This document shows, in pieces, positions 1-64,000 of a stretch of DNA of 64,000 nt. The DNA lies in assembly GCA_030646715.1 (NCBI GenBank), contig JAUSLJ010000034.1, positions 5,423 through 69,422 of the forward strand, written 5' to 3'. A program made the translations under genes and the position numbers. Origin of the DNA: Agitococcus sp. GTDB taxonomy: Bacteria > Pseudomonadota > Gammaproteobacteria > Pseudomonadales > Moraxellaceae. The first letter of the stretch is position 1. Every line of letters begins with the position of its first letter. The notes beneath the pieces were generated by a model. That model was given only the letters and a program-made list of their open reading frames with translations. It ran no database searches and was not told where the DNA came from.

Positions 1-7
1 ATAATAC

Positions 8-1108
8 TCATTCCCAGTCATTTAACTGATTACGCAGTTCGAATTCCTGTCGGTGTTTTGCAATATACTTTTGTTGTCCATGACGTAAGCCAATACGCAT
101 AGTTGTTGTAAGCCCTAGTGCTAACAGTTCTTTTGCAGATAAAGCCGTCGAGATCAGTAAATCGCCGTTATCGTTAAAGCTAATTAGGTACCGATCGAAA
201 AGTGCATCCACATGAGCCGCTAGAAGCAATCCATTGTCTGGGTCAAGTCTTGCTTCATTGTCAGAGTCACGCCAAGGACAAATATGAGAGGCACGCAGAA
301 CTTCCTCAATACCACAGCCTGTCAGAGCGCAACGATGTTGCCAGAGGCGCAGCAGGTCAGCACGAAATTTTCCTTGACCGAGGCGTGCTTCTATAAGAGC
401 CTTCCGCGTCGTTTCATCAAGTTGTTTTTGATTGCGCAGATTGAGTATATCCTCAGCAGCAGACTCCACCTGTAGTAATTCTCTGATGGTTCGCCATGCA
501 TCATTACGTTGTGCAGTTGGTATCGCATCCAACAAATAAGCTGCGCGTTCGGCAGGAATGATTTTGAAGGAGTTGAACCTAGCAACCAGTTTGCTTTTGC
601 CTGTGATGGCTAGAGCATCAATATCGACGGGCTCGTCTAACCAGAGAAAGGCCTGTTCTGGGCAAATCCAGTTCGGGTTGAGACAGCCTACGTTATCCCA
701 ATGCTCGCGAAATGACTCTTCGTCAGGATAGATTTTCTGCACGAGTGGAACGCTCCAAGCTTCGCGCCAAAGCTTTTTTGCACCAACTCTTTTATTAATA
801 GATTTGAGTAGTTTTGTCTCGTCGTTTTGCACATATCGGGCATTGCCGGCAATGCCGACCAGTTGCTGGCGCCCGTTGTGGGATGCGTACATCATCAGAA
901 GTGTATCATTCGGAGCGTTCTGCCCTACTGGCTCGGTGTGCAGAACGCGAAGGGGTACTCCATCCAGTTCTATTCGCATTTTAGGCGAGTTATTCCATTC
1001 TTCGTGTCCGTAACCGTGCTGTTTGGGGTAGCCGCCAGTGGCTTGATGCCCAGCTGGAGAAGTATAACCTTTGGGATTCCAGTGTATGGGTTTAAGGAGG
1101 CAGAGCAT
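8..1108 (-). CDS. HNH-family nuclease (C-terminal HNH_2-like domain; N-terminal domain unassigned)
   Basis: ORF 8..1321. The C-terminus 'HICPWRDSDNEARLDPDNGLLLAAHVDALFD' fits the H-N-H beta-beta-alpha-metal motif. I prefer the internal ATG at 1108 (MLCLLKPIHWNPKGY..., AGGGA about 8 nt upstream) because the first ~70 codons are Cys-rich and not protein-like. The start is uncertain. Confidence 0.7.
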   Translation of the reverse strand: MLCLLKPIHWNPKGYTSPAGHQATGGYPKQHGYGHEEWNNSPKMRIELDGVPLRVLHTEPVGQNAPNDTLLMMYASHNGRQQLVGIAGNARYVQNDETKLLKSINKRVGAKKLWREAWSVPLVQKIYPDEESFREHWDNVGCLNPNWICPEQAFLWLDEPVDIDALAITGKSKLVARFNSFKIIPAERAAYLLDAIPTAQRNDAWRTIRELLQVESAAEDILNLRNQKQLDETTRKALIEARLGQGKFRADLLRLWQHRCALTGCGIEEVLRASHICPWRDSDNEARLDPDNGLLLAAHVDALFDRYLISFNDNGDLLISTALSAKELLALGLTTTMRIGLRHGQQKYIAKHRQEFELRNQLNDWE

Positions 1109-1362
1109 GGTAATAGTCCCTTTTTTTATTTGATGTCCCAGTAGCATCATTACATGAATGCTGCTAGCGAAGAAGTTATTGATGAGGGCTTGCTTTTCAA
1201 ATGTTAGTTGCCCACACACTTCAACTAAACAGATGCACCTTAATATGACATCACTACTTAAACCATGCCAGCAGAGGTATTGAGCAACTATGCGGGATGG
1301 AGTTTTGCGTCTTTCTGTCAATTCTGATCAAGTGGGGTTTGATTTAACACCCATAAAAATGG

Positions 1363-1380
1363 TCATCATTTTTATGATGA
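1363..1380. promoter_or_regulatory. Inverted repeat TCATCAT-N4-ATGATGA upstream of brxR (candidate BrxR operator)
   Basis: Perfect 7-bp arms read directly at 1363-1380, about 95 bp upstream of the brxR start. WYL/BrxR regulators are known to bind palindromic sites upstream of their own operon. No binding evidence here. Confidence 0.25.
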
Positions 1381-1475
1381 AATCAGATCATAAATACATT
1401 AGACTTCCGTTATAACACAAAATACACTACCTACCAAAAGGAAAGTGCACACCCAAAAAAGGACAGCTTGATACC

Positions 1476-2387
1476 ATGAACTCAACATCCGATCTCTCTG
1501 AGTACTCGGTGCCCCAGCGTGATCGACTGGCGTTCATTGAGCTACTGCTATACTTCATGGGCGAACTCCGTCGCAGTGATATTGTCTCGCGCTTTGGCAT
1601 CCAATCCGCTGCCGCCACTCGTGATCTGGCCATCTATAAAAAGTTAGTCCCCAGCAATATCGACTACGATACCAAGGAAAAAACCTACGTTCTTGGCCAA
1701 GCTTTCAAACCTCTTTTTCAATTCTCTCCTGAGCGCGTCCTGTCGTGGATCACCCAAAGTTTCGGTGACGGCGAGCCTGCCCAACTAAAATCTTGGCTAG
1801 CTGCTGATACTCCTGCTCGGCTGACCCAGCCAGCTCTAGATACTTTGTCAGTAGTAACGCGTGCCATTCATCAGCACGCAGTATTGGCCATGCACTACCA
1901 CTCTTTATCTTCTGGTCTGACTCAACGGGAAATTGTTCCGTTCGCATTGATAGACAACGGTCAGCGTTGGCATGTCCGTGCCTATGATCGCCATCATCAA
2001 GACTTCAGAGATTTTGTTATCACCCGTATTCAACATCCGCGACTGCTAAAAGACAGCACAATTCAACCCCACGAACTCAGCGATCAGGATATCCAATGGA
2101 CTCGAATTGTTGAGCTGGATCTGGTGCCGCACCCCGACCAGCCTAGGCCAGGAATTACTGAGCTAGACTACGGAATGATAGACGGTCATCTACGCGTACG
2201 GTTGCGAGCGGCTACCGCAGGTTATGTATTGCGTTGCTGGAATGTCGATTGTTCGGCTGACCATCGCCTTAACAGCACAGAAGTTAGGCTGTGGTTAAGT
2301 GATCCGCTGACACTCTACGGTGTCAAGAATGCGGTGCTAGCACCTGGCTACGTTCCTCCCACCAATCAGATGGAGAAGAGCGCATGA
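1476..2387 (+). CDS. brxR: BrxR-type wHTH-WYL transcriptional regulator
   Basis: 303 aa. The N-terminal winged-HTH-like segment (RDRLAFIELLLYFMGELRRSDIVSRFGIQSAAATRDL), the size and the WYL-like middle region fit BrxR. It lies directly upstream of brxA and overlaps it by 4 nt. Confidence 0.8.
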   Translation: MNSTSDLSEYSVPQRDRLAFIELLLYFMGELRRSDIVSRFGIQSAAATRDLAIYKKLVPSNIDYDTKEKTYVLGQAFKPLFQFSPERVLSWITQSFGDGEPAQLKSWLAADTPARLTQPALDTLSVVTRAIHQHAVLAMHYHSLSSGLTQREIVPFALIDNGQRWHVRAYDRHHQDFRDFVITRIQHPRLLKDSTIQPHELSDQDIQWTRIVELDLVPHPDQPRPGITELDYGMIDGHLRVRLRAATAGYVLRCWNVDCSADHRLNSTEVRLWLSDPLTLYGVKNAVLAPGYVPPTNQMEKSA

Positions 2388-2977
2388 GCCACTATACGGC
2401 CGATATCAGTGCAGGTGCCCTGCTTCCAGCGGAAAGCCGTATTCTGGCCACTCTACTTCTTTCGGGAGTGGACAAGGCTGGTTGGGTTCATGCTATTAAA
2501 GAAGACAACATCCTCCAAAAAAAGAGCCCTAGCTCTGCTATTCGTCAGGCACATCTCATACGTCAGCGCCTAGATACCTTGGATGAAGAAGGTCTGACCC
2601 TGATTGCTCATGAATCTGGCGAAGTATTGAACCAAATGCTTTTGGTTGTTGCGATTCGTCATAGCCGATTGCTCGGCGACTTTCTGATTGATGTCTATCA
2701 AGGGCGATTGAAGCGTTTGGAGGACACCATAAGCTCAAGTGACTGGTCAACCTTCTTGCATGAGTGCGAACAACGGGATGCCGCTGTTGCCACATGGAGC
2801 AAAAGCACCCAAGCAAAACTACTACAAGTTATCTTTCTCATGTTGGCACAAGCCAAATACATCGACTCCACACGGAGCCGACGGATAACGCCCCCCCTGC
2901 TTCACCCCCGCGTGCTGCGCTACCTGAAAGACCATAACGATACTTACACCCTTAAAGCCATGGACGTGAAGCGATGA
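2384..2977 (+). CDS. brxA: BREX protein BrxA (DUF1819)
   Basis: 197 aa and first gene of the canonical brxA-brxB-brxC order. It has 4-nt overlaps with both neighbours, and its size and helical composition fit BrxA. Confidence 0.85.
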   Translation: MSHYTADISAGALLPAESRILATLLLSGVDKAGWVHAIKEDNILQKKSPSSAIRQAHLIRQRLDTLDEEGLTLIAHESGEVLNQMLLVVAIRHSRLLGDFLIDVYQGRLKRLEDTISSSDWSTFLHECEQRDAAVATWSKSTQAKLLQVIFLMLAQAKYIDSTRSRRITPPLLHPRVLRYLKDHNDTYTLKAMDVKR

Positions 2978-3585
2978 ACGAAATAAGTAGCCGATATCTG
3001 CCGCTGGAGGAGCGACTGAATCTGATCCTGCCGCGCATTACCTCGAATGAGTTGCTCAACAATGAGGGTCTAGGTAATGAAATCGGATTTCATATCTTCG
3101 ATTATCCTGCTGAGCGTGAGGAAGTGGTTCGCGATTTTATTAGCACAGTCATTGATCCTGCGCTGGCTAAACATCCAGCCAAGCTACGTTTCAAAATCGT
3201 TAATCTTTTTCAGACTGTGATTCAACTATTGCAGGATCGTGGACTGCTGGAAAAAGCCATTGCCATGCAGCAAGCCAAAGGCGACGAAGCATTGATGAAG
3301 GCCATCGGCCCTGTATTAAAGGAAGACAAACTAGCGAGTTATCTCGTCAACCAAATGGCAGTCGATGATCTCGATTTAGTGCTATTAACAGGTGTCGGCA
3401 CGGCCTACCCGCTGGTACGCCTGCACACCCTGTTGAATGGCCTGCATCCGTTGATGAAGCACACACCGCTGATTGTGTTCTACCCTGGCAAGTACGATGG
3501 CGTCAGTTTGCGCTTGTTTGGTCTTAACGCAGACCGCAGCGATACCAATGCCCCTTACTACCGAGCATTCCAGTTGTTGAAATAA
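2974..3585 (+). CDS. brxB: BREX protein BrxB (DUF1788)
   Basis: 203 aa, positioned between brxA and the large P-loop ATPase. The call rests on synteny and size. Confidence 0.85.
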   Translation: MNEISSRYLPLEERLNLILPRITSNELLNNEGLGNEIGFHIFDYPAEREEVVRDFISTVIDPALAKHPAKLRFKIVNLFQTVIQLLQDRGLLEKAIAMQQAKGDEALMKAIGPVLKEDKLASYLVNQMAVDDLDLVLLTGVGTAYPLVRLHTLLNGLHPLMKHTPLIVFYPGKYDGVSLRLFGLNADRSDTNAPYYRAFQLLK

Positions 3586-3617
3586 TTAATTAAGAATATT
3601 GAAAAAGGTGATCTCCT

Positions 3618-6600
3618 GTGCAAATTCGTGAATTGTTTGTTAAGAAAGTTGACCGTCCCATCAATGGAGTCATCAAAGCCGACCAGCGCGACCGCGACAG
3701 TATCTGGCAAGAGCTAGACGAATATGTGGTTACTAAGCAGATTACCGAGTATCTGCGTCGATTCTTTGATGCTTATTTGGCGGGTTTCGATCGTCCCAAT
3801 GATCCAGTCATCGCCTCACACATGGGCGTTTGGGTTTCTGGCTTCTTTGGTTCGGGGAAGTCACACTTCATCAAGATTTTGTCCTATCTACTTGAAAACA
3901 TTCAAGCGATTGATCCAGAGTTGAGTACCAAAAAACCTGCTCTCAGTTTTTTTGATGATGCCAAAGTCACTGATCCCATGCTACGCGCCGACATCCAGCG
4001 CGTGGCTCAGTACACTGCCGATGTCATTTTGTTCAACATTGATGCCAAGGCCGATAGTAGCTCTAACCGTGATGTCATCCTGCAAGTCTTTTTGAGAGTC
4101 TTCAACGAAAAATTAGGATTTTCGGGAGATGCGCCGCACATCGCCAATATGGAGCGACATTTAGTCAAGGAAGGCGGCTATGACGTTTTCAAAAAGGTCT
4201 TTAAGGATAATAACGGTGACTCGTGGGAATCCCAGCGCGATGCAGTCGGCTTCCTGCGTGATGACGTGGTCAATGCTCTCTCACAAGCCCTCGGTATGAG
4301 TGAAGAATCCGCTGGGCAGTGGTTCGACAAAGCCGACGAAACTTTCAAAATCAATATTGAATCCTTTGCCGAATTGGTTCGGGATTACCTAAAGACCAAG
4401 CCAGCCAACCATCGCGTCATCTTTCTAGTGGACGAAGTGGGTCAGTTTGTTGGTGACAACACGCACTTAATGCTGAACTTGCAAACGATCACAGAGCAAC
4501 TGGGCACTGTCTGTAATGGTCGTGCTTGGATTGTGGTGACTAGCCAAGAAGATATTGATGCCGCTATCGGCGAGGTCAACAAGGCTAAGAGCCAAGACTT
4601 CTCAAAGATTCAAGGTCGTTTCCACACTCGGCTATCACTGGCCAGCTCGAACACCGACGAAGTCATCGGTAAACGTCTGTTGTCAAAGACTGATGCTGCT
4701 CATGATGAACTGCGTGATGTTTTTGTCGCTCAAGGAGACATCATTAATAATCAGCTGGCATTCAGCTCCGAGGGTGTCACTCTAGCTGGCTACAAAGATG
4801 CCGCCGAATACGTTACCTATTATCCTTTCGCACCTTACCAATTTACGTTGTTATCCAAAATCTTTGAAGCCATTCGCCGACATGGTGCGACAGGACGACA
4901 TTTGTCTAAGGGCGAGCGTTCGCTACTCGATGCCTTCCAGACTGCCGTCAAGGGCATACTGAATCATGACATCAACCGTTTAGTACCTGTATTCGATTTC
5001 TACTCATCCATTGAAAGTTTCCTCGATAGTACGGTACGCCATGCTATCGACAATGCTGAAAAGCAAGTCGGCAGGCTGTTTGAAACCTTCGATATCAAGC
5101 TGCTGAAAGCATTGTTTCTAATTAAGTACATTCCAGAAATGGTCAAGGGTAAAGTGGATAACCTAGCGACCTTGTGCGTCGAGGAAATTGATACTGATAA
5201 ATTGGTATTGAAGCGTCGCATCCAAGAAAGCTTGATGCGGCTAGAAAAGCAAAACCTAGTGAGTCGCAACGGTGATGAGTGGATGTTCTTGACCAACGAA
5301 GAGCAAGACATCGCCCGTGAAATCAGCCATGAGGTCATTAACTCATCCGAACTGTCACGAACGCTAGCGGATTTAGTATTTGAAGAAGTATGGAAGAGTC
5401 AAACCAAAGTACGTCACAAAAACAGCAAAGCGGATTATGAATTCAACCGACTATTGGACGGCAAACCGTGGAAATCAGCCCACCATGAGTTGTCTTTGGA
5501 GTTAATTACCGAACTGCACGACGAATACCCGCTTTACACCGAGGCCAAGTGTCGCCTTTACAGTGGCGGCAACCCCTCGCGTATCATTCTACGTCTGAGT
5601 CAGGGTGAGCGTTTGTATGAAGAGCTGCAAACCTATTTGAAGATTGAGCAATTCATCCAAAACAAGTTTGACAACGCTAGCCCAACTGGCCGCAAGATCC
5701 TAACCTTTAAGAAGGATGAAAACCGAGAGCGTAAGGAACGTCTGCGTTTTCAACTAGAACGTCTTATTGTGACAGGTGATGTCTACGCGTTAGGCGAGCC
5801 AGTGCAAATAAAAGCCGCTGGCTCTATGGCGGTATTAGAAGAGGCTATCAACTACTTAGTGTCTAACACCTACACCAAGCTGGCCTATCTAAAACCCATT
5901 GCTAATGCCTTTACCGAAATATCCGCCGTGCTGACAGCCGATAGCGTGCAACAACTTAATTTAGGCAACGGCGACATCCCCAACCATCTCGCCTTAAAAG
6001 AAGTGAGTGAATATCTAAAAATTAAGGCGGGTCACAGTGCAGTGGCGTTGGAAGATGTTGTTAAGCACTTCAGCGGCAACTCCTATGGCTGGAAGCCTGA
6101 CTGGGAAATTGTTCTGCTAGTGGCTCGGTTGTTTATGGCAGGTGAAATCACCTTGATGATGGACAGCACACCGCTATCCCCTGCTGCTGCGTTAGAGCCG
6201 CTGAGCAAAAGCCAAAAATTCAAGTTTGTATCCATTCTTAAACGAAGAAAAACGGGAGCATTGGAGCTGAGCCAAGCCCGCACCTTGTACAAGGATTTGT
6301 TCGCCAATTTGGCACCTGAGGAAGAAGATGCGCTCGTCGCCGCTTTTCGCAGCAAGCTGGATGGCTGGGATAAATTACTGGCGGTCTATGCGCCTCTGGC
6401 CAATCAACCCCACTACCCTGGCAAGACAGCGATTGATGGACTGCAAAGCCGTATCAAGAAACAACTGGCCATTCAGGACAGCGCAGCCTTTATCGACGCG
6501 CTGCTAAAACAGAAGGAAGATTGGCGCGATGCCGAAGAGGAACATCACGACCTCACGGGCTTCTATGACAAAGACAAGGGTCAGATTCTTACATGGCGGC

Positions 6601-7268
6601 GATTGCTGAGCGGTTTGACTGCCGTAAAAGACAACCGAGAAAAACTACTGGAAGATTCCAAGGCGGCTAACGCCCTGCACCAATTGGAGAAAATTCGCGA
6701 CAACGTCAGCCCTTATGGCGTCATCAACCAAATTGAGCCTTTACTGGCGACAGTGGAAAGTGCCAACAATTTGCTGGTGGGCGAGAAGAGAAAACATGCT
6801 TTAGAACGGGTGGACGATCATATTGCTACTGTGCAGACCGACCTCGAACAAATCGACGCCGACCCGATGCTGCGTAATAAGGCGTTGCTGGGACTTCAGC
6901 AATTGCGTATCAAAGTGGAAGCCTCCAACAGCATCCCGACTATTTTCTACCTGCAAAATCAAGCGTTGGAGCTGATGGATACCGCGCAGGACATCATCCA
7001 AAAAGCACATGAAGAACAACTTAAAGCCATCGCAAAGTCGCCTGCCGTAACGCCAAAAACTGACAATACGGGCGCAACAACACCAACCGCCTCTGCACCT
7101 AAGCCACAAGCACCCGTATTAAAGCCGACCAAGACGGTGAAAGCCGCTAGTTTAACCATTGGCAAGAGCTATCTGGAATCCACAACCGATGTGGAAGCGT
7201 ATCTGCAAAAGTTGCGCAATGAGTTACTGAAAGCGATCAACGATGGTCAGCGCGTGCGGATTGAATAA
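3618..7268 (+). CDS. brxC: BREX ATPase BrxC/PglY
   Basis: 1216 aa with a GTG start. The Walker A motif 'GFFGSGKSHFIK' is typical of BrxC. A long coiled/helical C-terminus and synteny also fit. Confidence 0.92.
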   Translation: MQIRELFVKKVDRPINGVIKADQRDRDSIWQELDEYVVTKQITEYLRRFFDAYLAGFDRPNDPVIASHMGVWVSGFFGSGKSHFIKILSYLLENIQAIDPELSTKKPALSFFDDAKVTDPMLRADIQRVAQYTADVILFNIDAKADSSSNRDVILQVFLRVFNEKLGFSGDAPHIANMERHLVKEGGYDVFKKVFKDNNGDSWESQRDAVGFLRDDVVNALSQALGMSEESAGQWFDKADETFKINIESFAELVRDYLKTKPANHRVIFLVDEVGQFVGDNTHLMLNLQTITEQLGTVCNGRAWIVVTSQEDIDAAIGEVNKAKSQDFSKIQGRFHTRLSLASSNTDEVIGKRLLSKTDAAHDELRDVFVAQGDIINNQLAFSSEGVTLAGYKDAAEYVTYYPFAPYQFTLLSKIFEAIRRHGATGRHLSKGERSLLDAFQTAVKGILNHDINRLVPVFDFYSSIESFLDSTVRHAIDNAEKQVGRLFETFDIKLLKALFLIKYIPEMVKGKVDNLATLCVEEIDTDKLVLKRRIQESLMRLEKQNLVSRNGDEWMFLTNEEQDIAREISHEVINSSELSRTLADLVFEEVWKSQTKVRHKNSKADYEFNRLLDGKPWKSAHHELSLELITELHDEYPLYTEAKCRLYSGGNPSRIILRLSQGERLYEELQTYLKIEQFIQNKFDNASPTGRKILTFKKDENRERKERLRFQLERLIVTGDVYALGEPVQIKAAGSMAVLEEAINYLVSNTYTKLAYLKPIANAFTEISAVLTADSVQQLNLGNGDIPNHLALKEVSEYLKIKAGHSAVALEDVVKHFSGNSYGWKPDWEIVLLVARLFMAGEITLMMDSTPLSPAAALEPLSKSQKFKFVSILKRRKTGALELSQARTLYKDLFANLAPEEEDALVAAFRSKLDGWDKLLAVYAPLANQPHYPGKTAIDGLQSRIKKQLAIQDSAAFIDALLKQKEDWRDAEEEHHDLTGFYDKDKGQILTWRRLLSGLTAVKDNREKLLEDSKAANALHQLEKIRDNVSPYGVINQIEPLLATVESANNLLVGEKRKHALERVDDHIATVQTDLEQIDADPMLRNKALLGLQQLRIKVEASNSIPTIFYLQNQALELMDTAQDIIQKAHEEQLKAIAKSPAVTPKTDNTGATTPTASAPKPQAPVLKPTKTVKAASLTIGKSYLESTTDVEAYLQKLRNELLKAINDGQRVRIE

Positions 7269-7377
7269 TAAGTGAAGTTCCTACCCTTCCTTTAACACAG
7301 GGAGGGATGCTTCAAGAAACTAAGACCTTAAAAGAACTGACAGCCCTCATCGGCTAATTGAATCAACGAGCAAACTC

Positions 7378-10300
7378 ATGAACAAGTCCAACCTTAAAAC
7401 CTACGCTCCGCAAGCCCGCCGTGACTTTATCGACATGGTCACCAGCCGTGCCGCGCAACTGGGCATTGCCGAACAAAACGGCGAGCTGAGGGTAGAAAAC
7501 AGTCTGGTTCAAGGTGAGGTGCTGGTGATTGCTGGGCAAGCCTTTCCCGTCAAGATTGAGCTGTTGCGTAAACGGTTGTTGGAGCGCATTCGTCAACAGG
7601 GTTTTAGTCAGACGATGGAGGCTATTGCCTATACGTGGTTTAACCGCTTTGCCGCACTGCGTTACATTGAGCTGCATGATTATTTGGAGCATGGACAGCG
7701 GGTGTTGTCTAGCGTGAGTGCGGGTGGCTTGCCCGATATTCTGACTCATGCGTTGGATTTAGCCGAAGCTGGAGAACTGCCAACGATTAGCCGCGACATG
7801 GTAGCGGATCTCAAACTGACCAATAAAGACGGTGAGCTTTACAAACGTCTGCTAGTGGCACAATGCAATAAGTTAGCGACAGCTATGCCCTTTCTGTTTG
7901 AGAAAATTGACGATGATTCTGAGTTGCTGCTACCCGATACCTTGCTACGCACGGACTCGGTTATTCGTAAGTTAGTGGACGGCATTCCTGAGGAAGATTG
8001 GCAGCAAGTGGAAGTGATTGGCTGGTTGTATCAGTTTTATATTAGCGAAAAGAAAGATCAGGTTATTGGCAAGGTGGTAAAAAGCGAGGACATTCCTGCC
8101 GCTACGCAGTTATTTACACCGAATTGGATTGTGAAGTACCTCGTGCAAAACAGCATTGGCCGTTTGTGGTTGATGGCGAATCCGCATTCAGGATTAGCGG
8201 CGCAAATGGAGTATTACATTCAGCCTGCGGAACAAACGTCCGAAGTGCAAGCGCAGTTGGATGCGTTGATTAAAGTGCGGGTGGAAGAAGATGGTGAAAC
8301 GCTTAGTCCCCTGTCGATTACGGTATTGGATCCCGCTTGTGGCTCTGGGCATATTCTGGTGGAAGCCTATGATTTATTGAAGGCGATTTATTTGGAGCGC
8401 GGCTATAAAATCCGCGAGATTCCGCGTTTGATTCTAAAGCACAATTTGTTTGGCTTGGATATTGATGATCGGGCGGCGCAGTTGGCGGGTTTTGCGTTGT
8501 TGATGAAGGCACGGGCGGATGATCGGCGGTTGTTTGAGAATACGCCTGAGTTGAATGTGTTGGCGATTCAGGATAGCAAGGGTGTGGATGATGCGGTGAT
8601 GTCTGAGGCGGTGATGCAAGCGGCTATTCGGTTGGAGGGGGGTGAGGTTTTAGGGAATAGGGATTTGTTTGGTGGGGGGGCGTTGGCTGCGGTGCATTCG
8701 AGTGGGTTGGTGGTGGGAGATGTGCGGGAGTTGATTCGGCTTTTTGAGTTTGGGAAGACGTTTGGGTCGTTGTTGATGGTGCCTGAGACGTTGGCGGGGA
8801 AATTGCCGAAGTTGAAAGCGTTGTTGGAGCAAGTGATTAAGAGTGGCGATAGTCTTGCTAAGTCGTATGCTGTGCAAATTCAGAGTGATTATTTGAGGCC
8901 TGCTGGGGTGTTGGGCAAGGTTTACGATGCGGTGGTGGCTAATCCACCGTATATGAGTAGCAAAGGAATGAACAATAAAATCAAGGACTTTGCAAGAACC
9001 CATTTCGATGAAAGTAAATACGACCTCTTTTCTATGTTTATTATGAGAGGGTTCGGATTATGCAAAAAATTTGGATTAAATTCGCTTGTAACCATTCAGT
9101 CATGGATGTTCCTTTCGAGCTTCGAAGATATGCGCCTAAGGCTAATATCAGAAAAAACATTCATCAATCTCGTTCAAATTGGTTATAACAGCTTTCCTGA
9201 GCTTAACTCCAAAGTAGTTCAGTGTGCTGCTTTTATAAGCAGTAACTACTCTAATCCATTTTTCAATAGTCGCTATATTAATTTGAATTCGGCGGCACAG
9301 TCAGCCGATAAGAAATCTGTTTTTTTAGAAATGTCTCCATCAAACGTCTTTGATGTAACTCAAAATGATATTGCCAGTATTCCTGGTTATGCTTTAGCTT
9401 ACTGGGCAAACAATATAGCTTTATCACACTTTCAAAAACAACAATCTTTGGGCAGTATTGCCGACCTTCGATCAGGTATCAGCACTGGTGATAATGAACA
9501 ATTCTATCGCAGCTGGTTTGAGGTTTCATTTGAGAAAACCAACTTCAATCCCGATAGTTTTATTGGTGGAAAATGGTTTCCAATTATTAGAGGTGGCGAC
9601 TATAGACGATGGTATGGCAACAAAGAAAGTGTCATTAATTTGGAAAATGATGGTTCTGACATCATTAAAAGTGGGAACAATTTCCGCCTCAGAACGAAAG
9701 AATTCTACACTAAAATCGGAGTGACATGGTCAAGGATAACATCTGGCCCTCTTTCATTCAGATTAAAGACCAAAGACGTTAATTTTGGCGAAAACTCTCC
9801 TTGCCTATTTTCTGATTCAAACGAGAAGTTAATGCTTGCCATACTAAATTCTAAAGTGGCAGGCTATTTCCTTGGCTTGATTAGCCCAACCCTTTCAAAT
9901 CAAGTTATTGATGTAGCGAAGATCCCAATCATTGCCAGCGACCATGTCAACACTACCTTAATAGATCAACTCATTGATCTATATAAATTCGACTGGGACT
10001 GTCATGAAACTTCATGGAATTTTCACTCATCACCTATTGCCCATAAAACAAACTATTCGATGTCAATAAAATCATCTTGGGGAAAATGGGGAAAACTTGC
10101 TAATGAGAACATTACAAATGCAATGGCCGCTGAAAAAGCAAATAATGAAAGTATTATTAAAATATATGGTTTAGCTCATGAGCTATCACCAAGTGTTGAA
10201 ATCGAGACAATCACCCTCACTCGCCCCGACCGTGAAAAAGACATGCAACGCTTTATCTCCTACGCCATCGGCAACATGATGGGACGCTACAGCCTAAACG

Positions 10301-10983
10301 AAACAGGACTCATCTACGCCCACGCCAACAACATCGGCTTCGACCCCACCCGCTACACCACCTTCCCCGCCGATGCCGACGGCATTCTCCCCGTAACCGA
10401 CATGCTTTGGTTTGCCGACGATGCAGCCAACCGCGTCCGCGAATTCCTCTTAGCCGTATGGGGTCAAACCACCCTCGACGAAAACCTGCTTTGGCTCGCC
10501 GACAGCCTAGGCCGCAAATCAGAAGAAACCCCAGAAGAAGCGATCCGCCGTTACATTGCCACTAGCTTCTACAAAGACCACCTGCAAACCTACAAAAAAC
10601 GGCCTATCTACTGGCTGTTTAGCTCAGGCAAACACAAAGCCTTTGAAGCCTTGGTTTACTTGCATCGCTACAACGAAGGCACACTCTCGCGTATGCGTAC
10701 CGAATACGTCGTCCCCCTCACAGGCAAAATGAACGACCGCATGCGCTTTTTAGAAACAGAAGTGCCCAAAGCCACCTCCACCGCCGAACGCAAAAAGCTA
10801 GAAAAAGACATCGACCGTCTCAAAAAGAAACTGGACGAGCTGCGCCTGTATGACGAAAAACTGCGACACTACGCCGACCGCCGCATCGCGCTCGATTTGG
10901 ATGATGGCGTGAAAGTGAATTATGGCAAGTTTGGTGATTTGTTGGCGGAAGTTAAGGCGATTACGGGGGGTAGTGATGACTAA
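7378..10983 (+). CDS. pglX: BREX N6-adenine DNA methyltransferase PglX
   Basis: 1201 aa. It has the SAM-binding motif 'VLDPACGSGHIL' and the catalytic motif 'VVANPPYM' (NPPY). Position between brxC and pglZ fits PglX. Confidence 0.93.
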   Translation: MNKSNLKTYAPQARRDFIDMVTSRAAQLGIAEQNGELRVENSLVQGEVLVIAGQAFPVKIELLRKRLLERIRQQGFSQTMEAIAYTWFNRFAALRYIELHDYLEHGQRVLSSVSAGGLPDILTHALDLAEAGELPTISRDMVADLKLTNKDGELYKRLLVAQCNKLATAMPFLFEKIDDDSELLLPDTLLRTDSVIRKLVDGIPEEDWQQVEVIGWLYQFYISEKKDQVIGKVVKSEDIPAATQLFTPNWIVKYLVQNSIGRLWLMANPHSGLAAQMEYYIQPAEQTSEVQAQLDALIKVRVEEDGETLSPLSITVLDPACGSGHILVEAYDLLKAIYLERGYKIREIPRLILKHNLFGLDIDDRAAQLAGFALLMKARADDRRLFENTPELNVLAIQDSKGVDDAVMSEAVMQAAIRLEGGEVLGNRDLFGGGALAAVHSSGLVVGDVRELIRLFEFGKTFGSLLMVPETLAGKLPKLKALLEQVIKSGDSLAKSYAVQIQSDYLRPAGVLGKVYDAVVANPPYMSSKGMNNKIKDFARTHFDESKYDLFSMFIMRGFGLCKKFGLNSLVTIQSWMFLSSFEDMRLRLISEKTFINLVQIGYNSFPELNSKVVQCAAFISSNYSNPFFNSRYINLNSAAQSADKKSVFLEMSPSNVFDVTQNDIASIPGYALAYWANNIALSHFQKQQSLGSIADLRSGISTGDNEQFYRSWFEVSFEKTNFNPDSFIGGKWFPIIRGGDYRRWYGNKESVINLENDGSDIIKSGNNFRLRTKEFYTKIGVTWSRITSGPLSFRLKTKDVNFGENSPCLFSDSNEKLMLAILNSKVAGYFLGLISPTLSNQVIDVAKIPIIASDHVNTTLIDQLIDLYKFDWDCHETSWNFHSSPIAHKTNYSMSIKSSWGKWGKLANENITNAMAAEKANNESIIKIYGLAHELSPSVEIETITLTRPDREKDMQRFISYAIGNMMGRYSLNETGLIYAHANNIGFDPTRYTTFPADADGILPVTDMLWFADDAANRVREFLLAVWGQTTLDENLLWLADSLGRKSEETPEEAIRRYIATSFYKDHLQTYKKRPIYWLFSSGKHKAFEALVYLHRYNEGTLSRMRTEYVVPLTGKMNDRMRFLETEVPKATSTAERKKLEKDIDRLKKKLDELRLYDEKLRHYADRRIALDLDDGVKVNYGKFGDLLAEVKAITGGSDD

Positions 10984-12202
10984 GTTGATTAGCCTTGAGG
11001 TTAGGAACTTCAAATCATTGGCGGACGTTAAAATAGATTTTTCTCATCTAACTTGTTTGATTGGTATGAATGGGGCTGGTAAAAGCTCCATATTGCAGTC
11101 ACTTGACTATTTCTCACAGTTGATGCGAGGAAACATTCAAACATGGCTGGATCAGCGCGACTGGACGGCGGGAGACCTGAACTGCAAACTCATATCGGAA
11201 AGCAACATTACCACTAATGCTCTGCTTGAATTGAACAGTGGAGTGAAAGTCGTCTGGTTTGCCGCTTTCAACCGCCGCGACCTGAGATGCACTCGTGAAT
11301 ATGTGCGTACGATAGATGGAAAAACCATCTTCACGCTAAGTAGCGGACGATACTTTATTGATGAACCCAGTACCCTTCAAGATATTCAAGTGGGCTATCA
11401 GGGATCCTTCATTGCCCACTTGCGACTTGGCGACGATCCAATTGCACTCATTTTGAAAGAGATTCGTGATTTCATTAAAGGAGTCCAGTCTCTGGAATTA
11501 CTATCCCCGAACTTAATGCGCAAGCGCGCCCGCAAGACGGATAAAGACATTGGCGCAGGTGGGGAAAAATTATCTGCTTTCTTGGGTTCATTAAAAGGCG
11601 AAGCGCACGACAAGCTGCTGGGTCTTCTACGTAACTTTTATCCAAACATTCAAAACTTCAGTGTTTCCAACCTCAGGTCTGGCTGGAAGAGGCTCAATAT
11701 TATAGAGCAATTTGGTTATCAGAAATTGGAAACAGAGGCACGGCACATCAATGATGGTCTCCTGCGTATTCTGGCTATTCTGGCGCAGACCGAAACGGTA
11801 CCGTCGATACTATTGCTGGATGAAATAGAAAACGGCATCAATCAAGAAATAGTAGACAAGCTGGTCAAGGTACTTCTGGAGGCTCCAGCTCAGATTGTGA
11901 TTACGACCCACAGCCCATTAGTGCTTAATTATTTCCCTGATGATGTTGCTAAAGACAGCGTCCAATTTGTTTATAAATCACCTTTGGGCAAAACCAGTAT
12001 TCGCCCATTCTTCAAAATCCCGCGCATCGCTGAAAAATTGCAAGTCATGGGGCCTGGCGAAGCCTTCGTGGACACAGATCTGAAGTCACTTACTCAAGAA
12101 TCGTTGGAGCAAGATATTAAGGATGCAGAGCACAAGGCAATGCGATTTGAGTTTGAGCTTCAGCACTCTTTAGGCGCCAGCTTACGTAGGTCGAAACCAT
12201 GA
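10976..12202 (+). CDS. ABC/AAA_21-type ATPase embedded in BREX (AriA-like / split-OLD ATPase)
   Basis: The chosen start is ATG 10976 (MTKLISLEVRNFKSL...), overlapping the pglX stop by 8 nt. Motifs read: Walker A 'GMNGAGKSS', Walker B 'LLLDEIENG', H-loop 'TTHSP'. Confidence 0.8.
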   Translation: MTKLISLEVRNFKSLADVKIDFSHLTCLIGMNGAGKSSILQSLDYFSQLMRGNIQTWLDQRDWTAGDLNCKLISESNITTNALLELNSGVKVVWFAAFNRRDLRCTREYVRTIDGKTIFTLSSGRYFIDEPSTLQDIQVGYQGSFIAHLRLGDDPIALILKEIRDFIKGVQSLELLSPNLMRKRARKTDKDIGAGGEKLSAFLGSLKGEAHDKLLGLLRNFYPNIQNFSVSNLRSGWKRLNIIEQFGYQKLETEARHINDGLLRILAILAQTETVPSILLLDEIENGINQEIVDKLVKVLLEAPAQIVITTHSPLVLNYFPDDVAKDSVQFVYKSPLGKTSIRPFFKIPRIAEKLQVMGPGEAFVDTDLKSLTQESLEQDIKDAEHKAMRFEFELQHSLGASLRRSKP

Positions 12203-12966
12203 TTTTAGTACTCAGTGGTGAAGGGCCCACCGATCTTGGTCGCTGTAACACAGGCTCAGAGCAGTGTCAGGACAAAGCGTTTGATATTGGGCCAATGGCA
12301 GTGATCACAGACAAGCTAATTGAAGAGAAGATCGGCTACTCCCTTAGGTCTATCCCTGAGGCTATTCATTTCGTTTCAAAAAAAGCATTGGTTGCATGGA
12401 GCAAAGCGCAACGAACGCCTCGTATGCCATCTTTACGGGGCTTACAAACACAGGTTGAAACCCGTTACTTTTTTTTCAATGCACGTGCTTTAGGGGAAAT
12501 TGCGAAAGATATTCAAGACAGAAATACGGATCAACCAGTGATTGCTATCCTCTTCAGGGATACAGACGGCACTTGTAGTGCCCCAAGTCAACTCTGGAGA
12601 GATAAGCATAAATCCATAATGGATGGCTTTGAATCCGTTCCGTTCATGCGAGGTATCCCCATGCTTCCGAAACCAAAATCTGAAGCATGGTTGCTTTGTG
12701 CCATTAGGGAGCCTTCCTACCAACATTGTCGGCAATTAGAAGATATCTCTGGCAATGATAAGGCTCCTAACCCCGCCAAAGACCAACTTCAGAATACCAT
12801 GCAAACTGAACCATCTCGTGAAACTTTGATTGAGTGGATTGAAAGCCACGGCTTCAGATGGGAAGCCGTTTCTGAACAAATGCCAAGTTTCCAATCATTC
12901 ACAATAAGATTGAATGAAATATTAGACCAAATAATTCGACCATCTCGCGAAGGATCTGCACAATGA
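12199..12966 (+). CDS. Toprim-like protein (DUF4435/DUF4276-type; AriB-like candidate nuclease)
   Basis: 255 aa. 'ILVLSGEGPTDLG' matches the Toprim Glu motif, 'ILFRDTDGT' is DxD-like, and 'KSEAWLLC' follows. It has 4-nt overlaps with the upstream ATPase and downstream pglZ. Confidence 0.6.
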   Translation: MILVLSGEGPTDLGRCNTGSEQCQDKAFDIGPMAVITDKLIEEKIGYSLRSIPEAIHFVSKKALVAWSKAQRTPRMPSLRGLQTQVETRYFFFNARALGEIAKDIQDRNTDQPVIAILFRDTDGTCSAPSQLWRDKHKSIMDGFESVPFMRGIPMLPKPKSEAWLLCAIREPSYQHCRQLEDISGNDKAPNPAKDQLQNTMQTEPSRETLIEWIESHGFRWEAVSEQMPSFQSFTIRLNEILDQIIRPSREGSAQ

Positions 12967-15575
12967 TCGAATCCAAAATCTTAACCGCATTGAAAACCCT
13001 GTTTGAAAGCCAGCGTTTTGTTTTTTGGCACGATGATGACGCGCACTTTGCTGAAGAAGCAGCCGCTCTGGAAGGTAATAACATTCATGTGGTCAATACC
13101 GAAACAACCCCTTCTCTAAAGCTTAAAATCGACATCGAACAATCCGACCCCACCAGCAAATGGCTCTTCTACAGCCAACGCCCCGTGCCCGTAGCCGACC
13201 AAGACTGGCTATTAGACATCCGCATGCGTAGCAAACCCTTCTTTGCTGACGAAACATCCATGCAACTTGAAGAGTTGGGACTACACACCCTTTCCTTACG
13301 CAGCCACCTCAAGGCTCGAGCCCAATTCCTGCGCGCTAAAGACCGCTTTGAACGCATGAAGAAACTGGTACTCCCAACCGATACTCAAGCCGATCTTGAT
13401 CGTAAGATGATGGCCATCCTTATTCGTGCTGACCAACCAGACTTGGCCAGTATGCTGCTCAAATTATTCACTAGCATGGATCAAAATGGCAACGTTGACC
13501 TGAACATCGAACCGCGTGGATGGGCTGAGTTAAGTACGTATGGCCTACTACCTTCATTTTGGACACTGATGAAGGACGAACTCGGCTACGAGGTTTCAGA
13601 TCCTTCGCTGCGCGACTTGCTGTTTCGGATAATGGTGTCCGACCTCGCTAAGGGTCTAGCGGGCAACCTACCTGTTGGTCTGACTCACTTTTTGCTTCCT
13701 GACCGTGCCAAAGCCGCCAGTGCTTCAGTATTTCTTAGCCAATGGCGCGGCAACATTACCCACTTTAGCAGCTACGACAGTATTTCTACGGAAGTCGCTC
13801 AACAGCTCCAACTCAGTCAACTGATTTCGGGCATCCATGCCGAAGACCTGCTTAACGCCATGACTTTCGCCGAGATCGAAAAGTTAATTATCATCGACTT
13901 GCGTGACCGCATTCTCACCAGTGCTGGCTCCGCGCTGGATATCGTCCGCGATGTATTTGCACGTCGTCGGGATGGCCATTGGGCTAATCCCAAGCTGGCA
14001 TCCAATAGTGACACCACGCGTGCGATGCTGTGTTGCTACGAAGCACTGGAAGCTGCCGCTCACTTTTATTCGTTAAAAAGTCGCTACAGCGAGGGCTTTA
14101 GTTTCGCGACCGCCGTTGAAGCCGCTGACCTCTACCGTAAAGAACTCTTTCGCTTCGACCAAACTTACCGTCACTTTCACCGTGCAGCCGAGCAAGTGGA
14201 CGTTCATGGCTGGACGCTCCTCCAAAACCTGCGTAAACAAGTCGAAATCGCTTACACCGACTGGTTCCTGCCGCATCTTAGTCTAGCGTGGGGCAAAGTT
14301 ATTGAAGGTGATAACGGACTGCTATCTCATTGGAAACTACCTGACTGGACTAGCCAAACCGACTTTTATCAAAGCAAAGTTAAAACCGTGTTGGCTAACC
14401 CCAACATTAAGCGAGTATTTGTCATCATCTCCGATGCGTTACGTTTTGAGGCGGCTGAAGAACTGAGCCGAATCATTAATGGTCGCAACAAATACGAAGC
14501 CAGTCTGAGCACCCTATTAGGCGTTCTGCCCAGTTATACCAAACTAGGCATGGCGGCACTTCTGCCCCATAAGTCACTGGCATACAAAGAAGGATCTAGC
14601 CTGAATGTCACCGCTGATGGCAAGCCAACATCCGATGTCGCTGACCGAAGTGCTGTGCTTAGCAAAGTTGGTGGCATGGCCATTAAATGGGAGGAGCTGA
14701 TTGGTCTAGGTAAAGACAAAGCTCGCGAGTCGGTTCGGGATTACAGTGTAATTTACATCTACCACGACCATATCGACCACGTAGGAGAGACAGCCTCCTC
14801 CGAACGTAGAACATTTGAAGCGGTTAGTACGACCCTTGAGGAAATGAACACCATTACGGGATTCATCATTGGCAACTTGAATGCTTCTACTGTGCTAATA
14901 ACTGCCGATCATGGATTCCTTTATCAAGAGTCTGCACTTGATGATGCAGATCGCTCGACATTGGACATAAAAGCTGCGGGTGCCATCGTCACCAAAAAGC
15001 GTTATGTCATTGGCAGAAAACTGGGATACACCGACAAGGCATGGTGTGGCAACACTTCCGTAACCGCTGGCATGGCAGAAGCCGACAGCCTCGACTTTTG
15101 GGTGCCTAAAGGTGCGACTCGCTTTCACTTCGTTGGCGGCGCCCGCTTTGTTCATGGCAGTGCCATGCCACAAGAAGTTGTCGTACCACTCATTACGATC
15201 AAGGTCAGTGGCTCAGACAAGGCTAAAACCAGTCAGGTCACTATTGCCCCACTCATGATGTCAACCAAAGTAGTGAATAATCTCCCTCGTTTCGAGTTCA
15301 TTCAGACTGAACCTGTATCGACCAAAGTTCTACCGCGCACAGTGGTACTCTCCCTGCGTGATGGCGATACGCTGATCAGCAGCGAGCATACCATCACCTT
15401 CGATAGCAGCTCCAACTCCATGGATGAGCGCAAGAAGTCGGTCATATTGACGGTCAAGAATGGCGGCTATGACGCCAAAAAAGATTACCACTTGGTCGTA
15501 CGCGACGCCGACAGCAAGGTGGAACTACATCGCATCACCCTGAAAATCGACTTGGCCTTGGCCAATGATTTCTAA
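12963..15575 (+). CDS. pglZ: BREX alkaline-phosphatase-fold protein PglZ
   Basis: 870 aa. 'VLITADHGFLYQE' is the PglZ/alkaline-phosphatase-type motif. Synteny directly before brxL fits. Confidence 0.92.
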   Translation: MIESKILTALKTLFESQRFVFWHDDDAHFAEEAAALEGNNIHVVNTETTPSLKLKIDIEQSDPTSKWLFYSQRPVPVADQDWLLDIRMRSKPFFADETSMQLEELGLHTLSLRSHLKARAQFLRAKDRFERMKKLVLPTDTQADLDRKMMAILIRADQPDLASMLLKLFTSMDQNGNVDLNIEPRGWAELSTYGLLPSFWTLMKDELGYEVSDPSLRDLLFRIMVSDLAKGLAGNLPVGLTHFLLPDRAKAASASVFLSQWRGNITHFSSYDSISTEVAQQLQLSQLISGIHAEDLLNAMTFAEIEKLIIIDLRDRILTSAGSALDIVRDVFARRRDGHWANPKLASNSDTTRAMLCCYEALEAAAHFYSLKSRYSEGFSFATAVEAADLYRKELFRFDQTYRHFHRAAEQVDVHGWTLLQNLRKQVEIAYTDWFLPHLSLAWGKVIEGDNGLLSHWKLPDWTSQTDFYQSKVKTVLANPNIKRVFVIISDALRFEAAEELSRIINGRNKYEASLSTLLGVLPSYTKLGMAALLPHKSLAYKEGSSLNVTADGKPTSDVADRSAVLSKVGGMAIKWEELIGLGKDKARESVRDYSVIYIYHDHIDHVGETASSERRTFEAVSTTLEEMNTITGFIIGNLNASTVLITADHGFLYQESALDDADRSTLDIKAAGAIVTKKRYVIGRKLGYTDKAWCGNTSVTAGMAEADSLDFWVPKGATRFHFVGGARFVHGSAMPQEVVVPLITIKVSGSDKAKTSQVTIAPLMMSTKVVNNLPRFEFIQTEPVSTKVLPRTVVLSLRDGDTLISSEHTITFDSSSNSMDERKKSVILTVKNGGYDAKKDYHLVVRDADSKVELHRITLKIDLALANDF

Positions 15576-15594
15576 TTTCTGGAAGACCTGACCC

Positions 15595-17628
15595 ATGCAA
15601 CCAGACAAGCACACCGACCCCGAACTGGATAACCTACTCATCCGACATTTTGCGGGAAAAGTGGTTCGCAAGGATCTCACGAAGCTCATCAAGGAAGGCG
15701 CGAATGTACCCGTCTACGTGCTGGAGTATCTGCTAGGTATGTACTGCGCTTCGGAAGATCCCGAGGTCATCCGAATTGGCCTAGAGAATGTGAAGCGCAT
15801 TCTCGCCGAGAACTACGTGCGTCCAGATGAAGCGGAAAAGATCAAGTCCAAGATTCGTGAGGCGGGTAGCTATAAGGTTATCGACAAGGTCACGGTCAAA
15901 CTTAACGAGAAGCGCGACAGCTATGAGGCGCTGCTTTCCAACCTCGGCGTCAAGAATGCAGACATGCCCGACAGTCATGTCCGTGAGTTCGAAAAACTGT
16001 TAGTCGGCGGGATTTGGTGCATTGTCTCCATACGCTACCATTTTGAGGAAAATCAAAAAGGCTCGCCCTTCCTAATCACTGACCTCAAGCCTATTCAGAT
16101 GCCCAACATGGATCTGAACGGATTGTTTGAAGGCCGTAAACAGTTTACTCAAACTCAGTGGATAGATGCGTTGATCCGCTCCACAGGTATGGAACCGACT
16201 TGTTTCAAAGAACGAGTGAAATGGCACCTACTGGCTCGCATGATTCCGCTAGTCGAGAACAACTACAACCTGTGTGAACTAGGGCCGCGTGGTACAGGTA
16301 AAAGCCATATCTACAAAGAAATCAGCCCCAACAGTATTCTTGTGTCGGGTGGCCAGACCACAGTCGCCAATCTCTTTTACAACTTGAGTGCTCGTAAAGT
16401 TGGACTAGTCGGTTTATGGGATGTCGTCGCCTTTGACGAGGTGGCAGGTATTAGCTTTAAAGATCATGACGGCGTGCAGATCATGAAGGATTACATGGCA
16501 TCTGGCTCCTTCAGTCGAGGCCGTGAATCAATCAACGCCAACGCTTCGATGGTTTTTGTCGGCAACATCAATCAAAGTGTCGAGTCTCTGGTGAAAACCA
16601 GTCACCTACTGGCTCCTTTCCCTGCTGCCATGATTGACTCCGCTTTCTTTGATCGCTTTCACGCCTATGTTCCTGGCTGGGAAATACCAAAGATGCGCCC
16701 AGAGTTCTTCACCAACCAGTACGGCATGATTGTCGACTACCTCGCCGAATACCTAAGAGAGATGCGTAAACGCAGTTTCTCGGATGCCATCGACAAATGG
16801 TTCCGACTTGGCAACAACCTGAATCAACGGGACACTATCGCCGTGCGCCGCACTGTCTCTGGCCTACTGAAGCTAGTCTGCCCACATGGCGAGTATGACA
16901 AGGAAGCCGTGCGTCAGTGTCTTGAATACGCACTTGAAACCCGTCGCCGCGTAAAGGAACAATTGAAAAAGATTGGTGGCATGGAGTTCTATGACGTTCA
17001 CTTCAGTTATATCGACTTGGAGGACGGCCAAGAGCGTTTCGTCAATGTGCCTGAGCAAACAGGTGGTGGCCTGATTCCTGAAGGTCGCCCAAACCCTGGC
17101 ATCGTGCATACCATCGCCATGAGCGGCAATGAAATGCCCACCATCTACCGCATAGAAATACAAACGTTAGCAGGTACTGGCAAGCTGTTGGTATCTGGCC
17201 CCCTCTCACGAGAGCCGGTTCGCATAGCCTTTGATTACTTTAAAGCACATGCCAGCCGAGTCAGTGGCAGCATCCGTGCAGGTGAACATGACTTCCACTT
17301 ACATCTCGTTGATCTGCAAGGCGGCGGTGAGCCAAATGCATCTACGCTGGCAAGCCTAATAGCCTTGTGCTCTGGAGCACTAGGTCGCCCAGTACAGAGT
17401 CAATTAGCCATAATGGGAGATATGAGTCTAGGTGGCGTCATCACCCCTACAAGAAACCTAGCAGAGTCACTGCAAGTGGCTTTCGATGCTGGTGCCAAAC
17501 GAATACTTTTACCAATGTCGAGTGTCGGTGATATTCCAACTGTGCCTGGGGAACTGTTTGCGAAGTTCCAGACAAGCTTTTACTCGGATCCTGTGGATGC
17601 TGTGTTTAAAGCGGTTGGTGTCGAATAA
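15595..17628 (+). CDS. brxL: BREX Lon-like protease BrxL
   Basis: 677 aa with the P-loop 'GPRGTGKSH' and a C-terminal Lon-protease-like domain (MGDMSLGGVITP...). It is the terminal gene of the type 1 BREX order. Confidence 0.92.
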   Translation: MQPDKHTDPELDNLLIRHFAGKVVRKDLTKLIKEGANVPVYVLEYLLGMYCASEDPEVIRIGLENVKRILAENYVRPDEAEKIKSKIREAGSYKVIDKVTVKLNEKRDSYEALLSNLGVKNADMPDSHVREFEKLLVGGIWCIVSIRYHFEENQKGSPFLITDLKPIQMPNMDLNGLFEGRKQFTQTQWIDALIRSTGMEPTCFKERVKWHLLARMIPLVENNYNLCELGPRGTGKSHIYKEISPNSILVSGGQTTVANLFYNLSARKVGLVGLWDVVAFDEVAGISFKDHDGVQIMKDYMASGSFSRGRESINANASMVFVGNINQSVESLVKTSHLLAPFPAAMIDSAFFDRFHAYVPGWEIPKMRPEFFTNQYGMIVDYLAEYLREMRKRSFSDAIDKWFRLGNNLNQRDTIAVRRTVSGLLKLVCPHGEYDKEAVRQCLEYALETRRRVKEQLKKIGGMEFYDVHFSYIDLEDGQERFVNVPEQTGGGLIPEGRPNPGIVHTIAMSGNEMPTIYRIEIQTLAGTGKLLVSGPLSREPVRIAFDYFKAHASRVSGSIRAGEHDFHLHLVDLQGGGEPNASTLASLIALCSGALGRPVQSQLAIMGDMSLGGVITPTRNLAESLQVAFDAGAKRILLPMSSVGDIPTVPGELFAKFQTSFYSDPVDAVFKAVGVE

Positions 17629-18072
17629 TCTTGCTTTTTAGGAGATATTGAAGAGAAGGAATCCAACGGTGTAATTGGCCGTTTTCTCTTGGCTATTAAT
17701 GCCGCTCAATCAGCATAAACAATTTAGCATGCTACATTGAATCGCACCGCTTCTAACTGGAACGCCTAATGAGGGCAGAAACTTGTTTTCTGTTCTCATT
17801 AGGGGGAAATGTAATTTGCCAATCAGACGACTACTTTGTCAAATCAAACTTTTTAGCACAGACTCAAAATATGTTGGAAATTTTTCCAAAATCTGGGTTA
17901 ACAATTCTTCATGGGTTTGAAGGGAAGGTTTAAAGAATTCCTGCTCATATCCGTCTTCAATAAGTGAATTTCTTACCGTTAGCGCAATGACTCTATCAGC
18001 AAAGCCGTGGTCATAGGCATGTGTCGTCAAAGGGTAAGCTACGAGACGATGGGAAAAAATTACTCGAAATGG

Positions 18073-18110
18073 CTTAACGTGCTTTAAATTCCGTTTCCTG
18101 AGACGACCCC
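18073..18110. repeat. Tn3-family (Tn21/Tn501-like) 38-bp terminal inverted repeat, copy 1 (outer GGGG end at 18110)
   Basis: The sequence is CTTAACGTGCTTTAAATTCCGTTTCCTGAGACGACCCC. Its reverse complement starts GGGGTCGTCTCAG...ACGTTAAG. By my recollection it matches the Tn21 IR (GGGGTCGTCTCAGAAAACGGAAAATAAAGCACGCTAAG) at about 34/38 positions. Confidence 0.7.
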
Positions 18111-18862
18111 ACGTTGAGCACTCCGGCACGCCCGACAAGCTCATCCTCAAAGCCTGTAGTGCCGACTTCAACAAAAACATCCACGAGAAAAAATCCACTA
18201 GCTACCATGCCAAAACACTCGGCGAGATTGTGGCCACCATCGCCAAGGCCCATAACCTGATACCTAAAGTCAGTAAAAACGTGGCCAGCATTCACATTGA
18301 TCACGTCGACCAGACCGATGAAAGTGACCTCAACCTGCTCTCTCGTTTGGCTACCGACAACGATGCCATTGTTACCGTTAAGGCTGGCCACCTTCTGTTG
18401 TTTAAATCGGGCCAAGCGACTACCGTCAGTGGCCAGCCTATACCGACAATCACCCTCACCCGCGCCAATGGCGACCAACATCGCTATAACATTGTTGAGC
18501 GTGAAGGTGGCTACACCGGTGTTAAAGCATATTGGAATGACAAGCAAGGTGCTCGACGTACAGAGGTGATGATTGGCAAAGTGGGCAAATTGAAAGTGCT
18601 CCGCAAGACTTATCGCACCGAAGCACAGGCCAAAAGTGCCGCGAATGCTGAACTCAACCGCACTAAGCGCAACGGCGCTACTTTTAGCCTGACGATGGCG
18701 CTTGGCCGTCCTGATATTACGCCAGAAACACCGATTAAACTTAATGGCTGGAAGGTAGAGATAGATAAGCATTCTTGGTTAGTGACTAAAGCGACTCATA
18801 GTTTGAGTTCAGGCTTGACGACTGTGCTTGATTTGGAAACCTTTTTGGCCGCAATTAAGTGA
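18111..18862 (+). pseudogene. N-terminally truncated P2-type late control/tail protein gpD fragment
   Basis: The frame is open from the IR boundary to stop 18862. The translation '...TLGEIVATIAKAHNL...VDQTDESDLNLLSRLA...FKSGQATTVSGQPIPTITLTR...YTGVKAYWNDK...AKSAANAELNRTKRNGATFSLTMALGRPDI...' is typical of the C-terminal two thirds of gpD. It has no proper N-terminus or start. Confidence 0.7.
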
Positions 18863-18994
18863 AATTTACAACGAGTCTTTTTTATACCCATAATTATCAT
18901 AACAAGGGCTACTCGACACCCCATTTTGCAAGGCGTATCCTTAAGTAGCAAGTCATTTCCAACCTAGATACACAAGTAATGGATTACAACAACT

Positions 18995-19645
18995 ATGAAT
19001 GATTCAGATAACTCATTTGAAGACTTGCTGCTTAACCGCCCTCAACTTCCTAATGCAGAAGACCAGCTTTTTACAATTGGGGAAGACTGGCAGAATAATG
19101 CGTGTATCAACTGGTACCATAATAATTGGGAGCTCTATGCCGAAGGCTATAAAGAAGCTGGCGACTTACTTGTAAGACAAATTGGAGAAACTCGAACAGG
19201 CCAAGACACTCTGGTCTACCCGATAATATTCTTATACCGTCAATACCTTGAACTCATGCTTAAGAGCCTGATTCAAGATGCAAGAAAATTACAAGATATA
19301 GATACTCCGATCCCGTTGAACCATAAGATCCTTGACCTTTGGAAGCTCTGCCATCAACTTCTTGTAAAAATTTCACCAGACGACGCTGTAAAGGAACTTG
19401 AACATATTAATAGGCTTATTGGAGAGTTCTCCAAAATTGACCCAACATCAATGGCCTTTCGTTACCCTCAAGACAAAGAAGGAAACCCATCATTGCCCGG
19501 TATAACCCACATCAATCTTAGGGTGGTGGGCGAAGTGATTGGCAAAATATCAGTCATCCTGAACGGATCAAGCATGCAGATCAGTGAGTACCTCTCTATT
19601 AAAGCCGAATTAGAAAGTGAATATCGGCATGATTTTGATATATAA
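18995..19645 (+). CDS. Hypothetical protein (216 aa, AT-rich islet)
   Basis: Clean ORF with an ATG start in a low-GC block. I recognise no motif. Abi/HEPN-like is only a guess. Confidence 0.5.
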   Translation: MNDSDNSFEDLLLNRPQLPNAEDQLFTIGEDWQNNACINWYHNNWELYAEGYKEAGDLLVRQIGETRTGQDTLVYPIIFLYRQYLELMLKSLIQDARKLQDIDTPIPLNHKILDLWKLCHQLLVKISPDDAVKELEHINRLIGEFSKIDPTSMAFRYPQDKEGNPSLPGITHINLRVVGEVIGKISVILNGSSMQISEYLSIKAELESEYRHDFDI

Positions 19646-19764
19646 ATGAAGTGACTTCTCTTTGTTGATGGCAGGCTCGCTTTCTAGTGCATCATGACAT
19701 TAAGGAATAATTCTCACGCTAGCTCTACCCTCAAATTAATGATGATCGTATAACAGGTGAAATT

Positions 19765-20073
19765 ATGGCAGCCACAAAAGTTATAGGCCCTCACTCTTGG
19801 CAGCAGTCTTTAACAAACCGCGATCGAGACTTTAAGTTGTTTCGTATCCCCGGAAGCATTGTTAATACTAACGAGATCAAATCAAATACGAAACGGAATA
19901 TTAAAATTACTCTCAGTACGGGAAAAGTATTGCAAGGGTTTTGCTCTGTAACCAGCGGAACTGAAATCTACATTCCGAAAGAGTTTTCTGAATATCTCAA
20001 AGAGTCTAAATGGTTTGATTGCGATATCATTGGCAACAATACTGGAGAGAAAACAACTCTTGAGTGGGTCTAA
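19765..20073 (+). CDS. Hypothetical protein (102 aa)
   Basis: ORF with an ATG start and a purine-rich stretch upstream (aacaggtgaaatt). No recognisable domain. Confidence 0.4.
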   Translation: MAATKVIGPHSWQQSLTNRDRDFKLFRIPGSIVNTNEIKSNTKRNIKITLSTGKVLQGFCSVTSGTEIYIPKEFSEYLKESKWFDCDIIGNNTGEKTTLEWV

Positions 20074-20425
20074 TCATTTTTAAAATATCCTACTTGTCAG
20101 GTAAGTGGCCAAAAGTGCTTCCTTGACAGATGTTCAATAAGCTATCAAACTTAGGCTGTCGATAGAGAACTTTCGATTTTACATACGCGACAATGATGTT
20201 GACGTTTGGCATATAAAATAGATGCCGGAAACTTATTACCGTTAGGTACGAGTCCTTTCATGGTTATAGCAGCTCAACGTTCTGGAAAATTTCGGAACAA
20301 TACAGCCCCCATTCAGATACCTGAGTGGTGGACAATAGACGTACAAACTGAAGTTCTGAACTTCGGAAACTCTATTGCTGCCCAACAAATCCTGAAAGCA
20401 AACAGTCTAACCACAGGTTCCGAGC

Positions 20426-20908
20426 ATGAAGATCACCCTCAACATAGAACTCAGCCCAAACGCAAACGTACTTAAGCTGGTACAAGAATTCCAATATTAC
20501 AAGCAAACTCACCCCTCCGCTATGGCTGTTTACAGCCAGACTGAGCAGGAAAAATATCCATCTGATCATGCTTTGTTTGGTCGTGATAAACTTTTCTTGA
20601 GTCCTCTCTCAGCAGAGAGGGAACAACTTCATCACCTACACTTTTGGACAGCTAATTCTGCGCACCGAGAATGGAAACCAGGCAACCCTGACGGTCTTTT
20701 CCAGTGGTATTGTACAAGCGATAGCTACTTGATTTATTCGGTGATTAATCATGACAAAGACTTTCATCATTTTCATATCCATGCCGTCGTAGACCCCAAT
20801 GCCCATGCAATCTATAAAGACCACAAGCTGATCAACATTTGGGCTAAGGAAGCTATGAATATTAGACTTGGCTGTACATCTCCCTATATCTTCACCTCGC
20901 CAGAATAG
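20426..20908 (+). CDS. YafO-like type II toxin (putative ribosome-dependent mRNA interferase)
   Basis: 160 aa. 'FGRDKLF...LHHLHFW...TSDSYLIYSV...DPNAHAIYKDHKLINIWAKEAMN' parallels the E. coli YafO pattern 'FGRDALY...VAHIHL...TNDEAHLVYC...KPEPHKLARDNNQMHKIGKMAEAF' as I recall it. Confidence 0.5.
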   Translation: MKITLNIELSPNANVLKLVQEFQYYKQTHPSAMAVYSQTEQEKYPSDHALFGRDKLFLSPLSAEREQLHHLHFWTANSAHREWKPGNPDGLFQWYCTSDSYLIYSVINHDKDFHHFHIHAVVDPNAHAIYKDHKLINIWAKEAMNIRLGCTSPYIFTSPE

Positions 20909-21155
20909 GCTTAATCACCTAGCGTTATAGATATCTAGTGATTTAACTCTCCTGTAATAACAGCCATCATGGAGCCTTTTATATAGGGTATGTGCGGAAT
21001 AAAAACAGCCAAACGTATAGGACTTCCTTGACTATACGAAATTGAGTAACTTCATTTTAAACATGATGAATCGTAAGAAAACTTCTTACGATTTTTGATA
21101 GTTAGTTTGCCCTTATATAAAGCATAGCTGGTAGGAACTTCAGGAGTGAGAAGAC

Positions 21156-22898
21156 ATGTCATTCAATACAATAAGATCAATTGTAACTCGTTTTGTTAAG
21201 GACGGTACCGCCAATGTCCTCGTGATTAAAGGTGCATGGGGTGTAGGGAAAACACATGCTTGGCGTGAAATTCTCAAAGAGAATAAAGGTAATATACTGT
21301 TTTTTAAAAACTACTGTTATGTCTCATTATTTGGCATATCCTCAATGGCTGAGCTAAAAACAACTATTTTCTCAAAAACTCAGCAAATTACGGTATTAGA
21401 AGAAAAAATATCCTTCAAAGTTTTGAACCAGCATTGGGCAACACTGGCTTCCGCTAAAACCAAGGAAGCAATGCAAGGTCTTTCAAAGTTTATCAACGAG
21501 CTGCCGTATGGAAAAAATTTAACTATTGGCATAGAGTCTATTGCTCCGCACTTTATGAGAGATATGATTATTTGCCTTGACGACTTTGAGAGGCTTGACC
21601 CCAAACTTGTTAACCATGAAGAGCTACTTGGGTTTATTTCAGAACTTAAAGAAGAGAAAAACTGTAAAATAATTTTGATTTTTAATGAGAAGGCGCTTAG
21701 CTCAAAAGCCGCTTATGACAAATATAAAGAAAAAGTAGTCGATATAGAGCTCTATTTCAATTTAACCTCACTAGAAGCTTTTGAATTGGCCTGCCCTTTA
21801 GAGCTTCCAAATCGAGAAGACATCAAGAAATGTATAATCTCTTTAGATATAAATAACATTCGAATACTACGTAAAATATCAGACTTAGTCCTCATCATTC
21901 ATAAAGAAATAGGTCATTTACATGACACCGTAATGAAGCAAGCAATAAACACCCTTGTACTCTTTACATGGTGTGCATATGACAATCATGATGATAAACC
22001 GTCAACTGAGTTCATATTAAAATGGAACAGTTTTACTTGGGCTATGGGCCTAGATAGCCAAGCAAAAAAAGAAGCGAAACAGATCGTATGGGCTCAAAAG
22101 CTTCAGCAATATGGCATATTAAATATTGATAAGTTTGACTTATCCATACTTAATGTAATTAAGTGCGGTTATACAGATGAAACTGGGCTGTTAGATTATG
22201 CAAAGGAAGTAGACAGTGAATCTCGAGTTAGTGATGAGATTAATGAATTCAGGTCCACTATTAATCTCATATATGAAACTTTTTTAGATAATGAGAGTAC
22301 TATAATTGAGCAGCTTACATATTGTGTAAGAAATTCTGCCCGCTATATATCTCCGAACAATTTGAACTCTGCCATAATAATTTTAAGACAGCTTGATCAG
22401 AATACTCTTGCAGACTCATTGATTGATTATTATATTGAAGCCCGAAAACTAGAAACAAGAATTTTTGACCTAAAAGGCTCATTATTCTCTCGAGATATAA
22501 ATGACCCTGTCCTTATTGAACGCTTCAATAAAAAATACGATGAAATTGAAACACCTCCAGCATTGTACGATGTCGTAAAAACTGTCGCCGATAATAATGC
22601 ATGGTCTAGCAGGCATCTAGAAGTATTAAGCAAAGCGACTGTTAGTGACTTCGAATATCTATTTCAAAGCAAACACGGCTCAGAACTAGCTAGACTTATT
22701 CGAGCATGTCTTCAGTTTGAAAGTTTTGAGAATTCACCAGAATACACGCTAATAGGTCAAAACGCGCATGCAGCACTGGTCAAAATAGGTCAAAAAAATA
22801 GATTAAATGCCCTTCGTGTTCGCAATTTTGGCATTCCTATTAGTATAAGCCAACCCTCTTCTTCAACCTCAATTGTAGAAGAAAGTGCTGATAGGTAG
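21156..22898 (+). CDS. KAP-family P-loop NTPase
   Basis: 580 aa. Walker A 'KGAWGVGKTHAW', Walker B-like 'IICLDDFERL', and a long helical C-terminal region fit the KAP family. Confidence 0.7.
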   Translation: MSFNTIRSIVTRFVKDGTANVLVIKGAWGVGKTHAWREILKENKGNILFFKNYCYVSLFGISSMAELKTTIFSKTQQITVLEEKISFKVLNQHWATLASAKTKEAMQGLSKFINELPYGKNLTIGIESIAPHFMRDMIICLDDFERLDPKLVNHEELLGFISELKEEKNCKIILIFNEKALSSKAAYDKYKEKVVDIELYFNLTSLEAFELACPLELPNREDIKKCIISLDINNIRILRKISDLVLIIHKEIGHLHDTVMKQAINTLVLFTWCAYDNHDDKPSTEFILKWNSFTWAMGLDSQAKKEAKQIVWAQKLQQYGILNIDKFDLSILNVIKCGYTDETGLLDYAKEVDSESRVSDEINEFRSTINLIYETFLDNESTIIEQLTYCVRNSARYISPNNLNSAIIILRQLDQNTLADSLIDYYIEARKLETRIFDLKGSLFSRDINDPVLIERFNKKYDEIETPPALYDVVKTVADNNAWSSRHLEVLSKATVSDFEYLFQSKHGSELARLIRACLQFESFENSPEYTLIGQNAHAALVKIGQKNRLNALRVRNFGIPISISQPSSSTSIVEESADR

Positions 22899-23010
22899 CT
22901 CTCCTATGAACGCCTATTTTTTTTTATTGGAATTGCATCGGTAATCACCCCTAAAAATAACCGCTTTCAAAAGTAGAATTTTCTCGTACGATAAACGCAG
23001 GAGATTCTGC

Positions 23011-23554
23011 ATGAAGACATCGAAATCTAGTGACAGCCAGATCATGGCTATTCTCAAACAAGCGGAAGCAGGGACACCTGCGCCAGAGTTGTGCCGTGAA
23101 CACGGCATCAGCTCAGCGACTTTCTACAAATGGCGATCACGATTTGGCGGCATGGATGCCTCCATTACATGGCTCGACTGAAAGAGTTGGAAGCGGAAAA
23201 TGCCCGCTTGAAAAAGATGTATGCCGAAGAACGGCTTAAAGCCGAAATACTCAAAGAGGCTATCGAAAAAAAGTGGTAAAGCCGTCGCGCCGACGGGAGT
23301 TAGCGCAAAAGGCGGTGAAAGAAAGAGCCATCCCTGTACGCCTCGCGTGTGCCCTGTTTGGCATGTGTTTTTACTTTTTACGCAACGTGAAACGTTTTTG
23401 CTGGAATCACAAGCGAGTGCTGCGGATTTATCGCGAGCTGGAGCTGAACTTACGCATTAAAGTGAAGAAGCGGTTAAAGCGCGACAAACCTGAGGCTCTA
23501 TCCTCCCACCAACTAATAGTTCCAACTTTCTGGGCCATACTCCAGCCACACTGA
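23011..23554 (+). pseudogene. IS3-family (IS407/IS3-group-like) transposase remnant: frameshifted orfA plus internally deleted, truncated orfB
   Basis: OrfA-like 'MKTSKSSDSQIMAILKQAEAGTPAPELCREHGISSATFYKWRSRFGGMDAS' is interrupted, then continues as 'MARLKELEAENARLKKMYAEE..'. An A7G slippery run lies at 23266-23273. The OrfB start 'VKPSRRRELAQKAV...' jumps to 'NHKRVLRIYRELELNLR' and ends before any DDE domain. Confidence 0.75.
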
Positions 23555-23689
23555 CCTTGTGCTTTTGTCCGTTGACCATCATGTTGCTATTGATGATCAG
23601 CTTATTGCTTCTATTGACAACTCCAACTGCACTTCAATAATGACAAACACAGCCATCCATAATGTGGCCACTCCCGTGAGTTCTGGGAC

Positions 23690-23958
23690 CAGCAAGACGG
23701 CTTTGATATGTGGTTACAGGCAGCGGCGATTATCGTCATCACCCTAACTGTCAACGCAATTTACTGGTTTTGCTGTAAGCGCAGTGCTGTTGGGCTTGGG
23801 CACGACGTTGGTTTACCCAACTTTGCTGGCAGCGATGACATGTGGTTGACCCCGCTTGACGAGCTTCAGCGGTAGATATTTATCGACTCTGGAGTGATCT
23901 GGGTTACGCCGTGGGCGCGTTGTTATCGGGGTTGGTCGCCGACAGTTTGGTGTCATGA
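23690..23958 (+). pseudogene. MFS-transporter C-terminal fragment (frameshift plus in-frame TGA)
   Basis: 'TGFAVSAVLLGLGTTLVYPTLLAAM' and 'VDPA*RASAVDIYRLWSDLGYAVGALLSGLVADSLVS*' read in shifted frames. Together they resemble the last TM helices of an MFS permease. Confidence 0.4.
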
Positions 23959-24037
23959 GTGCTATGTGGCTATCTATGGCTGAGTCGTACAAAGTTGGGA
24001 CTAGGGAAATTTAGACCGCTACGGCTACTGTGAAATC

Positions 24038-24075
24038 CTTAACGTGCTTTAAATTCCGTTTCCTGAGACGCCCCC
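24038..24075. repeat. Tn3-family 38-bp IR, copy 2 (same orientation as copy 1)
   Basis: CTTAACGTGCTTTAAATTCCGTTTCCTGAGACGCCCCC is 37/38 identical to copy 1. Confidence 0.7.
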
Positions 24076-24320
24076 ATTAATGACGATAGTGTAGGTCTTT
24101 TGATATAAATATCCAGAGAGGGGGAGCATATCGCTAACGCCCATATTTTTTATTGACATCTATTTGCTAGAAATTTCAAACAATCTGAAATTTTGATCGT
24201 AGAAAACGAAAAATCGTACGCTATAAATACGATGAAAATGTCGAGAAAGTTGCTTTTTCATTTATTTGGTGAGTTGGCACATAATGAAAGTGCCTTGACG
24301 TAAGAGCAGGTTGTTTCTGG

Positions 24321-24470
24321 GTTGGTGGGCGACCTGTGGCTATTCGAAAACTTGGAACTATTCTTGATGCTTTGCGTAGCAGTATGTCAAAGGCCGCTTT
24401 TGGCGTACCGCGCACGACGTTGAGGATACTCCTGCCCGAATTGGAGCAACACCATCTGATTCGGAAATGA
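24321..24470 (+). pseudogene. Resolvase/invertase-type C-terminal HTH fragment
   Basis: 'GRPVAIRKLGTILDALRSSMSKAAFGVPRTTLRILL...' resembles the GRP-linker plus HTH tail of serine recombinases. No catalytic domain lies upstream. It ends 6 nt before IR copy 3. Confidence 0.35.
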
Positions 24471-24476
24471 TTTTAG

Positions 24477-24514
24477 CTTAGCGTACTTTAAATTCCGCTT
24501 CGTGAGCAGACACC
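24477..24514. repeat. Tn3-family 38-bp IR, copy 3 (degenerate, same orientation)
   Basis: CTTAGCGTACTTTAAATTCCGCTTCGTGAGCAGACACC matches copy 1 at 31/38 positions. Confidence 0.55.
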
Positions 24515-24517
24515 TAA

Positions 24518-24679
24518 TTAATAATACGCACAAGCACTCCCTTGTACGGCGAGGTCATTAAAGAAAGCCAAGAAATTAACATAATTGCCTCTTTTCATTG
24601 CTTGCACACCCAGTTCACAGTCGGCTGCTGCGGCTGATAAACTAGCGGACATCAACACAAAAAGTGCTTTTACCGTCAT
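24518..24679 (-). CDS. Small secreted protein candidate (53 aa)
   Basis: It is not in the ORF track because it is under 60 aa. The translation is MTVKALFVLMSASLSAAAADCELGVQ...ACAYY, with a signal-peptide-like N-terminus. Its ATG overlaps the stop of the upstream lipoprotein gene (ATGA). Confidence 0.3.
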   Translation of the reverse strand: MTVKALFVLMSASLSAAAADCELGVQAMKRGNYVNFLAFFNDLAVQGSACAYY

Positions 24680-25146
24680 TTGCCAACAGGCATCAACGTC
24701 ATCTTGCCATTTTCATCTTTTACCAAAGCGACCAGATCATTTATTTTTAACCCATTCATTTTTTCGTTATATTTCACTTCATAGACAAAAGCTTTTGACA
24801 GTCCCTTTGGATCGCCTTTAATGACTTTGACGATATAGTCATCATCTTGATAAGACTTTTTCAGACGTGTGGGGATTAAACTGACTAACTCTCCCACAAC
24901 AATTGAAGCGACAATATTCCCACCCAAATTACCTGCAATATTTGTCGATTGTACGATTTGTGCGGCAGTATTACTGGCGGCTTGACCATTGCCTATGCGT
25001 CCTTCTTTATCAATTTTTTTAGCGATTATTGAGTCGGGCTTTAAGAAACCACCTTCATAAAAAGACAAGGACTCTCCCTCTTTGGGAGCAGACACACATC
25101 CCGCCAGTAGTAAAACCACGCCCACACTTATCAGCCTCATCATCAC
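24676..25146 (-). CDS. Lipoprotein (156 aa), conjugative-module associated
   Basis: The lipobox 'VVLLLAGC' follows a basic N-terminus. It is co-directional with and downstream of traD. Confidence 0.6.
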   Translation of the reverse strand: MMMRLISVGVVLLLAGCVSAPKEGESLSFYEGGFLKPDSIIAKKIDKEGRIGNGQAASNTAAQIVQSTNIAGNLGGNIVASIVVGELVSLIPTRLKKSYQDDDYIVKVIKGDPKGLSKAFVYEVKYNEKMNGLKINDLVALVKDENGKMTLMPVGK

Positions 25147-25154
25147 TTTTACTC

Positions 25155-25976
25155 CTAGAAAAAATCATTAACCCATAAATCCGACCAATAAAACCCACGC
25201 GCTCTACGTTTTGGCTGTGCTTTCATAAAGCCATAGCGTGCCAAAAATGGATTGCGTCCCGTGAGATATAAATGGTTTACATGGCGCACTGCCTGTTGGC
25301 TGATATGCCCTGTCTGGATCAATGTCGCCAACGCACCTTCAAAATCGGATGCCACAAAATCGCGATGTTGGTATTTTTCTACCGCTTGCTTAATGGCAGA
25401 AGACGCAGGAATGCTAGGCATACCCCAGACTATTTTTGCCAGTAATTCGCCTTGTTCATCGGCTAGGTACAGAATTTCATTGTTTAAAGCCTCGCCCATT
25501 GGCACATTCCATTTAGGAAAACTCTCGAAGATAGTGGCGTTACGATAAAACTCATACATCATGCGTGTACGAATCACCCACGGCCGCAGATCTAAAGCCT
25601 GACAACACAAGTCAAACGTCAGTTCCTCGTCACTGACATCAAAAACAAAGGCGATACTAGCTGCCCGTAATTTCTGATTTTTGGCGTTTAAAATCGTGCC
25701 GAGATGCTCAGACAAAATATCAAAAGCAGCGGCTTCGGTTTCATCAAGAAAATGCTCTTCTATGATTCGTGTTCTTGCTGCTCCTCGATTGTCGGTAAGA
25801 AAACTGAGCGCGGCTTGATCAAATGCTTCAATATTTCCAAATGCGCGGTCAAAATCCAGTTCATCGCCCACACTATCCAAATCACTGCCTTCTCCATAAC
25901 CCATAAGAAAGCCTTGATTAAATGCTTGTCCAATAGCCATATTAAGGGCTTGTTTATCGTGGGTATAAGTATCCAT
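25155..25976 (-). CDS. Hypothetical protein (273 aa)
   Basis: Long clean ORF between traD and the lipoprotein gene. No motif recognised. Confidence 0.5.
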   Translation of the reverse strand: MDTYTHDKQALNMAIGQAFNQGFLMGYGEGSDLDSVGDELDFDRAFGNIEAFDQAALSFLTDNRGAARTRIIEEHFLDETEAAAFDILSEHLGTILNAKNQKLRAASIAFVFDVSDEELTFDLCCQALDLRPWVIRTRMMYEFYRNATIFESFPKWNVPMGEALNNEILYLADEQGELLAKIVWGMPSIPASSAIKQAVEKYQHRDFVASDFEGALATLIQTGHISQQAVRHVNHLYLTGRNPFLARYGFMKAQPKRRARGFYWSDLWVNDFF

Positions 25977-26032
25977 ATCGCTGATCCAATCAAGAGTGCC
26001 AACATCAAAAAACGGGTATCGTCGCCCATTGC

Positions 26033-27808
26033 CTAGCCCTGTTCGTCAACCTTGTCATTTTTAATCACATCACTGAGCCAACGGTTGATATTTTTGAAGA
26101 GATCCAAACCTTTGCGCGCTTGATGGTCGAAATAATTTAATTGTGCCTTACCACACTGTTGACGAAATTCTGGCGTTAACGTCAGCATTGGCACTCGAAT
26201 GTTATATAGTTTGTCTCCGCCAAAACTGACAATACATTGCCCCATGTCTAAACTCGCCAACTGGTCGGGATGCACCCGATAGACTTCTTCTTCACGCTGC
26301 GAAATCGTAATCCCCGCACTATCGCCCGCCTGTTTAATGGGGGAACTATCTATTTCTTGGCCACTTTCAGAGCGTCCTGTATTTTCGGCAATCGTCAGTG
26401 ACGCTTTGCGCTCCATGCCGATGATGTTGGCGGCTGTTTCTGCCGATTCAGGTGTGCCAATTTTGAAAAATACTTTGGTCCAGGTATTACCAATAATCAT
26501 CTGTTCTAATTCTTTAGAAATGGCTTCAAAGTTCGCTTGAGTTTGGGTTGCAGGCATTAACCAAATACGCGCACTCCGCGCTTGTTCAAACATACGCGGC
26601 CATGATTGGCTGACATACGAACCCGCCTCATCAGCAAAAACCATAAATGGCGGATTGGGTCTTTGTGCTTCGGGCAAGGCTTGCACCCACGATAACGCTG
26701 TTCTGAGATCACCAATCACCATCTTGCCAAAGTTTTGCGCTTGCTCATTTTTGCCCATCGTTGGCAGCATCACATAAATCACTTTATTGGCGCGAATTGC
26801 TTCAAAAAGGTTGACATCAGGCGTATAAGTATTCAAAACCTCGCCGAATGTTCCTGTGCCAAAATCATATAAACGGCCAGCCATACCACCTAAAATGTCT
26901 TTTAAGCGGTCAACATCAATGGTGGTTACACCCTTATTACTGACAGTTTTATAACGGTCTAGAAATAGGCGATATTGGTTGGTAATGGGACTATCGGGTT
27001 TGTCACGGACTAACAAACTCTCGACATACAGTAAAGCCTTACCGTTGAGCAATAAAATCGACAAATCCATGAAGTTGTACGCCAGCCCTGTTTCTTGAAG
27101 GGCAGCAATTAGCGTGGTGATGGCTTGCTTGGTGCTTTGCCGATAAAAGTCGGCACCTGGACTATCTTCTGAAGACGGGATTAGCGATAACAGACGTGAG
27201 GCAACCTCGTCAGCATCGCCATACAAAATAGGGTTATAACTATTACTCAATTCTGGCTTGCCAGGATTAATGACCAGTAAGTCCTGCTCTCTGCCTGCCC
27301 ATTTGCAAATTTGATACATCGTCTGCAAGTCGTCGCCGTTCATCTTGCCGTCGATAAACAACAAGCCTCCGCCTTTGACAATCTGTTGGAACATCAGGTT
27401 GGTACCGAGCACCGTCTTGCCAACACCTGACTGCCCAAGAATCCAGACGTGACGCATAAGAAAATCATAGGAAATATAGACAGGCTTGCCTTCGTCAGCG
27501 GTATAGCCAAACAACAAGGCATTTTGTTGTGCTGTTTTGTCATGCTCAGCAATAACTAATTCGGAAGACTTGATAAGGTATTTCGATTTCAGCAGGAATT
27601 TTTCACGCAGCAAAAACATCAATCGTTCATTAAAAATCCACCACGCGCCAATACCAGAGAAGGTAATAATCAACAAGCGGCGGTAGGGTTCGTAATAATG
27701 AAAAAATGGCGAGGTCAGCACTATCGAAATGGCAATCAGTAACACGGCAATCGCGTCAAAAGGCCCAGCAAGGGTTATTTTGCGTATTGTCTCAATTCGC
27801 ATCGGCAA
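26033..27808 (-). CDS. traD: Type IV coupling protein, TraD/VirD4 family
   Basis: 591 aa with two N-terminal TM segments. Walker A 'GQSGVGKTVLG' and Walker B 'FMVFADEAGSY' are present. Confidence 0.85.
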   Translation of the reverse strand: MPMRIETIRKITLAGPFDAIAVLLIAISIVLTSPFFHYYEPYRRLLIITFSGIGAWWIFNERLMFLLREKFLLKSKYLIKSSELVIAEHDKTAQQNALLFGYTADEGKPVYISYDFLMRHVWILGQSGVGKTVLGTNLMFQQIVKGGGLLFIDGKMNGDDLQTMYQICKWAGREQDLLVINPGKPELSNSYNPILYGDADEVASRLLSLIPSSEDSPGADFYRQSTKQAITTLIAALQETGLAYNFMDLSILLLNGKALLYVESLLVRDKPDSPITNQYRLFLDRYKTVSNKGVTTIDVDRLKDILGGMAGRLYDFGTGTFGEVLNTYTPDVNLFEAIRANKVIYVMLPTMGKNEQAQNFGKMVIGDLRTALSWVQALPEAQRPNPPFMVFADEAGSYVSQSWPRMFEQARSARIWLMPATQTQANFEAISKELEQMIIGNTWTKVFFKIGTPESAETAANIIGMERKASLTIAENTGRSESGQEIDSSPIKQAGDSAGITISQREEEVYRVHPDQLASLDMGQCIVSFGGDKLYNIRVPMLTLTPEFRQQCGKAQLNYFDHQARKGLDLFKNINRWLSDVIKNDKVDEQG

Positions 27809-27935
27809 TGCTTTCCATTTGTTCGTAAGGATAGTGGCGAATTAAACACATTCGCACACTAATAATTTTACCTTAAAAACAAATGGAATTGCACCGATAT
27901 TATTACGCCATGAACAACTATTGACCTAATAATCG

Positions 27936-29183
27936 TTACGATTCGGTATTAGCTGGCGCAGGCACGGCCAATAATTTCTTGACCAGACGCTCACCAGGAT
28001 AAGGCTTGGTATTAGACACTTTATACTCCGTGAGCATATTCTCAATTGTCGTCTTAACTGAGATGAAGCCTCCCGTTTTAATACGCTCTTCCATGAGACG
28101 AATCACGAGGTCATAACGATTGATCGCTTCATCTGTAGGACGAGAATAATCTTCACGCCAGCGACGCATGGTGAGCTGTGATATGCCGCCTAAAATTAGG
28201 CCAATCATATAGAGCGTACTGTTATCTTCTAGCTTCAAGCCTAACCGTGTCGCCCAATCATCACAAATTTCCGACATTTTCTTGCTGCGATAACGCTGAT
28301 ATATCTTGATATCACCGTCTTGAAAAAGCCTTGCCTGCTTCATCACATCATCGGGCACACTTTTGGTGTTAACGTACAAATACGAGCACAACGCCTCTCT
28401 TTGCACACCCATCTCTGATGCAAACGCATTCAAGGTCAGTCCTGACGCTTTATAAATGGCAATCAGCTCTTTGTGTTCAGGCGTACCTCTGTCTTCACGC
28501 AAACGCTTAGCACGCGAATAGGTTTTTGCTTCGGGTGCTGTATCCTCATCCATTTCCAGTAAAAACAACTGAAGTTTGCGCTGGTTTAACGGCGGCGGCT
28601 GTATGGCCGATATAGAAATATAGGGGCGGTTAAGATCAAGACTGCATAATTGCATTTTTTTATCCCCGTTATGGTGTGGGGCGGCTTTGATATTTATGGC
28701 TAAGCCGCCGTCGTTGTTCTGCTTTTTTAACAGTTCTCTAAGGTTTACAAGGGCGCGATTTTGATCTAATGCTTCGGGGATATAATCCAAGAATTCATGG
28801 TCTCGGTTCTCCCCTCCATAAGCCGCTGCGTCAAAATCCGTCATATTCGCCAAGGCGCGCGCCTTGGATGCCTGATCTGTCAGGCTTTGCGTAATACACT
28901 CTTTCATGAATTTGGCAAACCATACCCCTTCCTTGACATGTTTGGCTTTTTTCCATAGTACCATTTCCATTTCTTGCGCCACTTCTTCCATGAGAAAAGG
29001 CTCTAAAATATTACTAAATCGGGCATGATAGACCTGTCGCACTTTTTGCTTGATCGAGGGGCGAACAAGGGTTAAAAACGCCTCAAAGGTCATCGTTCCT
29101 TGCTGATAATCGGCCAACGCCTCATTATCTCGCCGAACATTGTCAAGCTCTGGCGAAACTAAGGACGGTTGATCCTTTCTCAT
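27936..29183 (-). CDS. Hypothetical protein (415 aa) with possible HTH segments
   Basis: Clean ORF. 'LTLNAFASEMGVQREALCSYL' looks HTH-like. Function unknown. Confidence 0.45.
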   Translation of the reverse strand: MRKDQPSLVSPELDNVRRDNEALADYQQGTMTFEAFLTLVRPSIKQKVRQVYHARFSNILEPFLMEEVAQEMEMVLWKKAKHVKEGVWFAKFMKECITQSLTDQASKARALANMTDFDAAAYGGENRDHEFLDYIPEALDQNRALVNLRELLKKQNNDGGLAINIKAAPHHNGDKKMQLCSLDLNRPYISISAIQPPPLNQRKLQLFLLEMDEDTAPEAKTYSRAKRLREDRGTPEHKELIAIYKASGLTLNAFASEMGVQREALCSYLYVNTKSVPDDVMKQARLFQDGDIKIYQRYRSKKMSEICDDWATRLGLKLEDNSTLYMIGLILGGISQLTMRRWREDYSRPTDEAINRYDLVIRLMEERIKTGGFISVKTTIENMLTEYKVSNTKPYPGERLVKKLLAVPAPANTES

Positions 29184-30909
29184 TTTTACTTACCCGTAGC
29201 CCTACTACTGATGTTTGATGTTTCAGTAGCAATGCAATATGTTGAACAGAGACTGGCACTTCCTGACTCGCTACTCGTGCCGCTGATATACAAAGCCATT
29301 GTTCTTGGCCGTCGTGTAATTGGGCAATCAATGGATGATTCACGCTCACCAATTGATTCAGCTCGTCATAAATGGCCTTGCGAATTAACTCCAACTCTTT
29401 GGGACTTGGCTCAAATTGTAATTTTATTACCCTATCATCACAACTTTGTTGTGCTTCCGCCTCTTCAATCGCCCACAAATCATCCGAACTCACGGTTTTT
29501 TGGCGTGAATAAACAATACCGTTAGTGGGTGCTACGTCATTTGGTGCTTCATTACTTTTTTCCGGAATATCTTCATCAAGAATACGCGGGACAAACAAGC
29601 TATCACCGCGATTGGCAAGCAAGGGCATTTTTTTACGCCAAGCAAAAATAATCATGCCGTAATAATTATTGGTTTTTTCCTCGTCTTTAATCACACCGCG
29701 AAATTGGACATTAAAATCTTGCTGATTGGCTTTTTGATAGAGCATACCTTTAGCATCCAAGGCATTAATGATGTCCTGTTTCCGTTTGACATCTTGCTGG
29801 CTGTCGCTGTCAGAAGTACGCATATTTTCTAGGACTTTCTCTGTAATCAGATAAACATACTCGCCATGTAATAAGCCTACCCGCAAACTGGCTTTTGATC
29901 CGTTCACGCGAAAAGGTTCATGCAGTAACTCGTACAAGGTGTTGTAGTCAGCATCATTATTCTTATGTACGGCCGTTGGCTGGTCAGCTGCTTCCTGAAC
30001 CGACTTCTCTAGCGTCACAGGGTGCATTTTTACGTCTTCAACTGCTTTCAACGTGCCATTTGATGAGTGCGTCTGATTACACGCTATCGCCGCTCTCAGC
30101 AATTCCACTAATGCCACAATTCGATCATCGCGGAGAGTAATACTGTCTTTAACTCGATTGACGGGTAGTTTCTCAGGGATCAAATAATGCCCTAAGACTT
30201 GATACAGAATATGTTGATCATTGAAGCTTAAGTTTCTCACCTCTGCCGTGCGAGTCAGCAAACTAACAGACAGCAACGCACATTGGGGGTCATCAACAGT
30301 GATATTACTGCGTATCAAAACACCGAGATGATGAGCAAAGGCGATAACAGGAATAAGAAAATCGTCAGCATCTAAGCAAAATGAAGGATCGGTTGGCGGG
30401 ATTTTTCGGGAGAGTAGACCGTGATAACTAAATGTTTGAGCCATGCCCTGCATATTGCTACAGGTTTGCCAAGCTCGATGCAGCAACGCTTTGTCTTGGC
30501 CACTACCTGCGATATAACCCAGCAAAGCGTTGAGCAATGACTGAATATCGGCATTTTGTCGTCTCAACAACTCAGACACCACAGGTTCTAACTGGGCATT
30601 TTTTAGCAGTGCTGAAATCCTCCCATCTCGCCGAGGTGGACGCTCATCGACGACAGGAAAACGGCCTAAGGTAACATTCACACCCCAATAATGGCTTGGC
30701 TCAAGAATCAAGCGCAAACTTTCCCGTTGATTTAATAAAATCAAACTCGCTGCTAGTCCTGCGATGCCAATACCAGCCAGCCAAAATAACAGTCGTGGCC
30801 ATACCTGCGCTAAAACACCATCGGAGTGCATCCATACGAGGCTTAAAGCCACCCACCAGCAAATTGCTAGTATTATCCCCTTTGTTAACAAGCTGAATGG
30901 ATTTCGCAT
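29143..30909 (-). CDS. Membrane-anchored protein of unknown function (588 aa)
   Basis: N-terminal TM helices (ILAICWWVALSLVW..., LFWLAGIGIAGLAASLILL) precede a large soluble region. No HD or 3H relaxase motif is visible. Confidence 0.5.
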   Translation of the reverse strand: MRNPFSLLTKGIILAICWWVALSLVWMHSDGVLAQVWPRLLFWLAGIGIAGLAASLILLNQRESLRLILEPSHYWGVNVTLGRFPVVDERPPRRDGRISALLKNAQLEPVVSELLRRQNADIQSLLNALLGYIAGSGQDKALLHRAWQTCSNMQGMAQTFSYHGLLSRKIPPTDPSFCLDADDFLIPVIAFAHHLGVLIRSNITVDDPQCALLSVSLLTRTAEVRNLSFNDQHILYQVLGHYLIPEKLPVNRVKDSITLRDDRIVALVELLRAAIACNQTHSSNGTLKAVEDVKMHPVTLEKSVQEAADQPTAVHKNNDADYNTLYELLHEPFRVNGSKASLRVGLLHGEYVYLITEKVLENMRTSDSDSQQDVKRKQDIINALDAKGMLYQKANQQDFNVQFRGVIKDEEKTNNYYGMIIFAWRKKMPLLANRGDSLFVPRILDEDIPEKSNEAPNDVAPTNGIVYSRQKTVSSDDLWAIEEAEAQQSCDDRVIKLQFEPSPKELELIRKAIYDELNQLVSVNHPLIAQLHDGQEQWLCISAARVASQEVPVSVQHIALLLKHQTSVVGLRVSKNEKGSTVLSFARA

Positions 30910-31841
30910 TAAAGATCATCAAACGAAACTAAGCCAGACTCAGACAATGATCGTTTGGACAGGTCAATGCCCTGTTGGTCATCCCCTGCCTCAGTTAATA
31001 GCGAACCATCCGTATCTGCACCCTCTTTATTCACGCCTTCATCACGCATGGTTTGGATTATGTGCTTCAATTCATCACTTTCTGAGGTTTCAATCATAAA
31101 TTGATACGCCCAAGGTGGAATGAACAAGAACTCCGAGCCACGCTGCGGCACACGAATATCACTGGTCTGGATAAAAGGGACTAAGGTAATCGTCTTCTCT
31201 CCATCGTGCCCGACCGCTTCTTCCGCCCGCATTCGTGCTGAGCCTTCAATCATGATCGGCATACCACGCTTCAGCCGTGTACGATAAGCGCGAGCTAACC
31301 CACCATACAAACGCACAGGAATTGACTGATCACTTTCCTTATGCTGTTTGATAAGAACAATCAAGCCAGGATTCTTTTGCGAGGGCAAAGGCACGCATGC
31401 TTCAACCAATCCAGCCAGATGCACCACATTGGAGTTTGGATTCAATTTAGGATTTAGTGTCTTAACGTCTTCAGAAGGAATAACTTGTGAGCTTTGGGCA
31501 TTGTGTTTTAGGGCAATTTGATAGGCAGAGGCTGGCGGCATATTCAATAGCTTTGGTCGCTCATAGCCCAACACTTTTAAAATGGGTAATCGGTTCAAAC
31601 CCTGCTTTTGACCAAGAACACGACAAATGATACTCACTGCCGAACCCTGTTTGATGCCTCGTGGTTTGGTCTTGTCATCGAAAAAAACCAACACCGCCGT
31701 ATTTCTATAGCCATTCTGAGAAATATATAAGCAATTCTCTTTAATCTCCTCAATGTACCCTGTCAGCCATGCTACATTGCGGAATCCGCTCACATAAGCA
31801 TAATGCCTCATATTGCGTTTTTGCTCTAAACTTAACTGCAT
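30909..31841 (-). CDS. SSB-like protein with two OB-fold-like halves
   Basis: 310 aa. The second half 'NVVHLAGLVEACVPLP...SIPVRLYGGLARAYRTRLKRGMPIMIEGSARMR' follows the SSB OB-fold pattern (N-V-x-L-x-G ... v-x-x-f-G-x-x-A ... l-x-K-G-x-x-v-x-v-x-G). The first half 'RNVAWLTGYI...IKQGSAVSIICRVLG' is similar. Confidence 0.5.
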   Translation of the reverse strand: MQLSLEQKRNMRHYAYVSGFRNVAWLTGYIEEIKENCLYISQNGYRNTAVLVFFDDKTKPRGIKQGSAVSIICRVLGQKQGLNRLPILKVLGYERPKLLNMPPASAYQIALKHNAQSSQVIPSEDVKTLNPKLNPNSNVVHLAGLVEACVPLPSQKNPGLIVLIKQHKESDQSIPVRLYGGLARAYRTRLKRGMPIMIEGSARMRAEEAVGHDGEKTITLVPFIQTSDIRVPQRGSEFLFIPPWAYQFMIETSESDELKHIIQTMRDEGVNKEGADTDGSLLTEAGDDQQGIDLSKRSLSESGLVSFDDL

Positions 31842-31919
31842 CCAGCTGATACTCCGCTCGTTATGGACATAACATTACTAATAAGCGATATTATATATAA
31901 CAACTTCTAGGAGGCAAGA

Positions 31920-32384
31920 TTGTCTATTAAAGGCCTGGCACTTTTAAATGCCATTAGAGAAAAAGCGGTAGAGAAAAACCAACGATTTACTCAAGCCTGC
32001 AAAGAAATGGGAATTAGTCAGACCTATTTGTCTGATCTTTTTTCAGTGGAGTCCGAAAGAACCATTGAGAATCTTGACGTGCGTTCACTGCGCCAAATTG
32101 CCAAGTATCTTGAAGTCCCTTTGGGTCAAATCTACATTTTGGCGGACATTCTGACGATTGAGGATTTTATTGTTCACCGCACCATTGATGAAGACTTGGC
32201 AACTGTTTACCAGTTAATGAAAAAAGATCGTCTTTGGGCAGATATTTTACCCCCACAAGCGGATTTTTTGACGCTGGATACGCGGTTCAAACTGCTTATT
32301 GCCTTACTTTACGAAAGAGATGTTGGCAAAACCTTGCTTCACAAGGCCGAACTATTTATTCAAGGCGAAAAAAAAGAGGGGTAA
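31920..32384 (+). CDS. XRE-family HTH regulator
   Basis: TTG start with AGGAGG 5 nt upstream. 'FTQACKEMGISQTYLSDLF' is the HTH. It is divergent from the minus-strand transfer operon. Confidence 0.6.
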   Translation: MSIKGLALLNAIREKAVEKNQRFTQACKEMGISQTYLSDLFSVESERTIENLDVRSLRQIAKYLEVPLGQIYILADILTIEDFIVHRTIDEDLATVYQLMKKDRLWADILPPQADFLTLDTRFKLLIALLYERDVGKTLLHKAELFIQGEKKEG

Positions 32385-32403
32385 CTCCCTCTTTTTCCTC
32401 AAC

Positions 32404-32646
32404 TTATCGATATTTACCTGCGGCACTAATAACTTTTTCAATTTCAACTTTCACACTTCCTTCATGTTCAGTCCTCATAATCTCTAGAATCGCACCAAAT
32501 GCGATATCACAGGCATTGTGAGGATAGCTTTTCATTCCTTGAATAGCGGCTTCCGCGATATTATCTCCTAGCTCTTCCACGCAATCCATGAAGATCATGC
32601 TAGAAAAACTAGCCTGATTAGCACTGCGTCCAATATCAACATTCAT
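32404..32646 (-). CDS. Hypothetical small protein (80 aa)
   Basis: ORF only. Acidic and helical. Confidence 0.35.
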   Translation of the reverse strand: MNVDIGRSANQASFSSMIFMDCVEELGDNIAEAAIQGMKSYPHNACDIAFGAILEIMRTEHEGSVKVEIEKVISAAGKYR

Positions 32647-33154
32647 TTTCCAAGTCCTTTAACAATAGCGGTCAAATTTTTTAGGGCGTTATCATCTCAA
32701 CAAAAATCCATATCAGGAGTATTTTTGTTGGATAGTCTGACAAATCACGTCAATTTCACAGACAAATTAACAGTCAAAGCAACCTTACCGACATGAAATC
32801 AGGTCATATAGATAGACAGGCGGCCGATCAGAGTGGCTAGTTAAAGCCGTTTGGGGTTGAAGTTCACGCAGTAAAAAATGTGAGCTATTTCACAATTGCA
32901 AAATAAAAACCTACGTTCACCATATGATAATTTCTATCTTTTAGAAAAACTAGCTTATTTGTACAATACAATCATAAGTTAATAACATACGCTCATTTTT
33001 TATTTTTATTCTGACACCATGAAACACTTTTAACACACGAATTCCTTCATGTGTTTTCAGTTTCGTTATCATTACATGATATACTTTTTTAGAAAATCCC
33101 CTTATCACCTGCCCATCTAATGGAGTTTTTTGGCTCTAGGAGTGCTGCCAACTT

Positions 33155-34096
33155 ATGAATTCATCAAAGATTTATAGACTTTTTGTAACACTTTCTTTCA
33201 TAACCGCTCCAGTTGCTTATGGGTTTGAACTTCCAGCTTTACCGTCAAACACGCAAAAAGGCATGCAATCGCTATTCAGCCACGGCAAAGATTACTTTTC
33301 CACCTTTGGTAGTTTACGGCAACAAGTCCTTATAAAAAAAGACAAACACGCTTTGGCCGAGATATACAAAATGGCTCAACAAGGCTACATGGATGCCGTC
33401 ATTTTTATTGGCTATTTGTATGACAATGGCGAAGGCGGAGTAACAAAAAACTCCACGTTAGCTGCGAAATTTTGGTATGTCGCCGCTAAAAAAGGCGAAG
33501 CTTTAGCCTGCTATAACTTGGGTATTCTCTACTGGCAGGGTCGAGGCGTGGCAAAAAACGAAGAGACTGCACGGCAATTATTTACTGTCGCTTCCGACCA
33601 TTTTATGTCGCTATCTGATTTTATTCTCGGGCTAATTGCTGAAGAACGTGGTGATGCTACTAACGCCTTAAACTATTACAAAGACGCTAACTCACAAAAA
33701 CATCCAACGATTGCCGCACGTCGAGCGATTTTATTGCTAAAAACACAAGGCCCATCAACAACGGATCAAGTTTTTCCTGTGCTGTTACAGGCGGCCGAGC
33801 AGTGGGATGCACTAGCTCAGTACCATCTGGCGCGTTTTTATGCGAGTGGAATTGGCAATGCAGACAATACCAACAACCCTATAGAAGCATCTTATTGGCT
33901 ACAGATTCTCAAAAACAATCCTTACGGTAAGCCATTCTGGAAGCAAATCTCAACGACACGCCAAACATTCAACATTAGTAATCAAGATATTGAACAGGCG
34001 CAGTCTTCTGCTGCTGAGTGGGTTAAGACCCACCCGACTATACCTGTGCCATTCGATTATACAAAAACTCTGTATCTTGTTGAGGGTAGTCAATAA
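33155..34096 (+). CDS. Secreted Sel1-repeat (TPR-like) protein
   Basis: It has a signal peptide. Repeated 'A..W....A..G...A...LG.LY..G.GV.KN...A' units occur (e.g. AAKFWYVAAKKGEALACYNLGILYWQGRGVAKNEETA). Confidence 0.8.
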   Translation: MNSSKIYRLFVTLSFITAPVAYGFELPALPSNTQKGMQSLFSHGKDYFSTFGSLRQQVLIKKDKHALAEIYKMAQQGYMDAVIFIGYLYDNGEGGVTKNSTLAAKFWYVAAKKGEALACYNLGILYWQGRGVAKNEETARQLFTVASDHFMSLSDFILGLIAEERGDATNALNYYKDANSQKHPTIAARRAILLLKTQGPSTTDQVFPVLLQAAEQWDALAQYHLARFYASGIGNADNTNNPIEASYWLQILKNNPYGKPFWKQISTTRQTFNISNQDIEQAQSSAAEWVKTHPTIPVPFDYTKTLYLVEGSQ

Positions 34097-34119
34097 CTGC
34101 TCAACATCAATTTAGCACG

Positions 34120-34554
34120 CTAATTCACTATATTATTTGACGCGGACACCATTAGTCGTCGGGAAAGACAACCAGGCAACCAACCTCCTTTTAATACTCT
34201 TGAGCGCACTTTACTGCGATAAGCGGCAGGCTCAAGAGGGCTACGCGCTTTATGCCTAGTTTGGTTACAAAATCGACATGCTGCGACTATGTTAGATGCC
34301 GTGTTCAATCCTCCCTTACTTCTAGGTAATAAATGTTCCGCAGTACATCGAAGCAGTTCCGCTTGGGATTTTGAAATTTGGAATTTCGCAATAAACTCTA
34401 CGGGATTGCGCTCCCAGATTGGCGAACTGCAATAAAAACAATGACAAGATTGATTGATATAGGCTTTGTGACGGGCGTTAGTTAGTGAGCACGACATAAT
34501 GGACTCCAAAGGATAATTGAAGTCCCGTATTTCCTTATGGATATTGACGGGCAC
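34120..34554 (-). CDS. HNH endonuclease (144 aa)
   Basis: 'CFYCSSPIW ... CTAEHLLPRSKGGLNTASNIVAACRFCNQTRH' gives CxxC...H...N...CxxC/N..H, the HNH signature. Confidence 0.8.
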   Translation of the reverse strand: MPVNIHKEIRDFNYPLESIMSCSLTNARHKAYINQSCHCFYCSSPIWERNPVEFIAKFQISKSQAELLRCTAEHLLPRSKGGLNTASNIVAACRFCNQTRHKARSPLEPAAYRSKVRSRVLKGGWLPGCLSRRLMVSASNNIVN

Positions 34555-35172
34555 TGAATGCTTGGCATCCAGCGACTAGCCGCTTTGCGTACTAGAATTG
34601 CTTTTCTATAGCAGTGACAACTATTTTGCCGAATGATTTTAGAAAGAGCAAGAGATAGCTTTAATAGGCTATTTTGTTTGATAGTTCACTAGCCGATGCT
34701 TCGAGAAACAGAAGTTTAGTACCTTACCCTATAATTAACCCGCTTTTGCGCCGCGTGCGGTGTGACGTTTGAAGGAGCGAAGATTTTGCCAAAGGCAAAA
34801 TCACAGTGACTGCAAAACGTCCTATTTGTATTGACTCTATTTTTTGCATTTACGCAGTCTTGTTTTTCATAAATACCACCCGTTAGGGTGCAGCATTTTT
34901 GTATTTAATCCATAAATCTGAATATATTCATTATTTGATTAAGGTTAGACACTTAGCAATTATTTGACCGACACTTAATATCAATAAAAATGAGCTTTTC
35001 TCCTGCATCTACACTACAGAATCACAGCTTTATGATTTTTTGATGATTTGGACAAGATTGAAGACGCTAAAATTTGCACATCAGTCGTTTTTTGTTGAAG
35101 AACGGCAAAAGAGGATTATGGCAGCTCGCTAAATTTACTGTTTTTAGAATATGGCCTGGTTAGATTTGTCAC

Positions 35173-36072
35173 TCACGGTCGCTTGAGGATATGTTGCCAA
35201 TTATTTCTTTCTTCTTGATTCGCAGCAGCACGAACCTCATCATCAGACCAGGTCGGATTTTCGCTTTTCAACCGTAATAGATTGAGTTGGTATTGCTGTT
35301 TTGCATGACTTAAAGCGGCCTCGTCACGTTTCTCACGGTCGCCCCCCACTTTGTATGATTTATTGGATTTAGGACTTTTGTCACCTCGGCTAAATTTAGC
35401 AATGAGCATCGCCTCAAATGTGGCCTGCTCTGCCGAAAGCAACTTTTTCTCCTTTTTATCAACGGCTTTCTTTTGTGCTAGTTTGTGGTCTACATCTATT
35501 CGATACTGCTCTATCACGCCTAAAAACTTAAACAGTGCCATAGAAACACATTTAACCGCTGCAATACTCTTATATGCGCCATTTCTGAATGCTTTACGCT
35601 CTTTGACTTCAATCAGACCCGCACTCTTAAGCCACTTTAAAGCACGCTCCATACGTCTCAAGCCAATCCCCGCCTCATTGGCCAACCATTCAATATCAAG
35701 CGCCATCAGGCCATTTTCGGTGGGAATTTCACAACGCTTTGTTAGGAGATTGGTGTATTTAAGCAGTATTTTAATAACCAGAATCAGGCACTCACGCCCT
35801 TCACTCCGATGTTTACGGCCACTCTTTATCTGTGCATTTCTAGCAATTGCTATTGAGGGGAAAACGTCGTCAGGGGCATAGTAATATTTGTCGGCATTAT
35901 CGGTTGCCGCGAGGATACTGGGGGGCAAGTTGGTACTGGCTGGCTTTTTGAGCGTCAGCTTAGGATTCGCAGGATCATGTCCGCAACGATTACCACTTTT
36001 GTAAGAATGAACAGAATGACTAAAATCCTGCCCGTCCGTGAGAATACACGCACTCATTTTTCGTAGTTCCAA
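35173..36072 (-). CDS. IncFII RepA-like replication initiator / winged-helix DNA-binding protein
   Basis: 'ALDIEWLANEAGIGLRRMERALKWLKSAGLIEV...' plus a basic coiled tail resembles the IncFII RepA core ('...LAdECGLsT...sRAsRAl..l.elGLI') from memory. AT-rich non-coding DNA flanks it on both sides. Confidence 0.45.
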   Translation of the reverse strand: MELRKMSACILTDGQDFSHSVHSYKSGNRCGHDPANPKLTLKKPASTNLPPSILAATDNADKYYYAPDDVFPSIAIARNAQIKSGRKHRSEGRECLILVIKILLKYTNLLTKRCEIPTENGLMALDIEWLANEAGIGLRRMERALKWLKSAGLIEVKERKAFRNGAYKSIAAVKCVSMALFKFLGVIEQYRIDVDHKLAQKKAVDKKEKKLLSAEQATFEAMLIAKFSRGDKSPKSNKSYKVGGDREKRDEAALSHAKQQYQLNLLRLKSENPTWSDDEVRAAANQEERNNWQHILKRP

Positions 36073-36438
36073 CTACTTGCATGAGTGACTAGACACGGAT
36101 AGAATACCAGCATAACTCGAAAGTAGTGCTGTGTGGCATTGTCTGTTCTTCTCGACCGCCAAGAAGAAAAAGAACATTCAATGTGGTATCTATTTCGTCG
36201 AGTCACTATGGCCCACTCTGTGGGCCTTAATTTTTTGTATGTCCGCTATTTATTTCACGAACCCCGTTCACGCTTATTTTCAAATCAATCGCCAGAGCTT
36301 TGCTCAGCCGTATAATTCATTACTCTTATTAATAACATAAGCAACGTATCCAAAGCAAAATAGCCAATGTCATGACTAAAACGCGGCGATATTACTACCA
36401 ACAGATATGTTTTTGCAATCTAAAACACACAGATATTA

Positions 36439-36711
36439 TTAATCTAATGGGCCGTGGTGGATATTTGCGGGCAGATGCCTATGCTCTGGCGAAGAAATTT
36501 CCGCTACTCGTTGAGCTTCTGCTTTACGTTGCTCATCACACCATGCCATTAACATCTCAGCATGAGTATTAACCGTCGGTGACATCGCTGTTTCCTGACT
36601 ATAATCAATCACCTGTGACGATACAAGCGGTAAAGTTGTTCCACGGTCACGCCCCACCATCCAGCAAAATCCTAGCCAGATAACGATCCCACTTATAGCA
36701 ACCCACTCCAT
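36439..36711 (-). CDS. Small membrane protein (90 aa)
   Basis: N-terminal TM 'WVAISGIVIWLGFCWMV'. It starts 12 nt after the traG stop. Confidence 0.4.
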   Translation of the reverse strand: MEWVAISGIVIWLGFCWMVGRDRGTTLPLVSSQVIDYSQETAMSPTVNTHAEMLMAWCDEQRKAEAQRVAEISSPEHRHLPANIHHGPLD

Positions 36712-36722
36712 CTGTTCAGCTC

Positions 36723-39700
36723 CTATTTCGGCACTTTCGGTATATGTTGATTATTCGGGTTGTAGTCATCTATCAATTTCTGCGCTGAGTTTCCCGATAA
36801 AAACCGCTTCTCATCAAGATTCTGTACCGCTTCGGACATACGAATCCCTAATTCGGACTTGTAGAACGCCCTACGTTCATCCTGCGGCAAGCTGATATTA
36901 TACCTTGCCAATTCAACCGCTAAGTGACGCGCCTGCATTTTTCGCTCACGTTCGATACTTGGTAAAGTATCTGCCGTTACTGCATCTGGCTTTAATTCGT
37001 TTAACCATCCATTTGCTTTAGCCGATGCCTCAAGTAGGCGGGTAGCTCTTGGGTCATGGCTTTTTTCATGCTGAAAATCAGTCAACGTGTCGCTAACATC
37101 ACGATAATACCGATCTTGATGCGGTACTTGGCTTTTGTTGTTGACATCGGTTTTATTAACTTCATTTGTTCCCTGCAAATAGGCCAACTCTACGGCATGA
37201 CCACCATCTTTTACTTTCCCAGACGCAATAGCCTGAATATGTCGTCCTTGTTGTCTCAGATCTTGTTCTGACAGCCCTGATCCTTGTAGATTCCATGCTG
37301 CATCTGCACTATCGGCAATCGTTTGATGGCTGGTTGCAGTGAGAGTAGTTAAGGGGGTATTCAGTTTGGTATCATCCACAACGCCATCATAATAGGTTGC
37401 AGCGATATGTGCAGCCTGCTCAGGTGCTGTTTCGCGTAAAGCCATCCAGCGCGCGACAAGACTCTTCGCTTCGGGAGAAAAGCCCTTGGTCTCAAACTGA
37501 TTCACTTTTTGTTGCCAATTGTCATAATTAGCCGTTTGCTCAACACCTGCGCTGGCTTGAAAGAAACTCTCTCTAAAGCTGGCATCATTGCCAATGCGTG
37601 TTACCAGTTGATTGGCATCAAACTCGCCTTGAGTTTGTAGAGCAGCCTCTCTGGTGCGTGCCTCTTTTGCTTCTTCGCTATACTGCATCACTTGCGATGC
37701 GGAGTGGTTGAGCGAGTCCTCCTGCTTTAAGTTTTTGCTATCAGTGACAGTTTTGGCTATGCCGAATAAGTCACCAGAACTCAATCTGTTTTTAATGGCC
37801 GCTTGAGCCGCCTCACTTTTACTCGCCTGAATATCAGTACCCAGATTTTCTTGTAATGCGCCTTTTTGACTAAGACTGCCAGACTTCTCGTTGCCCTTGG
37901 TTTCTTGGAAACCTGTATTCTCACTTGAATTAGTCGTTTCTGAACCAGAAAGTTCAGCATGGGCATTCACAAGAGCAGCCAGTGATCTTGCTCCAGACAA
38001 AGCACTGGCACCACCAAATACAGGCTTACTGCCGCCACTCGCAGCTGCCCCTGATGCGGGAAATTGGCTTGCTGCGGATGTGGTACTGCCTCCACCTAAG
38101 TTCAATCCTGCCCCCCATGATTTTGTCGCAGCAACCAACTCGGTGACATTCCTGGACGTGCTTGAGTTATCACCTTCTGTTTTTTTTCTATCCGCACCCT
38201 GAGTGTTATCTGAAGTCACTCTTGCGCCACTGCCTTCCATGTTTTTCAGATCAGCCATGATTTGTTTGCCGCGTTCCGTATCTTTGAGCGAGCTAAACAG
38301 GTTTTCGACACGAGACATACCACCGACGGCATAGGCATCACCGATAGCTTTGACAAAGCCTTGTTCCGCTTTTTCACTTCGGCCAGTGGCACTGGCCAGA
38401 CTCTCGCTATGACTGTTTTTAAGCGTCTCGCCAACACCCATACTGAGCATTCGTGGCATACCCGTGGCTTGGGTCTGGCCAAATCCCTCCTGCTTAAAAA
38501 AGCTACTCACCGAGGCCAATGCCTCTGACCGCACGGGATCAGGCACATTTTGTTTCTCATTATAATAGTCACGACCTCCCCAGCGTTGGGCAATCTGCGT
38601 CGTGGCATACATAGAGCCTGTGAATATGCCCATACAGATTAAAGGCACTGAACCCAGTACATCACCCGCCAATGCCACTTTGGTTGAAAGCTGATCATAG
38701 AATTGAGGGGCGTTATAGACGTTGAGAAAAAACTCCGAACCGCCAGCAGAGTCTACGGAATTACCGATCTGTAGCTGAATAAAGTAATTAACAATGGCGG
38801 CAACAGGTAGCCACATTTGTGTACTCATACCAAATAAAGCAAACGACCCCACGGCTTTTACGCCTTGCATCCCTAATATCACTAAGACCAACGCCATAAT
38901 CGGTGTTAGCGCATAAAATAGAAAAATCATGATGTTCATGCCATGAATCATCACTTTCGAGAAAAAGCTACCACCTGCCGCTGCGTCTTCTTTCCACTGC
39001 TCACTAGCCGCTGTAAAAGGCATACACCGTGCCATATCTGCTTCCGTGGCATATTGAGACGCACAGTACATTGCACCGTTAATATGCGGACTAAACAGCG
39101 TTAACAGTACAAAATCTTTGGCCTGAGTTGACCCGCCTTTAACCAATCCAGTGAATGCTTGCTCGTAATTATCAAATCGGTAAGGTTCATTACCGTTGGC
39201 ACCACGACCTTCACCCATACCCGCATTCATAAATATTTCTACCGCATTCAAACCTTTAGGGTTAACAACACCATTGCCTGTCATTTTTTTAATAAATATA
39301 TTATCCAGTTCGGTTTGCAGGTTGGCTTTAGCAGTTGCACAAGACACGCCCTCGCCTTGTGGTTTGGCATCGGAGTAGTACATGGTGATACCAGCGACGG
39401 CTCCCCCTGCATCTAATAAATACTGAACTGGCGCACTACTTTTCTTATAATCGGCTTCATTGAAGCCATCACGGCCATTAACACAGTCAATAGCGAACAT
39501 TTGCATGGATTGGGTGAGAAACGGAAAACTATTAGCAACTTGATTTTGCCCGCTTTTTAGTGAATTGAGCACTTTGAGGGGTGTCATAAAACCCTCGGCT
39601 GACATGGAGATGTAATTGCCATCCACTGTCGCAAACACGGTCTCGAAGGCTTTGGTGGTATGGTACATAATGCCGCTAATCACCGTTGCGGGTATCGCAA

Positions 39701-40034
39701 TGCCTGCGGGAACATTCGCAACGACGGCAACCTGGCCAGAATAAACATCTTCTATTTGCAGGTCTATTTTCGGGACAAACAACACGACATAGAGCATAAA
39801 AGGCAACATGAAGTGCTTAACATCGAATTTCTTGGACAGCACACCGTTGTACATGAAGATGAGTAGGCCAACAATCATGCCTAAATACGGGCCATAACCT
39901 AGTCCTAAAGGGTTGTCGTTAGACACCCATAATCCTGACACATCATCGTTATCGGTGCTAAATATCATGGCAATGGCGTTAAAGGCGGCTTGGAAGACGT
40001 GTAAATCGCCCAATGTGTACATCGTGAAATCCAT
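36723..40034 (-). CDS. traG: F-type mating-pair stabilisation / pilus assembly protein TraG (TraG_N domain)
   Basis: 1103 aa with a polytopic N-terminal half typical of TraG_N and a Gly/Ser/Ala-rich linker. It sits at the end of the tra operon, as in F-like systems. Confidence 0.8.
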   Translation of the reverse strand: MDFTMYTLGDLHVFQAAFNAIAMIFSTDNDDVSGLWVSNDNPLGLGYGPYLGMIVGLLIFMYNGVLSKKFDVKHFMLPFMLYVVLFVPKIDLQIEDVYSGQVAVVANVPAGIAIPATVISGIMYHTTKAFETVFATVDGNYISMSAEGFMTPLKVLNSLKSGQNQVANSFPFLTQSMQMFAIDCVNGRDGFNEADYKKSSAPVQYLLDAGGAVAGITMYYSDAKPQGEGVSCATAKANLQTELDNIFIKKMTGNGVVNPKGLNAVEIFMNAGMGEGRGANGNEPYRFDNYEQAFTGLVKGGSTQAKDFVLLTLFSPHINGAMYCASQYATEADMARCMPFTAASEQWKEDAAAGGSFFSKVMIHGMNIMIFLFYALTPIMALVLVILGMQGVKAVGSFALFGMSTQMWLPVAAIVNYFIQLQIGNSVDSAGGSEFFLNVYNAPQFYDQLSTKVALAGDVLGSVPLICMGIFTGSMYATTQIAQRWGGRDYYNEKQNVPDPVRSEALASVSSFFKQEGFGQTQATGMPRMLSMGVGETLKNSHSESLASATGRSEKAEQGFVKAIGDAYAVGGMSRVENLFSSLKDTERGKQIMADLKNMEGSGARVTSDNTQGADRKKTEGDNSSTSRNVTELVAATKSWGAGLNLGGGSTTSAASQFPASGAAASGGSKPVFGGASALSGARSLAALVNAHAELSGSETTNSSENTGFQETKGNEKSGSLSQKGALQENLGTDIQASKSEAAQAAIKNRLSSGDLFGIAKTVTDSKNLKQEDSLNHSASQVMQYSEEAKEARTREAALQTQGEFDANQLVTRIGNDASFRESFFQASAGVEQTANYDNWQQKVNQFETKGFSPEAKSLVARWMALRETAPEQAAHIAATYYDGVVDDTKLNTPLTTLTATSHQTIADSADAAWNLQGSGLSEQDLRQQGRHIQAIASGKVKDGGHAVELAYLQGTNEVNKTDVNNKSQVPHQDRYYRDVSDTLTDFQHEKSHDPRATRLLEASAKANGWLNELKPDAVTADTLPSIERERKMQARHLAVELARYNISLPQDERRAFYKSELGIRMSEAVQNLDEKRFLSGNSAQKLIDDYNPNNQHIPKVPK

Positions 40035-40043
40035 GTTCTTGTC

Positions 40044-40400
40044 CTATTTATTACCGCTCGGTGGATTGCCGTCGCTGCAAATATCAAACTGTACCTTTGT
40101 CCAAAAATCACCGACTTGACCATCTAAACGTGGGGTATTCTTGATAGTCGTAGTCGCTTGAATGCGGCCGCACTGGTCATCAATCGGATGCACTAATTCC
40201 GTGGTAATCATGATTGGCCCTTGGGCATGTGTTTCGCTTAATATGGTATCGGCATACGATCCAACCAGTTGTGCGCTCTGTGGCACGGTCAAACGCACTT
40301 GTTTTCTGGCTAACTGGTTAATATTAGTGATGGTCAGGGCGTATGATGGCCATGCACTCACCAGCGCAATGACACCCATAACGACGAATTTGATGTTCAA
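40044..40400 (-). CDS. Secreted small protein (118 aa) between traN and traG
   Basis: Signal peptide 'VVMGVIALVSAWPSYA'. 4-nt overlap with the upstream gene. Confidence 0.5.
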   Translation of the reverse strand: MNIKFVVMGVIALVSAWPSYALTITNINQLARKQVRLTVPQSAQLVGSYADTILSETHAQGPIMITTELVHPIDDQCGRIQATTTIKNTPRLDGQVGDFWTKVQFDICSDGNPPSGNK

Positions 40401-41776
40401 GGTGTTACTCCTGATTGCGTTGTTGGGTCATAGGAAATGTCGGGGGATTGTGTGGCCGTTGCTTTATCGACACGGGATTTAGCGCGCTCCTGCCAATACT
40501 CCTCATCTTCGTGTACACCTTCACGGCTATATTCATCGGGAATAATGTCTTTAAGAAATTCGGACAGATCCATTTTGCCAAGGTCAAGTTTTTGAAATTC
40601 TTCTAAATTAAAGCCGCCACAATTAGGATTTTCGGCCGTCCCCAAACTGACACCAATCTGTTGTTTTCCCTGATAGTTGATAATTTTGGCGAGTTTGGAG
40701 TTAAAACAGCAAAAGCCTTTGCTTTGTTCGGTGCAAGCACCAAGGACTTCTTTTGAGCAATAATCCCCTCCCACTTGAAAACACAAGCTATTCCCACGTT
40801 TAACACCAAGCTGTTGCTCTTCTGGTTTACAACTCATGGCCTCCACCACCAACATGACGGCGATGGCCAAGCCAAAAGCAAGGGGATTGAAGTAAAAGCC
40901 ATTGCCCAAGCTAGTCGATTGAACGCCCATTGTTGAAGTTTGAGCGACCGCTCCCGAAGTCCAGCCGAAGCCCATAAAACTAAAATTGAATGCGGGTGCA
41001 GCGGCAGCAGCTCCACTACCTGCGGCGGCTGTTGACGTTGCAGCGGACGTGGCTTGAGCACCACTGACCATTGCTTTGGCTTGGGCAATCACGTCTTGAA
41101 CATAAGGGGTAGCTTTGAATTTGGCGTAGTCATAGCCATATTTTGCGGTCGTCATAATCGTTTCAAAAGCGACTTGGTTTGAGGTGCTGGGTCGGCCTGC
41201 GCTTGCCTCGGTTTCAATGTCACAGCAACTTTTTAAGCCGCCCCAGCCTTCGCGACAATGTTCTGGATTGCCATCGAAAAATACGCCTTTCTCTGGGTCG
41301 AAATAACGTCCCGCTTCTCGAACTGCTTCAAGGTTGCCAATCACCTGAGCCATGTCCTTATCTGCGCTATAGCCCGTATCAAAGCAGGTGCCATCCATGC
41401 AGAATGTTTTTACCGCACAGGAGCTATGTTCGGTTTTGGCGGGATTAATATCACAACGATAGGTTTTTTTCGCGGCCGCACAATCATCTGTTCCATCTTG
41501 CAAACAATCAGAAGCCATTTCATAACAGCCTTGTCCTCTGAACGTTGCACAGTCATTTGTTGTGGCAATCACCGATGACTGACACTGATATTGTTTTTCC
41601 AATCGCCAACAGTCGCGAAAGACCTCGTAACCGCCAATTTTTTTGATGCCTGCGCCCTCTACACACGTCTGTTGAACGACGTGGCATACTTTTGCCGCAT
41701 ACGAAGCCTGGCTAAAAGAGGCGATAAATAGCGCACTGAGATAATAGAGAACACTAACAAGGGTGAGATTTTTCAT
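40397..41776 (-). CDS. traN: F-type mating-pair stabilisation protein TraN (short form)
   Basis: It has a signal peptide and a dense conserved-Cys pattern 'CVEGAGIKKIGGYEVFRDCWRLEKQYQC...DCATF...CYEM..DC...CMDGTCFD...'. The C-terminal 'FCCFNSKLAKIINYQGKQQIG...NPNCGGFNLEEFQKLDLGKMDLSEF' is characteristic of TraN. Confidence 0.8.
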   Translation of the reverse strand: MKNLTLVSVLYYLSALFIASFSQASYAAKVCHVVQQTCVEGAGIKKIGGYEVFRDCWRLEKQYQCQSSVIATTNDCATFRGQGCYEMASDCLQDGTDDCAAAKKTYRCDINPAKTEHSSCAVKTFCMDGTCFDTGYSADKDMAQVIGNLEAVREAGRYFDPEKGVFFDGNPEHCREGWGGLKSCCDIETEASAGRPSTSNQVAFETIMTTAKYGYDYAKFKATPYVQDVIAQAKAMVSGAQATSAATSTAAAGSGAAAAAPAFNFSFMGFGWTSGAVAQTSTMGVQSTSLGNGFYFNPLAFGLAIAVMLVVEAMSCKPEEQQLGVKRGNSLCFQVGGDYCSKEVLGACTEQSKGFCCFNSKLAKIINYQGKQQIGVSLGTAENPNCGGFNLEEFQKLDLGKMDLSEFLKDIIPDEYSREGVHEDEEYWQERAKSRVDKATATQSPDISYDPTTQSGVTP

Positions 41777-41794
41777 AACAGGGCAGACCTTTTA

Positions 41795-43162
41795 TTACAG
41801 ACTGGGGCAGTTGCCATGCCAGTCATCATGAAAGGTCGGGACTTTAGAAAACATTCTCAGGGTGATTTTATTGGTCCACCGCGCTCCTGCTCCATCATGG
41901 ATATTGTGAAAATTGATATCGCCTGATTTGCCGAAAACCAACTTCACTTTACAGTTTTGTTGATCCACCTCCGCGACGGAAACCGTGCCTACCGTACAAG
42001 GTTTACCATCACATCCACCTCCTGACGCATTGGCCACGACGCGAAAATTCTGCGGGCTAAATAAGGCACAATTAAAATAACTGGGCTTATCAACCGCTTG
42101 AAATGCCGTTTTTCCCTGCAACTGGAAAGGATCATCGCGCCACGCCATCAATAAGCCGCCATTATCACGCAGCTCAGCGTAATTTATGTCAGCCGAGTCA
42201 TGTTCTAAATCAACCCATAACCAGATATTGGCATCGTCCTCTTCTCCCAACTGGCTGTATTCTTTGAGGAATTGATTCTGGGCGACGATATTACCCGTCG
42301 CTGTAGGATTGACGCACTGACACGTTCCATCTCTGGCACAACTAAACCTATCGCAGTGCAGTTCTTCCATATTGCATTGGGCGTCTGCTCCATAAGTATG
42401 TGATATATCAATACCGACAAAGCGATACGGCTTACTGTTGACCATCACTATTTTATTAGGGTCAAAATTCTTGCCAAAAAACGTAAACCGCCCACTGTCG
42501 TTATTACACCAGGCGCGATATTTCCGCAGATCGGTATTGATGATAAAGGTGTAATCAATGTCTTTAGTTTCTGTCGTTAAGCCGACCGCCAGACTCTCAC
42601 CACACTTTTCTGGTTTGAACATATTTTCGATGCAACTATGTTCGCTATAAGCATCTGACTTCACCGCTGTCGGCAAGTCGCAGCTTGAACTATTGATATC
42701 GGTGGCTGCTTTTTTCGCATTAACATAGCCAGTGAATAACGGATCTTTGGTTTTATCGAGCGTGAAGTGAGAGTCATTTTTGCGTTTAGCCAAAAAGTTG
42801 ATAGCCTCGCACTCTTTACGTTCCGCGACACTGAGCGTTGATAAGTCAGTGCTGGCACAAAAATCTTTACGCTCATCACCTTTGTTTTTTGGAACAACAT
42901 TGGGGTCGTAATAAGCTGCTTCTTTAGGCGTGGTTTTGTGTTCAGGTACGGCATAATCCGCTGATTGATTAGACACCATACCTTGTGTAGCTGTTTTGGC
43001 ATCATTAGCAAAACTTTTGCCTGCCTCTAATACATCCATTTCCGACAATGACCCAGACTTTAGCGTCGATGTCGTCAATGGCTGATACGGAAAATCTTCC
43101 GCCATCGAAGGTGTGGCCAGCACGATAGCAAGCAAACATAGGGCAATACGGTACACGCTCAC
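41795..43162 (-). CDS. Cys-rich secreted protein (455 aa), TraN-associated, unknown family
   Basis: It has a signal peptide and roughly 20 Cys. It occupies the slot just upstream of traN. It does not resemble F TraH or TraF as I recall them. Confidence 0.5.
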   Translation of the reverse strand: MSVYRIALCLLAIVLATPSMAEDFPYQPLTTSTLKSGSLSEMDVLEAGKSFANDAKTATQGMVSNQSADYAVPEHKTTPKEAAYYDPNVVPKNKGDERKDFCASTDLSTLSVAERKECEAINFLAKRKNDSHFTLDKTKDPLFTGYVNAKKAATDINSSSCDLPTAVKSDAYSEHSCIENMFKPEKCGESLAVGLTTETKDIDYTFIINTDLRKYRAWCNNDSGRFTFFGKNFDPNKIVMVNSKPYRFVGIDISHTYGADAQCNMEELHCDRFSCARDGTCQCVNPTATGNIVAQNQFLKEYSQLGEEDDANIWLWVDLEHDSADINYAELRDNGGLLMAWRDDPFQLQGKTAFQAVDKPSYFNCALFSPQNFRVVANASGGGCDGKPCTVGTVSVAEVDQQNCKVKLVFGKSGDINFHNIHDGAGARWTNKITLRMFSKVPTFHDDWHGNCPSL

Positions 43163-43935
43163 CCGCCTTTTTTCAGATATTGGTTGGCAATTCCCGACAG
43201 CGTGGAATCGGACTGTTCTTGGATTTTTTCTAACGCATAGTCTACTGGAATATCACCATAAACCACGGCAAACAAACTCTGCGGCGCACACCCTGTTTCA
43301 GTAATTAGGCTATCACCTACAGGTTGAGCGACAACCAATGCTGGCACTTCGGTAATGGCAAACTGTTTGAAGGCGACGGGATTAATTTGAATCTCAGGAT
43401 AATGTTCAAGCTTAAAAGCGAAAATATATTGCCTCAAGCCCTTTAAACTTAAAGGCTTGTCGCCCATCGCGCCGCGAAAAACGACCGTAACTCCATATTC
43501 TTGTGCCTGTGTCAGTAACTCTTTGACGGTTTTTTCAGGGATACTGGCACTTAGAAATAGCAGTACGGCGTTTTTCTTGGCATCAACAGAAACGGTTTTT
43601 TGGTACTGGTCTAGCCATTTATTGATATCAATGGCACTCCGCACCTGCTCTAGTGGTGGTGCTTTAATATCAAGATTGGGTACTCGTGCCGTGGCTTGTA
43701 GGTCGCCAATCGCCTGCGGCGTTAAACTCTTTTGCTGGAGATCACGCTCGTTCGTTGGTTTGATTTCTTGCTGTGTGGCGCGTAATTGCTGAATCGTAGG
43801 GAACGGCGATTGATGAACACTCTGAATAATTCGTTCATCAGGGAAAATGGCAGGATTAGCCGACACATGACCACAAGCTAGCATCGCGATGAAGCTCCAG
43901 GTTTTATTCAAAAACTTATCGCTCCCTGACAACAA
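43159..43935 (-). CDS. trbC: F-type pilus assembly protein TrbC
   Basis: 'LLFLSASIPEKTVKELLTQAQEYGVTVVFRGAMGD...INPVAFKQFAITEVPALVV' matches the TrbC pattern (vFvS.SMP...L..l...A...G..vVlRG...IdP.lF..y.I..VPa.vv). Synteny after traU fits. Confidence 0.75.
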   Translation of the reverse strand: MLSGSDKFLNKTWSFIAMLACGHVSANPAIFPDERIIQSVHQSPFPTIQQLRATQQEIKPTNERDLQQKSLTPQAIGDLQATARVPNLDIKAPPLEQVRSAIDINKWLDQYQKTVSVDAKKNAVLLFLSASIPEKTVKELLTQAQEYGVTVVFRGAMGDKPLSLKGLRQYIFAFKLEHYPEIQINPVAFKQFAITEVPALVVAQPVGDSLITETGCAPQSLFAVVYGDIPVDYALEKIQEQSDSTLSGIANQYLKKGG

Positions 43936-44918
43936 TCGCGTTTACGAAAAATCAGATAACTAAAATCTTCGCCAATAGCAGGAATCTCTTTCCCTACACC
44001 CCAAGTAATGGTGGATTTACCAAAAGGCTGACAGCATTTACCGTCAATTTTGTCTGTCTGCGGAATAGGAAAAGTCATCTGATATTTGTAGGTGGTTTTA
44101 TCAATAAGAATTTGTGGGTAATAGCCACACATACCTGCTGAACCCGTAGAAGCCCACATAATGCCCTCACGGTGCATCTTGGTGATCAGTCGCTGCGTCA
44201 ACATCGAGGAGGTCACGACTCCGCCATAATGGTAAATGTTGCGCCCCGATAAGGGATAAATCATGCCATTGCAACCTGCACACCAATGCAAGGCTTTTAA
44301 TGGCCAACCTGCTGTTGCAGCAATACAGTCGGCACTACACGCAGCGACAGCGATAGGATTGCCATATAAAAAGGCATCGGGATTGAAGATATTATTCAGC
44401 TCATCATCAACCCATGACGGGTCGGCTTCGGTCAGGTACGCTAAATCAAAACCCTTACGTTCGATGCAAGCATCGTCTAGCAGTAAGCCCAAGTAATACA
44501 TCATCGGGTTAAGGTAGTAATGGGCATGGTAAAAAGACTCTACCCGTGTCGAATCCATTGTGTCCTTACTGACCTTACCAGGAGCGTCCGCAGGCAATCC
44601 TGCACCCGCCTCAATGCCGCCCAAGCCCACCAAGCAGTAAGGCTTTCTAGTAATATCGACTTGACGCACAGGCTCCCAAAAACCCACAGGTACACCAATG
44701 TTGGCATTACACAGGCATGGCGTGGATGGTGTTGTCGGAATATCTTGTTGCCCACCAAAGTCTAAAGTCTTACCAAATAAAGTGATGGGGAAGGCGCAAC
44801 TCCAGCACACATCGGTGATTGGATTCATAAATTTTCCTTGGCAGTTATCGCCAGCACCAGCCCCCATCGAGGCCAATACCAAAACACTGATAGCAAAGAA
44901 CTTAAAGAGCAATTTCAT
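43908..44918 (-). CDS. traU: F-type conjugal transfer protein TraU
   Basis: 'CQGKFMNPITDVCWSCAFPITLFG' is the hallmark TraU N-terminal motif. It is 336 aa with a signal peptide. Confidence 0.88.
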   Translation of the reverse strand: MKLLFKFFAISVLVLASMGAGAGDNCQGKFMNPITDVCWSCAFPITLFGKTLDFGGQQDIPTTPSTPCLCNANIGVPVGFWEPVRQVDITRKPYCLVGLGGIEAGAGLPADAPGKVSKDTMDSTRVESFYHAHYYLNPMMYYLGLLLDDACIERKGFDLAYLTEADPSWVDDELNNIFNPDAFLYGNPIAVAACSADCIAATAGWPLKALHWCAGCNGMIYPLSGRNIYHYGGVVTSSMLTQRLITKMHREGIMWASTGSAGMCGYYPQILIDKTTYKYQMTFPIPQTDKIDGKCCQPFGKSTITWGVGKEIPAIGEDFSYLIFRKRDCCQGAISF

Positions 44919-45537
44919 CTATCCTTAATCTCAAGCCTTCTTGATAGACCCGACTAGGTACGGCTTTTAGATTGAGTTTGGCCGTCATACTGCCCTTTTG
45001 GTCGAAGTACACTGTGCGCTGCCATTGCTTTGATAATTCGAGATAAGAGCCGTTGACCAAAATAGGCACAGCTCTCGGCTCATGTTCCAGCCAAGATTTA
45101 GCCCAAGCCACCTGTTTGGCATCCTCACCATCAAAAAAGAGCATGGATTTTGTCAGCGGAATTTTCTCAATGGGATTAACAAGCGTGCCGACAGGCACAA
45201 TAAGCCGACCGTCTTGGTCAGTGATATTTTCGGTGACGATAATGGTGGGGTCGAAATAAAAGGTATTATTTTTACTGGCGGCACTGAGTCCACTCACGGC
45301 GGTAGGATGGTTGATTGAGTTTAAAGCATGCTCCTGCATTTCTTTTTGCTTGTTGGCCAGCCAACCACTCTGCTCTAAGCCTGCCAGTTTTTCATAAATA
45401 GCGGCCAACATATCTTTTTCTTGAATAGGATAAGTCTGCCCAAAGCGTCCTATTTCCTCCGCTTTTGCCAACGACTGACATAGGCTTACAACCATCACCA
45501 AGCTAAGGCTTCGCCCAACAACACGTCTAGCGGACAT
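44902..45537 (-). CDS. traW: F-type conjugal transfer protein TraW
   Basis: 'YPIQEKDMLAAIYEKLAGLEQSG...FYFDPTI...DGRLIVPVGTLVNPI...FFDGEDAKQVAWAK...VYFDQKG' aligns by eye along the whole length with F TraW. Confidence 0.85.
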   Translation of the reverse strand: MSARRVVGRSLSLVMVVSLCQSLAKAEEIGRFGQTYPIQEKDMLAAIYEKLAGLEQSGWLANKQKEMQEHALNSINHPTAVSGLSAASKNNTFYFDPTIIVTENITDQDGRLIVPVGTLVNPIEKIPLTKSMLFFDGEDAKQVAWAKSWLEHEPRAVPILVNGSYLELSKQWQRTVYFDQKGSMTAKLNLKAVPSRVYQEGLRLRIDEIAL

Positions 45538-45549
45538 AGAAGAAAGCCT

Positions 45550-46257
45550 TTATTTACTATCAAGCCAATAGTCAATTTCACTGGCCTTCAACGCGCCAGC
45601 CTGCTGCTTACCATCACCACGCATTAGGGTTGGCGTACCGACAACATTAAGTTTTTCACCCAAGGCCAAGTTTTTTGCCAAGGGATTAGGGCAGTCCAGC
45701 TTTGCCGTTGGTTGAATATTATTGATAAGCAGATTACGCCAAGCATTTGCCTGATTAGGGCTACACCACACACTGATCGCTTTATTCAAAGCATCAGGAT
45801 GCAAGCCTTGAAGGGGATAAGGAAAGACATGAATGGTGACGTTATCCAGCTTGGCAAGCTCAGGTTCGAGTTTTTTACAGTAATGACAGTCGGGGTCAGA
45901 AAAGACGAATAACGCTCTACTTCCCCTACCCTGCACAAAGGTAATTGCCGAATCCAAGGGCAACGCGCCGACATCTACTTTGTTCAAGTCTTTTTGCCGT
46001 TCTGCGGTTAGATCACGTTGCGTGGCCATATCCATGATATGACCAAAGAGAAAATAATCTCCAGCAGCATCGGTATAAGCGACATTCTTACCCATGATGA
46101 TTTCAAACAAACCGTTAAATTGGCTTTTTTGAACGCTGGTGAATTGCGTTTTTGGATACTTGGCTTTGAGCCGCTGCAACACTTCGCCGTCATCATCCGC
46201 CAAGGCATTGCCAACCATTACTACTAATATAACGGCGAGAGTCCACTTTGTCTTCAT
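45550..46257 (-). CDS. dsbC: DsbC-like thiol:disulfide interchange protein
   Basis: The thioredoxin CxxC motif is in 'FSDPDCHYCKKLEPEL'. The signal peptide MKTKWTLAVILVVMVGNALA starts at the internal ATG 46257. The ORF-track start at 46389 adds 44 unlikely residues. Confidence 0.8.
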   Translation of the reverse strand: MKTKWTLAVILVVMVGNALADDDGEVLQRLKAKYPKTQFTSVQKSQFNGLFEIIMGKNVAYTDAAGDYFLFGHIMDMATQRDLTAERQKDLNKVDVGALPLDSAITFVQGRGSRALFVFSDPDCHYCKKLEPELAKLDNVTIHVFPYPLQGLHPDALNKAISVWCSPNQANAWRNLLINNIQPTAKLDCPNPLAKNLALGEKLNVVGTPTLMRGDGKQQAGALKASEIDYWLDSK

Positions 46258-46411
46258 CACTTGCCTAAATAAAATACTATCTGTTATTACTAATATATAA
46301 TAACAGACAAGCCTCTTTAACTCAATTCTACTAATAACAGATATATTTATTAGCACATTTTGAGCGTAGGTCTCTATCCGCAATTTCAACTAACCCATTA
46401 CGGAGACGACT

Positions 46412-48145
46412 ATGTCCTCAACGGTAACGCTGCAAATCAACTCTCAACGTCTGATTAAAAACTTGATGTTTTCTTTTACCAACAAGACCACTTTTTTGAG
46501 TGAGTTAATGCAAAATGCTCGGCGCGCAGGTGCCACGTTTGTGCGTTTTAGTTTTGATGAAGTGTGGCCTAATACCTTGGTCGTAGAAGATGATGGTGCG
46601 GGTATAGCTAACCTTCAAAATTTACTGACTATTGCGGAATCTGGCTGGGATGAAACTATTCAGGCGCAAGAAAATCCGTTTGGTATGGGCTTTATGTCGG
46701 CTTTGTTCGCCGCGCAACGTATCACCGTGCATAGCAATGGCAAACGCCTGAGCTTTGACCGTGAAGAAGCGTTAGAACAAAAGCCAATCATTGTCGAAGA
46801 TAGTCCAAAGGATAGCCAGAGTACCGATGTCAGTACCCGTATTGAACTTTACGGCATTGGTTTAACGCAGGCAGAAGTAATATCCGCCATTGAGACAGCC
46901 GCCCAAGGCTTTGCCATTAAAGTGTTTTTTAATGGTAAGGAGTGTCGTCGTCCCTTTGCATGGGATAATTTGATGCACAATTCCCCCTCGATATATGACG
47001 CAGTATTGTCATTACCGAATCTAGGCGGAATAGCATTCTCAACTCATAACACCGATTTTGAGGTCTATTTATTGGGCATTAAAGTCTATCAAAGTCAGAA
47101 GTACAAATACTTTGGCGGCCTATCAACTATCATCCATTTAGACCCAACGCTATTTACAGCAAGGCTGCCTGATAGACAATGTTTAATTGATGAAACCACG
47201 GCCGTAGAAACCATTAAACGGGTTATTAAATCGTGGTGGGCTCAGCACATTGAACCTCAAATCGGCGTTATTTCTGACGAGGCGTTAATCAGCAAATATT
47301 GGACTGTACTTACCCAATGGGACTTGCCTGATGTTTTGACGCAAATCAAAGCTATTCCAGCAAACTATTTTTGTAAATATACCGATACGCCGATGTGTTA
47401 TCGCTCCGATGGTGACTCTCGGAACAATAATATGGACGACCTCGACGGTAAGCTTATTACAGAGGAACAACTGCGTTCAGGTGATCTTATTGCTTGTCAC
47501 AATACGCCAGACTCCTTGTATGGCTACAATATGATTCCTGCGTTAATTGCCTATTTGAAAGGATGGATTATTCTCAAACAGCATTTGCCATTGAACCATT
47601 GGATTCATGACTATGCTCTCGACTTGGCTGAAGGCGAGCCAACGATTGCCTACCATGCAGAGGCCGAAGGTATGTTTTATGGCCGCGTAGATTTGTTGGT
47701 CAAAACCTACAAACAGCCAATCACTTTGTCATGGCAAGGGCATATTGTTGAGACGAGTGATGTCCCAGTTGTTTTTCATGACAGCCAATCGTACAAGTGC
47801 ATTGCCCTAGCACCCGATGTTTTCTTGACTGACAATCTTTTACTGATGGCTGATTCTTATAGCTACGACGAGTTTGAGCTTTTTGATGGTCAATTGGAAG
47901 ATGACGGGAATCAGTTGTGCTTGGTGATTCAGAGCCTCAACAATACCAGCCCTGCTCGGCTACTGGAAACGATCCTTAATCAAGGTCATTTCAATTTACC
48001 GAATGCCAAAGGTAGTGCGGTATTAGTGGTGACGGATGATAAAGGTAAGCGCAAGGTCGTTAATATGACCCATGTGCTTGCTGCTGATTTTGTGGGCGAT
48101 ATGGCTTACGAATTACAGTCATTGTTAACGGCTAATGCGGCTTAG
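46412..48145 (+). CDS. GHKL (Bergerat-fold) ATPase, stand-alone, 577 aa
   Basis: Motif I 'ELMQNARRAGA' (E..N), motif II 'VEDDGAGI' (DxGxG) and motif III 'NPFGMGFMSA' are present. The ~400-aa C-terminal region is unassigned. Confidence 0.7.
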   Translation: MSSTVTLQINSQRLIKNLMFSFTNKTTFLSELMQNARRAGATFVRFSFDEVWPNTLVVEDDGAGIANLQNLLTIAESGWDETIQAQENPFGMGFMSALFAAQRITVHSNGKRLSFDREEALEQKPIIVEDSPKDSQSTDVSTRIELYGIGLTQAEVISAIETAAQGFAIKVFFNGKECRRPFAWDNLMHNSPSIYDAVLSLPNLGGIAFSTHNTDFEVYLLGIKVYQSQKYKYFGGLSTIIHLDPTLFTARLPDRQCLIDETTAVETIKRVIKSWWAQHIEPQIGVISDEALISKYWTVLTQWDLPDVLTQIKAIPANYFCKYTDTPMCYRSDGDSRNNNMDDLDGKLITEEQLRSGDLIACHNTPDSLYGYNMIPALIAYLKGWIILKQHLPLNHWIHDYALDLAEGEPTIAYHAEAEGMFYGRVDLLVKTYKQPITLSWQGHIVETSDVPVVFHDSQSYKCIALAPDVFLTDNLLLMADSYSYDEFELFDGQLEDDGNQLCLVIQSLNNTSPARLLETILNQGHFNLPNAKGSAVLVVTDDKGKRKVVNMTHVLAADFVGDMAYELQSLLTANAA

Positions 48146-48160
48146 TTTAGTTTTAACCCC

Positions 48161-48194
48161 AAAACCCCGAAGCTTTGCTTTGGGGTTTTTCTTT
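48161..48194 (+). terminator. Rho-independent terminator (copy A of a repeated hairpin)
   Basis: AAAACCCCGAAGC-TTT-GCTTTGGGGTTTT followed by TCTTT, 16 nt after the GHKL gene stop. Confidence 0.75.
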
Positions 48195-48253
48195 ATCGGC
48201 GATCAATAGGGAGTGTATAAATTCAGCCTGTTTCTGTAACGAATCACGATTAC

Positions 48254-49672
48254 TCACTCATTTTTCTGCGTCAGCACATAAACCGTAGCCCGTCCCTGAC
48301 CTTGGCGTGTAATCAAACCAAGCTCTAACAACTCATTAAATAATGACTTTAACTTTGTTTCACTCAGTTGCAATAACGCCACTCCATCCGCACGGGTCAT
48401 TTTAGATCGCTCCAGTAAGTAGCGTAAAATCTGTTGTTGCTCAACACTTAATCGGGCGTAATCGGGCGCAATCAGACTTAATCGGGCATTATCGTTCGTA
48501 AATGCCACAGAATCTGGCTTTTGCGGGTGTGAATCGGCTGCTATCGGACGGTAAAGCTCCACATCGACAAAATCACCTGACTCTTGAATTTTTGGCTCTG
48601 GCAATCCTTGCGCGACACAGACTTGCCTAATGCGCTGCAAACCACTGCCCCACTGCTCAATATAGCCCAACGCCTTAAACACCCTAGCCAAAACCCGATT
48701 ACGAATCTCCGACCGACCCTCCGCCAGATCTTGCACCGTTAAGGTATTAGGAAACCCACCTGCTGATACGATGTTAAGCACATCGTCATAAATGCCAATT
48801 TTGATATTGCGGCCAAAATTGCTGTAATCGCGGTGGACATAGGCGTTAACTAATGCTTCCCGAATAGCACTCTCAGGGACTTCTAAACTATCAGTCCGTT
48901 GCAAGCCCTTGATCTCACCGCGTAAAAACAAATGGTTTTTAATGAACATTTCACTGTTTTCTAACTGAGCAAACAAATCACCTGTGTATTCTTTACGGTC
49001 TAAAAATACCTGCATATCTGTACCTTTAAACCGCGCACATTGCGTACTGACATGCTCAAAATAGCCTAGTAAAATCAGTAAGCCATAACTAGGGTAATCC
49101 TTACCCTGCACCGTTTGAATCAGCCGAAAATTACGCAACTTGGCTTCGTCCAAGACTTTATGCTGGGCGGAAAAACGCTGTGTTAAGGTGGATAAATCTA
49201 GCGTCGAAAGCTCTACATCCACACACGCTTCTTCATCAAAACTCAGGTGCTGCTTTTGTCGCTCTAGCTCGGCAATATAATCCAAACTGGCTGAGCGATT
49301 ACTTGCACCGACACGAATATAAACCCCGTCTGCTTTGCCTTTACTTTTTAAGAAGTAAGGTAATGATTGCCCACGAAACACCTCAACCATTAAAATCAGC
49401 TTGTCTTCAACATGACTGGTATAAATTTCTGGACGCAAGGTCGGGTGAATTTGCTCATACAAACTTGCATAAATACGGTCTTGGATATCTAAAACGCTGT
49501 CAGCATCCACACCCACCAATGAACCATTATCATCAACGCCAATCAATAGCTTGCCGCCACTGGTATTGGCAAAGGCAATCACGGTCTTGGCAATTTGTTC
49601 AAAGCGTGGCAGTTCGCGCTTAAATTCCAGCGTTTTACTCTCGCCCTGAGCAATCAATGACAGAACACTCAT
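48254..49672 (-). CDS. AlbA_2 (Schlafen-like 'divergent AAA') + HATPase_c_4-like + wHTH protein
   Basis: The N-terminus 'IAQGESKTLEFKRELP...VIAFANTSGGKLLIGVDDNG' is the classic AlbA_2 signature. 'REALVNAYVHRDY' is typical of the following ATPase-like domain. The C-terminus is wHTH-like. Confidence 0.8.
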   Translation of the reverse strand: MSVLSLIAQGESKTLEFKRELPRFEQIAKTVIAFANTSGGKLLIGVDDNGSLVGVDADSVLDIQDRIYASLYEQIHPTLRPEIYTSHVEDKLILMVEVFRGQSLPYFLKSKGKADGVYIRVGASNRSASLDYIAELERQKQHLSFDEEACVDVELSTLDLSTLTQRFSAQHKVLDEAKLRNFRLIQTVQGKDYPSYGLLILLGYFEHVSTQCARFKGTDMQVFLDRKEYTGDLFAQLENSEMFIKNHLFLRGEIKGLQRTDSLEVPESAIREALVNAYVHRDYSNFGRNIKIGIYDDVLNIVSAGGFPNTLTVQDLAEGRSEIRNRVLARVFKALGYIEQWGSGLQRIRQVCVAQGLPEPKIQESGDFVDVELYRPIAADSHPQKPDSVAFTNDNARLSLIAPDYARLSVEQQQILRYLLERSKMTRADGVALLQLSETKLKSLFNELLELGLITRQGQGRATVYVLTQKNE

Positions 49673-49788
49673 AACTTTACCTTCGCCACGTTCTCGACAA
49701 TATTTTTGCGTAATTTGTTAGCCATCTTCCTGAGCTGTTTTTCTAAAGGCTCTTCTTTAACTGTTTTTTCTACTTTGATACGAGCCAT
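49669..49788 (-). CDS. Small basic ORF (39 aa) translationally coupled to the AlbA_2 gene
   Basis: Not in the track because it is under 60 aa. The translation is MARIKVEKTVKEEPLEKQLRKMANKLRKNIVENVAKVKL. AGGA lies about 10 nt upstream, and the stop overlaps the downstream ATG (ATGA). Confidence 0.3.
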   Translation of the reverse strand: MARIKVEKTVKEEPLEKQLRKMANKLRKNIVENVAKVKL

Positions 49789-49979
49789 TGGGGTTTATCC
49801 TTTAACAAAATATTAAAATTGGTGGTAAAAATTTATATATTAAAAGTAAATACGCCACTAATCGTATTTACTACCAAAACAGATATTATTAAAAATAACC
49901 TATATCTTCACTAGTATGTCTTGGCTTTATTTTATCGTAAAAATGCCCTTCACAAATTGCAAAGGGCATTAAAGTTCAA

Positions 49980-50354
49980 TCAATCATCGCATGGAAACAT
50001 AATCGTTAATACAGGTTCGGCATTATCGCCAGGGCCAATATCAATAATCACGTTATGCATACTACTCACAGGCAAGTTTTCATCGCCGTAGCTAAAATTA
50101 ACACGTCGAGCATTTGGACGCTGTTTACTGGAGTAGATAGCCTCACTACAACAACGCGCAAGAAACGCAGTCAGTCTCAACGACTCAATCTCAGCATTAC
50201 CACTTTCAATAATGCTCGACCACAATGTTTGAGTAACCACCGTCGGTAGTCTAAAACCAACCTGACAGGCGCGCTCAGTGACATCAATCAGAACACCATC
50301 AGCAATAGCATTCGCTCGTGTATAACAGGACACAACCTCAAAATCTTCAAACAT
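49980..50354 (-). CDS. Conserved-looking small protein (124 aa), function unknown
   Basis: Clean ORF. 'VSCYTRANAIADGVLIDVTE' resembles small proteins I associate with plasmid/ICE leading regions. Family not verified. Confidence 0.45.
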   Translation of the reverse strand: MFEDFEVVSCYTRANAIADGVLIDVTERACQVGFRLPTVVTQTLWSSIIESGNAEIESLRLTAFLARCCSEAIYSSKQRPNARRVNFSYGDENLPVSSMHNVIIDIGPGDNAEPVLTIMFPCDD

Positions 50355-50407
50355 GATAAACCTTCTCAGTAGTTAAATTTGCACTGAAAAGACCTAGATT
50401 CATCACA

Positions 50408-51103
50408 TCATATTTTGATGGTGTCCGCACATAAATCGACAATGGAAATCACAGAGGTTTTTTGCCGCTTGATAAACGGCAGCCCTTCCAGTTTTGGCAG
50501 TGGCGCATCACCATGATGCGTCACCCACTGCTTCCGTAATCGACTAAATAGCTTGCCTACCTGCACACGCAGACCACGAAACATCGGCAGCCATAACAGG
50601 AGTTTTTTCGCATCCTCTAATGCTTGTTCGCCTGTTTTGGCACGTTTGGCGGTATCGTCAATTTTACTCTCAAAGACTTTATATTGACTGTCCACCAATC
50701 GCCATGTCCACGAACTACCACCGCCTGAATCACTAGGTTTAGTAAGCTGCACTAGCTCGAATCCCATGAGTGATAAACGCTCTTTTTTCTGCGTTAGGTT
50801 CTTTTTACCTTTTTCTAAAAGGTGGAAGTCGTTGTCACCATCGGTGGCCAACAAAATCCAAACCAGCTTTTTACGCAGCTTAACCCCTAAAAAATGGACA
50901 TTGCCGTACCCAGCTTTTTTACGCCGCGTGCGCTGCATCGGTGAAATATCGACATCATAAGCGGCATTTATCTTGTCAGAAAAGGCACTGACTTTGATGT
51001 AATCCGCTTCTTCAAAAGCACCTGAAACATACCAAATATAACCATCCGTAGCGTGCTGTTGAACACGTTGCAGGAAGGCATTTATGTTATCAAATAAAAC
51101 CAT
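50408..51103 (-). CDS. Hypothetical protein (231 aa)
   Basis: Clean ORF. No motif recognised. Confidence 0.45.
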   Translation of the reverse strand: MVLFDNINAFLQRVQQHATDGYIWYVSGAFEEADYIKVSAFSDKINAAYDVDISPMQRTRRKKAGYGNVHFLGVKLRKKLVWILLATDGDNDFHLLEKGKKNLTQKKERLSLMGFELVQLTKPSDSGGGSSWTWRLVDSQYKVFESKIDDTAKRAKTGEQALEDAKKLLLWLPMFRGLRVQVGKLFSRLRKQWVTHHGDAPLPKLEGLPFIKRQKTSVISIVDLCADTIKI

Positions 51104-51178
51104 ATTAAATATCTATTTATTAACCTATTCAATAACATAGCTTAACATATTCGAAGGTTATTTAATAATGAAAGATTC

Positions 51179-51210
51179 CAATTTCTAGGGGACATCTCCC
51201 CTAGAAATTG
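51179..51210. promoter_or_regulatory. Perfect 14-bp-arm palindrome CAATTTCTAGGGGA-CATC-TCCCCTAGAAATTG
   Basis: Read directly from the sequence. It lies about 75 bp upstream of the 231-aa gene start and at the 5' edge of the ORF-free structured segment. It could be an operator or an RNA hairpin. Confidence 0.4.
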
Positions 51211-51264
51211 ATTAAAATGGCGATGACGGTAAGCCATACCGTTGAGGCCAGCCAATGCTTGTTA

Positions 51265-51297
51265 CGAGTTGAGGCTGCCACCTCAACTCGGTTTTTT
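51265..51297 (+). terminator. Intrinsic terminator / attenuator-like hairpin
   Basis: CGAGTTGAGG-CTGCCA-CCTCAACTCG followed by GTTTTTT. A second copy of GTTGAGGC lies 25 nt upstream (51241-51248), allowing alternative pairing. Confidence 0.55.
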
Positions 51298-51309
51298 CCG
51301 TTCACAACT

Positions 51310-52294
51310 TGGAGCTTACTCTGAGTTAAATGCGGGTTGCCAACCCGCATAGTCTTATGCCGAAGCCGCATGCTTGTAATTAAGCTGGTGCGGCTACGTC
51401 GGGCGCTGGAAGGTGTAACTCCTTCCTTCGACCCAATCTCAGCGCACTGCGCCGAGACGAGGATTGGGCGACACGGAAACGGGTCTCTAGGTAACTAGAA
51501 TCACCCTGTTGACGACTGTGTGAGTAATCAATCTCACCCAGGGGTGGCAGGAAACTGTCGAACCTGTGACCACACGAGGGCTGCTGAGGGCGTAGAAATG
51601 CGTCAGGGACATGAGGAGAAATCTGGACTGTCTGGTACCAGCAAGAGGGGCAACCCCGCTGGATCGTTGTATAGCTCAACCGTGTAACGGGGACTCATAG
51701 AAGTCTCTGTGGGAATATGATGCGTATGCTGTCGCGGAGCGGCAGTAAGCCTGTGGTGACGACGATTGTGGGAGGTAAGCGAGCCGTTTTGGAATCTTGG
51801 GCCGCCGAAAACCTATTGGGTGAGGGGGAATACCCCAGCATATCCTGCAATCTGAGCCAGTACGCTAAGTATTGAACGTTGTCATCTAACGTGGGAACCA
51901 CTGACGGCCAATGAAGATGGGTGGCACCATCGAGGCGCAAGTGGGGGAGATTCACTGAGTAGGGTTTGAAATCAGGGGCAGACGGGCTGTTGTGTCCTTT
52001 GAGAGTACCGAAAGGTGGAGGCGTAAGCGTAGTGAACGGTTAAGCGCGTGGCAGCGCAAAACTGAGGAATTGCACTGGGAGTGGCATCTCAGTGCAATCC
52101 TATCGTGGAAACGGTAGGGTTCGGTATGGTTATTGGTACGAGTGATTCTCGTAAAAAATTCAATTAGGCCGTGGCTGGCCTCTGTATTGGCAGTACCAAT
52201 TAATTTCGGGCTTCTTCGTTTAGTCAAGGGCTTAATTCTACGGCGTGGAAAACCGTAACCCAAAGCCCCTCTCATTTCGAGAGGGGCTTTCTAT
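51310..52294 (+). ncRNA. Candidate large (~1 kb) structured non-coding RNA, class unknown
   Basis: The plus strand has no ORF of 60 aa or more across 51104-52657. The minus-strand ORFs fall in three frames and are not protein-like. The plus strand is G-rich. There are many stable hairpins, including GNRA-capped ones (51591-51602 CGUA-GAAA-UGCG; 52006-52017 UACC-GAAA-GGUG; 52099-52118 CCUAUCGU-GGAA-ACGGUAGG). Recurring GUGGCA/GUGGCU apical loops occur at 51916-51931, 52044-52057, 52069-52098 and 52166-52181. The segment ends in a strong terminator at 52262-52294. The 5' end is not defined. Confidence 0.5.
52262..52294 (+). terminator. Rho-independent terminator closing the structured segment
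   Basis: AAAGCCCCTCTC-ATTTC-GAGAGGGGCTTT followed by CTAT. The stem is a 12-bp GC-rich perfect match. Confidence 0.6.
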
Positions 52295-52347
52295 ACCTAT
52301 GGCTTGAAGAAAGTTATTTAGTCGTATATTTATAAATCAGTTATTTA

Positions 52348-52451
52348 TTGACTCTAGTTGAATATCCAATTATTATTTCATTTCGACACTGGCTTCTGCT
52401 TAGTAGTTGAAATTGCATCATAAAGGCCAGTTTACTGGCCTTTATTTTTTT
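52348..52451 (+). ncRNA. Candidate small RNA (~70 nt) with its own sigma70-type promoter and terminator
   Basis: TTGACT (52348-52353), a 17-nt spacer, then TATTAT (52371-52376). No ATG occurs downstream. The terminator AAAGGCCAG-TTTA-CTGGCCTTT + ATTTTTTT lies at 52422-52451. Confidence 0.4.
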
Positions 52452-52657
52452 GGTTATAAAAACCACTTAAATTATTATCACTATTATTAATAGAGTCTTA
52501 TTTATAATATATCTTAGCGCAAGATGCTATACTATAAAAAATATCAAGCTCTTGGTCGAACACCACATTTGGTGACAAATGCGTTGCCCTTCAACAACAT
52601 TCACAATAGTGGGAAACTATTAACTCTGTAATTTAAGCATGCTTAAATGTTAATCGC

Positions 52658-53749
52658 CTAATTTAATATTATCCCAAATTCTCTTTGGTATTTAGATGTG
52701 ACTTGATAGCCATGCTCCACAAGTCTATCAAATTCTGACTCACTTAATCGTTTAAGAGTCGTCGGAAAATTAGCTGAAAATAAAGCTGACGGACAGGGCC
52801 GCATTTCGCTAATTGGCTCTCCAATGTAAAGATATGCTCCTCTATTTACACCTTTCAAAAGATAGGCCACAAAAGTTCTAACTCGCAAAGCACGCGCTTG
52901 GTCAGACATGATGTCATTAACCCTCTTCATTCGCCACGGATTCAACGCTCCAAGTGAGAAACCCTGAGCCAGAGGAGCTCCTGCATCCGAAACTACGAGA
53001 GCTACTTCGCTTGGAAGATTGCCCTTTACCTGTCCTTTACCTGCGTCAAAGAATGGCTCCAACCCTAAATTATCATAGACTCCACCGTCATATAAGTGCA
53101 GTTTCGGATATAGGGGAGTAACAGGTTTAGCTTGCTCTGGAGGTTCATTCCACGGCCTTTTATGCCATTCATAACTTGAAGCATCAATCACAAGTGGCCC
53201 AATTCCACCTGGAAATGCTGCCGAAACAGCAAGAGCATTTGCCAATGGGAAATGACTGGAAGAGGCATAACCCAAGACATAGTCCCCCAGATCTTTTTGC
53301 TTAAAACGGAACCGTTTTCCTGTCTCGGCTGTTGTCCCATTGATTGACCACTCGGGCGTCACTGGTAGATCAGCAAGCGTTCCTGAAACCTGCCAAGACT
53401 CACGCAATGCCATGGCGACCAAGTTGGCACGTGACAGCAAAAACCGCCAATTAGAGGGATGACGCAATTGACTTATGGCATCATTCATCAAACTCCGAGA
53501 ACACAACTTCTGTCGCAAAGTCGGCATGACTAGCTCTTGGAACACTTGAGATGTTGGCCATTGCAAGCTCGTTTCTTGCAGTATGAGCCCCAAAATCAGA
53601 CTTCCTCCCGATACCGTGGAAATATGACTCACTTGTTCCAAAGCCTTATTTTCTGCCAGCCAACGGAGAACCCCCAAATGGAAGGCCATTGCTCTTATTC
53701 CTCCGCCTGACAAGGCTAAAGCAATAGGCATATTTTGCGCTTCGCTCAA
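52658..53749 (-). CDS. Patatin-like phospholipase
   Basis: It has the oxyanion motif 'LSGGGIRAMAFHLGVL', a nucleophile-elbow-like 'TVSGGS' and the catalytic Asp motif 'YDGGVYDNLG'. Its start overlaps the upstream gene stop by 4 nt. Confidence 0.85.
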   Translation of the reverse strand: MSEAQNMPIALALSGGGIRAMAFHLGVLRWLAENKALEQVSHISTVSGGSLILGLILQETSLQWPTSQVFQELVMPTLRQKLCSRSLMNDAISQLRHPSNWRFLLSRANLVAMALRESWQVSGTLADLPVTPEWSINGTTAETGKRFRFKQKDLGDYVLGYASSSHFPLANALAVSAAFPGGIGPLVIDASSYEWHKRPWNEPPEQAKPVTPLYPKLHLYDGGVYDNLGLEPFFDAGKGQVKGNLPSEVALVVSDAGAPLAQGFSLGALNPWRMKRVNDIMSDQARALRVRTFVAYLLKGVNRGAYLYIGEPISEMRPCPSALFSANFPTTLKRLSESEFDRLVEHGYQVTSKYQREFGIILN

Positions 53750-55992
53750 AGCACCACCCCCTGATAAACACAGACTTCACTCTCGCTCACGATAAGTGAG
53801 AATGCAGGTAGACCGTCCTCCCTCATACCCATCGCCAACTCAGTAAGCTGAGCGAGATCATCATTACTGAGCCTTGCTGGGCATCCAGGCGGATGGCTAT
53901 GCCACTCACCAATATAACCAACAACTCCTGCTGTGAGTTGTGCAACCTCCATCAATCGTTCTGGCACGCCTACAACTCCACGCTGAAATGACGCTTCAGT
54001 AGAGATGCTGTCCTCTGGAGCTACACAGGCATCCACAATCACAATCACTTTTTCTGTTAGATCGTGATAGCCCAGCAATACCCCACCTGTTTCGGAGGGT
54101 AACTTTTCAGACCGCATCTGCCAAAGCTTCTGTTCAAGCCCCTCATCAATAAAGACTCTGAATACACCATGCTCTATATATCGATTTGCTTGTGTCTCTA
54201 CTGAGTGAAGCTCTACTGCGCCAGTCTGAGGATTTCTCTGCCAAATCCTGATAAAAGAACCTTCCAACTCTGAAACTTGTTGTACCTGCTCTGCAAGACA
54301 AGCTGCATGAACTAATACGCGAGAATAGGGCAATGCCATCGAAATATCCCGACAACTTGCGCCACTCCAATAAGTTCCCAGATGGCCATTAAGATGGTTC
54401 ATTCCCCAACCACTATTTATCACCGCTCGATAATACTGCGCCTCTAGTGACAATAAGCGGATCAAACGCTCACTATCTTCTGCCAATATCACTGCAGCAT
54501 TACCATCTGGAGTAATAAACACAGAGATATGGCGTCCTACCTGGTCTACTTTGCTAATTGCACGCGGGAAATCCAAGCTTGCCGATGCATCCACAACAAG
54601 TTGAGCTTTTTGAAGGGCCGCGACGACTTCTTGCGTCAGCGATGTAGCATCCGCATTGATTGGTGTAACTACCGCAGCTCCGTGTGTCGTGGCTTCGCAT
54701 AACTGAGACACTACCTTTACTTTCAGCTCCCCAACTTGCGCTCCAAACGCAGTATGCCGAACCAAGTTATGAGGTTTAATATGGTCATTATCAATGACAC
54801 TCCACTCTCCCCATCCGCAGCGAGTCCATATATTGAGCATGGCACTACCAAGAGAACCAACACCGACAAGCACACCTTTGGGGCCTTCTGAACTAACGCC
54901 AGACTGTATACGTAATCTAGACTTGCTATTAAAACTCAATACCTCTATAGCTGATACGACCTTCGCTCTCCATCCTGCATTTTGGCTCTCATCAACATGC
55001 CCCAAAACATCCGCATAAAACTTATTCCCTGAAAATAAATATGCCCCAATTGCCTCTCCAATCTCTCGACGATCAGCATGAAAAAAGAAGGCTTTATGTT
55101 CTATTCTCTCTTGGAAATTTCCAGCAGCCCTAACAATAGGCGTCCGTAGCAAAAGTATTACTCTTAGGGCCTGTCCTTTGGAAGCCAACCCATTCGCTGT
55201 AATGTTTTCAAGAAGACTTTGGCGTAGGGGCGACAGCACATCTATCCTTTTGGATGCCATTTGGTCTGCCAATTCCCCTAAATTTGATGGCAGCCGTTCC
55301 ACTGCTCCATGAACAACTGGTAGTGTATCCACTGTAATAATGGAGATATCCATACCAAGCTGCTGCCCATCTTTAGGTAAAGCATCTAAAACAAGAGACA
55401 GTCTTCCACCCGATCGCTCAACAACCCTGCTCACTTGGTATGCCATTCTAGGATCATTGCTAATTTCATCAAAATTCCAAGGAAGGATAAGCTCATAAGG
55501 AGTCATAAAAAATAGCTGCTCTACAGGCTGGTCTGCTGCATGCAAATTTTCATTAGCAGTTGATGTAAGCCACCATTGCAGTTGACGCAAAAACTTTTGA
55601 GGGGTCCACGTCCGCAACACGGTTGCTTTCGGCCCAAAATAAAGGCAAAGGCTCAATGGATTACCAAGAGGTGTGGAGTTCATATGCGGCAATGCAGGGA
55701 AATCAGTCCTTAAAGCCAGCACATCAACCAATTCACGGTCATTTTTATCCACCACCAGTGCAAACCGTTCTGGATATTGAATCCCAAGTCGATTGCCTGG
55801 CGGAAAGCCATCACAAGCGACCTCGACAATCAGAGCCTCTTTTTCTACTTGACCATCCTTCGTACTAAAGAGAATTTCTAAGAGCTGACAGTCTGGATTA
55901 TTACTAACTGCGTCTATTAGGCCTTTGGTTCGATTAAAAGAGGGTTGCCCATGGGGCAACACCTCCATATTATCAAGTGAGAAATAGCTCAT
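53746..55992 (-). CDS. E2-like + E1 (ThiF-like) + JAB/MPN triple-fusion protein (Cap2+Cap3-like)
   Basis: The N-terminal 'LPHMNSTPLGNPLSLCLYFG' matches the UBC-like HxN...C motif. The central 'VLVGVGSLGSAMLNIWTRCGWGEWSVIDNDHIKPHNLVRH' is a ThiF/E1 Rossmann fold. The C-terminal 'ETGGVLLG ... GEWHSHPPGCPARLSNDD' is a complete JAMM motif (E...HxH...S..D). Confidence 0.85.
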   Translation of the reverse strand: MSYFSLDNMEVLPHGQPSFNRTKGLIDAVSNNPDCQLLEILFSTKDGQVEKEALIVEVACDGFPPGNRLGIQYPERFALVVDKNDRELVDVLALRTDFPALPHMNSTPLGNPLSLCLYFGPKATVLRTWTPQKFLRQLQWWLTSTANENLHAADQPVEQLFFMTPYELILPWNFDEISNDPRMAYQVSRVVERSGGRLSLVLDALPKDGQQLGMDISIITVDTLPVVHGAVERLPSNLGELADQMASKRIDVLSPLRQSLLENITANGLASKGQALRVILLLRTPIVRAAGNFQERIEHKAFFFHADRREIGEAIGAYLFSGNKFYADVLGHVDESQNAGWRAKVVSAIEVLSFNSKSRLRIQSGVSSEGPKGVLVGVGSLGSAMLNIWTRCGWGEWSVIDNDHIKPHNLVRHTAFGAQVGELKVKVVSQLCEATTHGAAVVTPINADATSLTQEVVAALQKAQLVVDASASLDFPRAISKVDQVGRHISVFITPDGNAAVILAEDSERLIRLLSLEAQYYRAVINSGWGMNHLNGHLGTYWSGASCRDISMALPYSRVLVHAACLAEQVQQVSELEGSFIRIWQRNPQTGAVELHSVETQANRYIEHGVFRVFIDEGLEQKLWQMRSEKLPSETGGVLLGYHDLTEKVIVIVDACVAPEDSISTEASFQRGVVGVPERLMEVAQLTAGVVGYIGEWHSHPPGCPARLSNDDLAQLTELAMGMREDGLPAFSLIVSESEVCVYQGVVL

Positions 55993-57152
55993 ACCGACTT
56001 ACCGGCACGCACGGGCGCTGCCGCCGCCAAAGCTGTTGCCCCAACCACAGCGGAACGAATCCACGATACTCCGCCATACGTTACGTCAAAAACAAGCGGC
56101 TCTGGATGTTTTTTGTTTGGTGTCTCCATTGTTACCAATATCCGGCGTCCTCCCACCTTATCAAGGTAACGTTGATAAGTATTGTAAGCCTGTACATGTG
56201 GAGGTTGTATTTGCAAGTAGGCATCCTTATCTTTCTCAATCGGGCGACTAGAGACTACCTCATACGCCTGCCGCTTCCCCATCAAGAGAAGGTCTTTAAC
56301 TAAAGGCTTGGGCTCCGTTTCGTTATCCCCTTTGGTGTCGCTGAGTGCCAAATAACTACAATGATGTGGCACATTGAAAAGATCCCAAGCAAGGCGATCA
56401 TCATTTCCGTGGTAACGTGTAGTAGATACTATGTCTTCAAGAACAGACCATTCAGCGTCACCAACAGCAAGATAATCGTATCGATTGCCTTCAGCCTCAA
56501 ACCGGATGTTAAAAATCAACGACGCATCGTTACGAACAACATCTCCATCTGGACAGTGCTTGATAAAAGGAGAATGACAAAAGAACTCTACGCCATCTTT
56601 TTCCAAGGTAAAGCCAGAAACAATAGTTCCTGCATCAACAATTAGATGATCACGTGCCGTAGCCGCCTCGCCCCTTTCTTTAAGTTTACGCTCTAACAAC
56701 TCTGCCAAAGCTGGAGGCTTCGAAAATACCCGAATCCCCTTTCCTTCTAAAAGTCGATGCTGAGCCTCTCGACGTAGAATAGCAAACTCATCAGACTGCT
56801 GATCCCTGCAAACATGCTCTATCACCATTGCTGCAGGCACCCAGAGTTCGTCAATCTTAATGCGCCCATTTCCTTGGTATTTCAGTGCATGATTCAGCTC
56901 AAAAAAGTCAGTGCTGCCAGAAATATGGTCAGAGTCAGCATGAGTAAAAACGACCACATCAAAATTGTCACGACCAGCATCTTTGAGCTCTTTTTTAAGA
57001 CGAGCCTTTAGATCAATAACAGGCGAAGTTGGATCTTCACCTTTCAATTGATGACGATAATCCATAAGGATCCGGCGTTTGTTGGAAAGGATAATTTGGC
57101 TTGTATCGCCATTACCCACTGGATAGAAAAGAATCTGATGTTTAGTTGACAT
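55989..57152 (-). CDS. Metallo-beta-lactamase-fold hydrolase (ComEC/Rec2-type motif), first gene of the operon
   Basis: 'LFYPVGNGDTSQII' and 'VVVFTHADSDHISG' (HxDxDH variant of HxHxDH). It is 387 aa with a ~100-aa C-terminal extension ending '...AAAAPVRAGKSV'. Confidence 0.75.
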   Translation of the reverse strand: MSTKHQILFYPVGNGDTSQIILSNKRRILMDYRHQLKGEDPTSPVIDLKARLKKELKDAGRDNFDVVVFTHADSDHISGSTDFFELNHALKYQGNGRIKIDELWVPAAMVIEHVCRDQQSDEFAILRREAQHRLLEGKGIRVFSKPPALAELLERKLKERGEAATARDHLIVDAGTIVSGFTLEKDGVEFFCHSPFIKHCPDGDVVRNDASLIFNIRFEAEGNRYDYLAVGDAEWSVLEDIVSTTRYHGNDDRLAWDLFNVPHHCSYLALSDTKGDNETEPKPLVKDLLLMGKRQAYEVVSSRPIEKDKDAYLQIQPPHVQAYNTYQRYLDKVGGRRILVTMETPNKKHPEPLVFDVTYGGVSWIRSAVVGATALAAAAPVRAGKSV

Positions 57153-57408
57153 AAACGATACCTAAAAGTCTAAAAATGGATTACTCGCCCACTCAGCTTC
57201 CCTTCTACCGTCCCACAATCCGTAATAGTGCCAGTTGCAAAAACACTACATATAGTGTTAACCAACTCAAAGTAGCACAAAATATACTACCTGACATCGT
57301 AACGCTAAAGACCACACTGATGCGTCTACACGACAGTATCTGACGTGAAGCCTTCTTATGTATCTTGGATTAACCATGAGCACTATAGAAGATATTTCAT
57401 CACGTATA

Positions 57409-57426
57409 CGTAAGATATATCTTACG
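57409..57426. promoter_or_regulatory. Operator-like perfect palindrome CGTAAGATA|TATCTTACG (site 1)
   Basis: This 18-bp perfect palindrome lies in the divergent intergenic region between the MBL operon and the HTH gene. Confidence 0.5.
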
Positions 57427-57457
57427 ACGCGTCTTGTAAAGTCGTATGCTATAATTT

Positions 57458-57476
57458 CGTAATGATATATCTTACG
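57458..57476. promoter_or_regulatory. Operator-like near-palindrome CGTAATGATATATCTTACG (site 2)
   Basis: It is a near-copy of site 1, 49 bp downstream. It lies immediately after a TATAAT hexamer (57450-57455) and 19 nt before the HTH gene ATG. Confidence 0.45.
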
Positions 57477-57494
57477 AGAAAAGAGTAATAAACG

Positions 57495-57821
57495 ATGTCT
57501 TTGTCTAACAGACTTAAGGAACTACGCCTAAAAAAGGGAAAGTCACTTCAGGAAGCAGCTGATGCATTGGGCTTCTCCAAAGCCCATCTGTGGGAATTAG
57601 AGAGTGGCAAAAGTAAAAATCCCTCCGCTGAGCTGCTTAAAAAACTATCAGATTATTTTGAAGTTTCGATAGGTTGGCTATTAGGAGAAGATGAATCATC
57701 TACTGATGATCAAAAGATAAAAGTGCTTTTTAGGCAACTTCAAGAACTACGACAAGAAGACCTTGATCTCATTCAAGCCATAATTAACACTAGACAAAGC
57801 CAGGGTGAAAAAAAGGTGTAA
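57495..57821 (+). CDS. XRE-family HTH repressor (CapH / ImmR-like)
   Basis: 'LKELRLKKGKSLQEAADALGFSKAHLWELESGK' is a canonical XRE HTH. It is 108 aa and ends 2 nt before the protease gene. Confidence 0.85.
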   Translation: MSLSNRLKELRLKKGKSLQEAADALGFSKAHLWELESGKSKNPSAELLKKLSDYFEVSIGWLLGEDESSTDDQKIKVLFRQLQELRQEDLDLIQAIINTRQSQGEKKV

Positions 57822-57823
57822 TC

Positions 57824-58720
57824 ATGCTCATTGACAGGATGGAGTTAGCAGATATAACAAAACCAGGTCCTATGGCAGCTGCCGTGCTTAAGCAAGTCAG
57901 GGAGCAAAATAATGGTGTACTCCCCATTCCTATCCCGATAGAAGAGATTGCTTATGGAGCAGATATTTCAGGAATTTCCCCCATACAAACACCAGGCTTT
58001 CAGGGAGCGCTCATCATCACTGATGGCGGCTCTATCGGCCATATCCTGAAAAATGCCAACAGTCCCATCACCCGGCAACGATACACCGTTGGACATGAGC
58101 TGGGTCATTGGCTATTGCCATTGCACTCTGTCAAAACCAAAGAACTCTACTGTACATCCGTACAGATGACTCGGGACTTCTCCAAAAACTTATCTCCCGC
58201 TGAAAGGATTGAAGTCGAAGCCAATATGTTCGCAGCTGAGATTCTTTTACCTGACAGAGAGTTCAAGAACGATTTAAGACCTTTTGGAGAGCCATCTCTG
58301 CAGGCACTTCTGGCATTATCTGAAAAATTTGAAGTTAGTAAGCTCGCCACTGCTAAACGCTATACAACGTTAAATGATCACCCATGCGCAGTTGTCACAT
58401 CGAAAGACTGCCTCGTCCAACACATCTTTCGTGGCCGAGACTTTCCTTCTTTGGGCCTCAAGGTTGGATATCCTCTTCCTCCAAGGAGTCATTCATTCAC
58501 ACTCAAGAGGACGCTGAAGAAATGCAGCGAAATCGTACTTGCTAGATGGGAGAACTGGCTTAAAGATCAGCCTCATGCCACTGCTGAATTGTACGAACAA
58601 GTGCTCCATCAGGCTGATGGTTACATAATGACTTTACTGTATCTGAATATGGATAACTGTCCTGATGAAGATGAAGAGTTTATTGAGCGCAGCTCCATCT
58701 GGAATCCGACATTGCGGTAA
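57824..58720 (+). CDS. ImmA/IrrE-family zinc metallopeptidase (CapP / ImmA-like)
   Basis: The HEXXH motif is in 'YTVGHELGHWLLP', with 'EVEANMFAAEILLP' downstream. Both are typical of COG2856 ImmA/IrrE. Confidence 0.85.
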   Translation: MLIDRMELADITKPGPMAAAVLKQVREQNNGVLPIPIPIEEIAYGADISGISPIQTPGFQGALIITDGGSIGHILKNANSPITRQRYTVGHELGHWLLPLHSVKTKELYCTSVQMTRDFSKNLSPAERIEVEANMFAAEILLPDREFKNDLRPFGEPSLQALLALSEKFEVSKLATAKRYTTLNDHPCAVVTSKDCLVQHIFRGRDFPSLGLKVGYPLPPRSHSFTLKRTLKKCSEIVLARWENWLKDQPHATAELYEQVLHQADGYIMTLLYLNMDNCPDEDEEFIERSSIWNPTLR

Positions 58721-58955
58721 ATGTATTGCAGCACACCGCTAACTGAAAAGAGGCAATCGCTCATATTTCGACAACAGCTGTCAATTCTTCAATTGTAAGT
58801 TAAGTATTGTTCATGACAAAATCAGCTCATCAATCAAAACTCCTAACTTGATTTCATTCGAATCACAACCAAAACTAGCCATTCCTGCTGCAATAACACA
58901 TGATGAATGTAGGCCTCTGGAGCGCAATTTCAATTCACTCCAAAAGGCTTTATCT

Positions 58956-59846
58956 ATGGCTAATCATGATTTGTACCAAGAAGTCACTAACACTTTCATC
59001 GCTTTATTAGAACAAGACGGTATTCAATCTTGGCGTAAAGCATGGAAAAACATCTCCAGCTCACCTATCAACATCATTACAGGTACACAATATCGTGGCT
59101 GGAATTGGTTTTCTTTAACCTTAGCTGCTGGCCCTCGCCCCAATCAATGGGCGACGTTTAAGCAGGTTCAAAGTCAGAATGGTCACATTCGCAAAGGATC
59201 GGCTGGTGTTAAAATAGGCTTTTATACACCACGCGAAAAAAATGAGTCAGGCGACGAGCAGACATCTGACGAAGCTTTAGCAGAGAAAAGCCATCGGTTT
59301 ATTTTTCGCATCTACCATGTGTTTAATGCCTTGGATATTGAAGGTATTACCGTTCCCTCCCCTATTCCATTTGAAGGCAACGCGATTCAGTCATTAATGA
59401 CAGTTTGCTTGTCTAAGCTCAAGAAAGATGGCTTGGTATATAAACGTGTCGGAAATAAGGCTGCCTATTGGCCTAAGCAAGACATTATCACTATGCCTGA
59501 AGGAAGCTTTGATAGTCCTCAAGATTACTGCGCCATTCTTGCCCATGAAATGACTCATGCGACAGAGTCACGTTTAGGTCGCCGTGAGAAAATAAATGAC
59601 TGGTTTCCAGACTTCGATGAGTCCTATGCTTTTGAAGAGCTGGTCGCTGAGCTAGGTGCTGCTTTTATTTGCGCTCATTTTAACATTAAGGGCGATTACG
59701 ACAATCATGCCAGCTATTTGCATAGTTGGCTGAAGATACTTAAAGGTGACAAATTTACGTTGTATCGTGCGGTAAAACTAGCACAAGAAGCTGCTGATTG
59801 GCTTCTTGATCAACAAGTAGCACCTGCTTTGCAGGAAGCTGCTTGA
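58956..59846 (+). CDS. ardC: ArdC-like antirestriction protein (ssDNA-binding N-domain + zincin metalloprotease)
   Basis: I chose the start at 'MANHDLYQEVTNTFIALLEQ...WRKAW' because it matches the usual ArdC N-terminus. The ORF track opens at 58848. The metalloprotease motif is 'AILAHEMTHATESR'. Confidence 0.85.
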   Translation: MANHDLYQEVTNTFIALLEQDGIQSWRKAWKNISSSPINIITGTQYRGWNWFSLTLAAGPRPNQWATFKQVQSQNGHIRKGSAGVKIGFYTPREKNESGDEQTSDEALAEKSHRFIFRIYHVFNALDIEGITVPSPIPFEGNAIQSLMTVCLSKLKKDGLVYKRVGNKAAYWPKQDIITMPEGSFDSPQDYCAILAHEMTHATESRLGRREKINDWFPDFDESYAFEELVAELGAAFICAHFNIKGDYDNHASYLHSWLKILKGDKFTLYRAVKLAQEAADWLLDQQVAPALQEAA

Positions 59847-59866
59847 TGGCTTGATTTCTTAACTCT

Positions 59867-59903
59867 AAAACCCCGAAGCGTTTGCTTTGGGGTTTTTCTT
59901 TTT
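59867..59903 (+). terminator. Rho-independent terminator (copy B of the repeated hairpin)
   Basis: AAAACCCCGAAGCGTTTGCTTTGGGGTTTTTCTTTTT is identical to copy A (48161-48194) except for one extra G in the loop. Confidence 0.75.
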
Positions 59904-60458
59904 GTGGCGGATTTCTGCCAAAAATATAGATTATGCGTCAGATGACAGATAAGGTGTCATTGCCGCTAATGATAAAACAAGGGCTTAGGAAACCAAACGA
60001 CACGAAGGAATGTCATTTTCATTTATTGATCTAAATCTTGTGCCTACGCTAATTTAGAACAAAGGGAAGTGACGAAGAAGAGCTACCAGTCGTGATCCAG
60101 AAATTTGTCTACGGCCGCCTTCCATACTCGGCTTGCTTTTTCCTGTTCCGTTGTACTCCATTCATGTTGAACTATGCTTGGGACTCAACATAATAACCTT
60201 CTGATAAGCACTGATCATTGCAGCTTCACTGGTATCAGATGTTCCAAGTACATTCTCCAATGTTATGGTGGCTTCTCAGTTTGGCTTGATACACCTATCA
60301 TTCTCATATAGTCTAAATGGCACAATATTAATAGAAAAAAGTGGCGCAGTGCCACGGAAAATATCATTTTATCAACGTGTGCATAGGGAAATATATGAGT
60401 GCAGTCTGTCGTTTTTTCCATAGGCTTATTGTTAAAGGTACAGGTGCTGGAGTCTTAA

Positions 60459-61889
60459 ATGGCGTTTGATGCATCTCCTTCTTGGAGCGGTTTCAATTAT
60501 CAGGGGAAAGTTGCTCTTTATTATGCCTTGAAGCTGATAAACGATCATCCTATAAGCCAAGACTTATCGAATTACAGCTTGATGCTTGAGGCCACCGAGG
60601 ACTTCGAGATTCAGCGTGACGGTGTTTCACTCTCTTATCATCAGGTGAAAGCCTATGCCCAAAGTTCATATAGCACATACTCCAATGCTCTCTTTGGAGT
60701 TCTTCTAGAGCTGTATAAATCGCCGAGTGTGACAGGATGGATTCATACTTGGAATGCTATAAATTCTAAGCCTGACTTTGCGGATCTGACCAGCTCAATC
60801 CAAGATGATATGAATATTGTCATAGCGCAGTATACAAACAAAAAGCCTGGCGAAAAAGGAATAGTGCTGGACGATGCAGCGTCTGATAAAAAAGGAATAA
60901 CTAAGCAAGCAGCAATTATCAGGGCCGCTATTCCAGGGAAAACCTCGGATCAATTGAGAGATATACTTAATGAAATAGTTCTAAGACAAAATGACTGCCT
61001 TAGCCGCTTTGCTGCATATGAATACGATGATGGCAATAAATTTTGTGATCTAACTGAAATAAATATAAAAATAAAATTCGAGATATCTAGAGCCATGAGT
61101 GCTAGAGGAACTGTCGTTACGCAAGAACAGCTTGAGAAATGTTTCAACTACTTCTTAGGGTATATAGACGAACACATCATCTGTAGGCATGAAAATAAAA
61201 CAAAAACAAGCTTGCCAATAGGCTTCCAAGAAATAGTTGTAGCCTTGAGGACTGATCATGAAGATATTGGCAGTGAATATCTAGTCTATAAATTTAAAGA
61301 TCAATTTGCCTATTTAATAGACGAGTACCTAGGCGATCCAGATGACTACACAGAGCCAGCGGAAGAAGTATATTGCAATCTAATGGAGGCAAGAAAACTT
61401 CTTCTAGGCCTTAGCCCAAAAGATCTCTGGAAACATTATCGTAGTTTTTCCCCACAGATTTACCTTCAACATACACACAATACGGTTAACGCTCTTTCGA
61501 CAAACCCTGAAGGTATTCGGCACGTACTATTAAAAATCCTTCATGCAATTAACTTCGCTTGCGCATCACACAATGCCACAAAATACAAACTAACCTATCG
61601 AACGACAACATCGCCATATCAATTTTATTTGCCAACAACCATAACAAGCACTGCCCGTGTAAGCCAAATAGTTAAGAAAATTACAGAAAACCCAAGTATG
61701 AATGAGATTTTATTTGAAGTTGAAAATCTTATTTATGGAGGTCAAGAACGATTCTCTTTTTCTCCTTCTTTGATAGTGCGCACTGAGGCACCAATAGCGG
61801 ATGGAGATGATACTCGCTCAAAAAGGGACGAAATTTTAAAGGAAATAACACTAGTGCCTATATCAATTGCAAAGGATTTATTAACTTAA
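60459..61889 (+). CDS. lmuA: Lamassu LmuA, Cap4-type (DUF4297) nuclease domain protein
   Basis: The N-terminal 'SGFNYQGKVALYYALKLI ... LEATEDFEI...YHQVKAY' fits the DUF4297/Cap4 PD-(D/E)xK pattern. It is followed by a small gene and an SMC-like ATPase. Confidence 0.7.
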   Translation: MAFDASPSWSGFNYQGKVALYYALKLINDHPISQDLSNYSLMLEATEDFEIQRDGVSLSYHQVKAYAQSSYSTYSNALFGVLLELYKSPSVTGWIHTWNAINSKPDFADLTSSIQDDMNIVIAQYTNKKPGEKGIVLDDAASDKKGITKQAAIIRAAIPGKTSDQLRDILNEIVLRQNDCLSRFAAYEYDDGNKFCDLTEINIKIKFEISRAMSARGTVVTQEQLEKCFNYFLGYIDEHIICRHENKTKTSLPIGFQEIVVALRTDHEDIGSEYLVYKFKDQFAYLIDEYLGDPDDYTEPAEEVYCNLMEARKLLLGLSPKDLWKHYRSFSPQIYLQHTHNTVNALSTNPEGIRHVLLKILHAINFACASHNATKYKLTYRTTTSPYQFYLPTTITSTARVSQIVKKITENPSMNEILFEVENLIYGGQERFSFSPSLIVRTEAPIADGDDTRSKRDEILKEITLVPISIAKDLLT

Positions 61890-62599
61890 TGATCAATATT
61901 ATAAATAACATCCTTACTAGCTTTGGCTATCAACAGGCTAATATAGAATATAGTCTCGATAATCTAGCAATGTTTTTGTTTATTCCAGCTAGTGAAAGTA
62001 ATAGGGAAGAATACTTTGTCACGTTACAATTAAATATCCAATCCGATGAGTCAGCACAAACCATCCTTGAAGAAACAGCACAAGAATTATTTGAGTCAAT
62101 ACGTAATTCTGGAAAAGTTGAACGCTCTTTCGAAAAAAACTGCACCATGATCATCTGCCATGAAGACGCCATGATCAGTAGAAATACAATACTCGCACTT
62201 GAAGAAGATCAATATAACTTTAAGAAAAACGTGGTCACCTACGCCGAACACGAACTTCACGCCTTAAAAACTCACCTTTCCGAGAGTGGCGTAGAACATC
62301 TAACCAACAAAATTATCAACGAGATAATCAATTTTGGAGGCGGGAAAAGGTTTTTGGAATTCAAGAATAACCACAAAAACATCAATGACCATTATTCGCT
62401 GATACTAAAAATAGCACTCAAGCTTCCATTTATAACCTACAGTCCGCATGAGCAGCAACTTACCAATTTGAGCCTTGAGATTGAACAATCTTTCAACCAT
62501 TACCAGTCTGTAATTTTTACTCAACTGATGGAGTCAGGCGAGTGGGCAGATGAAAACACCCATCAACAAGTCGAGAGGATTTGGGGAAATATTGAATGA
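61889..62599 (+). CDS. lmuC: Lamassu middle component (LmuC/DdmB-like), 236 aa
   Basis: The call rests on position and size between the nuclease gene and the SMC-like ATPase gene, with overlapping start/stop codons on both sides. Confidence 0.55.
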   Translation: MINIINNILTSFGYQQANIEYSLDNLAMFLFIPASESNREEYFVTLQLNIQSDESAQTILEETAQELFESIRNSGKVERSFEKNCTMIICHEDAMISRNTILALEEDQYNFKKNVVTYAEHELHALKTHLSESGVEHLTNKIINEIINFGGGKRFLEFKNNHKNINDHYSLILKIALKLPFITYSPHEQQLTNLSLEIEQSFNHYQSVIFTQLMESGEWADENTHQQVERIWGNIE

Positions 62600-64000
62600 T
62601 CAATCTGAATAGAATTACGGTCAAAAATTTTAAGATATTCGGTGAAGAGCCATACATTATCAGTTTTGAGGATCACAATCTTATTCTTTTGGACGGGCCA
62701 AATGGATATGGTAAGACTTCCGTTTTTGATGCCATTGAACTAGGTCTAACAGGAAATATTACACGTCTTATTTCACTCGAGAACCGCCAGAATCCCGCAG
62801 ACGTAGTCGTTGCACATCAAGGTGCTAGAGATGTTGAAATCATCCTAGAGTTTAAAGATAATGATTCTAAAGTAAAAGTGTTTCAACGAAAGCTAAAAGA
62901 TACAATTCCTAATGACGCAAGGAAAATATCTAAATTCACAGAGCTTTGGGAGCTCAATGAAATTGTAGATGGTGTGCCAGTATCTGCGCCTGAGAACGCA
63001 TTAGATGCATACTTTGACAGCAAAGATTTTTCTCGTGATTTCCTGCTATTCCATTATGTTCAGCAAGAAGAAACATCCCGATTCCTGAAAACAAATAATG
63101 AGGCGCAAAGAGCCGTCGAGCTTGCTCAACTATTCGGCAACACTCGAGAGGCAGATGAGAAATTTAATAAACTCTCAGACTTCTCCCGAAAGATCACCAT
63201 TTCCAAAAGAAATGTGACGTCCCAAATTGAAAACATAAAGCGTTTGTACAAAATTGATGACAACATGAGCATCGCAACAGGAGTCGTTGGGCTACACTTT
63301 CATGCGTTCCCATTGCTAGCCTCGCTCGGTAAAACAGTATCTTGGGATGCAGTTACAATTCCCGAATTAAATCAAGAAAAATTCAACAGCTATTTAGCGG
63401 AAATCAACAACGTTAAGAACCTCCTTAGGCATCAAAACTTTTTCTTGAGAAGTCGTCGTTTTGATAATGCTACTCTCCAACAAGAGATGCTTGGACTCTA
63501 TGTTGGCTATTTCCACTCCATCACGAATAACGAACGACTTGTCGCAAACAGCGATACATATCAACTTATCAGGCACGCTCATAGCATGCTTAGAAGTGGC
63601 GATCTCAAGCAAATACGTTCTATTAGTAAGTTTGATGTCATATTCCAAGCGGTAGGCCTGAGTAGCAGTGCTTCATTTGAAACCGCACTACAAACGCGTA
63701 TAGATGAGGAAAATAACGCCAATGGCCTGAGCTCTATATATTCAGAGCTCATCAAGCACCATGATGCTATGATTTCAGGGTTCAATAAGATACCTAATGA
63801 GTCTACTTGTTTGTTGTGCGGGCAGGACTATGAGAGCCACGATGCTCTATCACGCGCAATATCACAACATGGACACCTGCTCCGATCAGAACTCTCAGGA
63901 ACCGATAACCTTTTAGTTGCTGCTAGGGATACCTTCAACTCGAATCATCTTTCTCCTTTGATTCAAATGTGTACAACCTATCTGGAACAAACGCTTGCGC
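62596..64000 (+). CDS. lmuB: Lamassu SMC/Rad50-like ATPase LmuB (5' part; runs off the window)
   Basis: It is not in the ORF track because it has no stop in the window. I translated it by hand from ATG 62596: MINLNRITVKNFKIFGEEPYIISFEDHNLILLDGPNGYGKTSVFDAIELGLTG... (Walker A GPNGYGKTS). 'FLLFHYVQQEETSRFL' is Q-loop-like and 'CLLCGQDYESH' is a CxxC zinc-hook-like motif. The frame is open to position 64000. Confidence 0.75.
   Translation, partial: MINLNRITVKNFKIFGEEPYIISFEDHNLILLDGPNGYGKTSVFDAIELGLTGNITRLISLENRQNPADVVVAHQGARDVEIILEFKDNDSKVKVFQRKLKDTIPNDARKISKFTELWELNEIVDGVPVSAPENALDAYFDSKDFSRDFLLFHYVQQEETSRFLKTNNEAQRAVELAQLFGNTREADEKFNKLSDFSRKITISKRNVTSQIENIKRLYKIDDNMSIATGVVGLHFHAFPLLASLGKTVSWDAVTIPELNQEKFNSYLAEINNVKNLLRHQNFFLRSRRFDNATLQQEMLGLYVGYFHSITNNERLVANSDTYQLIRHAHSMLRSGDLKQIRSISKFDVIFQAVGLSSSASFETALQTRIDEENNANGLSSIYSELIKHHDAMISGFNKIPNESTCLLCGQDYESHDALSRAISQHGHLLRSELSGTDNLLVAARDTFNSNHLSPLIQMCTTYLEQTLA

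Follow-up and report, generated by a model that had tools for sequence, protein, structure and literature searches.

The window, by which we mean the whole 64,000-nucleotide stretch of Agitococcus sp. DNA analyzed here, carries between positions 51179 and 52294 a segment that we identify, with a probability of about 0.93, as the plus-strand gene for a circularly permuted (CP) group II ribozyme. This class is already known: it was described in 2021 by Roth, Weinberg, Vanderschuren, Murdock, and Breaker (iScience 24:103431, PMC8637638), and cryo-EM structures of CP group II ribozymes exist (bioRxiv 10.64898/2025.12.30.696962). The first-pass annotation, made from the sequence alone, had proposed a non-coding RNA of large, ornate form, read from the plus strand of a mobile element, and this is confirmed; the ribozyme gene and the neighboring acpG gene sit on a conjugative element. 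Its further statement, that the RNA is of unknown class and not a group II intron, proved wrong, and the class was missed because its domain order is permuted and because it is absent from Rfam. The window copy displays the homology, architecture, covariation, and gene linkage of the family.

Family membership was judged by string identity between homologues and the rows of the published alignment (PMC8637638) and by alignment of these homologues with the window. The published rows share with the homologues of the window RNA the strings GCGCUGGUACGACUA-CGAC-GAGCGCUGGACG...UGUAACU...CGUCCUUCGACUC--AAUC and UGGGCGACACGGAAAC. In two types of homologue (L003 and L004), the strings of domain 5 (D5), domain 6 (D6), and the 5' splice site are those of the published rows, and the same homologues align with the window, with nhmmer E values of 1e-168 to 1e-209 against a common profile. 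Plasmids of Ralstonia pickettii are members of the published alignment (PMC8637638), and R. pickettii plasmid-type lineages and the window align over their full length. With one 19-base probe, the element was retrieved from 71 species-level genomes. The Rfam search that had been suggested for the segment gave no match for the whole window at gathering thresholds (ROOL, GOLLD, OLE, raiA, HEARO, RNase P, and tmRNA included), and over 50900-52800, with E values of up to 10, it returned small matches at chance level and no group II model. The segment had no match among phage records (blastn), and homologous plasmid regions in Escherichia coli RefSeq records carry no annotation.

The domains of the RNA follow each other in the order P1-P2-D5-D6-linker-D1-D2-D3-D4 (Table 1). 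In other words, P1 and P2 open the RNA at its 5' end, and D5 and D6 come next, ahead of D1-D4. The base of D3 falls in a variable, poorly aligned region, and the boundaries of D3 and D4 are those given by position and the minimum-free-energy (MFE) fold.

Table 1. Features of the ribozyme locus (positions are those of the window).
Feature	Positions	Strand	Remarks
acpG homologue	50408-51103	-	231 aa; start codon at 51103; divergent from the ribozyme
Near-perfect palindrome	51178-51211		Arms of 14-15 bp; acpG-ribozyme intergenic region
P1 hairpin	51265-51290	+	Loop CUGCCA (51275-51280); from sequence; corresponds to P1 of the published model
P2 hairpin	51330-51350	+	Loop UUGCCAA (51337-51343); covarying stem
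Domain 5	51364-51395	+	AGC triad 51364-51366, five base pairs, UG bulge 51386-51387, upper stem, loop GUAAUU 51376-51381
Domain 6	51401-51434	+	Bulged branch-point adenosine A51431 (by homology)
Linker ("exon")	51438-51465	+	Predicted 28-nt excised circle; hairpin 51443-51453
Domain 1	51466-51893	+	Closed by CACG 51472-51475 / CGUG 51890-51893
Domain 2	51898-51944	+	Base helix 51898-51902/51940-51944; apical hairpin 51916-51931, GAUGG-GUGGCA-CCAUC
J2/3	51945-51950	+	Purine-rich junction GGGAGA
Domain 3	51951-52036	+	GAGUAG at base; assigned by position, MFE fold, and published order
3' hairpin, D4 region	52044-52057	+	GCGC-GUGGCA-GCGC; holds the partner of the P1 loop
Lineage-specific 3' extension	52069-52181	+	Outside the conserved core; 12-bp hairpin with GUGGCA loop 52069-52098, GGAA-capped hairpin 52099-52118, AGGCC-GUGGCU-GGCCU hairpin 52166-52181
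Terminator-like hairpin	52268-52286	+	Weak U tail; likely 3' end of the transcript (predicted)

Covariation across the 46 non-redundant homologues that form the comparison set is very strong. RNAalifold predicts 105 pairs, 78 of them with compensatory changes; 88.2% of the cells are paired in the domain model and 35-47% after sliding of the partners; and the covariation score of 0.413, which none of 500 shuffles reached, compares with 0.135 for shuffled alignments. In D5, the AGC triad is followed by the pairs C51367-G51392, G51368-C51391, C51369-G51390, A51370-U51389, and U51371-G51388 and then by the bulge U51386 G51387, which matches the published D5 (AGC and a UN bulge with five pairs in between; PMC8637638). 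The D5 helix is paired in 99.6% of cells, with compensatory changes in seven of its 11 pairs, while U51371-G51388, G51372-C51385, and C51373-G51384 are invariant. In D6, A51431 is bulged within GGGCG/CG(A)CCC and is an A in 46/46 sequences, and the lower stem changes from G-C to A-U in eight sequences and to C-G in two. Two blocks of D1, UGGGCGACACGGAAACGGG and CUAACGUGGGAA, are invariant. Many helices within this domain covary, as does a long-range helix (A3 columns 256-267 with 788-797); its closing helix CACG/CGUG is invariant in the homologue set and is CGCG/CGCG in the published Thermus rows. The base helix of D2 is 94% paired and covaries in all five of its pairs, and the apical stem is 89% paired. 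The GGGAG of J2/3 is invariant in the 46 sequences, and a purine-rich J2/3 is present in the published model (PMC8637638). RNAalifold also offered two pairings that we rejected: the CC of the P2 loop with the GG of GGGAGA, because the published model and the pairing statistics of P2 and D2 favor a loop-loop contact, and UCG(A)CCCA with the invariant downstream UGGGCGA, because the D6 stem shows compensatory changes.

Two pseudoknots join the permuted parts. In the first, UGCCA of the P2 loop (51338-51342) pairs with UGGCA of the D2 loop (51922-51926); pairing occurs in 88% of cells (17-68% after sliding of the partners), and a G-C pair becomes A-U in five sequences of one lineage. In the published Thermus rows (PMC8637638), it is P2 that has GUGGCA and D2 that has CUGCCAC, the reverse of the window RNA. 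In the second, GCUGCCAC in P1 (51274-51281) is complementary over 8 nt to GUGGCAGC near the 3' end (52048-52055). The P1 loop and its 3' complement change jointly between lineages (CUGACCAC/GUGGUCAG and GCGCCAAC/GUUGGCGC), and this comparison of lineages supports the pseudoknot qualitatively; a generic shuffle test of the complementarity gave 6.4 versus 6.0 nt and is too permissive. The P1-3' end pseudoknot is less widely distributed in the family (PMC8637638).

These pairings bear directly on the idea that the segment encodes a large ornate RNA of unknown class, for instance a sponge that titrates a protein with repeated GUGGCA loops. The loops themselves are as first described, as are the hairpins capped by GNRA tetraloops at 51591-51602 (GAAA), 52006-52017 (GAAA), and 52099-52118 (GGAA); the P2 hairpin, formerly placed at 51335-51356, exists but is better drawn as in Table 1. 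GTGGCA or its complement occurs five times in the 1.1-kb segment, where about 0.6 copies are expected, a local enrichment of about 8-fold; the 64-kb window as a whole, with 36 copies, is not enriched. Such an enrichment would suit a sponge, as would the lack of any Rfam 15 match even at E values of up to 10 and the two additional GUGGCA/GUGGCU hairpins of the 3' extension, which have no obvious partner loop. However, the RNA matches a published family in both sequence and architecture, no protein that binds such loops is known, and the GUGGCA loops of D2 and of the 3' hairpin have partners in the same RNA that change together with them across lineages. The complementarity of the 5' hairpin loop, CUGCCA(C), to the GUGGCA loops, already noticed in the first reading, is that of the two pseudoknots. 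The protein-sponge idea thus found no support, and we regard an RNA of unknown class as very improbable. The first two hairpins of the 3' extension are kept with compensatory changes in a Nitrospira metagenome-assembled genome (L031) and are identical in another locus (L022), and it is a possibility that the unpartnered GUGGCA loops mediate RNA-RNA contacts between molecules.

That the gene is a plus-strand RNA gene is supported by its invariant G-U pairs, its positive GC skew, and its folding energy. The segment has a GC content of 0.52-0.55, against 0.31-0.45 in the flanks, and a GC skew of +0.2 to +0.32 (a G-rich plus strand), whereas the skew is negative in all the neighboring genes, which lie on the minus strand. 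Folding of 51263-52120 gave an MFE of -351 kcal/mol for the plus strand, against -303 +/- 7 kcal/mol for shuffled sequences (z -6.5), so that the recommended comparison with shuffles came out in favor of structure; the minus strand has an MFE of -277 kcal/mol (z -3.7). The same features weigh against a DNA-level plasmid element, such as an origin of transfer, a single-strand initiation site, or a replication origin. Homologues do occur on plasmids, including RepL plasmids of 3-4 kb, and in 15 loci the element lies just upstream of a type IV coupling protein gene, as might be expected of such an element. Nevertheless, the strands differ strongly, and this asymmetry, the invariant G-U pairs, and the GNRA loops indicate a folded RNA of the plus strand; homologues act as catalytic RNAs in vitro and are expressed in a native host; and replication of pTT8 is unimpaired after deletion of its ribozyme gene. 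A DNA-level role in place of an RNA gene is therefore hardly likely, and a ColE1-like primer RNA, an oriT, and a single-strand initiation site were each rejected on the G-U pairs, the strand asymmetry, and the family match.

The plus-strand transcript probably starts near 51225 and ends near 52290. The palindrome at the acpG side overlaps a promoter-like site, with a -35 element at 51189 and a -10 element, TAAAAT, at 51213-51218; at many loci, the same intergenic place holds palindromes that are lineage-specific. At the other end, the hairpin of the "strong" terminator claimed at 52262-52294 is present, but its U tail is weak and 52420-52445 is a better terminator. P1 is also terminator-like, with a U run (51292-51297) on its 3' side. 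It was considered as a conserved attenuator and rejected, because the U run is limited to the lineage of the window (two of 48 P1-like hairpins).

Since D5 and D6 precede D1-D4, both splice sites would lie inside the RNA, 28 nt of linker apart. A 3'-splice-site-like AU is found at 51436-51437, six bases past the branch-point A, and a 5'-splice-site-like GGGCG at 51466-51470 (GGGCGAC from 51466), where the canonical motif is GUGYG; this G-for-U variant is found also in published rows of the same subfamily. The two motifs are thus internal and in reversed order, with the linker between them, and linkers range from 13 to 54 nt in the subfamily. The published model and the circle mapped for the Comamonas testosteroni RNA served as guides for placing the sites, and the exact positions are accordingly putative. 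An ordinary, non-permuted group II intron without an ORF, or a fragment of one, would also contain D5, D6, and D1-like features. In such an intron, however, D5-D6 would not come before D1 with internal splice-site-like motifs in reverse order; moreover, the RNA contains no ORF for a reverse transcriptase, and no Rfam group II model matches at E values of up to 10, so we consider this reading still less probable than the two above. A decayed protein-coding gene is the least credible of all: three minus-strand ORFs of 86-107 aa (51380-51679, 51695-51955, and 51952-52275) overlap the region as originally reported, and one GenBank record has a minus-strand hypothetical protein annotated over a homologous region, but the ORFs are in different frames, it is base-pairing that is conserved and not codons (78 pairs with compensatory changes), and the region is conserved across phyla with invariant single-stranded blocks. 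On the plus strand, no ORF of at least 60 aa exists in the segment, again as first described, and those within 51104-52657 are all of 55 aa or less.

For the CP group II ribozyme, we propose the following course of events. The catalytic D5 and D6 stand at the 5' end behind the helper hairpins P1 and P2, with the scaffold D1-D4 downstream, and the loop-loop staples (UGCCA of P2 with UGGCA of D2, and GCUGCCAC of P1 with GUGGCAGC) hold the permuted domains in position. In the first step, the 2'-OH of A51431 would attack the 5' splice site at 51465/51466; in the second, the freed 3'-OH of U51465 would attack the 3' splice site at 51437/51438. The outcome would be the release of a 28-nt RNA circle (51438-51465) and a 2'-5' branched RNA of about 0.8 kb. 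By analogy, the window copy should back-splice as do the members that are active in vitro: circles and branched products have been obtained with the RNAs of C. testosteroni, A. radioresistens, P. naphthalenivorans, T. intermedia, and T. thermophilus, and homologues are expressed in a native host. Efficient circle formation is not guaranteed, because the linker has 28 nt (13-15 nt in some relatives) compared with 86 nt in the C. testosteroni RNA, and hydrolysis or branching without circularization is possible.

The gene linkage points away from the convergent MBL/E2-E1-JAB/patatin operon, to which a functional link had been suspected. Across 66 related loci, no conserved link with the patatin/E2-E1-JAB operon was seen, and the conserved neighbor is the AcpG homologue on the other side. 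In 52 of the 66 loci, or 52 of the 55 with enough upstream sequence, the gene directly upstream, in divergent orientation, belongs to the AcpG family. Among the 15 largest neighbor families, AcpG alone includes a gene of the window; the start codon of the window acpG is 162 nt from P1. The divergent, adjacent arrangement has been described for TTHC007/AcpG (PMC8637638), and on sequence grounds we assign the 231-aa product to this known partner of the family: a profile of 28 family members matches the published AcpG row 2000969279/22-267 with an hhalign probability of 98.7% (E 2.3e-16), and the window protein alone matches the same row in BLASTP with E 8e-10. The published family and the window gene product share a size of about 230-260 aa, divergent encoding next to the ribozyme gene, the sequence motifs YEL, WTWR, and LPxFRG..Q, and the lack of any detectable homologue among characterized proteins; we found no difference between them. 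The family comprises about 790 clusters at 50% identity in a library of 1.84 billion proteins. The 231-aa protein matches nothing in Pfam, NCBIfam, PHROGs, PADLOC, or the PDB sequence profile. Its AF2 model has a pLDDT of 93, and Foldseek against PDB and BFVD gave TM-scores of 0.3 or less and no hit with an E value of up to 0.001, so that the fold predicted by this model is apparently new. Two other leads were dropped: a resemblance to viral capping enzymes or polymerases was weak and treated as noise, and a relationship to RepL of small plasmids rested on a tblastn hint (E 0.27-0.5), with RepL clustering separately.

In our view, AcpG would serve the ribozyme as a dedicated cofactor that binds RNA, in a maturase-like role. 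A physical interaction is only a proposal, because some genomes with a CP group II RNA have no acpG, as the authors of the family have reported (PMC8637638); a complete 3-kb E. coli plasmid likewise carries the RNA without acpG. With low confidence, we suggest that the active product is the large branched RNA, which is conserved, and not the poorly conserved circle, and that it serves the host plasmid or conjugative element. It is conceivable, although doubtful, that the RNA makes a sequence-guided attack on competing nucleic acids (by reverse-splicing-type chemistry of the branched product) or controls plasmid maintenance. Such roles would fit the near-obligate linkage to acpG in the subfamily, the apparently new fold of AcpG, and the fact that this RNA takes up between a quarter and a third of some plasmids of 3-4 kb. 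Taken together, the 71 genomes, the acpG linkage, the AcpG fold, and the share of plasmid sequence turn the idea of an AcpG-RNA complex that functions at the plasmid level into a hypothesis that can be tested, without establishing it.

As the class is known, the main value of these results is correct annotation. Because neither the ribozyme gene nor acpG is covered by an Rfam 15 model, PGAP annotation, or a Pfam family, such loci are misread as empty intergenic DNA, spurious ORFs, or a "novel RNA". The survey also adds context to the question of what CP group II ribozymes do in cells: in the subfamily of the window, acpG is almost always the divergent neighbor, and the AcpG model is confident, with no detectable structural relative.

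Among known systems, the large RNAs OLE, ROOL, GOLLD, and raiA are like the window RNA in size and in their dense conserved structure, and ROOL and GOLLD share its frequent residence on mobile elements; the Rfam search gave no sequence or structure match to any of the four. They come mainly from Gram-positive bacteria, and none of them is known to be a ribozyme. With the CP group II ribozymes, the window copy shares the order P1, P2, D5, D6, linker, and D1-D4, the D5 and D6 signatures, both pseudoknots, the plasmid bias, the divergent AcpG gene, and near-identical conserved blocks, and no family-defining feature differs. Apart from its shorter linker, its own features are the terminator-like P1 and the 3' extension. 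With canonical group II introns (IIA, IIB, and IIC), it has in common a homologous catalytic core, consisting of the AGC triad and bulge of D5, the branch-point adenosine of D6, the purine-rich J2/3, and the D1 scaffold, and the same two-step phosphoryl-transfer chemistry is expected. Unlike these introns, which run from D1 to D6 between terminal splice sites and usually have a reverse-transcriptase ORF in D4, CP group II RNAs have permuted domains and internal, reversed splice sites, encode no reverse transcriptase, and have no evident route of retromobility; their products are a circle and a branched RNA, whereas canonical group II introns yield ligated exons and a lariat.

The ORF-poor segment of about 1.1 kb at 51179-52294 is a typical new member among circularly permuted (CP) group II ribozymes, with the usual partner gene alongside. 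Its first core helix is built like domain 5 of a group II intron (an AGC base, five pairs, a two-base bulge in the 3' strand, and an upper stem that is short and capped), yet it is located at the 5' end. CP group II ribozymes are ~900-nt RNAs encoded by chromosomes as well as plasmids in Deinococcus-Thermus, Firmicutes, and Proteobacteria; in them, P1 and P2 are followed by D5-D6-D1-D2-D3-D4; their splice sites are internal and reversed, with a variable linker between them, and pseudoknots connect P2 with D2, P1 with the 3' end, and D3 with D1 (Roth et al. 2021, PMC8637638). AcpG (TTHC007), a protein without known homology, is encoded upstream by a divergent ORF of ~260 aa (PMC8637638), and later work reported cryo-EM structures for the Comamonas testosteroni representative. 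Rows of the published Stockholm alignment (PMC8637638) share strings with the E. coli-type and Burkholderiaceae-type homologues found here, and Ralstonia pickettii plasmids that share the coupling-protein context of our loci are on the published member list. The first-pass annotation had proposed an RNA of unknown class; the alignment rows and the AcpG match described below place the segment in a known, structurally characterised one.

Domain map of the ribozyme copy in the window
Feature	Position	Strand	Remark
P1	51265-51290	+	loop CUGCCA
P2	51330-51350	+	loop UUGCCAA
D5	51364-51395	+	AGC 51364-51366, UG bulge 51386-51387
D6	51401-51434	+	branch A51431, invariant 46/46
Predicted 3' splice site	after AU 51436-51437	+	
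Linker	51438-51465	+	28 nt
Predicted 5' splice site	before GGGCG 51466	+	
D1	5' splice site to 51893	+	closing helix CACG/CGUG
D2	51898-51944	+	apical loop GUGGCA
J2/3	51945-51950	+	GGGAGA
D3	51951-52036	+	assigned by position; base-helix region aligns poorly
3' hairpin	52044-52057	+	GUGGCAGC complementary to P1 loop

That the segment is a genuine large structured RNA had been correctly observed. The stretch separating the 231-aa gene (50408-51103) from the patatin gene (52658-53749), both on the minus strand, has no plus-strand ORF of at least 60 aa, the three minus-strand ORFs (51380-51679, 51695-51955, and 51952-52275) differ in frame, and all the hairpins and loops previously listed are found in the sequence. 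The GC content is 0.52-0.55, against 0.31-0.45 in the flanks, and the GC skew is +0.2 to +0.32, being negative in every neighbouring minus-strand gene. The plus strand of 51263-52120 folds with an MFE of -351 kcal/mol (z -6.5 relative to dinucleotide shuffles), and the minus strand with -277 kcal/mol (z -3.7). GTGGCA does recur: it or its complement is found five times in 1.1 kb, versus ~0.6 expected from the window-wide density.

The alignment of 46 non-redundant copies supports this architecture. RNAalifold predicted 105 pairs, long-range helices included, of which 78 show compensatory double changes. In the domain model, 88.2% of cells are paired (99.6% in D5), compared with 35-47% when the partners are slid, and the covariation score of 0.413 (0.135 in shuffles) was reached by 0/500 shuffles. 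Both the lower stem of D6 and the base helix of D2 covary. Loop pairing between P2 and D2 is retained at 88%, one lineage having A-U in place of G-C, and the P1 loop varies between lineages in step with its 3' complement. In a Burkholderiaceae plasmid lineage (L004, L005, L011, L019, and L072), the D5 triad is AGU for AGC, with a compensating U-A pair, and the P2-D2 pairing is UACCA/UGGUA, not UGCCA/UGGCA. The GUGGCA loops and the CUGCCAC complementarity noticed at first pass thus represent the family pseudoknots.

Rfam 15 gave no match in the whole window at gathering thresholds and no meaningful match over 50900-52800 at E up to 10. A blastn search found no phage relatives of the segment; it found plasmid stretches 66-80% identical to it in E. 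coli (3 kb and about 30 kb), Azotobacter, Ralstonia, Paraburkholderia, Halomonas, Thiothrix, and Pandoraea. In the records inspected, these regions are unannotated gaps of 1.2-1.8 kb, except for one Halomonas record in which a minus-strand hypothetical protein is called across the region. When the window and six plasmid gaps were aligned, 750-800 nt proved strongly conserved, with invariant blocks and, by eye, compensatory changes. One invariant 19-mer, TGGGCGACACGGAAACGGG, used to probe a species-representative genome collection, retrieved 71 loci, mostly in alpha-, beta-, and gammaproteobacteria and some also in Deinococcus, Nitrospira, and other groups; about 64 have the full element. The copy in Moraxellaceae bacterium AER2_44_116 (L022) is essentially identical to that of the window.

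We clustered the flanking ORFs of 66 loci. The dominant neighbour is the family of the 231-aa protein, present at 52/66 loci and almost always directly upstream and divergent; 11 of the 14 loci without it simply lack upstream sequence, giving a linkage of 52/55. A published AcpG sequence matches the family profile (hhalign, probability 98.7%, E 2.3e-16) and the 231-aa protein itself (BLASTP, E 8e-10). Searches of the latter against Pfam, NCBIfam, PHROG, PADLOC, and PDB sequences gave no match, its named homologues in a large protein collection are all "hypothetical", and an exhaustive profile search of the family yielded 790 clusters at 50% identity. Its AlphaFold2 model is confident (pLDDT 93, pTM 0.87), and Foldseek found no neighbour for it in PDB and BFVD. 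The useful outcomes are the annotation, the near-obligate acpG linkage in this subfamily, and a confident but orphan AcpG fold. Among small plasmids, acpG is present on two from Halomonas (L006 and L009, about 4.2 kb) and absent from one of E. coli (L001, NZ_CP075648.1, 3064 bp); one contig name in this set reports very high coverage (cov_2790).

After AcpG, the commonest neighbours are a downstream type IV coupling protein (15 loci) and replication proteins; in the five Burkholderiaceae plasmid loci, the coupling protein gene lies ~0.5 kb downstream of the ribozyme on the same strand. Since the window encodes F-type conjugation genes (TraU, TraN, TraG, and a DsbC-like protein) and ArdC, the carrier of the ribozyme is a conjugative plasmid or integrative element, and the stretch around it is rich in defence-type genes. 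Convergent with it is a minus-strand operon at 52658-57152 (patatin, E2-ThiF(E1)-JAB fusion, and metallo-beta-lactamase-fold genes), which together with 57824-61889 (IrrE-like M78 peptidase, ArdC-type anti-restriction protein, and ABC-3C CTD1/Cap4-nuclease protein) is the defence/anti-defence cargo region of this F-type conjugative element. The functional link to that operon, raised at first pass, was not borne out: apart from AcpG, no window gene has its family among the 15 largest sets of neighbours, and conserved adjacency therefore does not extend to the patatin and E2-E1-JAB genes. The mobile-element setting is in keeping with the family's plasmid bias and indicates no specific link to defence systems. 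Immediately past acpG are genes for DUF6573 (49980-50354) and for a Schlafen AlbA_2 + HATPase_c_4 protein (48254-49672); PADLOC matched the second of these weakly to pAgo-associated and SIR2-type defence proteins.

In the spacer that separates acpG from the ribozyme, a near-perfect palindrome with 14-15 bp arms (51178-51211, CAATTTCTAGGGGA-CAT-CTCCCCTAGAAATTG) overlaps a promoter-like -35 element and may be an operator or bidirectional hairpin; many related loci carry long palindromes of differing, lineage-specific sequence at a comparable position, with arms of 8-16 bp versus ~6 in shuffles. P1 followed by GUUUUUU (51265-51297) resembles an intrinsic terminator ~40 nt past the predicted start. 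Of 48 P1-like hairpins in related loci, only those of the window and L022 have this U run, so it is no general trait of the family, but it could attenuate transcription in the window's lineage. Past the conserved core, a 3' extension (52069-52181) adds two hairpins whose GUGGCA/GUGGCU loops lack a free UGCCA loop to pair with in the same RNA; intermolecular RNA contacts or alternative pairings are possible. A Nitrospira MAG (L031) retains the 12-bp and GGAA-capped hairpins, which show compensatory changes there. Within the AT-rich spacer that follows the ribozyme, a good promoter-like TTGACT-17-TATTAT (52348-52376) precedes a strong terminator hairpin and U run (52420-52445), which, from sequence, could specify an independent transcript of about 60-70 nt; Rfam gave only chance-level matches for 52348-52445 (STnc40, E 3.6).

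By homology, the 2'-OH of A51431 would attack the 5' splice site, and the freed 3'-OH would then attack the upstream 3' splice site, releasing a 28-nt circle and leaving a branched RNA. This two-step chemistry has been demonstrated in vitro for representatives of five species, and by analogy we infer catalysis by the window copy. The authors of the CP group II study consider the circle an unlikely functional product, being poorly conserved (PMC8637638); in line with this view, our tentative candidate for the active species is the large branched RNA, probably together with AcpG. The plasmid pTT8 replicates without its ribozyme gene, though complementation of the deletion by a copy on the chromosome is possible. 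Linkers in the window's subfamily are short, spanning 13-54 nt (median about 24), so circularisation may be inefficient and the hydrolytic route of a 2026 preprint may matter. Several members have linkers of only 13-15 nt (e.g., L053, L036, L032, and L039); circles that small may form with difficulty, raising the question of which products such members make. The linker of the window copy is 28 nt, whereas that of the tested C. testosteroni ribozyme is 86 nt.

Follow-up and report, generated by a model that had tools for sequence, protein, structure and literature searches.

A patatin-bearing 6A-MBL operon with a CapH/CapP-like regulator pair on a conjugative element of Agitococcus

What would be conjugated by a locus that encodes E2, E1 and JAB domains in a single chain, but neither a cyclase nor a separate ubiquitin-like (Ubl) protein? 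This question is raised by five genes on a conjugative element of F type (TraG, TraN, TraU, TrbC) in an Agitococcus MAG. The locus lies within the window (the whole stretch of DNA analysed, 64,000 nucleotides), adjoins ArdC, and is surrounded on the element by further defence and anti-defence cargo. With a probability of roughly two in three, we consider it to be a three-gene member of the 6A-MBL system that is switched by CapH/CapP and works through conjugation of its own MBL-fold enzyme, as set out below.

Gene content and the 6A-MBL system

Three genes form an operon on the minus strand, encoding an MBL-fold enzyme (55989-57152; 387 aa), an E2-E1-JAB fusion (Cap2_3; 53746-55992; 748 aa) and a patatin-like phospholipase (52658-53749; 363 aa), the last with a TTG start and an alternative ATG six codons inside it. 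Both junctions are 4-nt overlaps (55989-55992 and 53746-53749). Two regulator genes diverge from the operon on the plus strand, encoding a CapH-like HTH repressor (57495-57821; 108 aa) and a CapP-like zinc metallopeptidase (57824-58720; 298 aa). An earlier sequence-only reading had listed these ORFs with their coordinates, overlaps and motifs and two copies of a palindrome, all of which were borne out when the sequence was re-examined. It had also seen neither a cyclase nor a Ubl gene, and this is upheld, as no ORF of CD-NTase size is present within the locus and none of 80 related loci has an equivalent of the sole intergenic ORF (57176-57343; 55 aa).

The 748-aa protein, previously read as E2 plus E1 (ThiF) plus JAB, is assigned in the same way by Pfam (Prok-E2_A, 9e-27; ThiF, 1e-13; Prok-JAB, 6e-10) and by NCBIfam, where it scores 656.8 bits against NF058523 (6A-MBL_cap2_3; cut-off 320). 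Further matches of its profile are Cap2 (7to3; E 1.4e-6) and a JAB peptidase (9ild). The E2-like domain (55471-55866, minus strand; residues 43-174; PF14457) carries H103 and C116, the E1 adenylation domain (54340-54873, minus strand; residues 374-551) carries GxGxxG at 377-382, D401, R412, K424, D468 and C547, and the JAB/JAMM isopeptidase domain (53803-54141, minus strand; residues 618-730) carries E634, H698-x-H700, S709 and D712. Across 80 homologues H103, C116 and C547 are invariant, GxGxxG and the listed JAB residues are invariant or nearly so, and each of the three catalytic centres is invariant.

The family was surveyed in 80 related genomic loci, defined by homologues of the fusion. 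In 78 of them, from many phyla, the MBL gene lies directly upstream of the fusion, and the junction between the two is -4, -1 or 0 nt in 46 loci. Because of this linkage with tight junctions, and because both proteins score above NCBIfam equivalog cut-offs (the MBL protein with 373.5 bits against NF058524, 6A-MBL_enzyme; cut-off 220), the pair belongs, on sequence criteria, to the named anti-phage system 6A-MBL. This system has reportedly been validated experimentally as a defence system by van den Berg et al. in 2024. The pair corresponds to operon type 6a, described computationally by Iyer, Burroughs and Aravind (2006; PMC1779556), and passages of later papers cite the validation of 6A-MBL in P. 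aeruginosa and name it as a defence against jumbo phages. The earlier claim that the composition is uncharacterised therefore fails, the pair being type 6a with its own NCBIfam equivalogs, and the MBL gene, which had been taken to occupy a slot normally held by a cyclase, is instead the defining partner of the fusion. The patatin third gene and the CapH/CapP switch, with its predicted response to DNA damage, are less well described.

Taken together, the Cap2-like and Cap3-like domains, the patatin and CapH/CapP amount to the parts list of type II CBASS, and the fusion matches the CBASS E1-E2 and JAB models of PADLOC (JAB down to 4e-21). The locus could thus be a decayed type II CBASS which has lost its CD-NTase, with the MBL gene as an unrelated neighbour and the patatin as a leftover CapV. 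We regard this as highly improbable. It is contradicted by the neighbourhood survey, in which the MBL-fusion pairing is kept in 78/80 loci; both proteins pass models dedicated to 6A-MBL; the genes overlap by 4 nt; the MBL enzyme bears a conserved tail suited to conjugation; and no CBASS effector model of PADLOC or NCBIfam recognises the patatin.

The MBL enzyme and its C-terminal tail

Pfam Lactamase_B reaches the 387-aa protein only below threshold (1.5e-3). Its AF2 model (pLDDT 81) has as top PDB match in Foldseek the beta-lactamase-like (MBL) domain of ComEC (9ic4; E 4.5e-12), and the MBL fold originally proposed is confirmed by the NCBIfam model and this predicted fold together. No structure of a 6A-MBL protein was found in the PDB. 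The motifs G13-N-G-D16, H71-A-D-x-D-H76, H169, H193, D232 and H263-H264 are invariant or nearly so among homologues, and the metal ligands, which form a ComEC-type HxDxDH site, are invariant in 36 homologues. Identity to ComEC is 16%. The N-terminus resembles Avs1a (7e-8) and the LmuA-type MBL of PADLOC (1e-14), and related defence MBLs are DNases. It is solely from distant fold similarity that we infer the substrate class, that of a ComEC-like phosphodiesterase, probably a DNase.

The C-terminal tail of the enzyme (residues 368-387; 55992-56051, minus strand) is predicted to be disordered, with pLDDT below 50 over residues 368-380 of the AF2 model, and the predicted structure contains no beta-grasp domain. 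Within the tail, R382-A383-G384 (56001-56009, minus strand) is invariant in the alignment of MBL homologues and is followed here by the three-residue extension KSV. Among the C-termini of 72 homologues, RAG is the exact end in 54, and 18 carry 1-9 extra residues; these short extensions are variable, and some include a second RAG. Even divergent two-gene forms, among them those of Pseudomonas and E. coli plasmids, keep the motif as (P)RAG. In CD-NTases, a conserved C-terminal Gly or Ala is confined to operons with Cap2/Cap3 (PMC10097602). The invariant RAG, the 54 proteins that end there, the short extensions of the others, the disordered tail and the parallel with CD-NTases strongly support the tail as a conjugation handle, and the MBL enzyme itself as the likely ubiquitin-like conjugation substrate after trimming by JAB. 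This was one of two substrates suggested by the sequence-only reading. The other, the patatin, is set aside as unlikely because patatin C-termini are not conserved.

A variable third gene and a candidate switch

The patatin assignment is upheld by Pfam (2e-18) and by an invariant dyad of S47 and D221 (in D221-G-G), and GGGxR (15-19) is nearly invariant among homologues. Foldseek places the AF2 model (pLDDT 87.7) near PlpD, CapE filaments and CapV filaments at TM ~0.5, CapV being no nearer than PlpD. Neither Pfam nor the model reveals a recognisable ligand-sensor domain.

A patatin gene takes the third position in 29-32 of the 80 loci (~40%), lying directly downstream of the fusion in 29, with a junction of -4 nt in 13 loci. 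Elsewhere the third slot is taken by an MBL paralogue (13 loci), predicted 4-TM proteins (11-12 loci), small proteins with 2-4 TM segments (6 loci), a metallophosphoesterase (2 loci) or an S1/P1 nuclease, and it is absent from about 12 loci and from the E. coli plasmid form. Linkage to the fusion, which had been proposed as a check for both the MBL and patatin genes, was found in 78/80 loci for the former and in ~40% for the latter. As the third position changes between loci, it behaves, on comparison of neighbourhoods, like an effector slot whose content can be swapped. No other single architecture is as common in the sample as the patatin form, so the published two-gene definition of 6A-MBL may be incomplete, and the present locus is unexceptional within its family. 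The MBL-fusion linkage, the invariant RAG end and the variable third slot are what the 80 loci newly provide.

Such a slot also fits a CBASS-like logic, in which the MBL enzyme and Cap2_3 form a constant sensing/signalling (or activating) module and the MBL enzyme is not the killer. Once conjugated, it would make a small-molecule or diffusible cue, or be attached to the effector, and so switch on whatever occupies the third position, with the patatin as the sole killing effector here. The third-position repertoire of patatins, TM proteins, MBL paralogue, metallophosphoesterase and S1/P1 nuclease is typical of second-messenger systems, and patatin loci are intermixed with the other types over the whole fusion tree. 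The MBL enzyme is far better conserved than the fusion (65-77% against 45-57% identity across one shared set of relatives), and the Corbett laboratory terms conjugated proteins 'signaling enzymes'. However, some loci have no third gene and the curated system consists of two models only, and therefore the MBL enzyme must suffice in those cases. Its defence relatives are DNase effectors, the patatin has no recognisable sensor for a ligand, and we know of no MBL-fold enzyme that makes an immune second messenger. We consider this logic possible but rather unlikely.

The regulators match the PADLOC models for capH (1.1e-22; profile positions 5-97 of 103) and capP (1.6e-46; positions 14-241 of 242), as well as Pfam HTH_3 (3e-13) and Peptidase_M78 (3.5e-13), in line with the CapH/CapP-like pair first proposed. 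In the peptidase, as read off the translation, H91-E-L-G-H95 is present and Cys110 is placed as in the cysteine-switch loop. The candidate CapH operator is a perfect 18-bp palindrome, CGTAAGATATATCTTACG (57409-57426), which shares bases with the -10 hexamer of a promoter-like site on the minus strand (57412-57440). It has no further match in the 64 kb even when up to three mismatches are allowed (0.03 chance matches expected). A second copy, imperfect by one inserted base (57458-57476), has in common with the first an exact 14-nt repeat at a spacing of 50 bp. This copy lies just downstream of TATAAT (57451-57456), and 19 bp separate it from the ATG of capH that follows. The number of promoter-like sites in the divergent region is not above chance, and identical search settings gave no comparable inverted repeat at two other CapH/CapP-bearing loci. 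Both capH and capP occur at 3/80 6A-MBL loci and a CapP-like gene at 3 more; other members of the family carry WYL (E. coli) or CapK/CapS.

The genomic setting invites a further explanation, namely that the module serves the conjugative element, through DNA processing by the ComEC-like nuclease, plasmid exclusion or addiction, and not phage defence. In addition to the F-type transfer genes and the adjoining ArdC, 133 of the 259 PLSDB plasmids with a fusion homologue are conjugative, and many homologues bear the annotation 'integrative and conjugative element protein'. Defence systems are, however, frequent cargo of such elements. The family also occurs on chromosomes and beside restriction-modification systems, its regulators are those of immune operons, and the available passages of the literature report it as an anti-phage system. 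A role confined to the element therefore seems improbable to us.

Proposed mechanism and comparison with known systems

In the 6A-MBL reading that we favour, CapH would, by homology, occupy both palindromes of the divergent promoter region, keeping the operon low. By analogy with CapH/CapP of CBASS (CapP mechanism: PMC13228613), ssDNA from phage replication or DNA damage would activate CapP, which would cleave CapH and derepress the operon, and one translationally coupled mRNA would give the three proteins. The JAB domain would trim KSV after Gly384 of the MBL enzyme; E1 would adenylate Gly384 and pass it as a thioester on Cys547 to Cys116 of E2 and on to lysines of target proteins, with the MBL enzyme standing in for ubiquitin, or for the CD-NTase of type II CBASS. 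The JAB domain may also reverse the conjugates. Strong comparative evidence from sequence argues for the trimming and the transfer of Gly384. Conjugation could then prime or relocate the ComEC-like phosphodiesterase, probably a DNase, and the patatin phospholipase would act as a membrane-destroying effector that completes abortive infection.

The closest known system is 6A-MBL, with the same MBL enzyme directly upstream of the same triple fusion, both above the equivalog cut-offs, and a (P)RAG tail conserved between the present locus and divergent two-gene forms. In the NCBIfam models and the accessible parts of its descriptions that system has two genes, whereas here a coupled patatin and a CapH/CapP pair are added.

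Type II CBASS (CD-NTase, Cap2, Cap3 and an effector, for example CapV, a patatin) has in Cap2 and Cap3 homologues of the fusion's enzymes. It likewise has a partner enzyme with a C-terminal Gly that is conserved solely in such a context, a patatin effector and CapH/CapP. It differs in that the present locus has no CD-NTase, the proposed conjugated enzyme being an MBL-fold hydrolase; Cap2 and Cap3 are joined in one chain; the patatin is generically patatin-like and matches no CapV model (TM ~0.5 to CapV and CapE filaments); and a cyclic-nucleotide signal is not implied. Bil and Bub (operon types 6e and 6c) also use E1, E2 and JAB-type enzymes in anti-phage defence, with JAB processing of a precursor to expose the reactive C-terminus, as proposed here. 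They encode a separate beta-grasp Ubl, while here a 43-kDa enzyme whose tail is predicted to be disordered is proposed as the modifier.

The regulators share with CapH/CapP, kin of IrrE/DdrO and ImmA/ImmR, a divergent HTH repressor and M78 zinc peptidase upstream of an immune operon, strong PADLOC matches and palindromic candidate operators. They are attached here to a 6A-MBL operon and not to CBASS, and their response to ssDNA or DNA damage is predicted by analogy. Finally, the trypsin-MBL module (Hachiman, AVAST, Argonaute), with MBL DNases of the Avs1a and HamM type, is distantly similar in the MBL N-terminus and also places a toxic enzyme under post-translational control by a partner enzyme. 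There, inhibitory loops of the enzyme are removed by proteolysis, whereas here control would be exerted on the C-terminal tail by a conjugation/deconjugation enzyme.

Core genes and their affiliation

The operon lies on the minus strand and comprises the genes for a 387-aa metallo-beta-lactamase-fold protein (MBL; 55989-57152), a 748-aa E2-E1-JAB fusion protein (cap2_3, hereafter the fusion; 53746-55992) and a 363-aa patatin (52658-53749). Divergent from it, on the plus strand, are the genes for a 108-aa HTH protein, CapH (57495-57821), and a 298-aa M78 peptidase, CapP (57824-58720). These coordinates come from an ORF scan, which bore out the reading frames, strands and overlaps described in the sequence-only reading: both operon junctions overlap by 4 nt (MBL/fusion at 55989-55992), and the five genes adjoin one another except for a 342-bp shared region between the operon and the regulator pair.

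The MBL matches the NCBIfam model NF058524 (6A-MBL_enzyme, 'anti-phage 6A-MBL system MBL-fold protein') along the entire profile (1-346 of 346) with 373.5 bits and E 9.6e-112, the cut-off being 220 bits. The fusion reaches 656.8 bits with NF058523 ('anti-phage 6A-MBL system cap2_3 protein'; cut-off 320 bits), and its Pfam domains are, in order, Prok-E2_A (9e-27), ThiF (1e-13) and Prok-JAB (6e-10). HMM searches of all five proteins gave Pfam calls that mostly agree with the domains proposed from the sequence; the MBL, which stays under the Pfam threshold (Lactamase_B, 1.5e-3), was recovered by NCBIfam instead. Its AlphaFold model (pLDDT 81, pTM 0.85) has as best PDB match in a fold search the beta-lactamase-like domain of ComEC (9ic4, E 4.5e-12), in keeping with the earlier label 'ComEC-type', and the NCBIfam model, structure model and fold search together identify the 387-aa protein as MBL. 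Single-sequence searches of the PDB gave almost no matches, the results coming from profile and fold searches, and no structure of a 6A-MBL protein was found there. The family is small: 1.84 billion clusters contain 120 representatives at E <= 1e-30.

Judged by these profile matches, the core of the locus is a member of a known and named system, 6A-MBL, which is reportedly validated. According to a 2026 review, '6A-MBL' is one of the systems that van den Berg et al. 2024 validated in Pseudomonas aeruginosa, and a 2025 preprint includes it among the jumbo-phage defences known so far. Phage protection is thereby reported for the named system, by later papers citing the 2024 study. The sequence-only reading had held that no system of such composition was characterised; for the two core genes this is outdated, both models being matched above their cut-offs and the literature naming the system, and the headline of novelty falls because the core belongs to it. 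PADLOC 2.0 would detect just the CBASS-like E1-E2 and JAB parts here and the MBL escapes Pfam, so 6A-MBL loci are easily taken for 'cyclase-less CBASS'.

The catalytic residues of the fusion are invariant or nearly so across 80 sequences: H103 and C116 in the E2 part, GxGxxG (377-382), D401, R412, K424, D468 and C547 in the E1 part, and E634, H698-x-H700, S709 and D712 in the JAMM part. Against the PDB its profile finds Cap2 (7to3, E 1.4e-6) and a JAB peptidase (9ild, 3e-8). All metal ligands of the MBL are retained (G13-N-G-D16, H71-A-D73-x-D75-H76, H169, H193, D232 and H263-H264). The patatin (Pfam Patatin, 2e-18) has invariant S47, in a VSGGS motif, and D221-G-G, with GGGxR (15-19) nearly so, and the domain and motif assignments made earlier for fusion and patatin stand on these Pfam matches and conserved residues. 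Orthology of the patatin with CapV is not supported. It matched no CBASS effector model of PADLOC or NCBIfam, its predicted structure (pLDDT 87.7) shares no more than a generic likeness (TM ~0.5) with PlpD and the filaments of CapE and CapV, and its sequence profile reaches, weakly, only cPLA2 and VipD. Given the conserved dyad, yet no CBASS effector match and a generic likeness of fold, the patatin is by its sequence an active phospholipase and probably not an orthologue of CapV.

Third gene and mobile-element setting

Neighbourhoods of fusion homologues were surveyed in one genome per species, giving 80 loci (fusion identity 31-54%) from Proteobacteria, Cyanobacteria, Nitrospirota, Bacteroidota, Acidobacteriota, Patescibacteria and other phyla, in all of which ORFs were called and then searched with the proteins of the window. 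The linkage of MBL and fusion proposed from the sequence is nearly universal, with an MBL homologue as the next gene upstream in 78 of the 80. The two exceptions are a contig fragment beginning within the fusion gene (L037) and a locus without an upstream MBL (L012). The MBL/fusion junction measures -4, -1 or 0 nt in 46 loci.

The linkage to patatin is looser. It follows the fusion directly in 29 of the 80 loci, and the fusion/patatin junction overlaps by 4 nt in 13; two further loci carry a disrupted copy, and in one it is the fourth gene. Elsewhere the third gene encodes an MBL-like paralogue of ~290 aa (13 loci) or a protein of 256-280 aa with four predicted TM segments, which occurs in 11 loci, most of them from cyanobacteria. 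Six loci have a shorter product of 164-192 aa with 2-4 TM segments and two a calcineurin-like phosphoesterase, and an S1/P1 nuclease is found further downstream in the Nostoc group. Roughly twelve of the loci lack a third gene altogether, and the two-gene form is exemplified by E. coli plasmid pSE11-2, with a WYL regulator upstream. By these counts no other single architecture is as common in the sample as the three-gene form with patatin, and in the neighbour-joining tree of the fusion patatin loci occur dispersed over every major branch. The third position acts like a swappable effector slot, and a three-gene architecture of this kind is apparently under-described so far; with a third gene from the typical effector repertoire so frequent, the curated two-gene definition of 6A-MBL may miss part of the system.

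The MBL-like third gene occurs in L002, L003, L006-L009, L012, L013, L016, L021, L029, L035 and L077, and usually precedes a conserved gene of ~226 aa without a Pfam match. In the L006 paralogue N-A-D-L-D-H replaces the H-A-D-x-D-H metal motif, and from this altered motif the MBL-like paralogue may be inactive.

An Agitococcus sp. MAG contains a protein with 100% identity to the MBL, and the window is shown to be a piece of a conjugative plasmid or ICE of such a MAG, with an F-type T4SS block on the minus strand at 36723-46389 (TraG_N, TraN, TrbC, TraU and a DsbC-like thioredoxin). Further genes, probably cargo for defence or anti-defence, follow within 46412-50354, namely a 577-aa GHKL-type ATPase (HATPase_c_3), a 472-aa Schlafen/AlbA_2 + HATPase_c_4 protein and a 124-aa DUF6573 protein. 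With F-type transfer genes and such cargo as neighbours, the 6A-MBL locus is itself cargo of a conjugative element. Fusion homologues are found on 259 PLSDB plasmids, 133 of them conjugative.

Directly downstream of capP, at 58848-59846 (+), is an ArdC-like anti-restriction protein (ArdcN + MPTase-PolyVal zincin), whose position suggests that the locus belongs to the leading region of the element or its vicinity. At 60459-62599 (+), 1.7 kb from the 6A-MBL regulators, an ABC-3C-type two-gene module is a candidate second defence system; its first protein (476 aa) has a Cap4-nuclease-like N-terminus and matches CTD1 (1.5e-46) and the PADLOC LmuA model (3.8e-36), and the second is a 236-aa MComp1. 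Far from these genes the GC skew rises to +0.40 at 8001-9000 (~0 elsewhere), after which GC falls to 0.37; the spike lies inside a 1201-aa ORF (7378-10983, +) and may be due to a protein segment that is repetitive or of unusual composition.

An ORF-free stretch (51.1-52.65 kb) adjoins the patatin stop and holds an element at 51330-52455 (+). The stretch matches un-annotated gaps in 27 plasmids of E. coli, Paraburkholderia, Ralstonia, Azotobacter and others, some of them only 3 kb in size, and the comparison brings out alternating invariant blocks and compensatory stems. The element opens with a hairpin at 51364-51395 that resembles domain 5 of group II introns (AGC triad, 8-bp stem, UG bulge, 5-bp stem and tetraloop) and has a terminator-like hairpin at 52420-52445. 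It is adjoined by a divergent 231-aa ORF (50408-51103, -), homologues of which also neighbour this element in E. coli pAVS0947-C and Paraburkholderia pBN5. Roth et al. (2021; PMC8637638) described circularly permuted group II ribozymes ('T-large' RNA) together with an associated protein, AcpG. Since the hairpin, the conserved blocks and stems and the adjacent ORF homologues fit that description, the element looks like such a ribozyme, with the 231-aa ORF in the place of AcpG. The identification comes from homology to the plasmid gaps and from the literature; a search of 51.1-52.65 kb against Rfam 15 returned no family, even at E <= 1.

Regulators and the MBL tail

The regulator pair was rightly recognised as CapH/CapP-like. 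Both proteins match the PADLOC models nearly full-length (capH 1.1e-22, capP 1.6e-46), Pfam finds HTH_3 (3e-13) in the 108-aa and Peptidase_M78 (3.5e-13) in the 298-aa protein, and CapP has HELGH at residues 91-95 and Cys110 at the position expected of the cysteine-switch loop. In CBASS-linked pairs, CapP activated by ssDNA cleaves CapH, which derepresses the immune operon (PMC13228613; 10.1101/2022.04.27.489752).

Two copies of a palindrome had been noted in the shared intergenic region, and both were found. The first, CGTAAGATATATCTTACG, is perfect (57409-57426) and unique in the window at <=3 mismatches, where 0.03 chance matches are expected; the second (57458-57476) has one inserted base. 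The first overlaps a promoter-like site on the minus strand (57412-57440) at its -10 hexamer, and a TATAAT preceding capH is followed closely by the second. As promoter and terminator scans gave site counts no higher than chance, we take this overlap as suggestive of an operator arrangement, with the palindromes as candidate sites. Similar palindromes, sought at the same settings in two other CapH-bearing loci, were absent. Both regulator genes are present in three of the 80 loci, and a CapP-like gene in three more, so CapH/CapP is one among several interchangeable regulators of 6A-MBL. Work from the Corbett laboratory places MBL operons downstream of CapK/CapS regulators as well.

The sequence-only reading offered either the MBL or the patatin as the substrate of conjugation, and the two proteins differ at their C-termini. 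R382, A383 and G384 of the MBL are invariant in an alignment of 36 MBLs. Among homologues taken from fusion-bearing loci, 54 of 72 end exactly at ...RAG and the other 18 run 1-9 unconserved residues past it, several of these extensions closing with a second RAG (e.g. PRAG-LESRPLRAG, PRAG-WRAG). The MBL of the window ends RAG-KSV. Even the most divergent two-gene forms keep the motif (Pseudomonas ...APRAG-TAEK, E. coli pSE11-2 ...APRAG-VSNQ), and others have KAG. A beta-grasp domain hidden in the C-terminus, one of two possibilities raised earlier, is ruled out, the model showing a short beta-hairpin and then the other, a disordered tail; with pLDDT < 50 at residues 368-380, RAG sits at the tip of a flexible tail. 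Patatin C-termini vary freely across homologues without any conservation, which speaks against the patatin as substrate.

The same pattern is shown by the CD-NTase terminus of type II CBASS, where the last residue is conserved as Gly/Ala only in operons with full Cap2 + Cap3, and is both the residue in thioester linkage to Cap2 and the position of Cap3 cleavage (PMC10097602). By this likeness, and with patatin C-termini unconserved, the MBL C-terminus is strongly supported as the predicted conjugation site after JAB processing. The invariant RAG with its ragged extensions would then give the exact residue of adenylation and the exact site of JAB cleavage.

Proposed mechanism and relation to known systems

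The proposed pathway would begin with transcription gated by CapH/CapP. The JAB domain would cut KSV from the MBL tail, and the E1 domain would adenylate Gly384, to be handed via C547 and C116 to target lysines. Conjugation would prime the MBL, a putative ComEC-like phosphodiesterase, and the patatin would destroy the membrane. Defence MBLs distantly related to that of the locus are autoinhibited DNases.

The MBL of the locus could be either killer or controller. The main rival account keeps the same pathway and gives the MBL the second role, in command of a swappable effector. In favour of this account are the variability of the third gene and how unusually well the MBL is conserved; against it stand the two-gene systems and the lack of any known precedent for a signal made by an MBL. 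Developed fully, the account would make 6A-MBL a modular three-part pathway, not a two-gene nuclease system, in which the conjugated MBL would be the constant upstream counterpart of the CD-NTase and would control interchangeable killers (the patatin here; membrane proteins, nucleases and phosphoesterases elsewhere). We consider this joint reading unlikely, at roughly one chance in five. Control could be exerted by a signal made by the hydrolase or by linking the MBL covalently to the effector; if the modular reading were true, either route would be a new way in which bacterial immunity ties the activation of an effector to protein conjugation.

Among known systems, Bil- or Bub-like ones are ruled out. 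As read from the sequence, there is no separate beta-grasp Ubl gene: the sole ORF of the 342-bp gap encodes 55 aa and is not conserved among the 80 loci. The absence of a CD-NTase/SMODS gene likewise holds, the ORFs of >=120 aa in 52.3-58.8 kb being the five genes only, none with a CD-NTase match in Pfam, PADLOC or NCBIfam. With no CD-NTase and a conserved pairing of MBL and fusion, an ordinary or decayed type II CBASS is ruled out too. Homologues of the Cap2 (E2-E1) and Cap3 (JAB) of type II CBASS are present at the locus but joined in one chain, which matches the PADLOC CBASS models for E1-E2 (down to 3e-22) and JAB (down to 4e-21). In its third position, the 6A-MBL locus resembles CBASS, Pycsar and Thoeris, all of which have a swappable effector slot.
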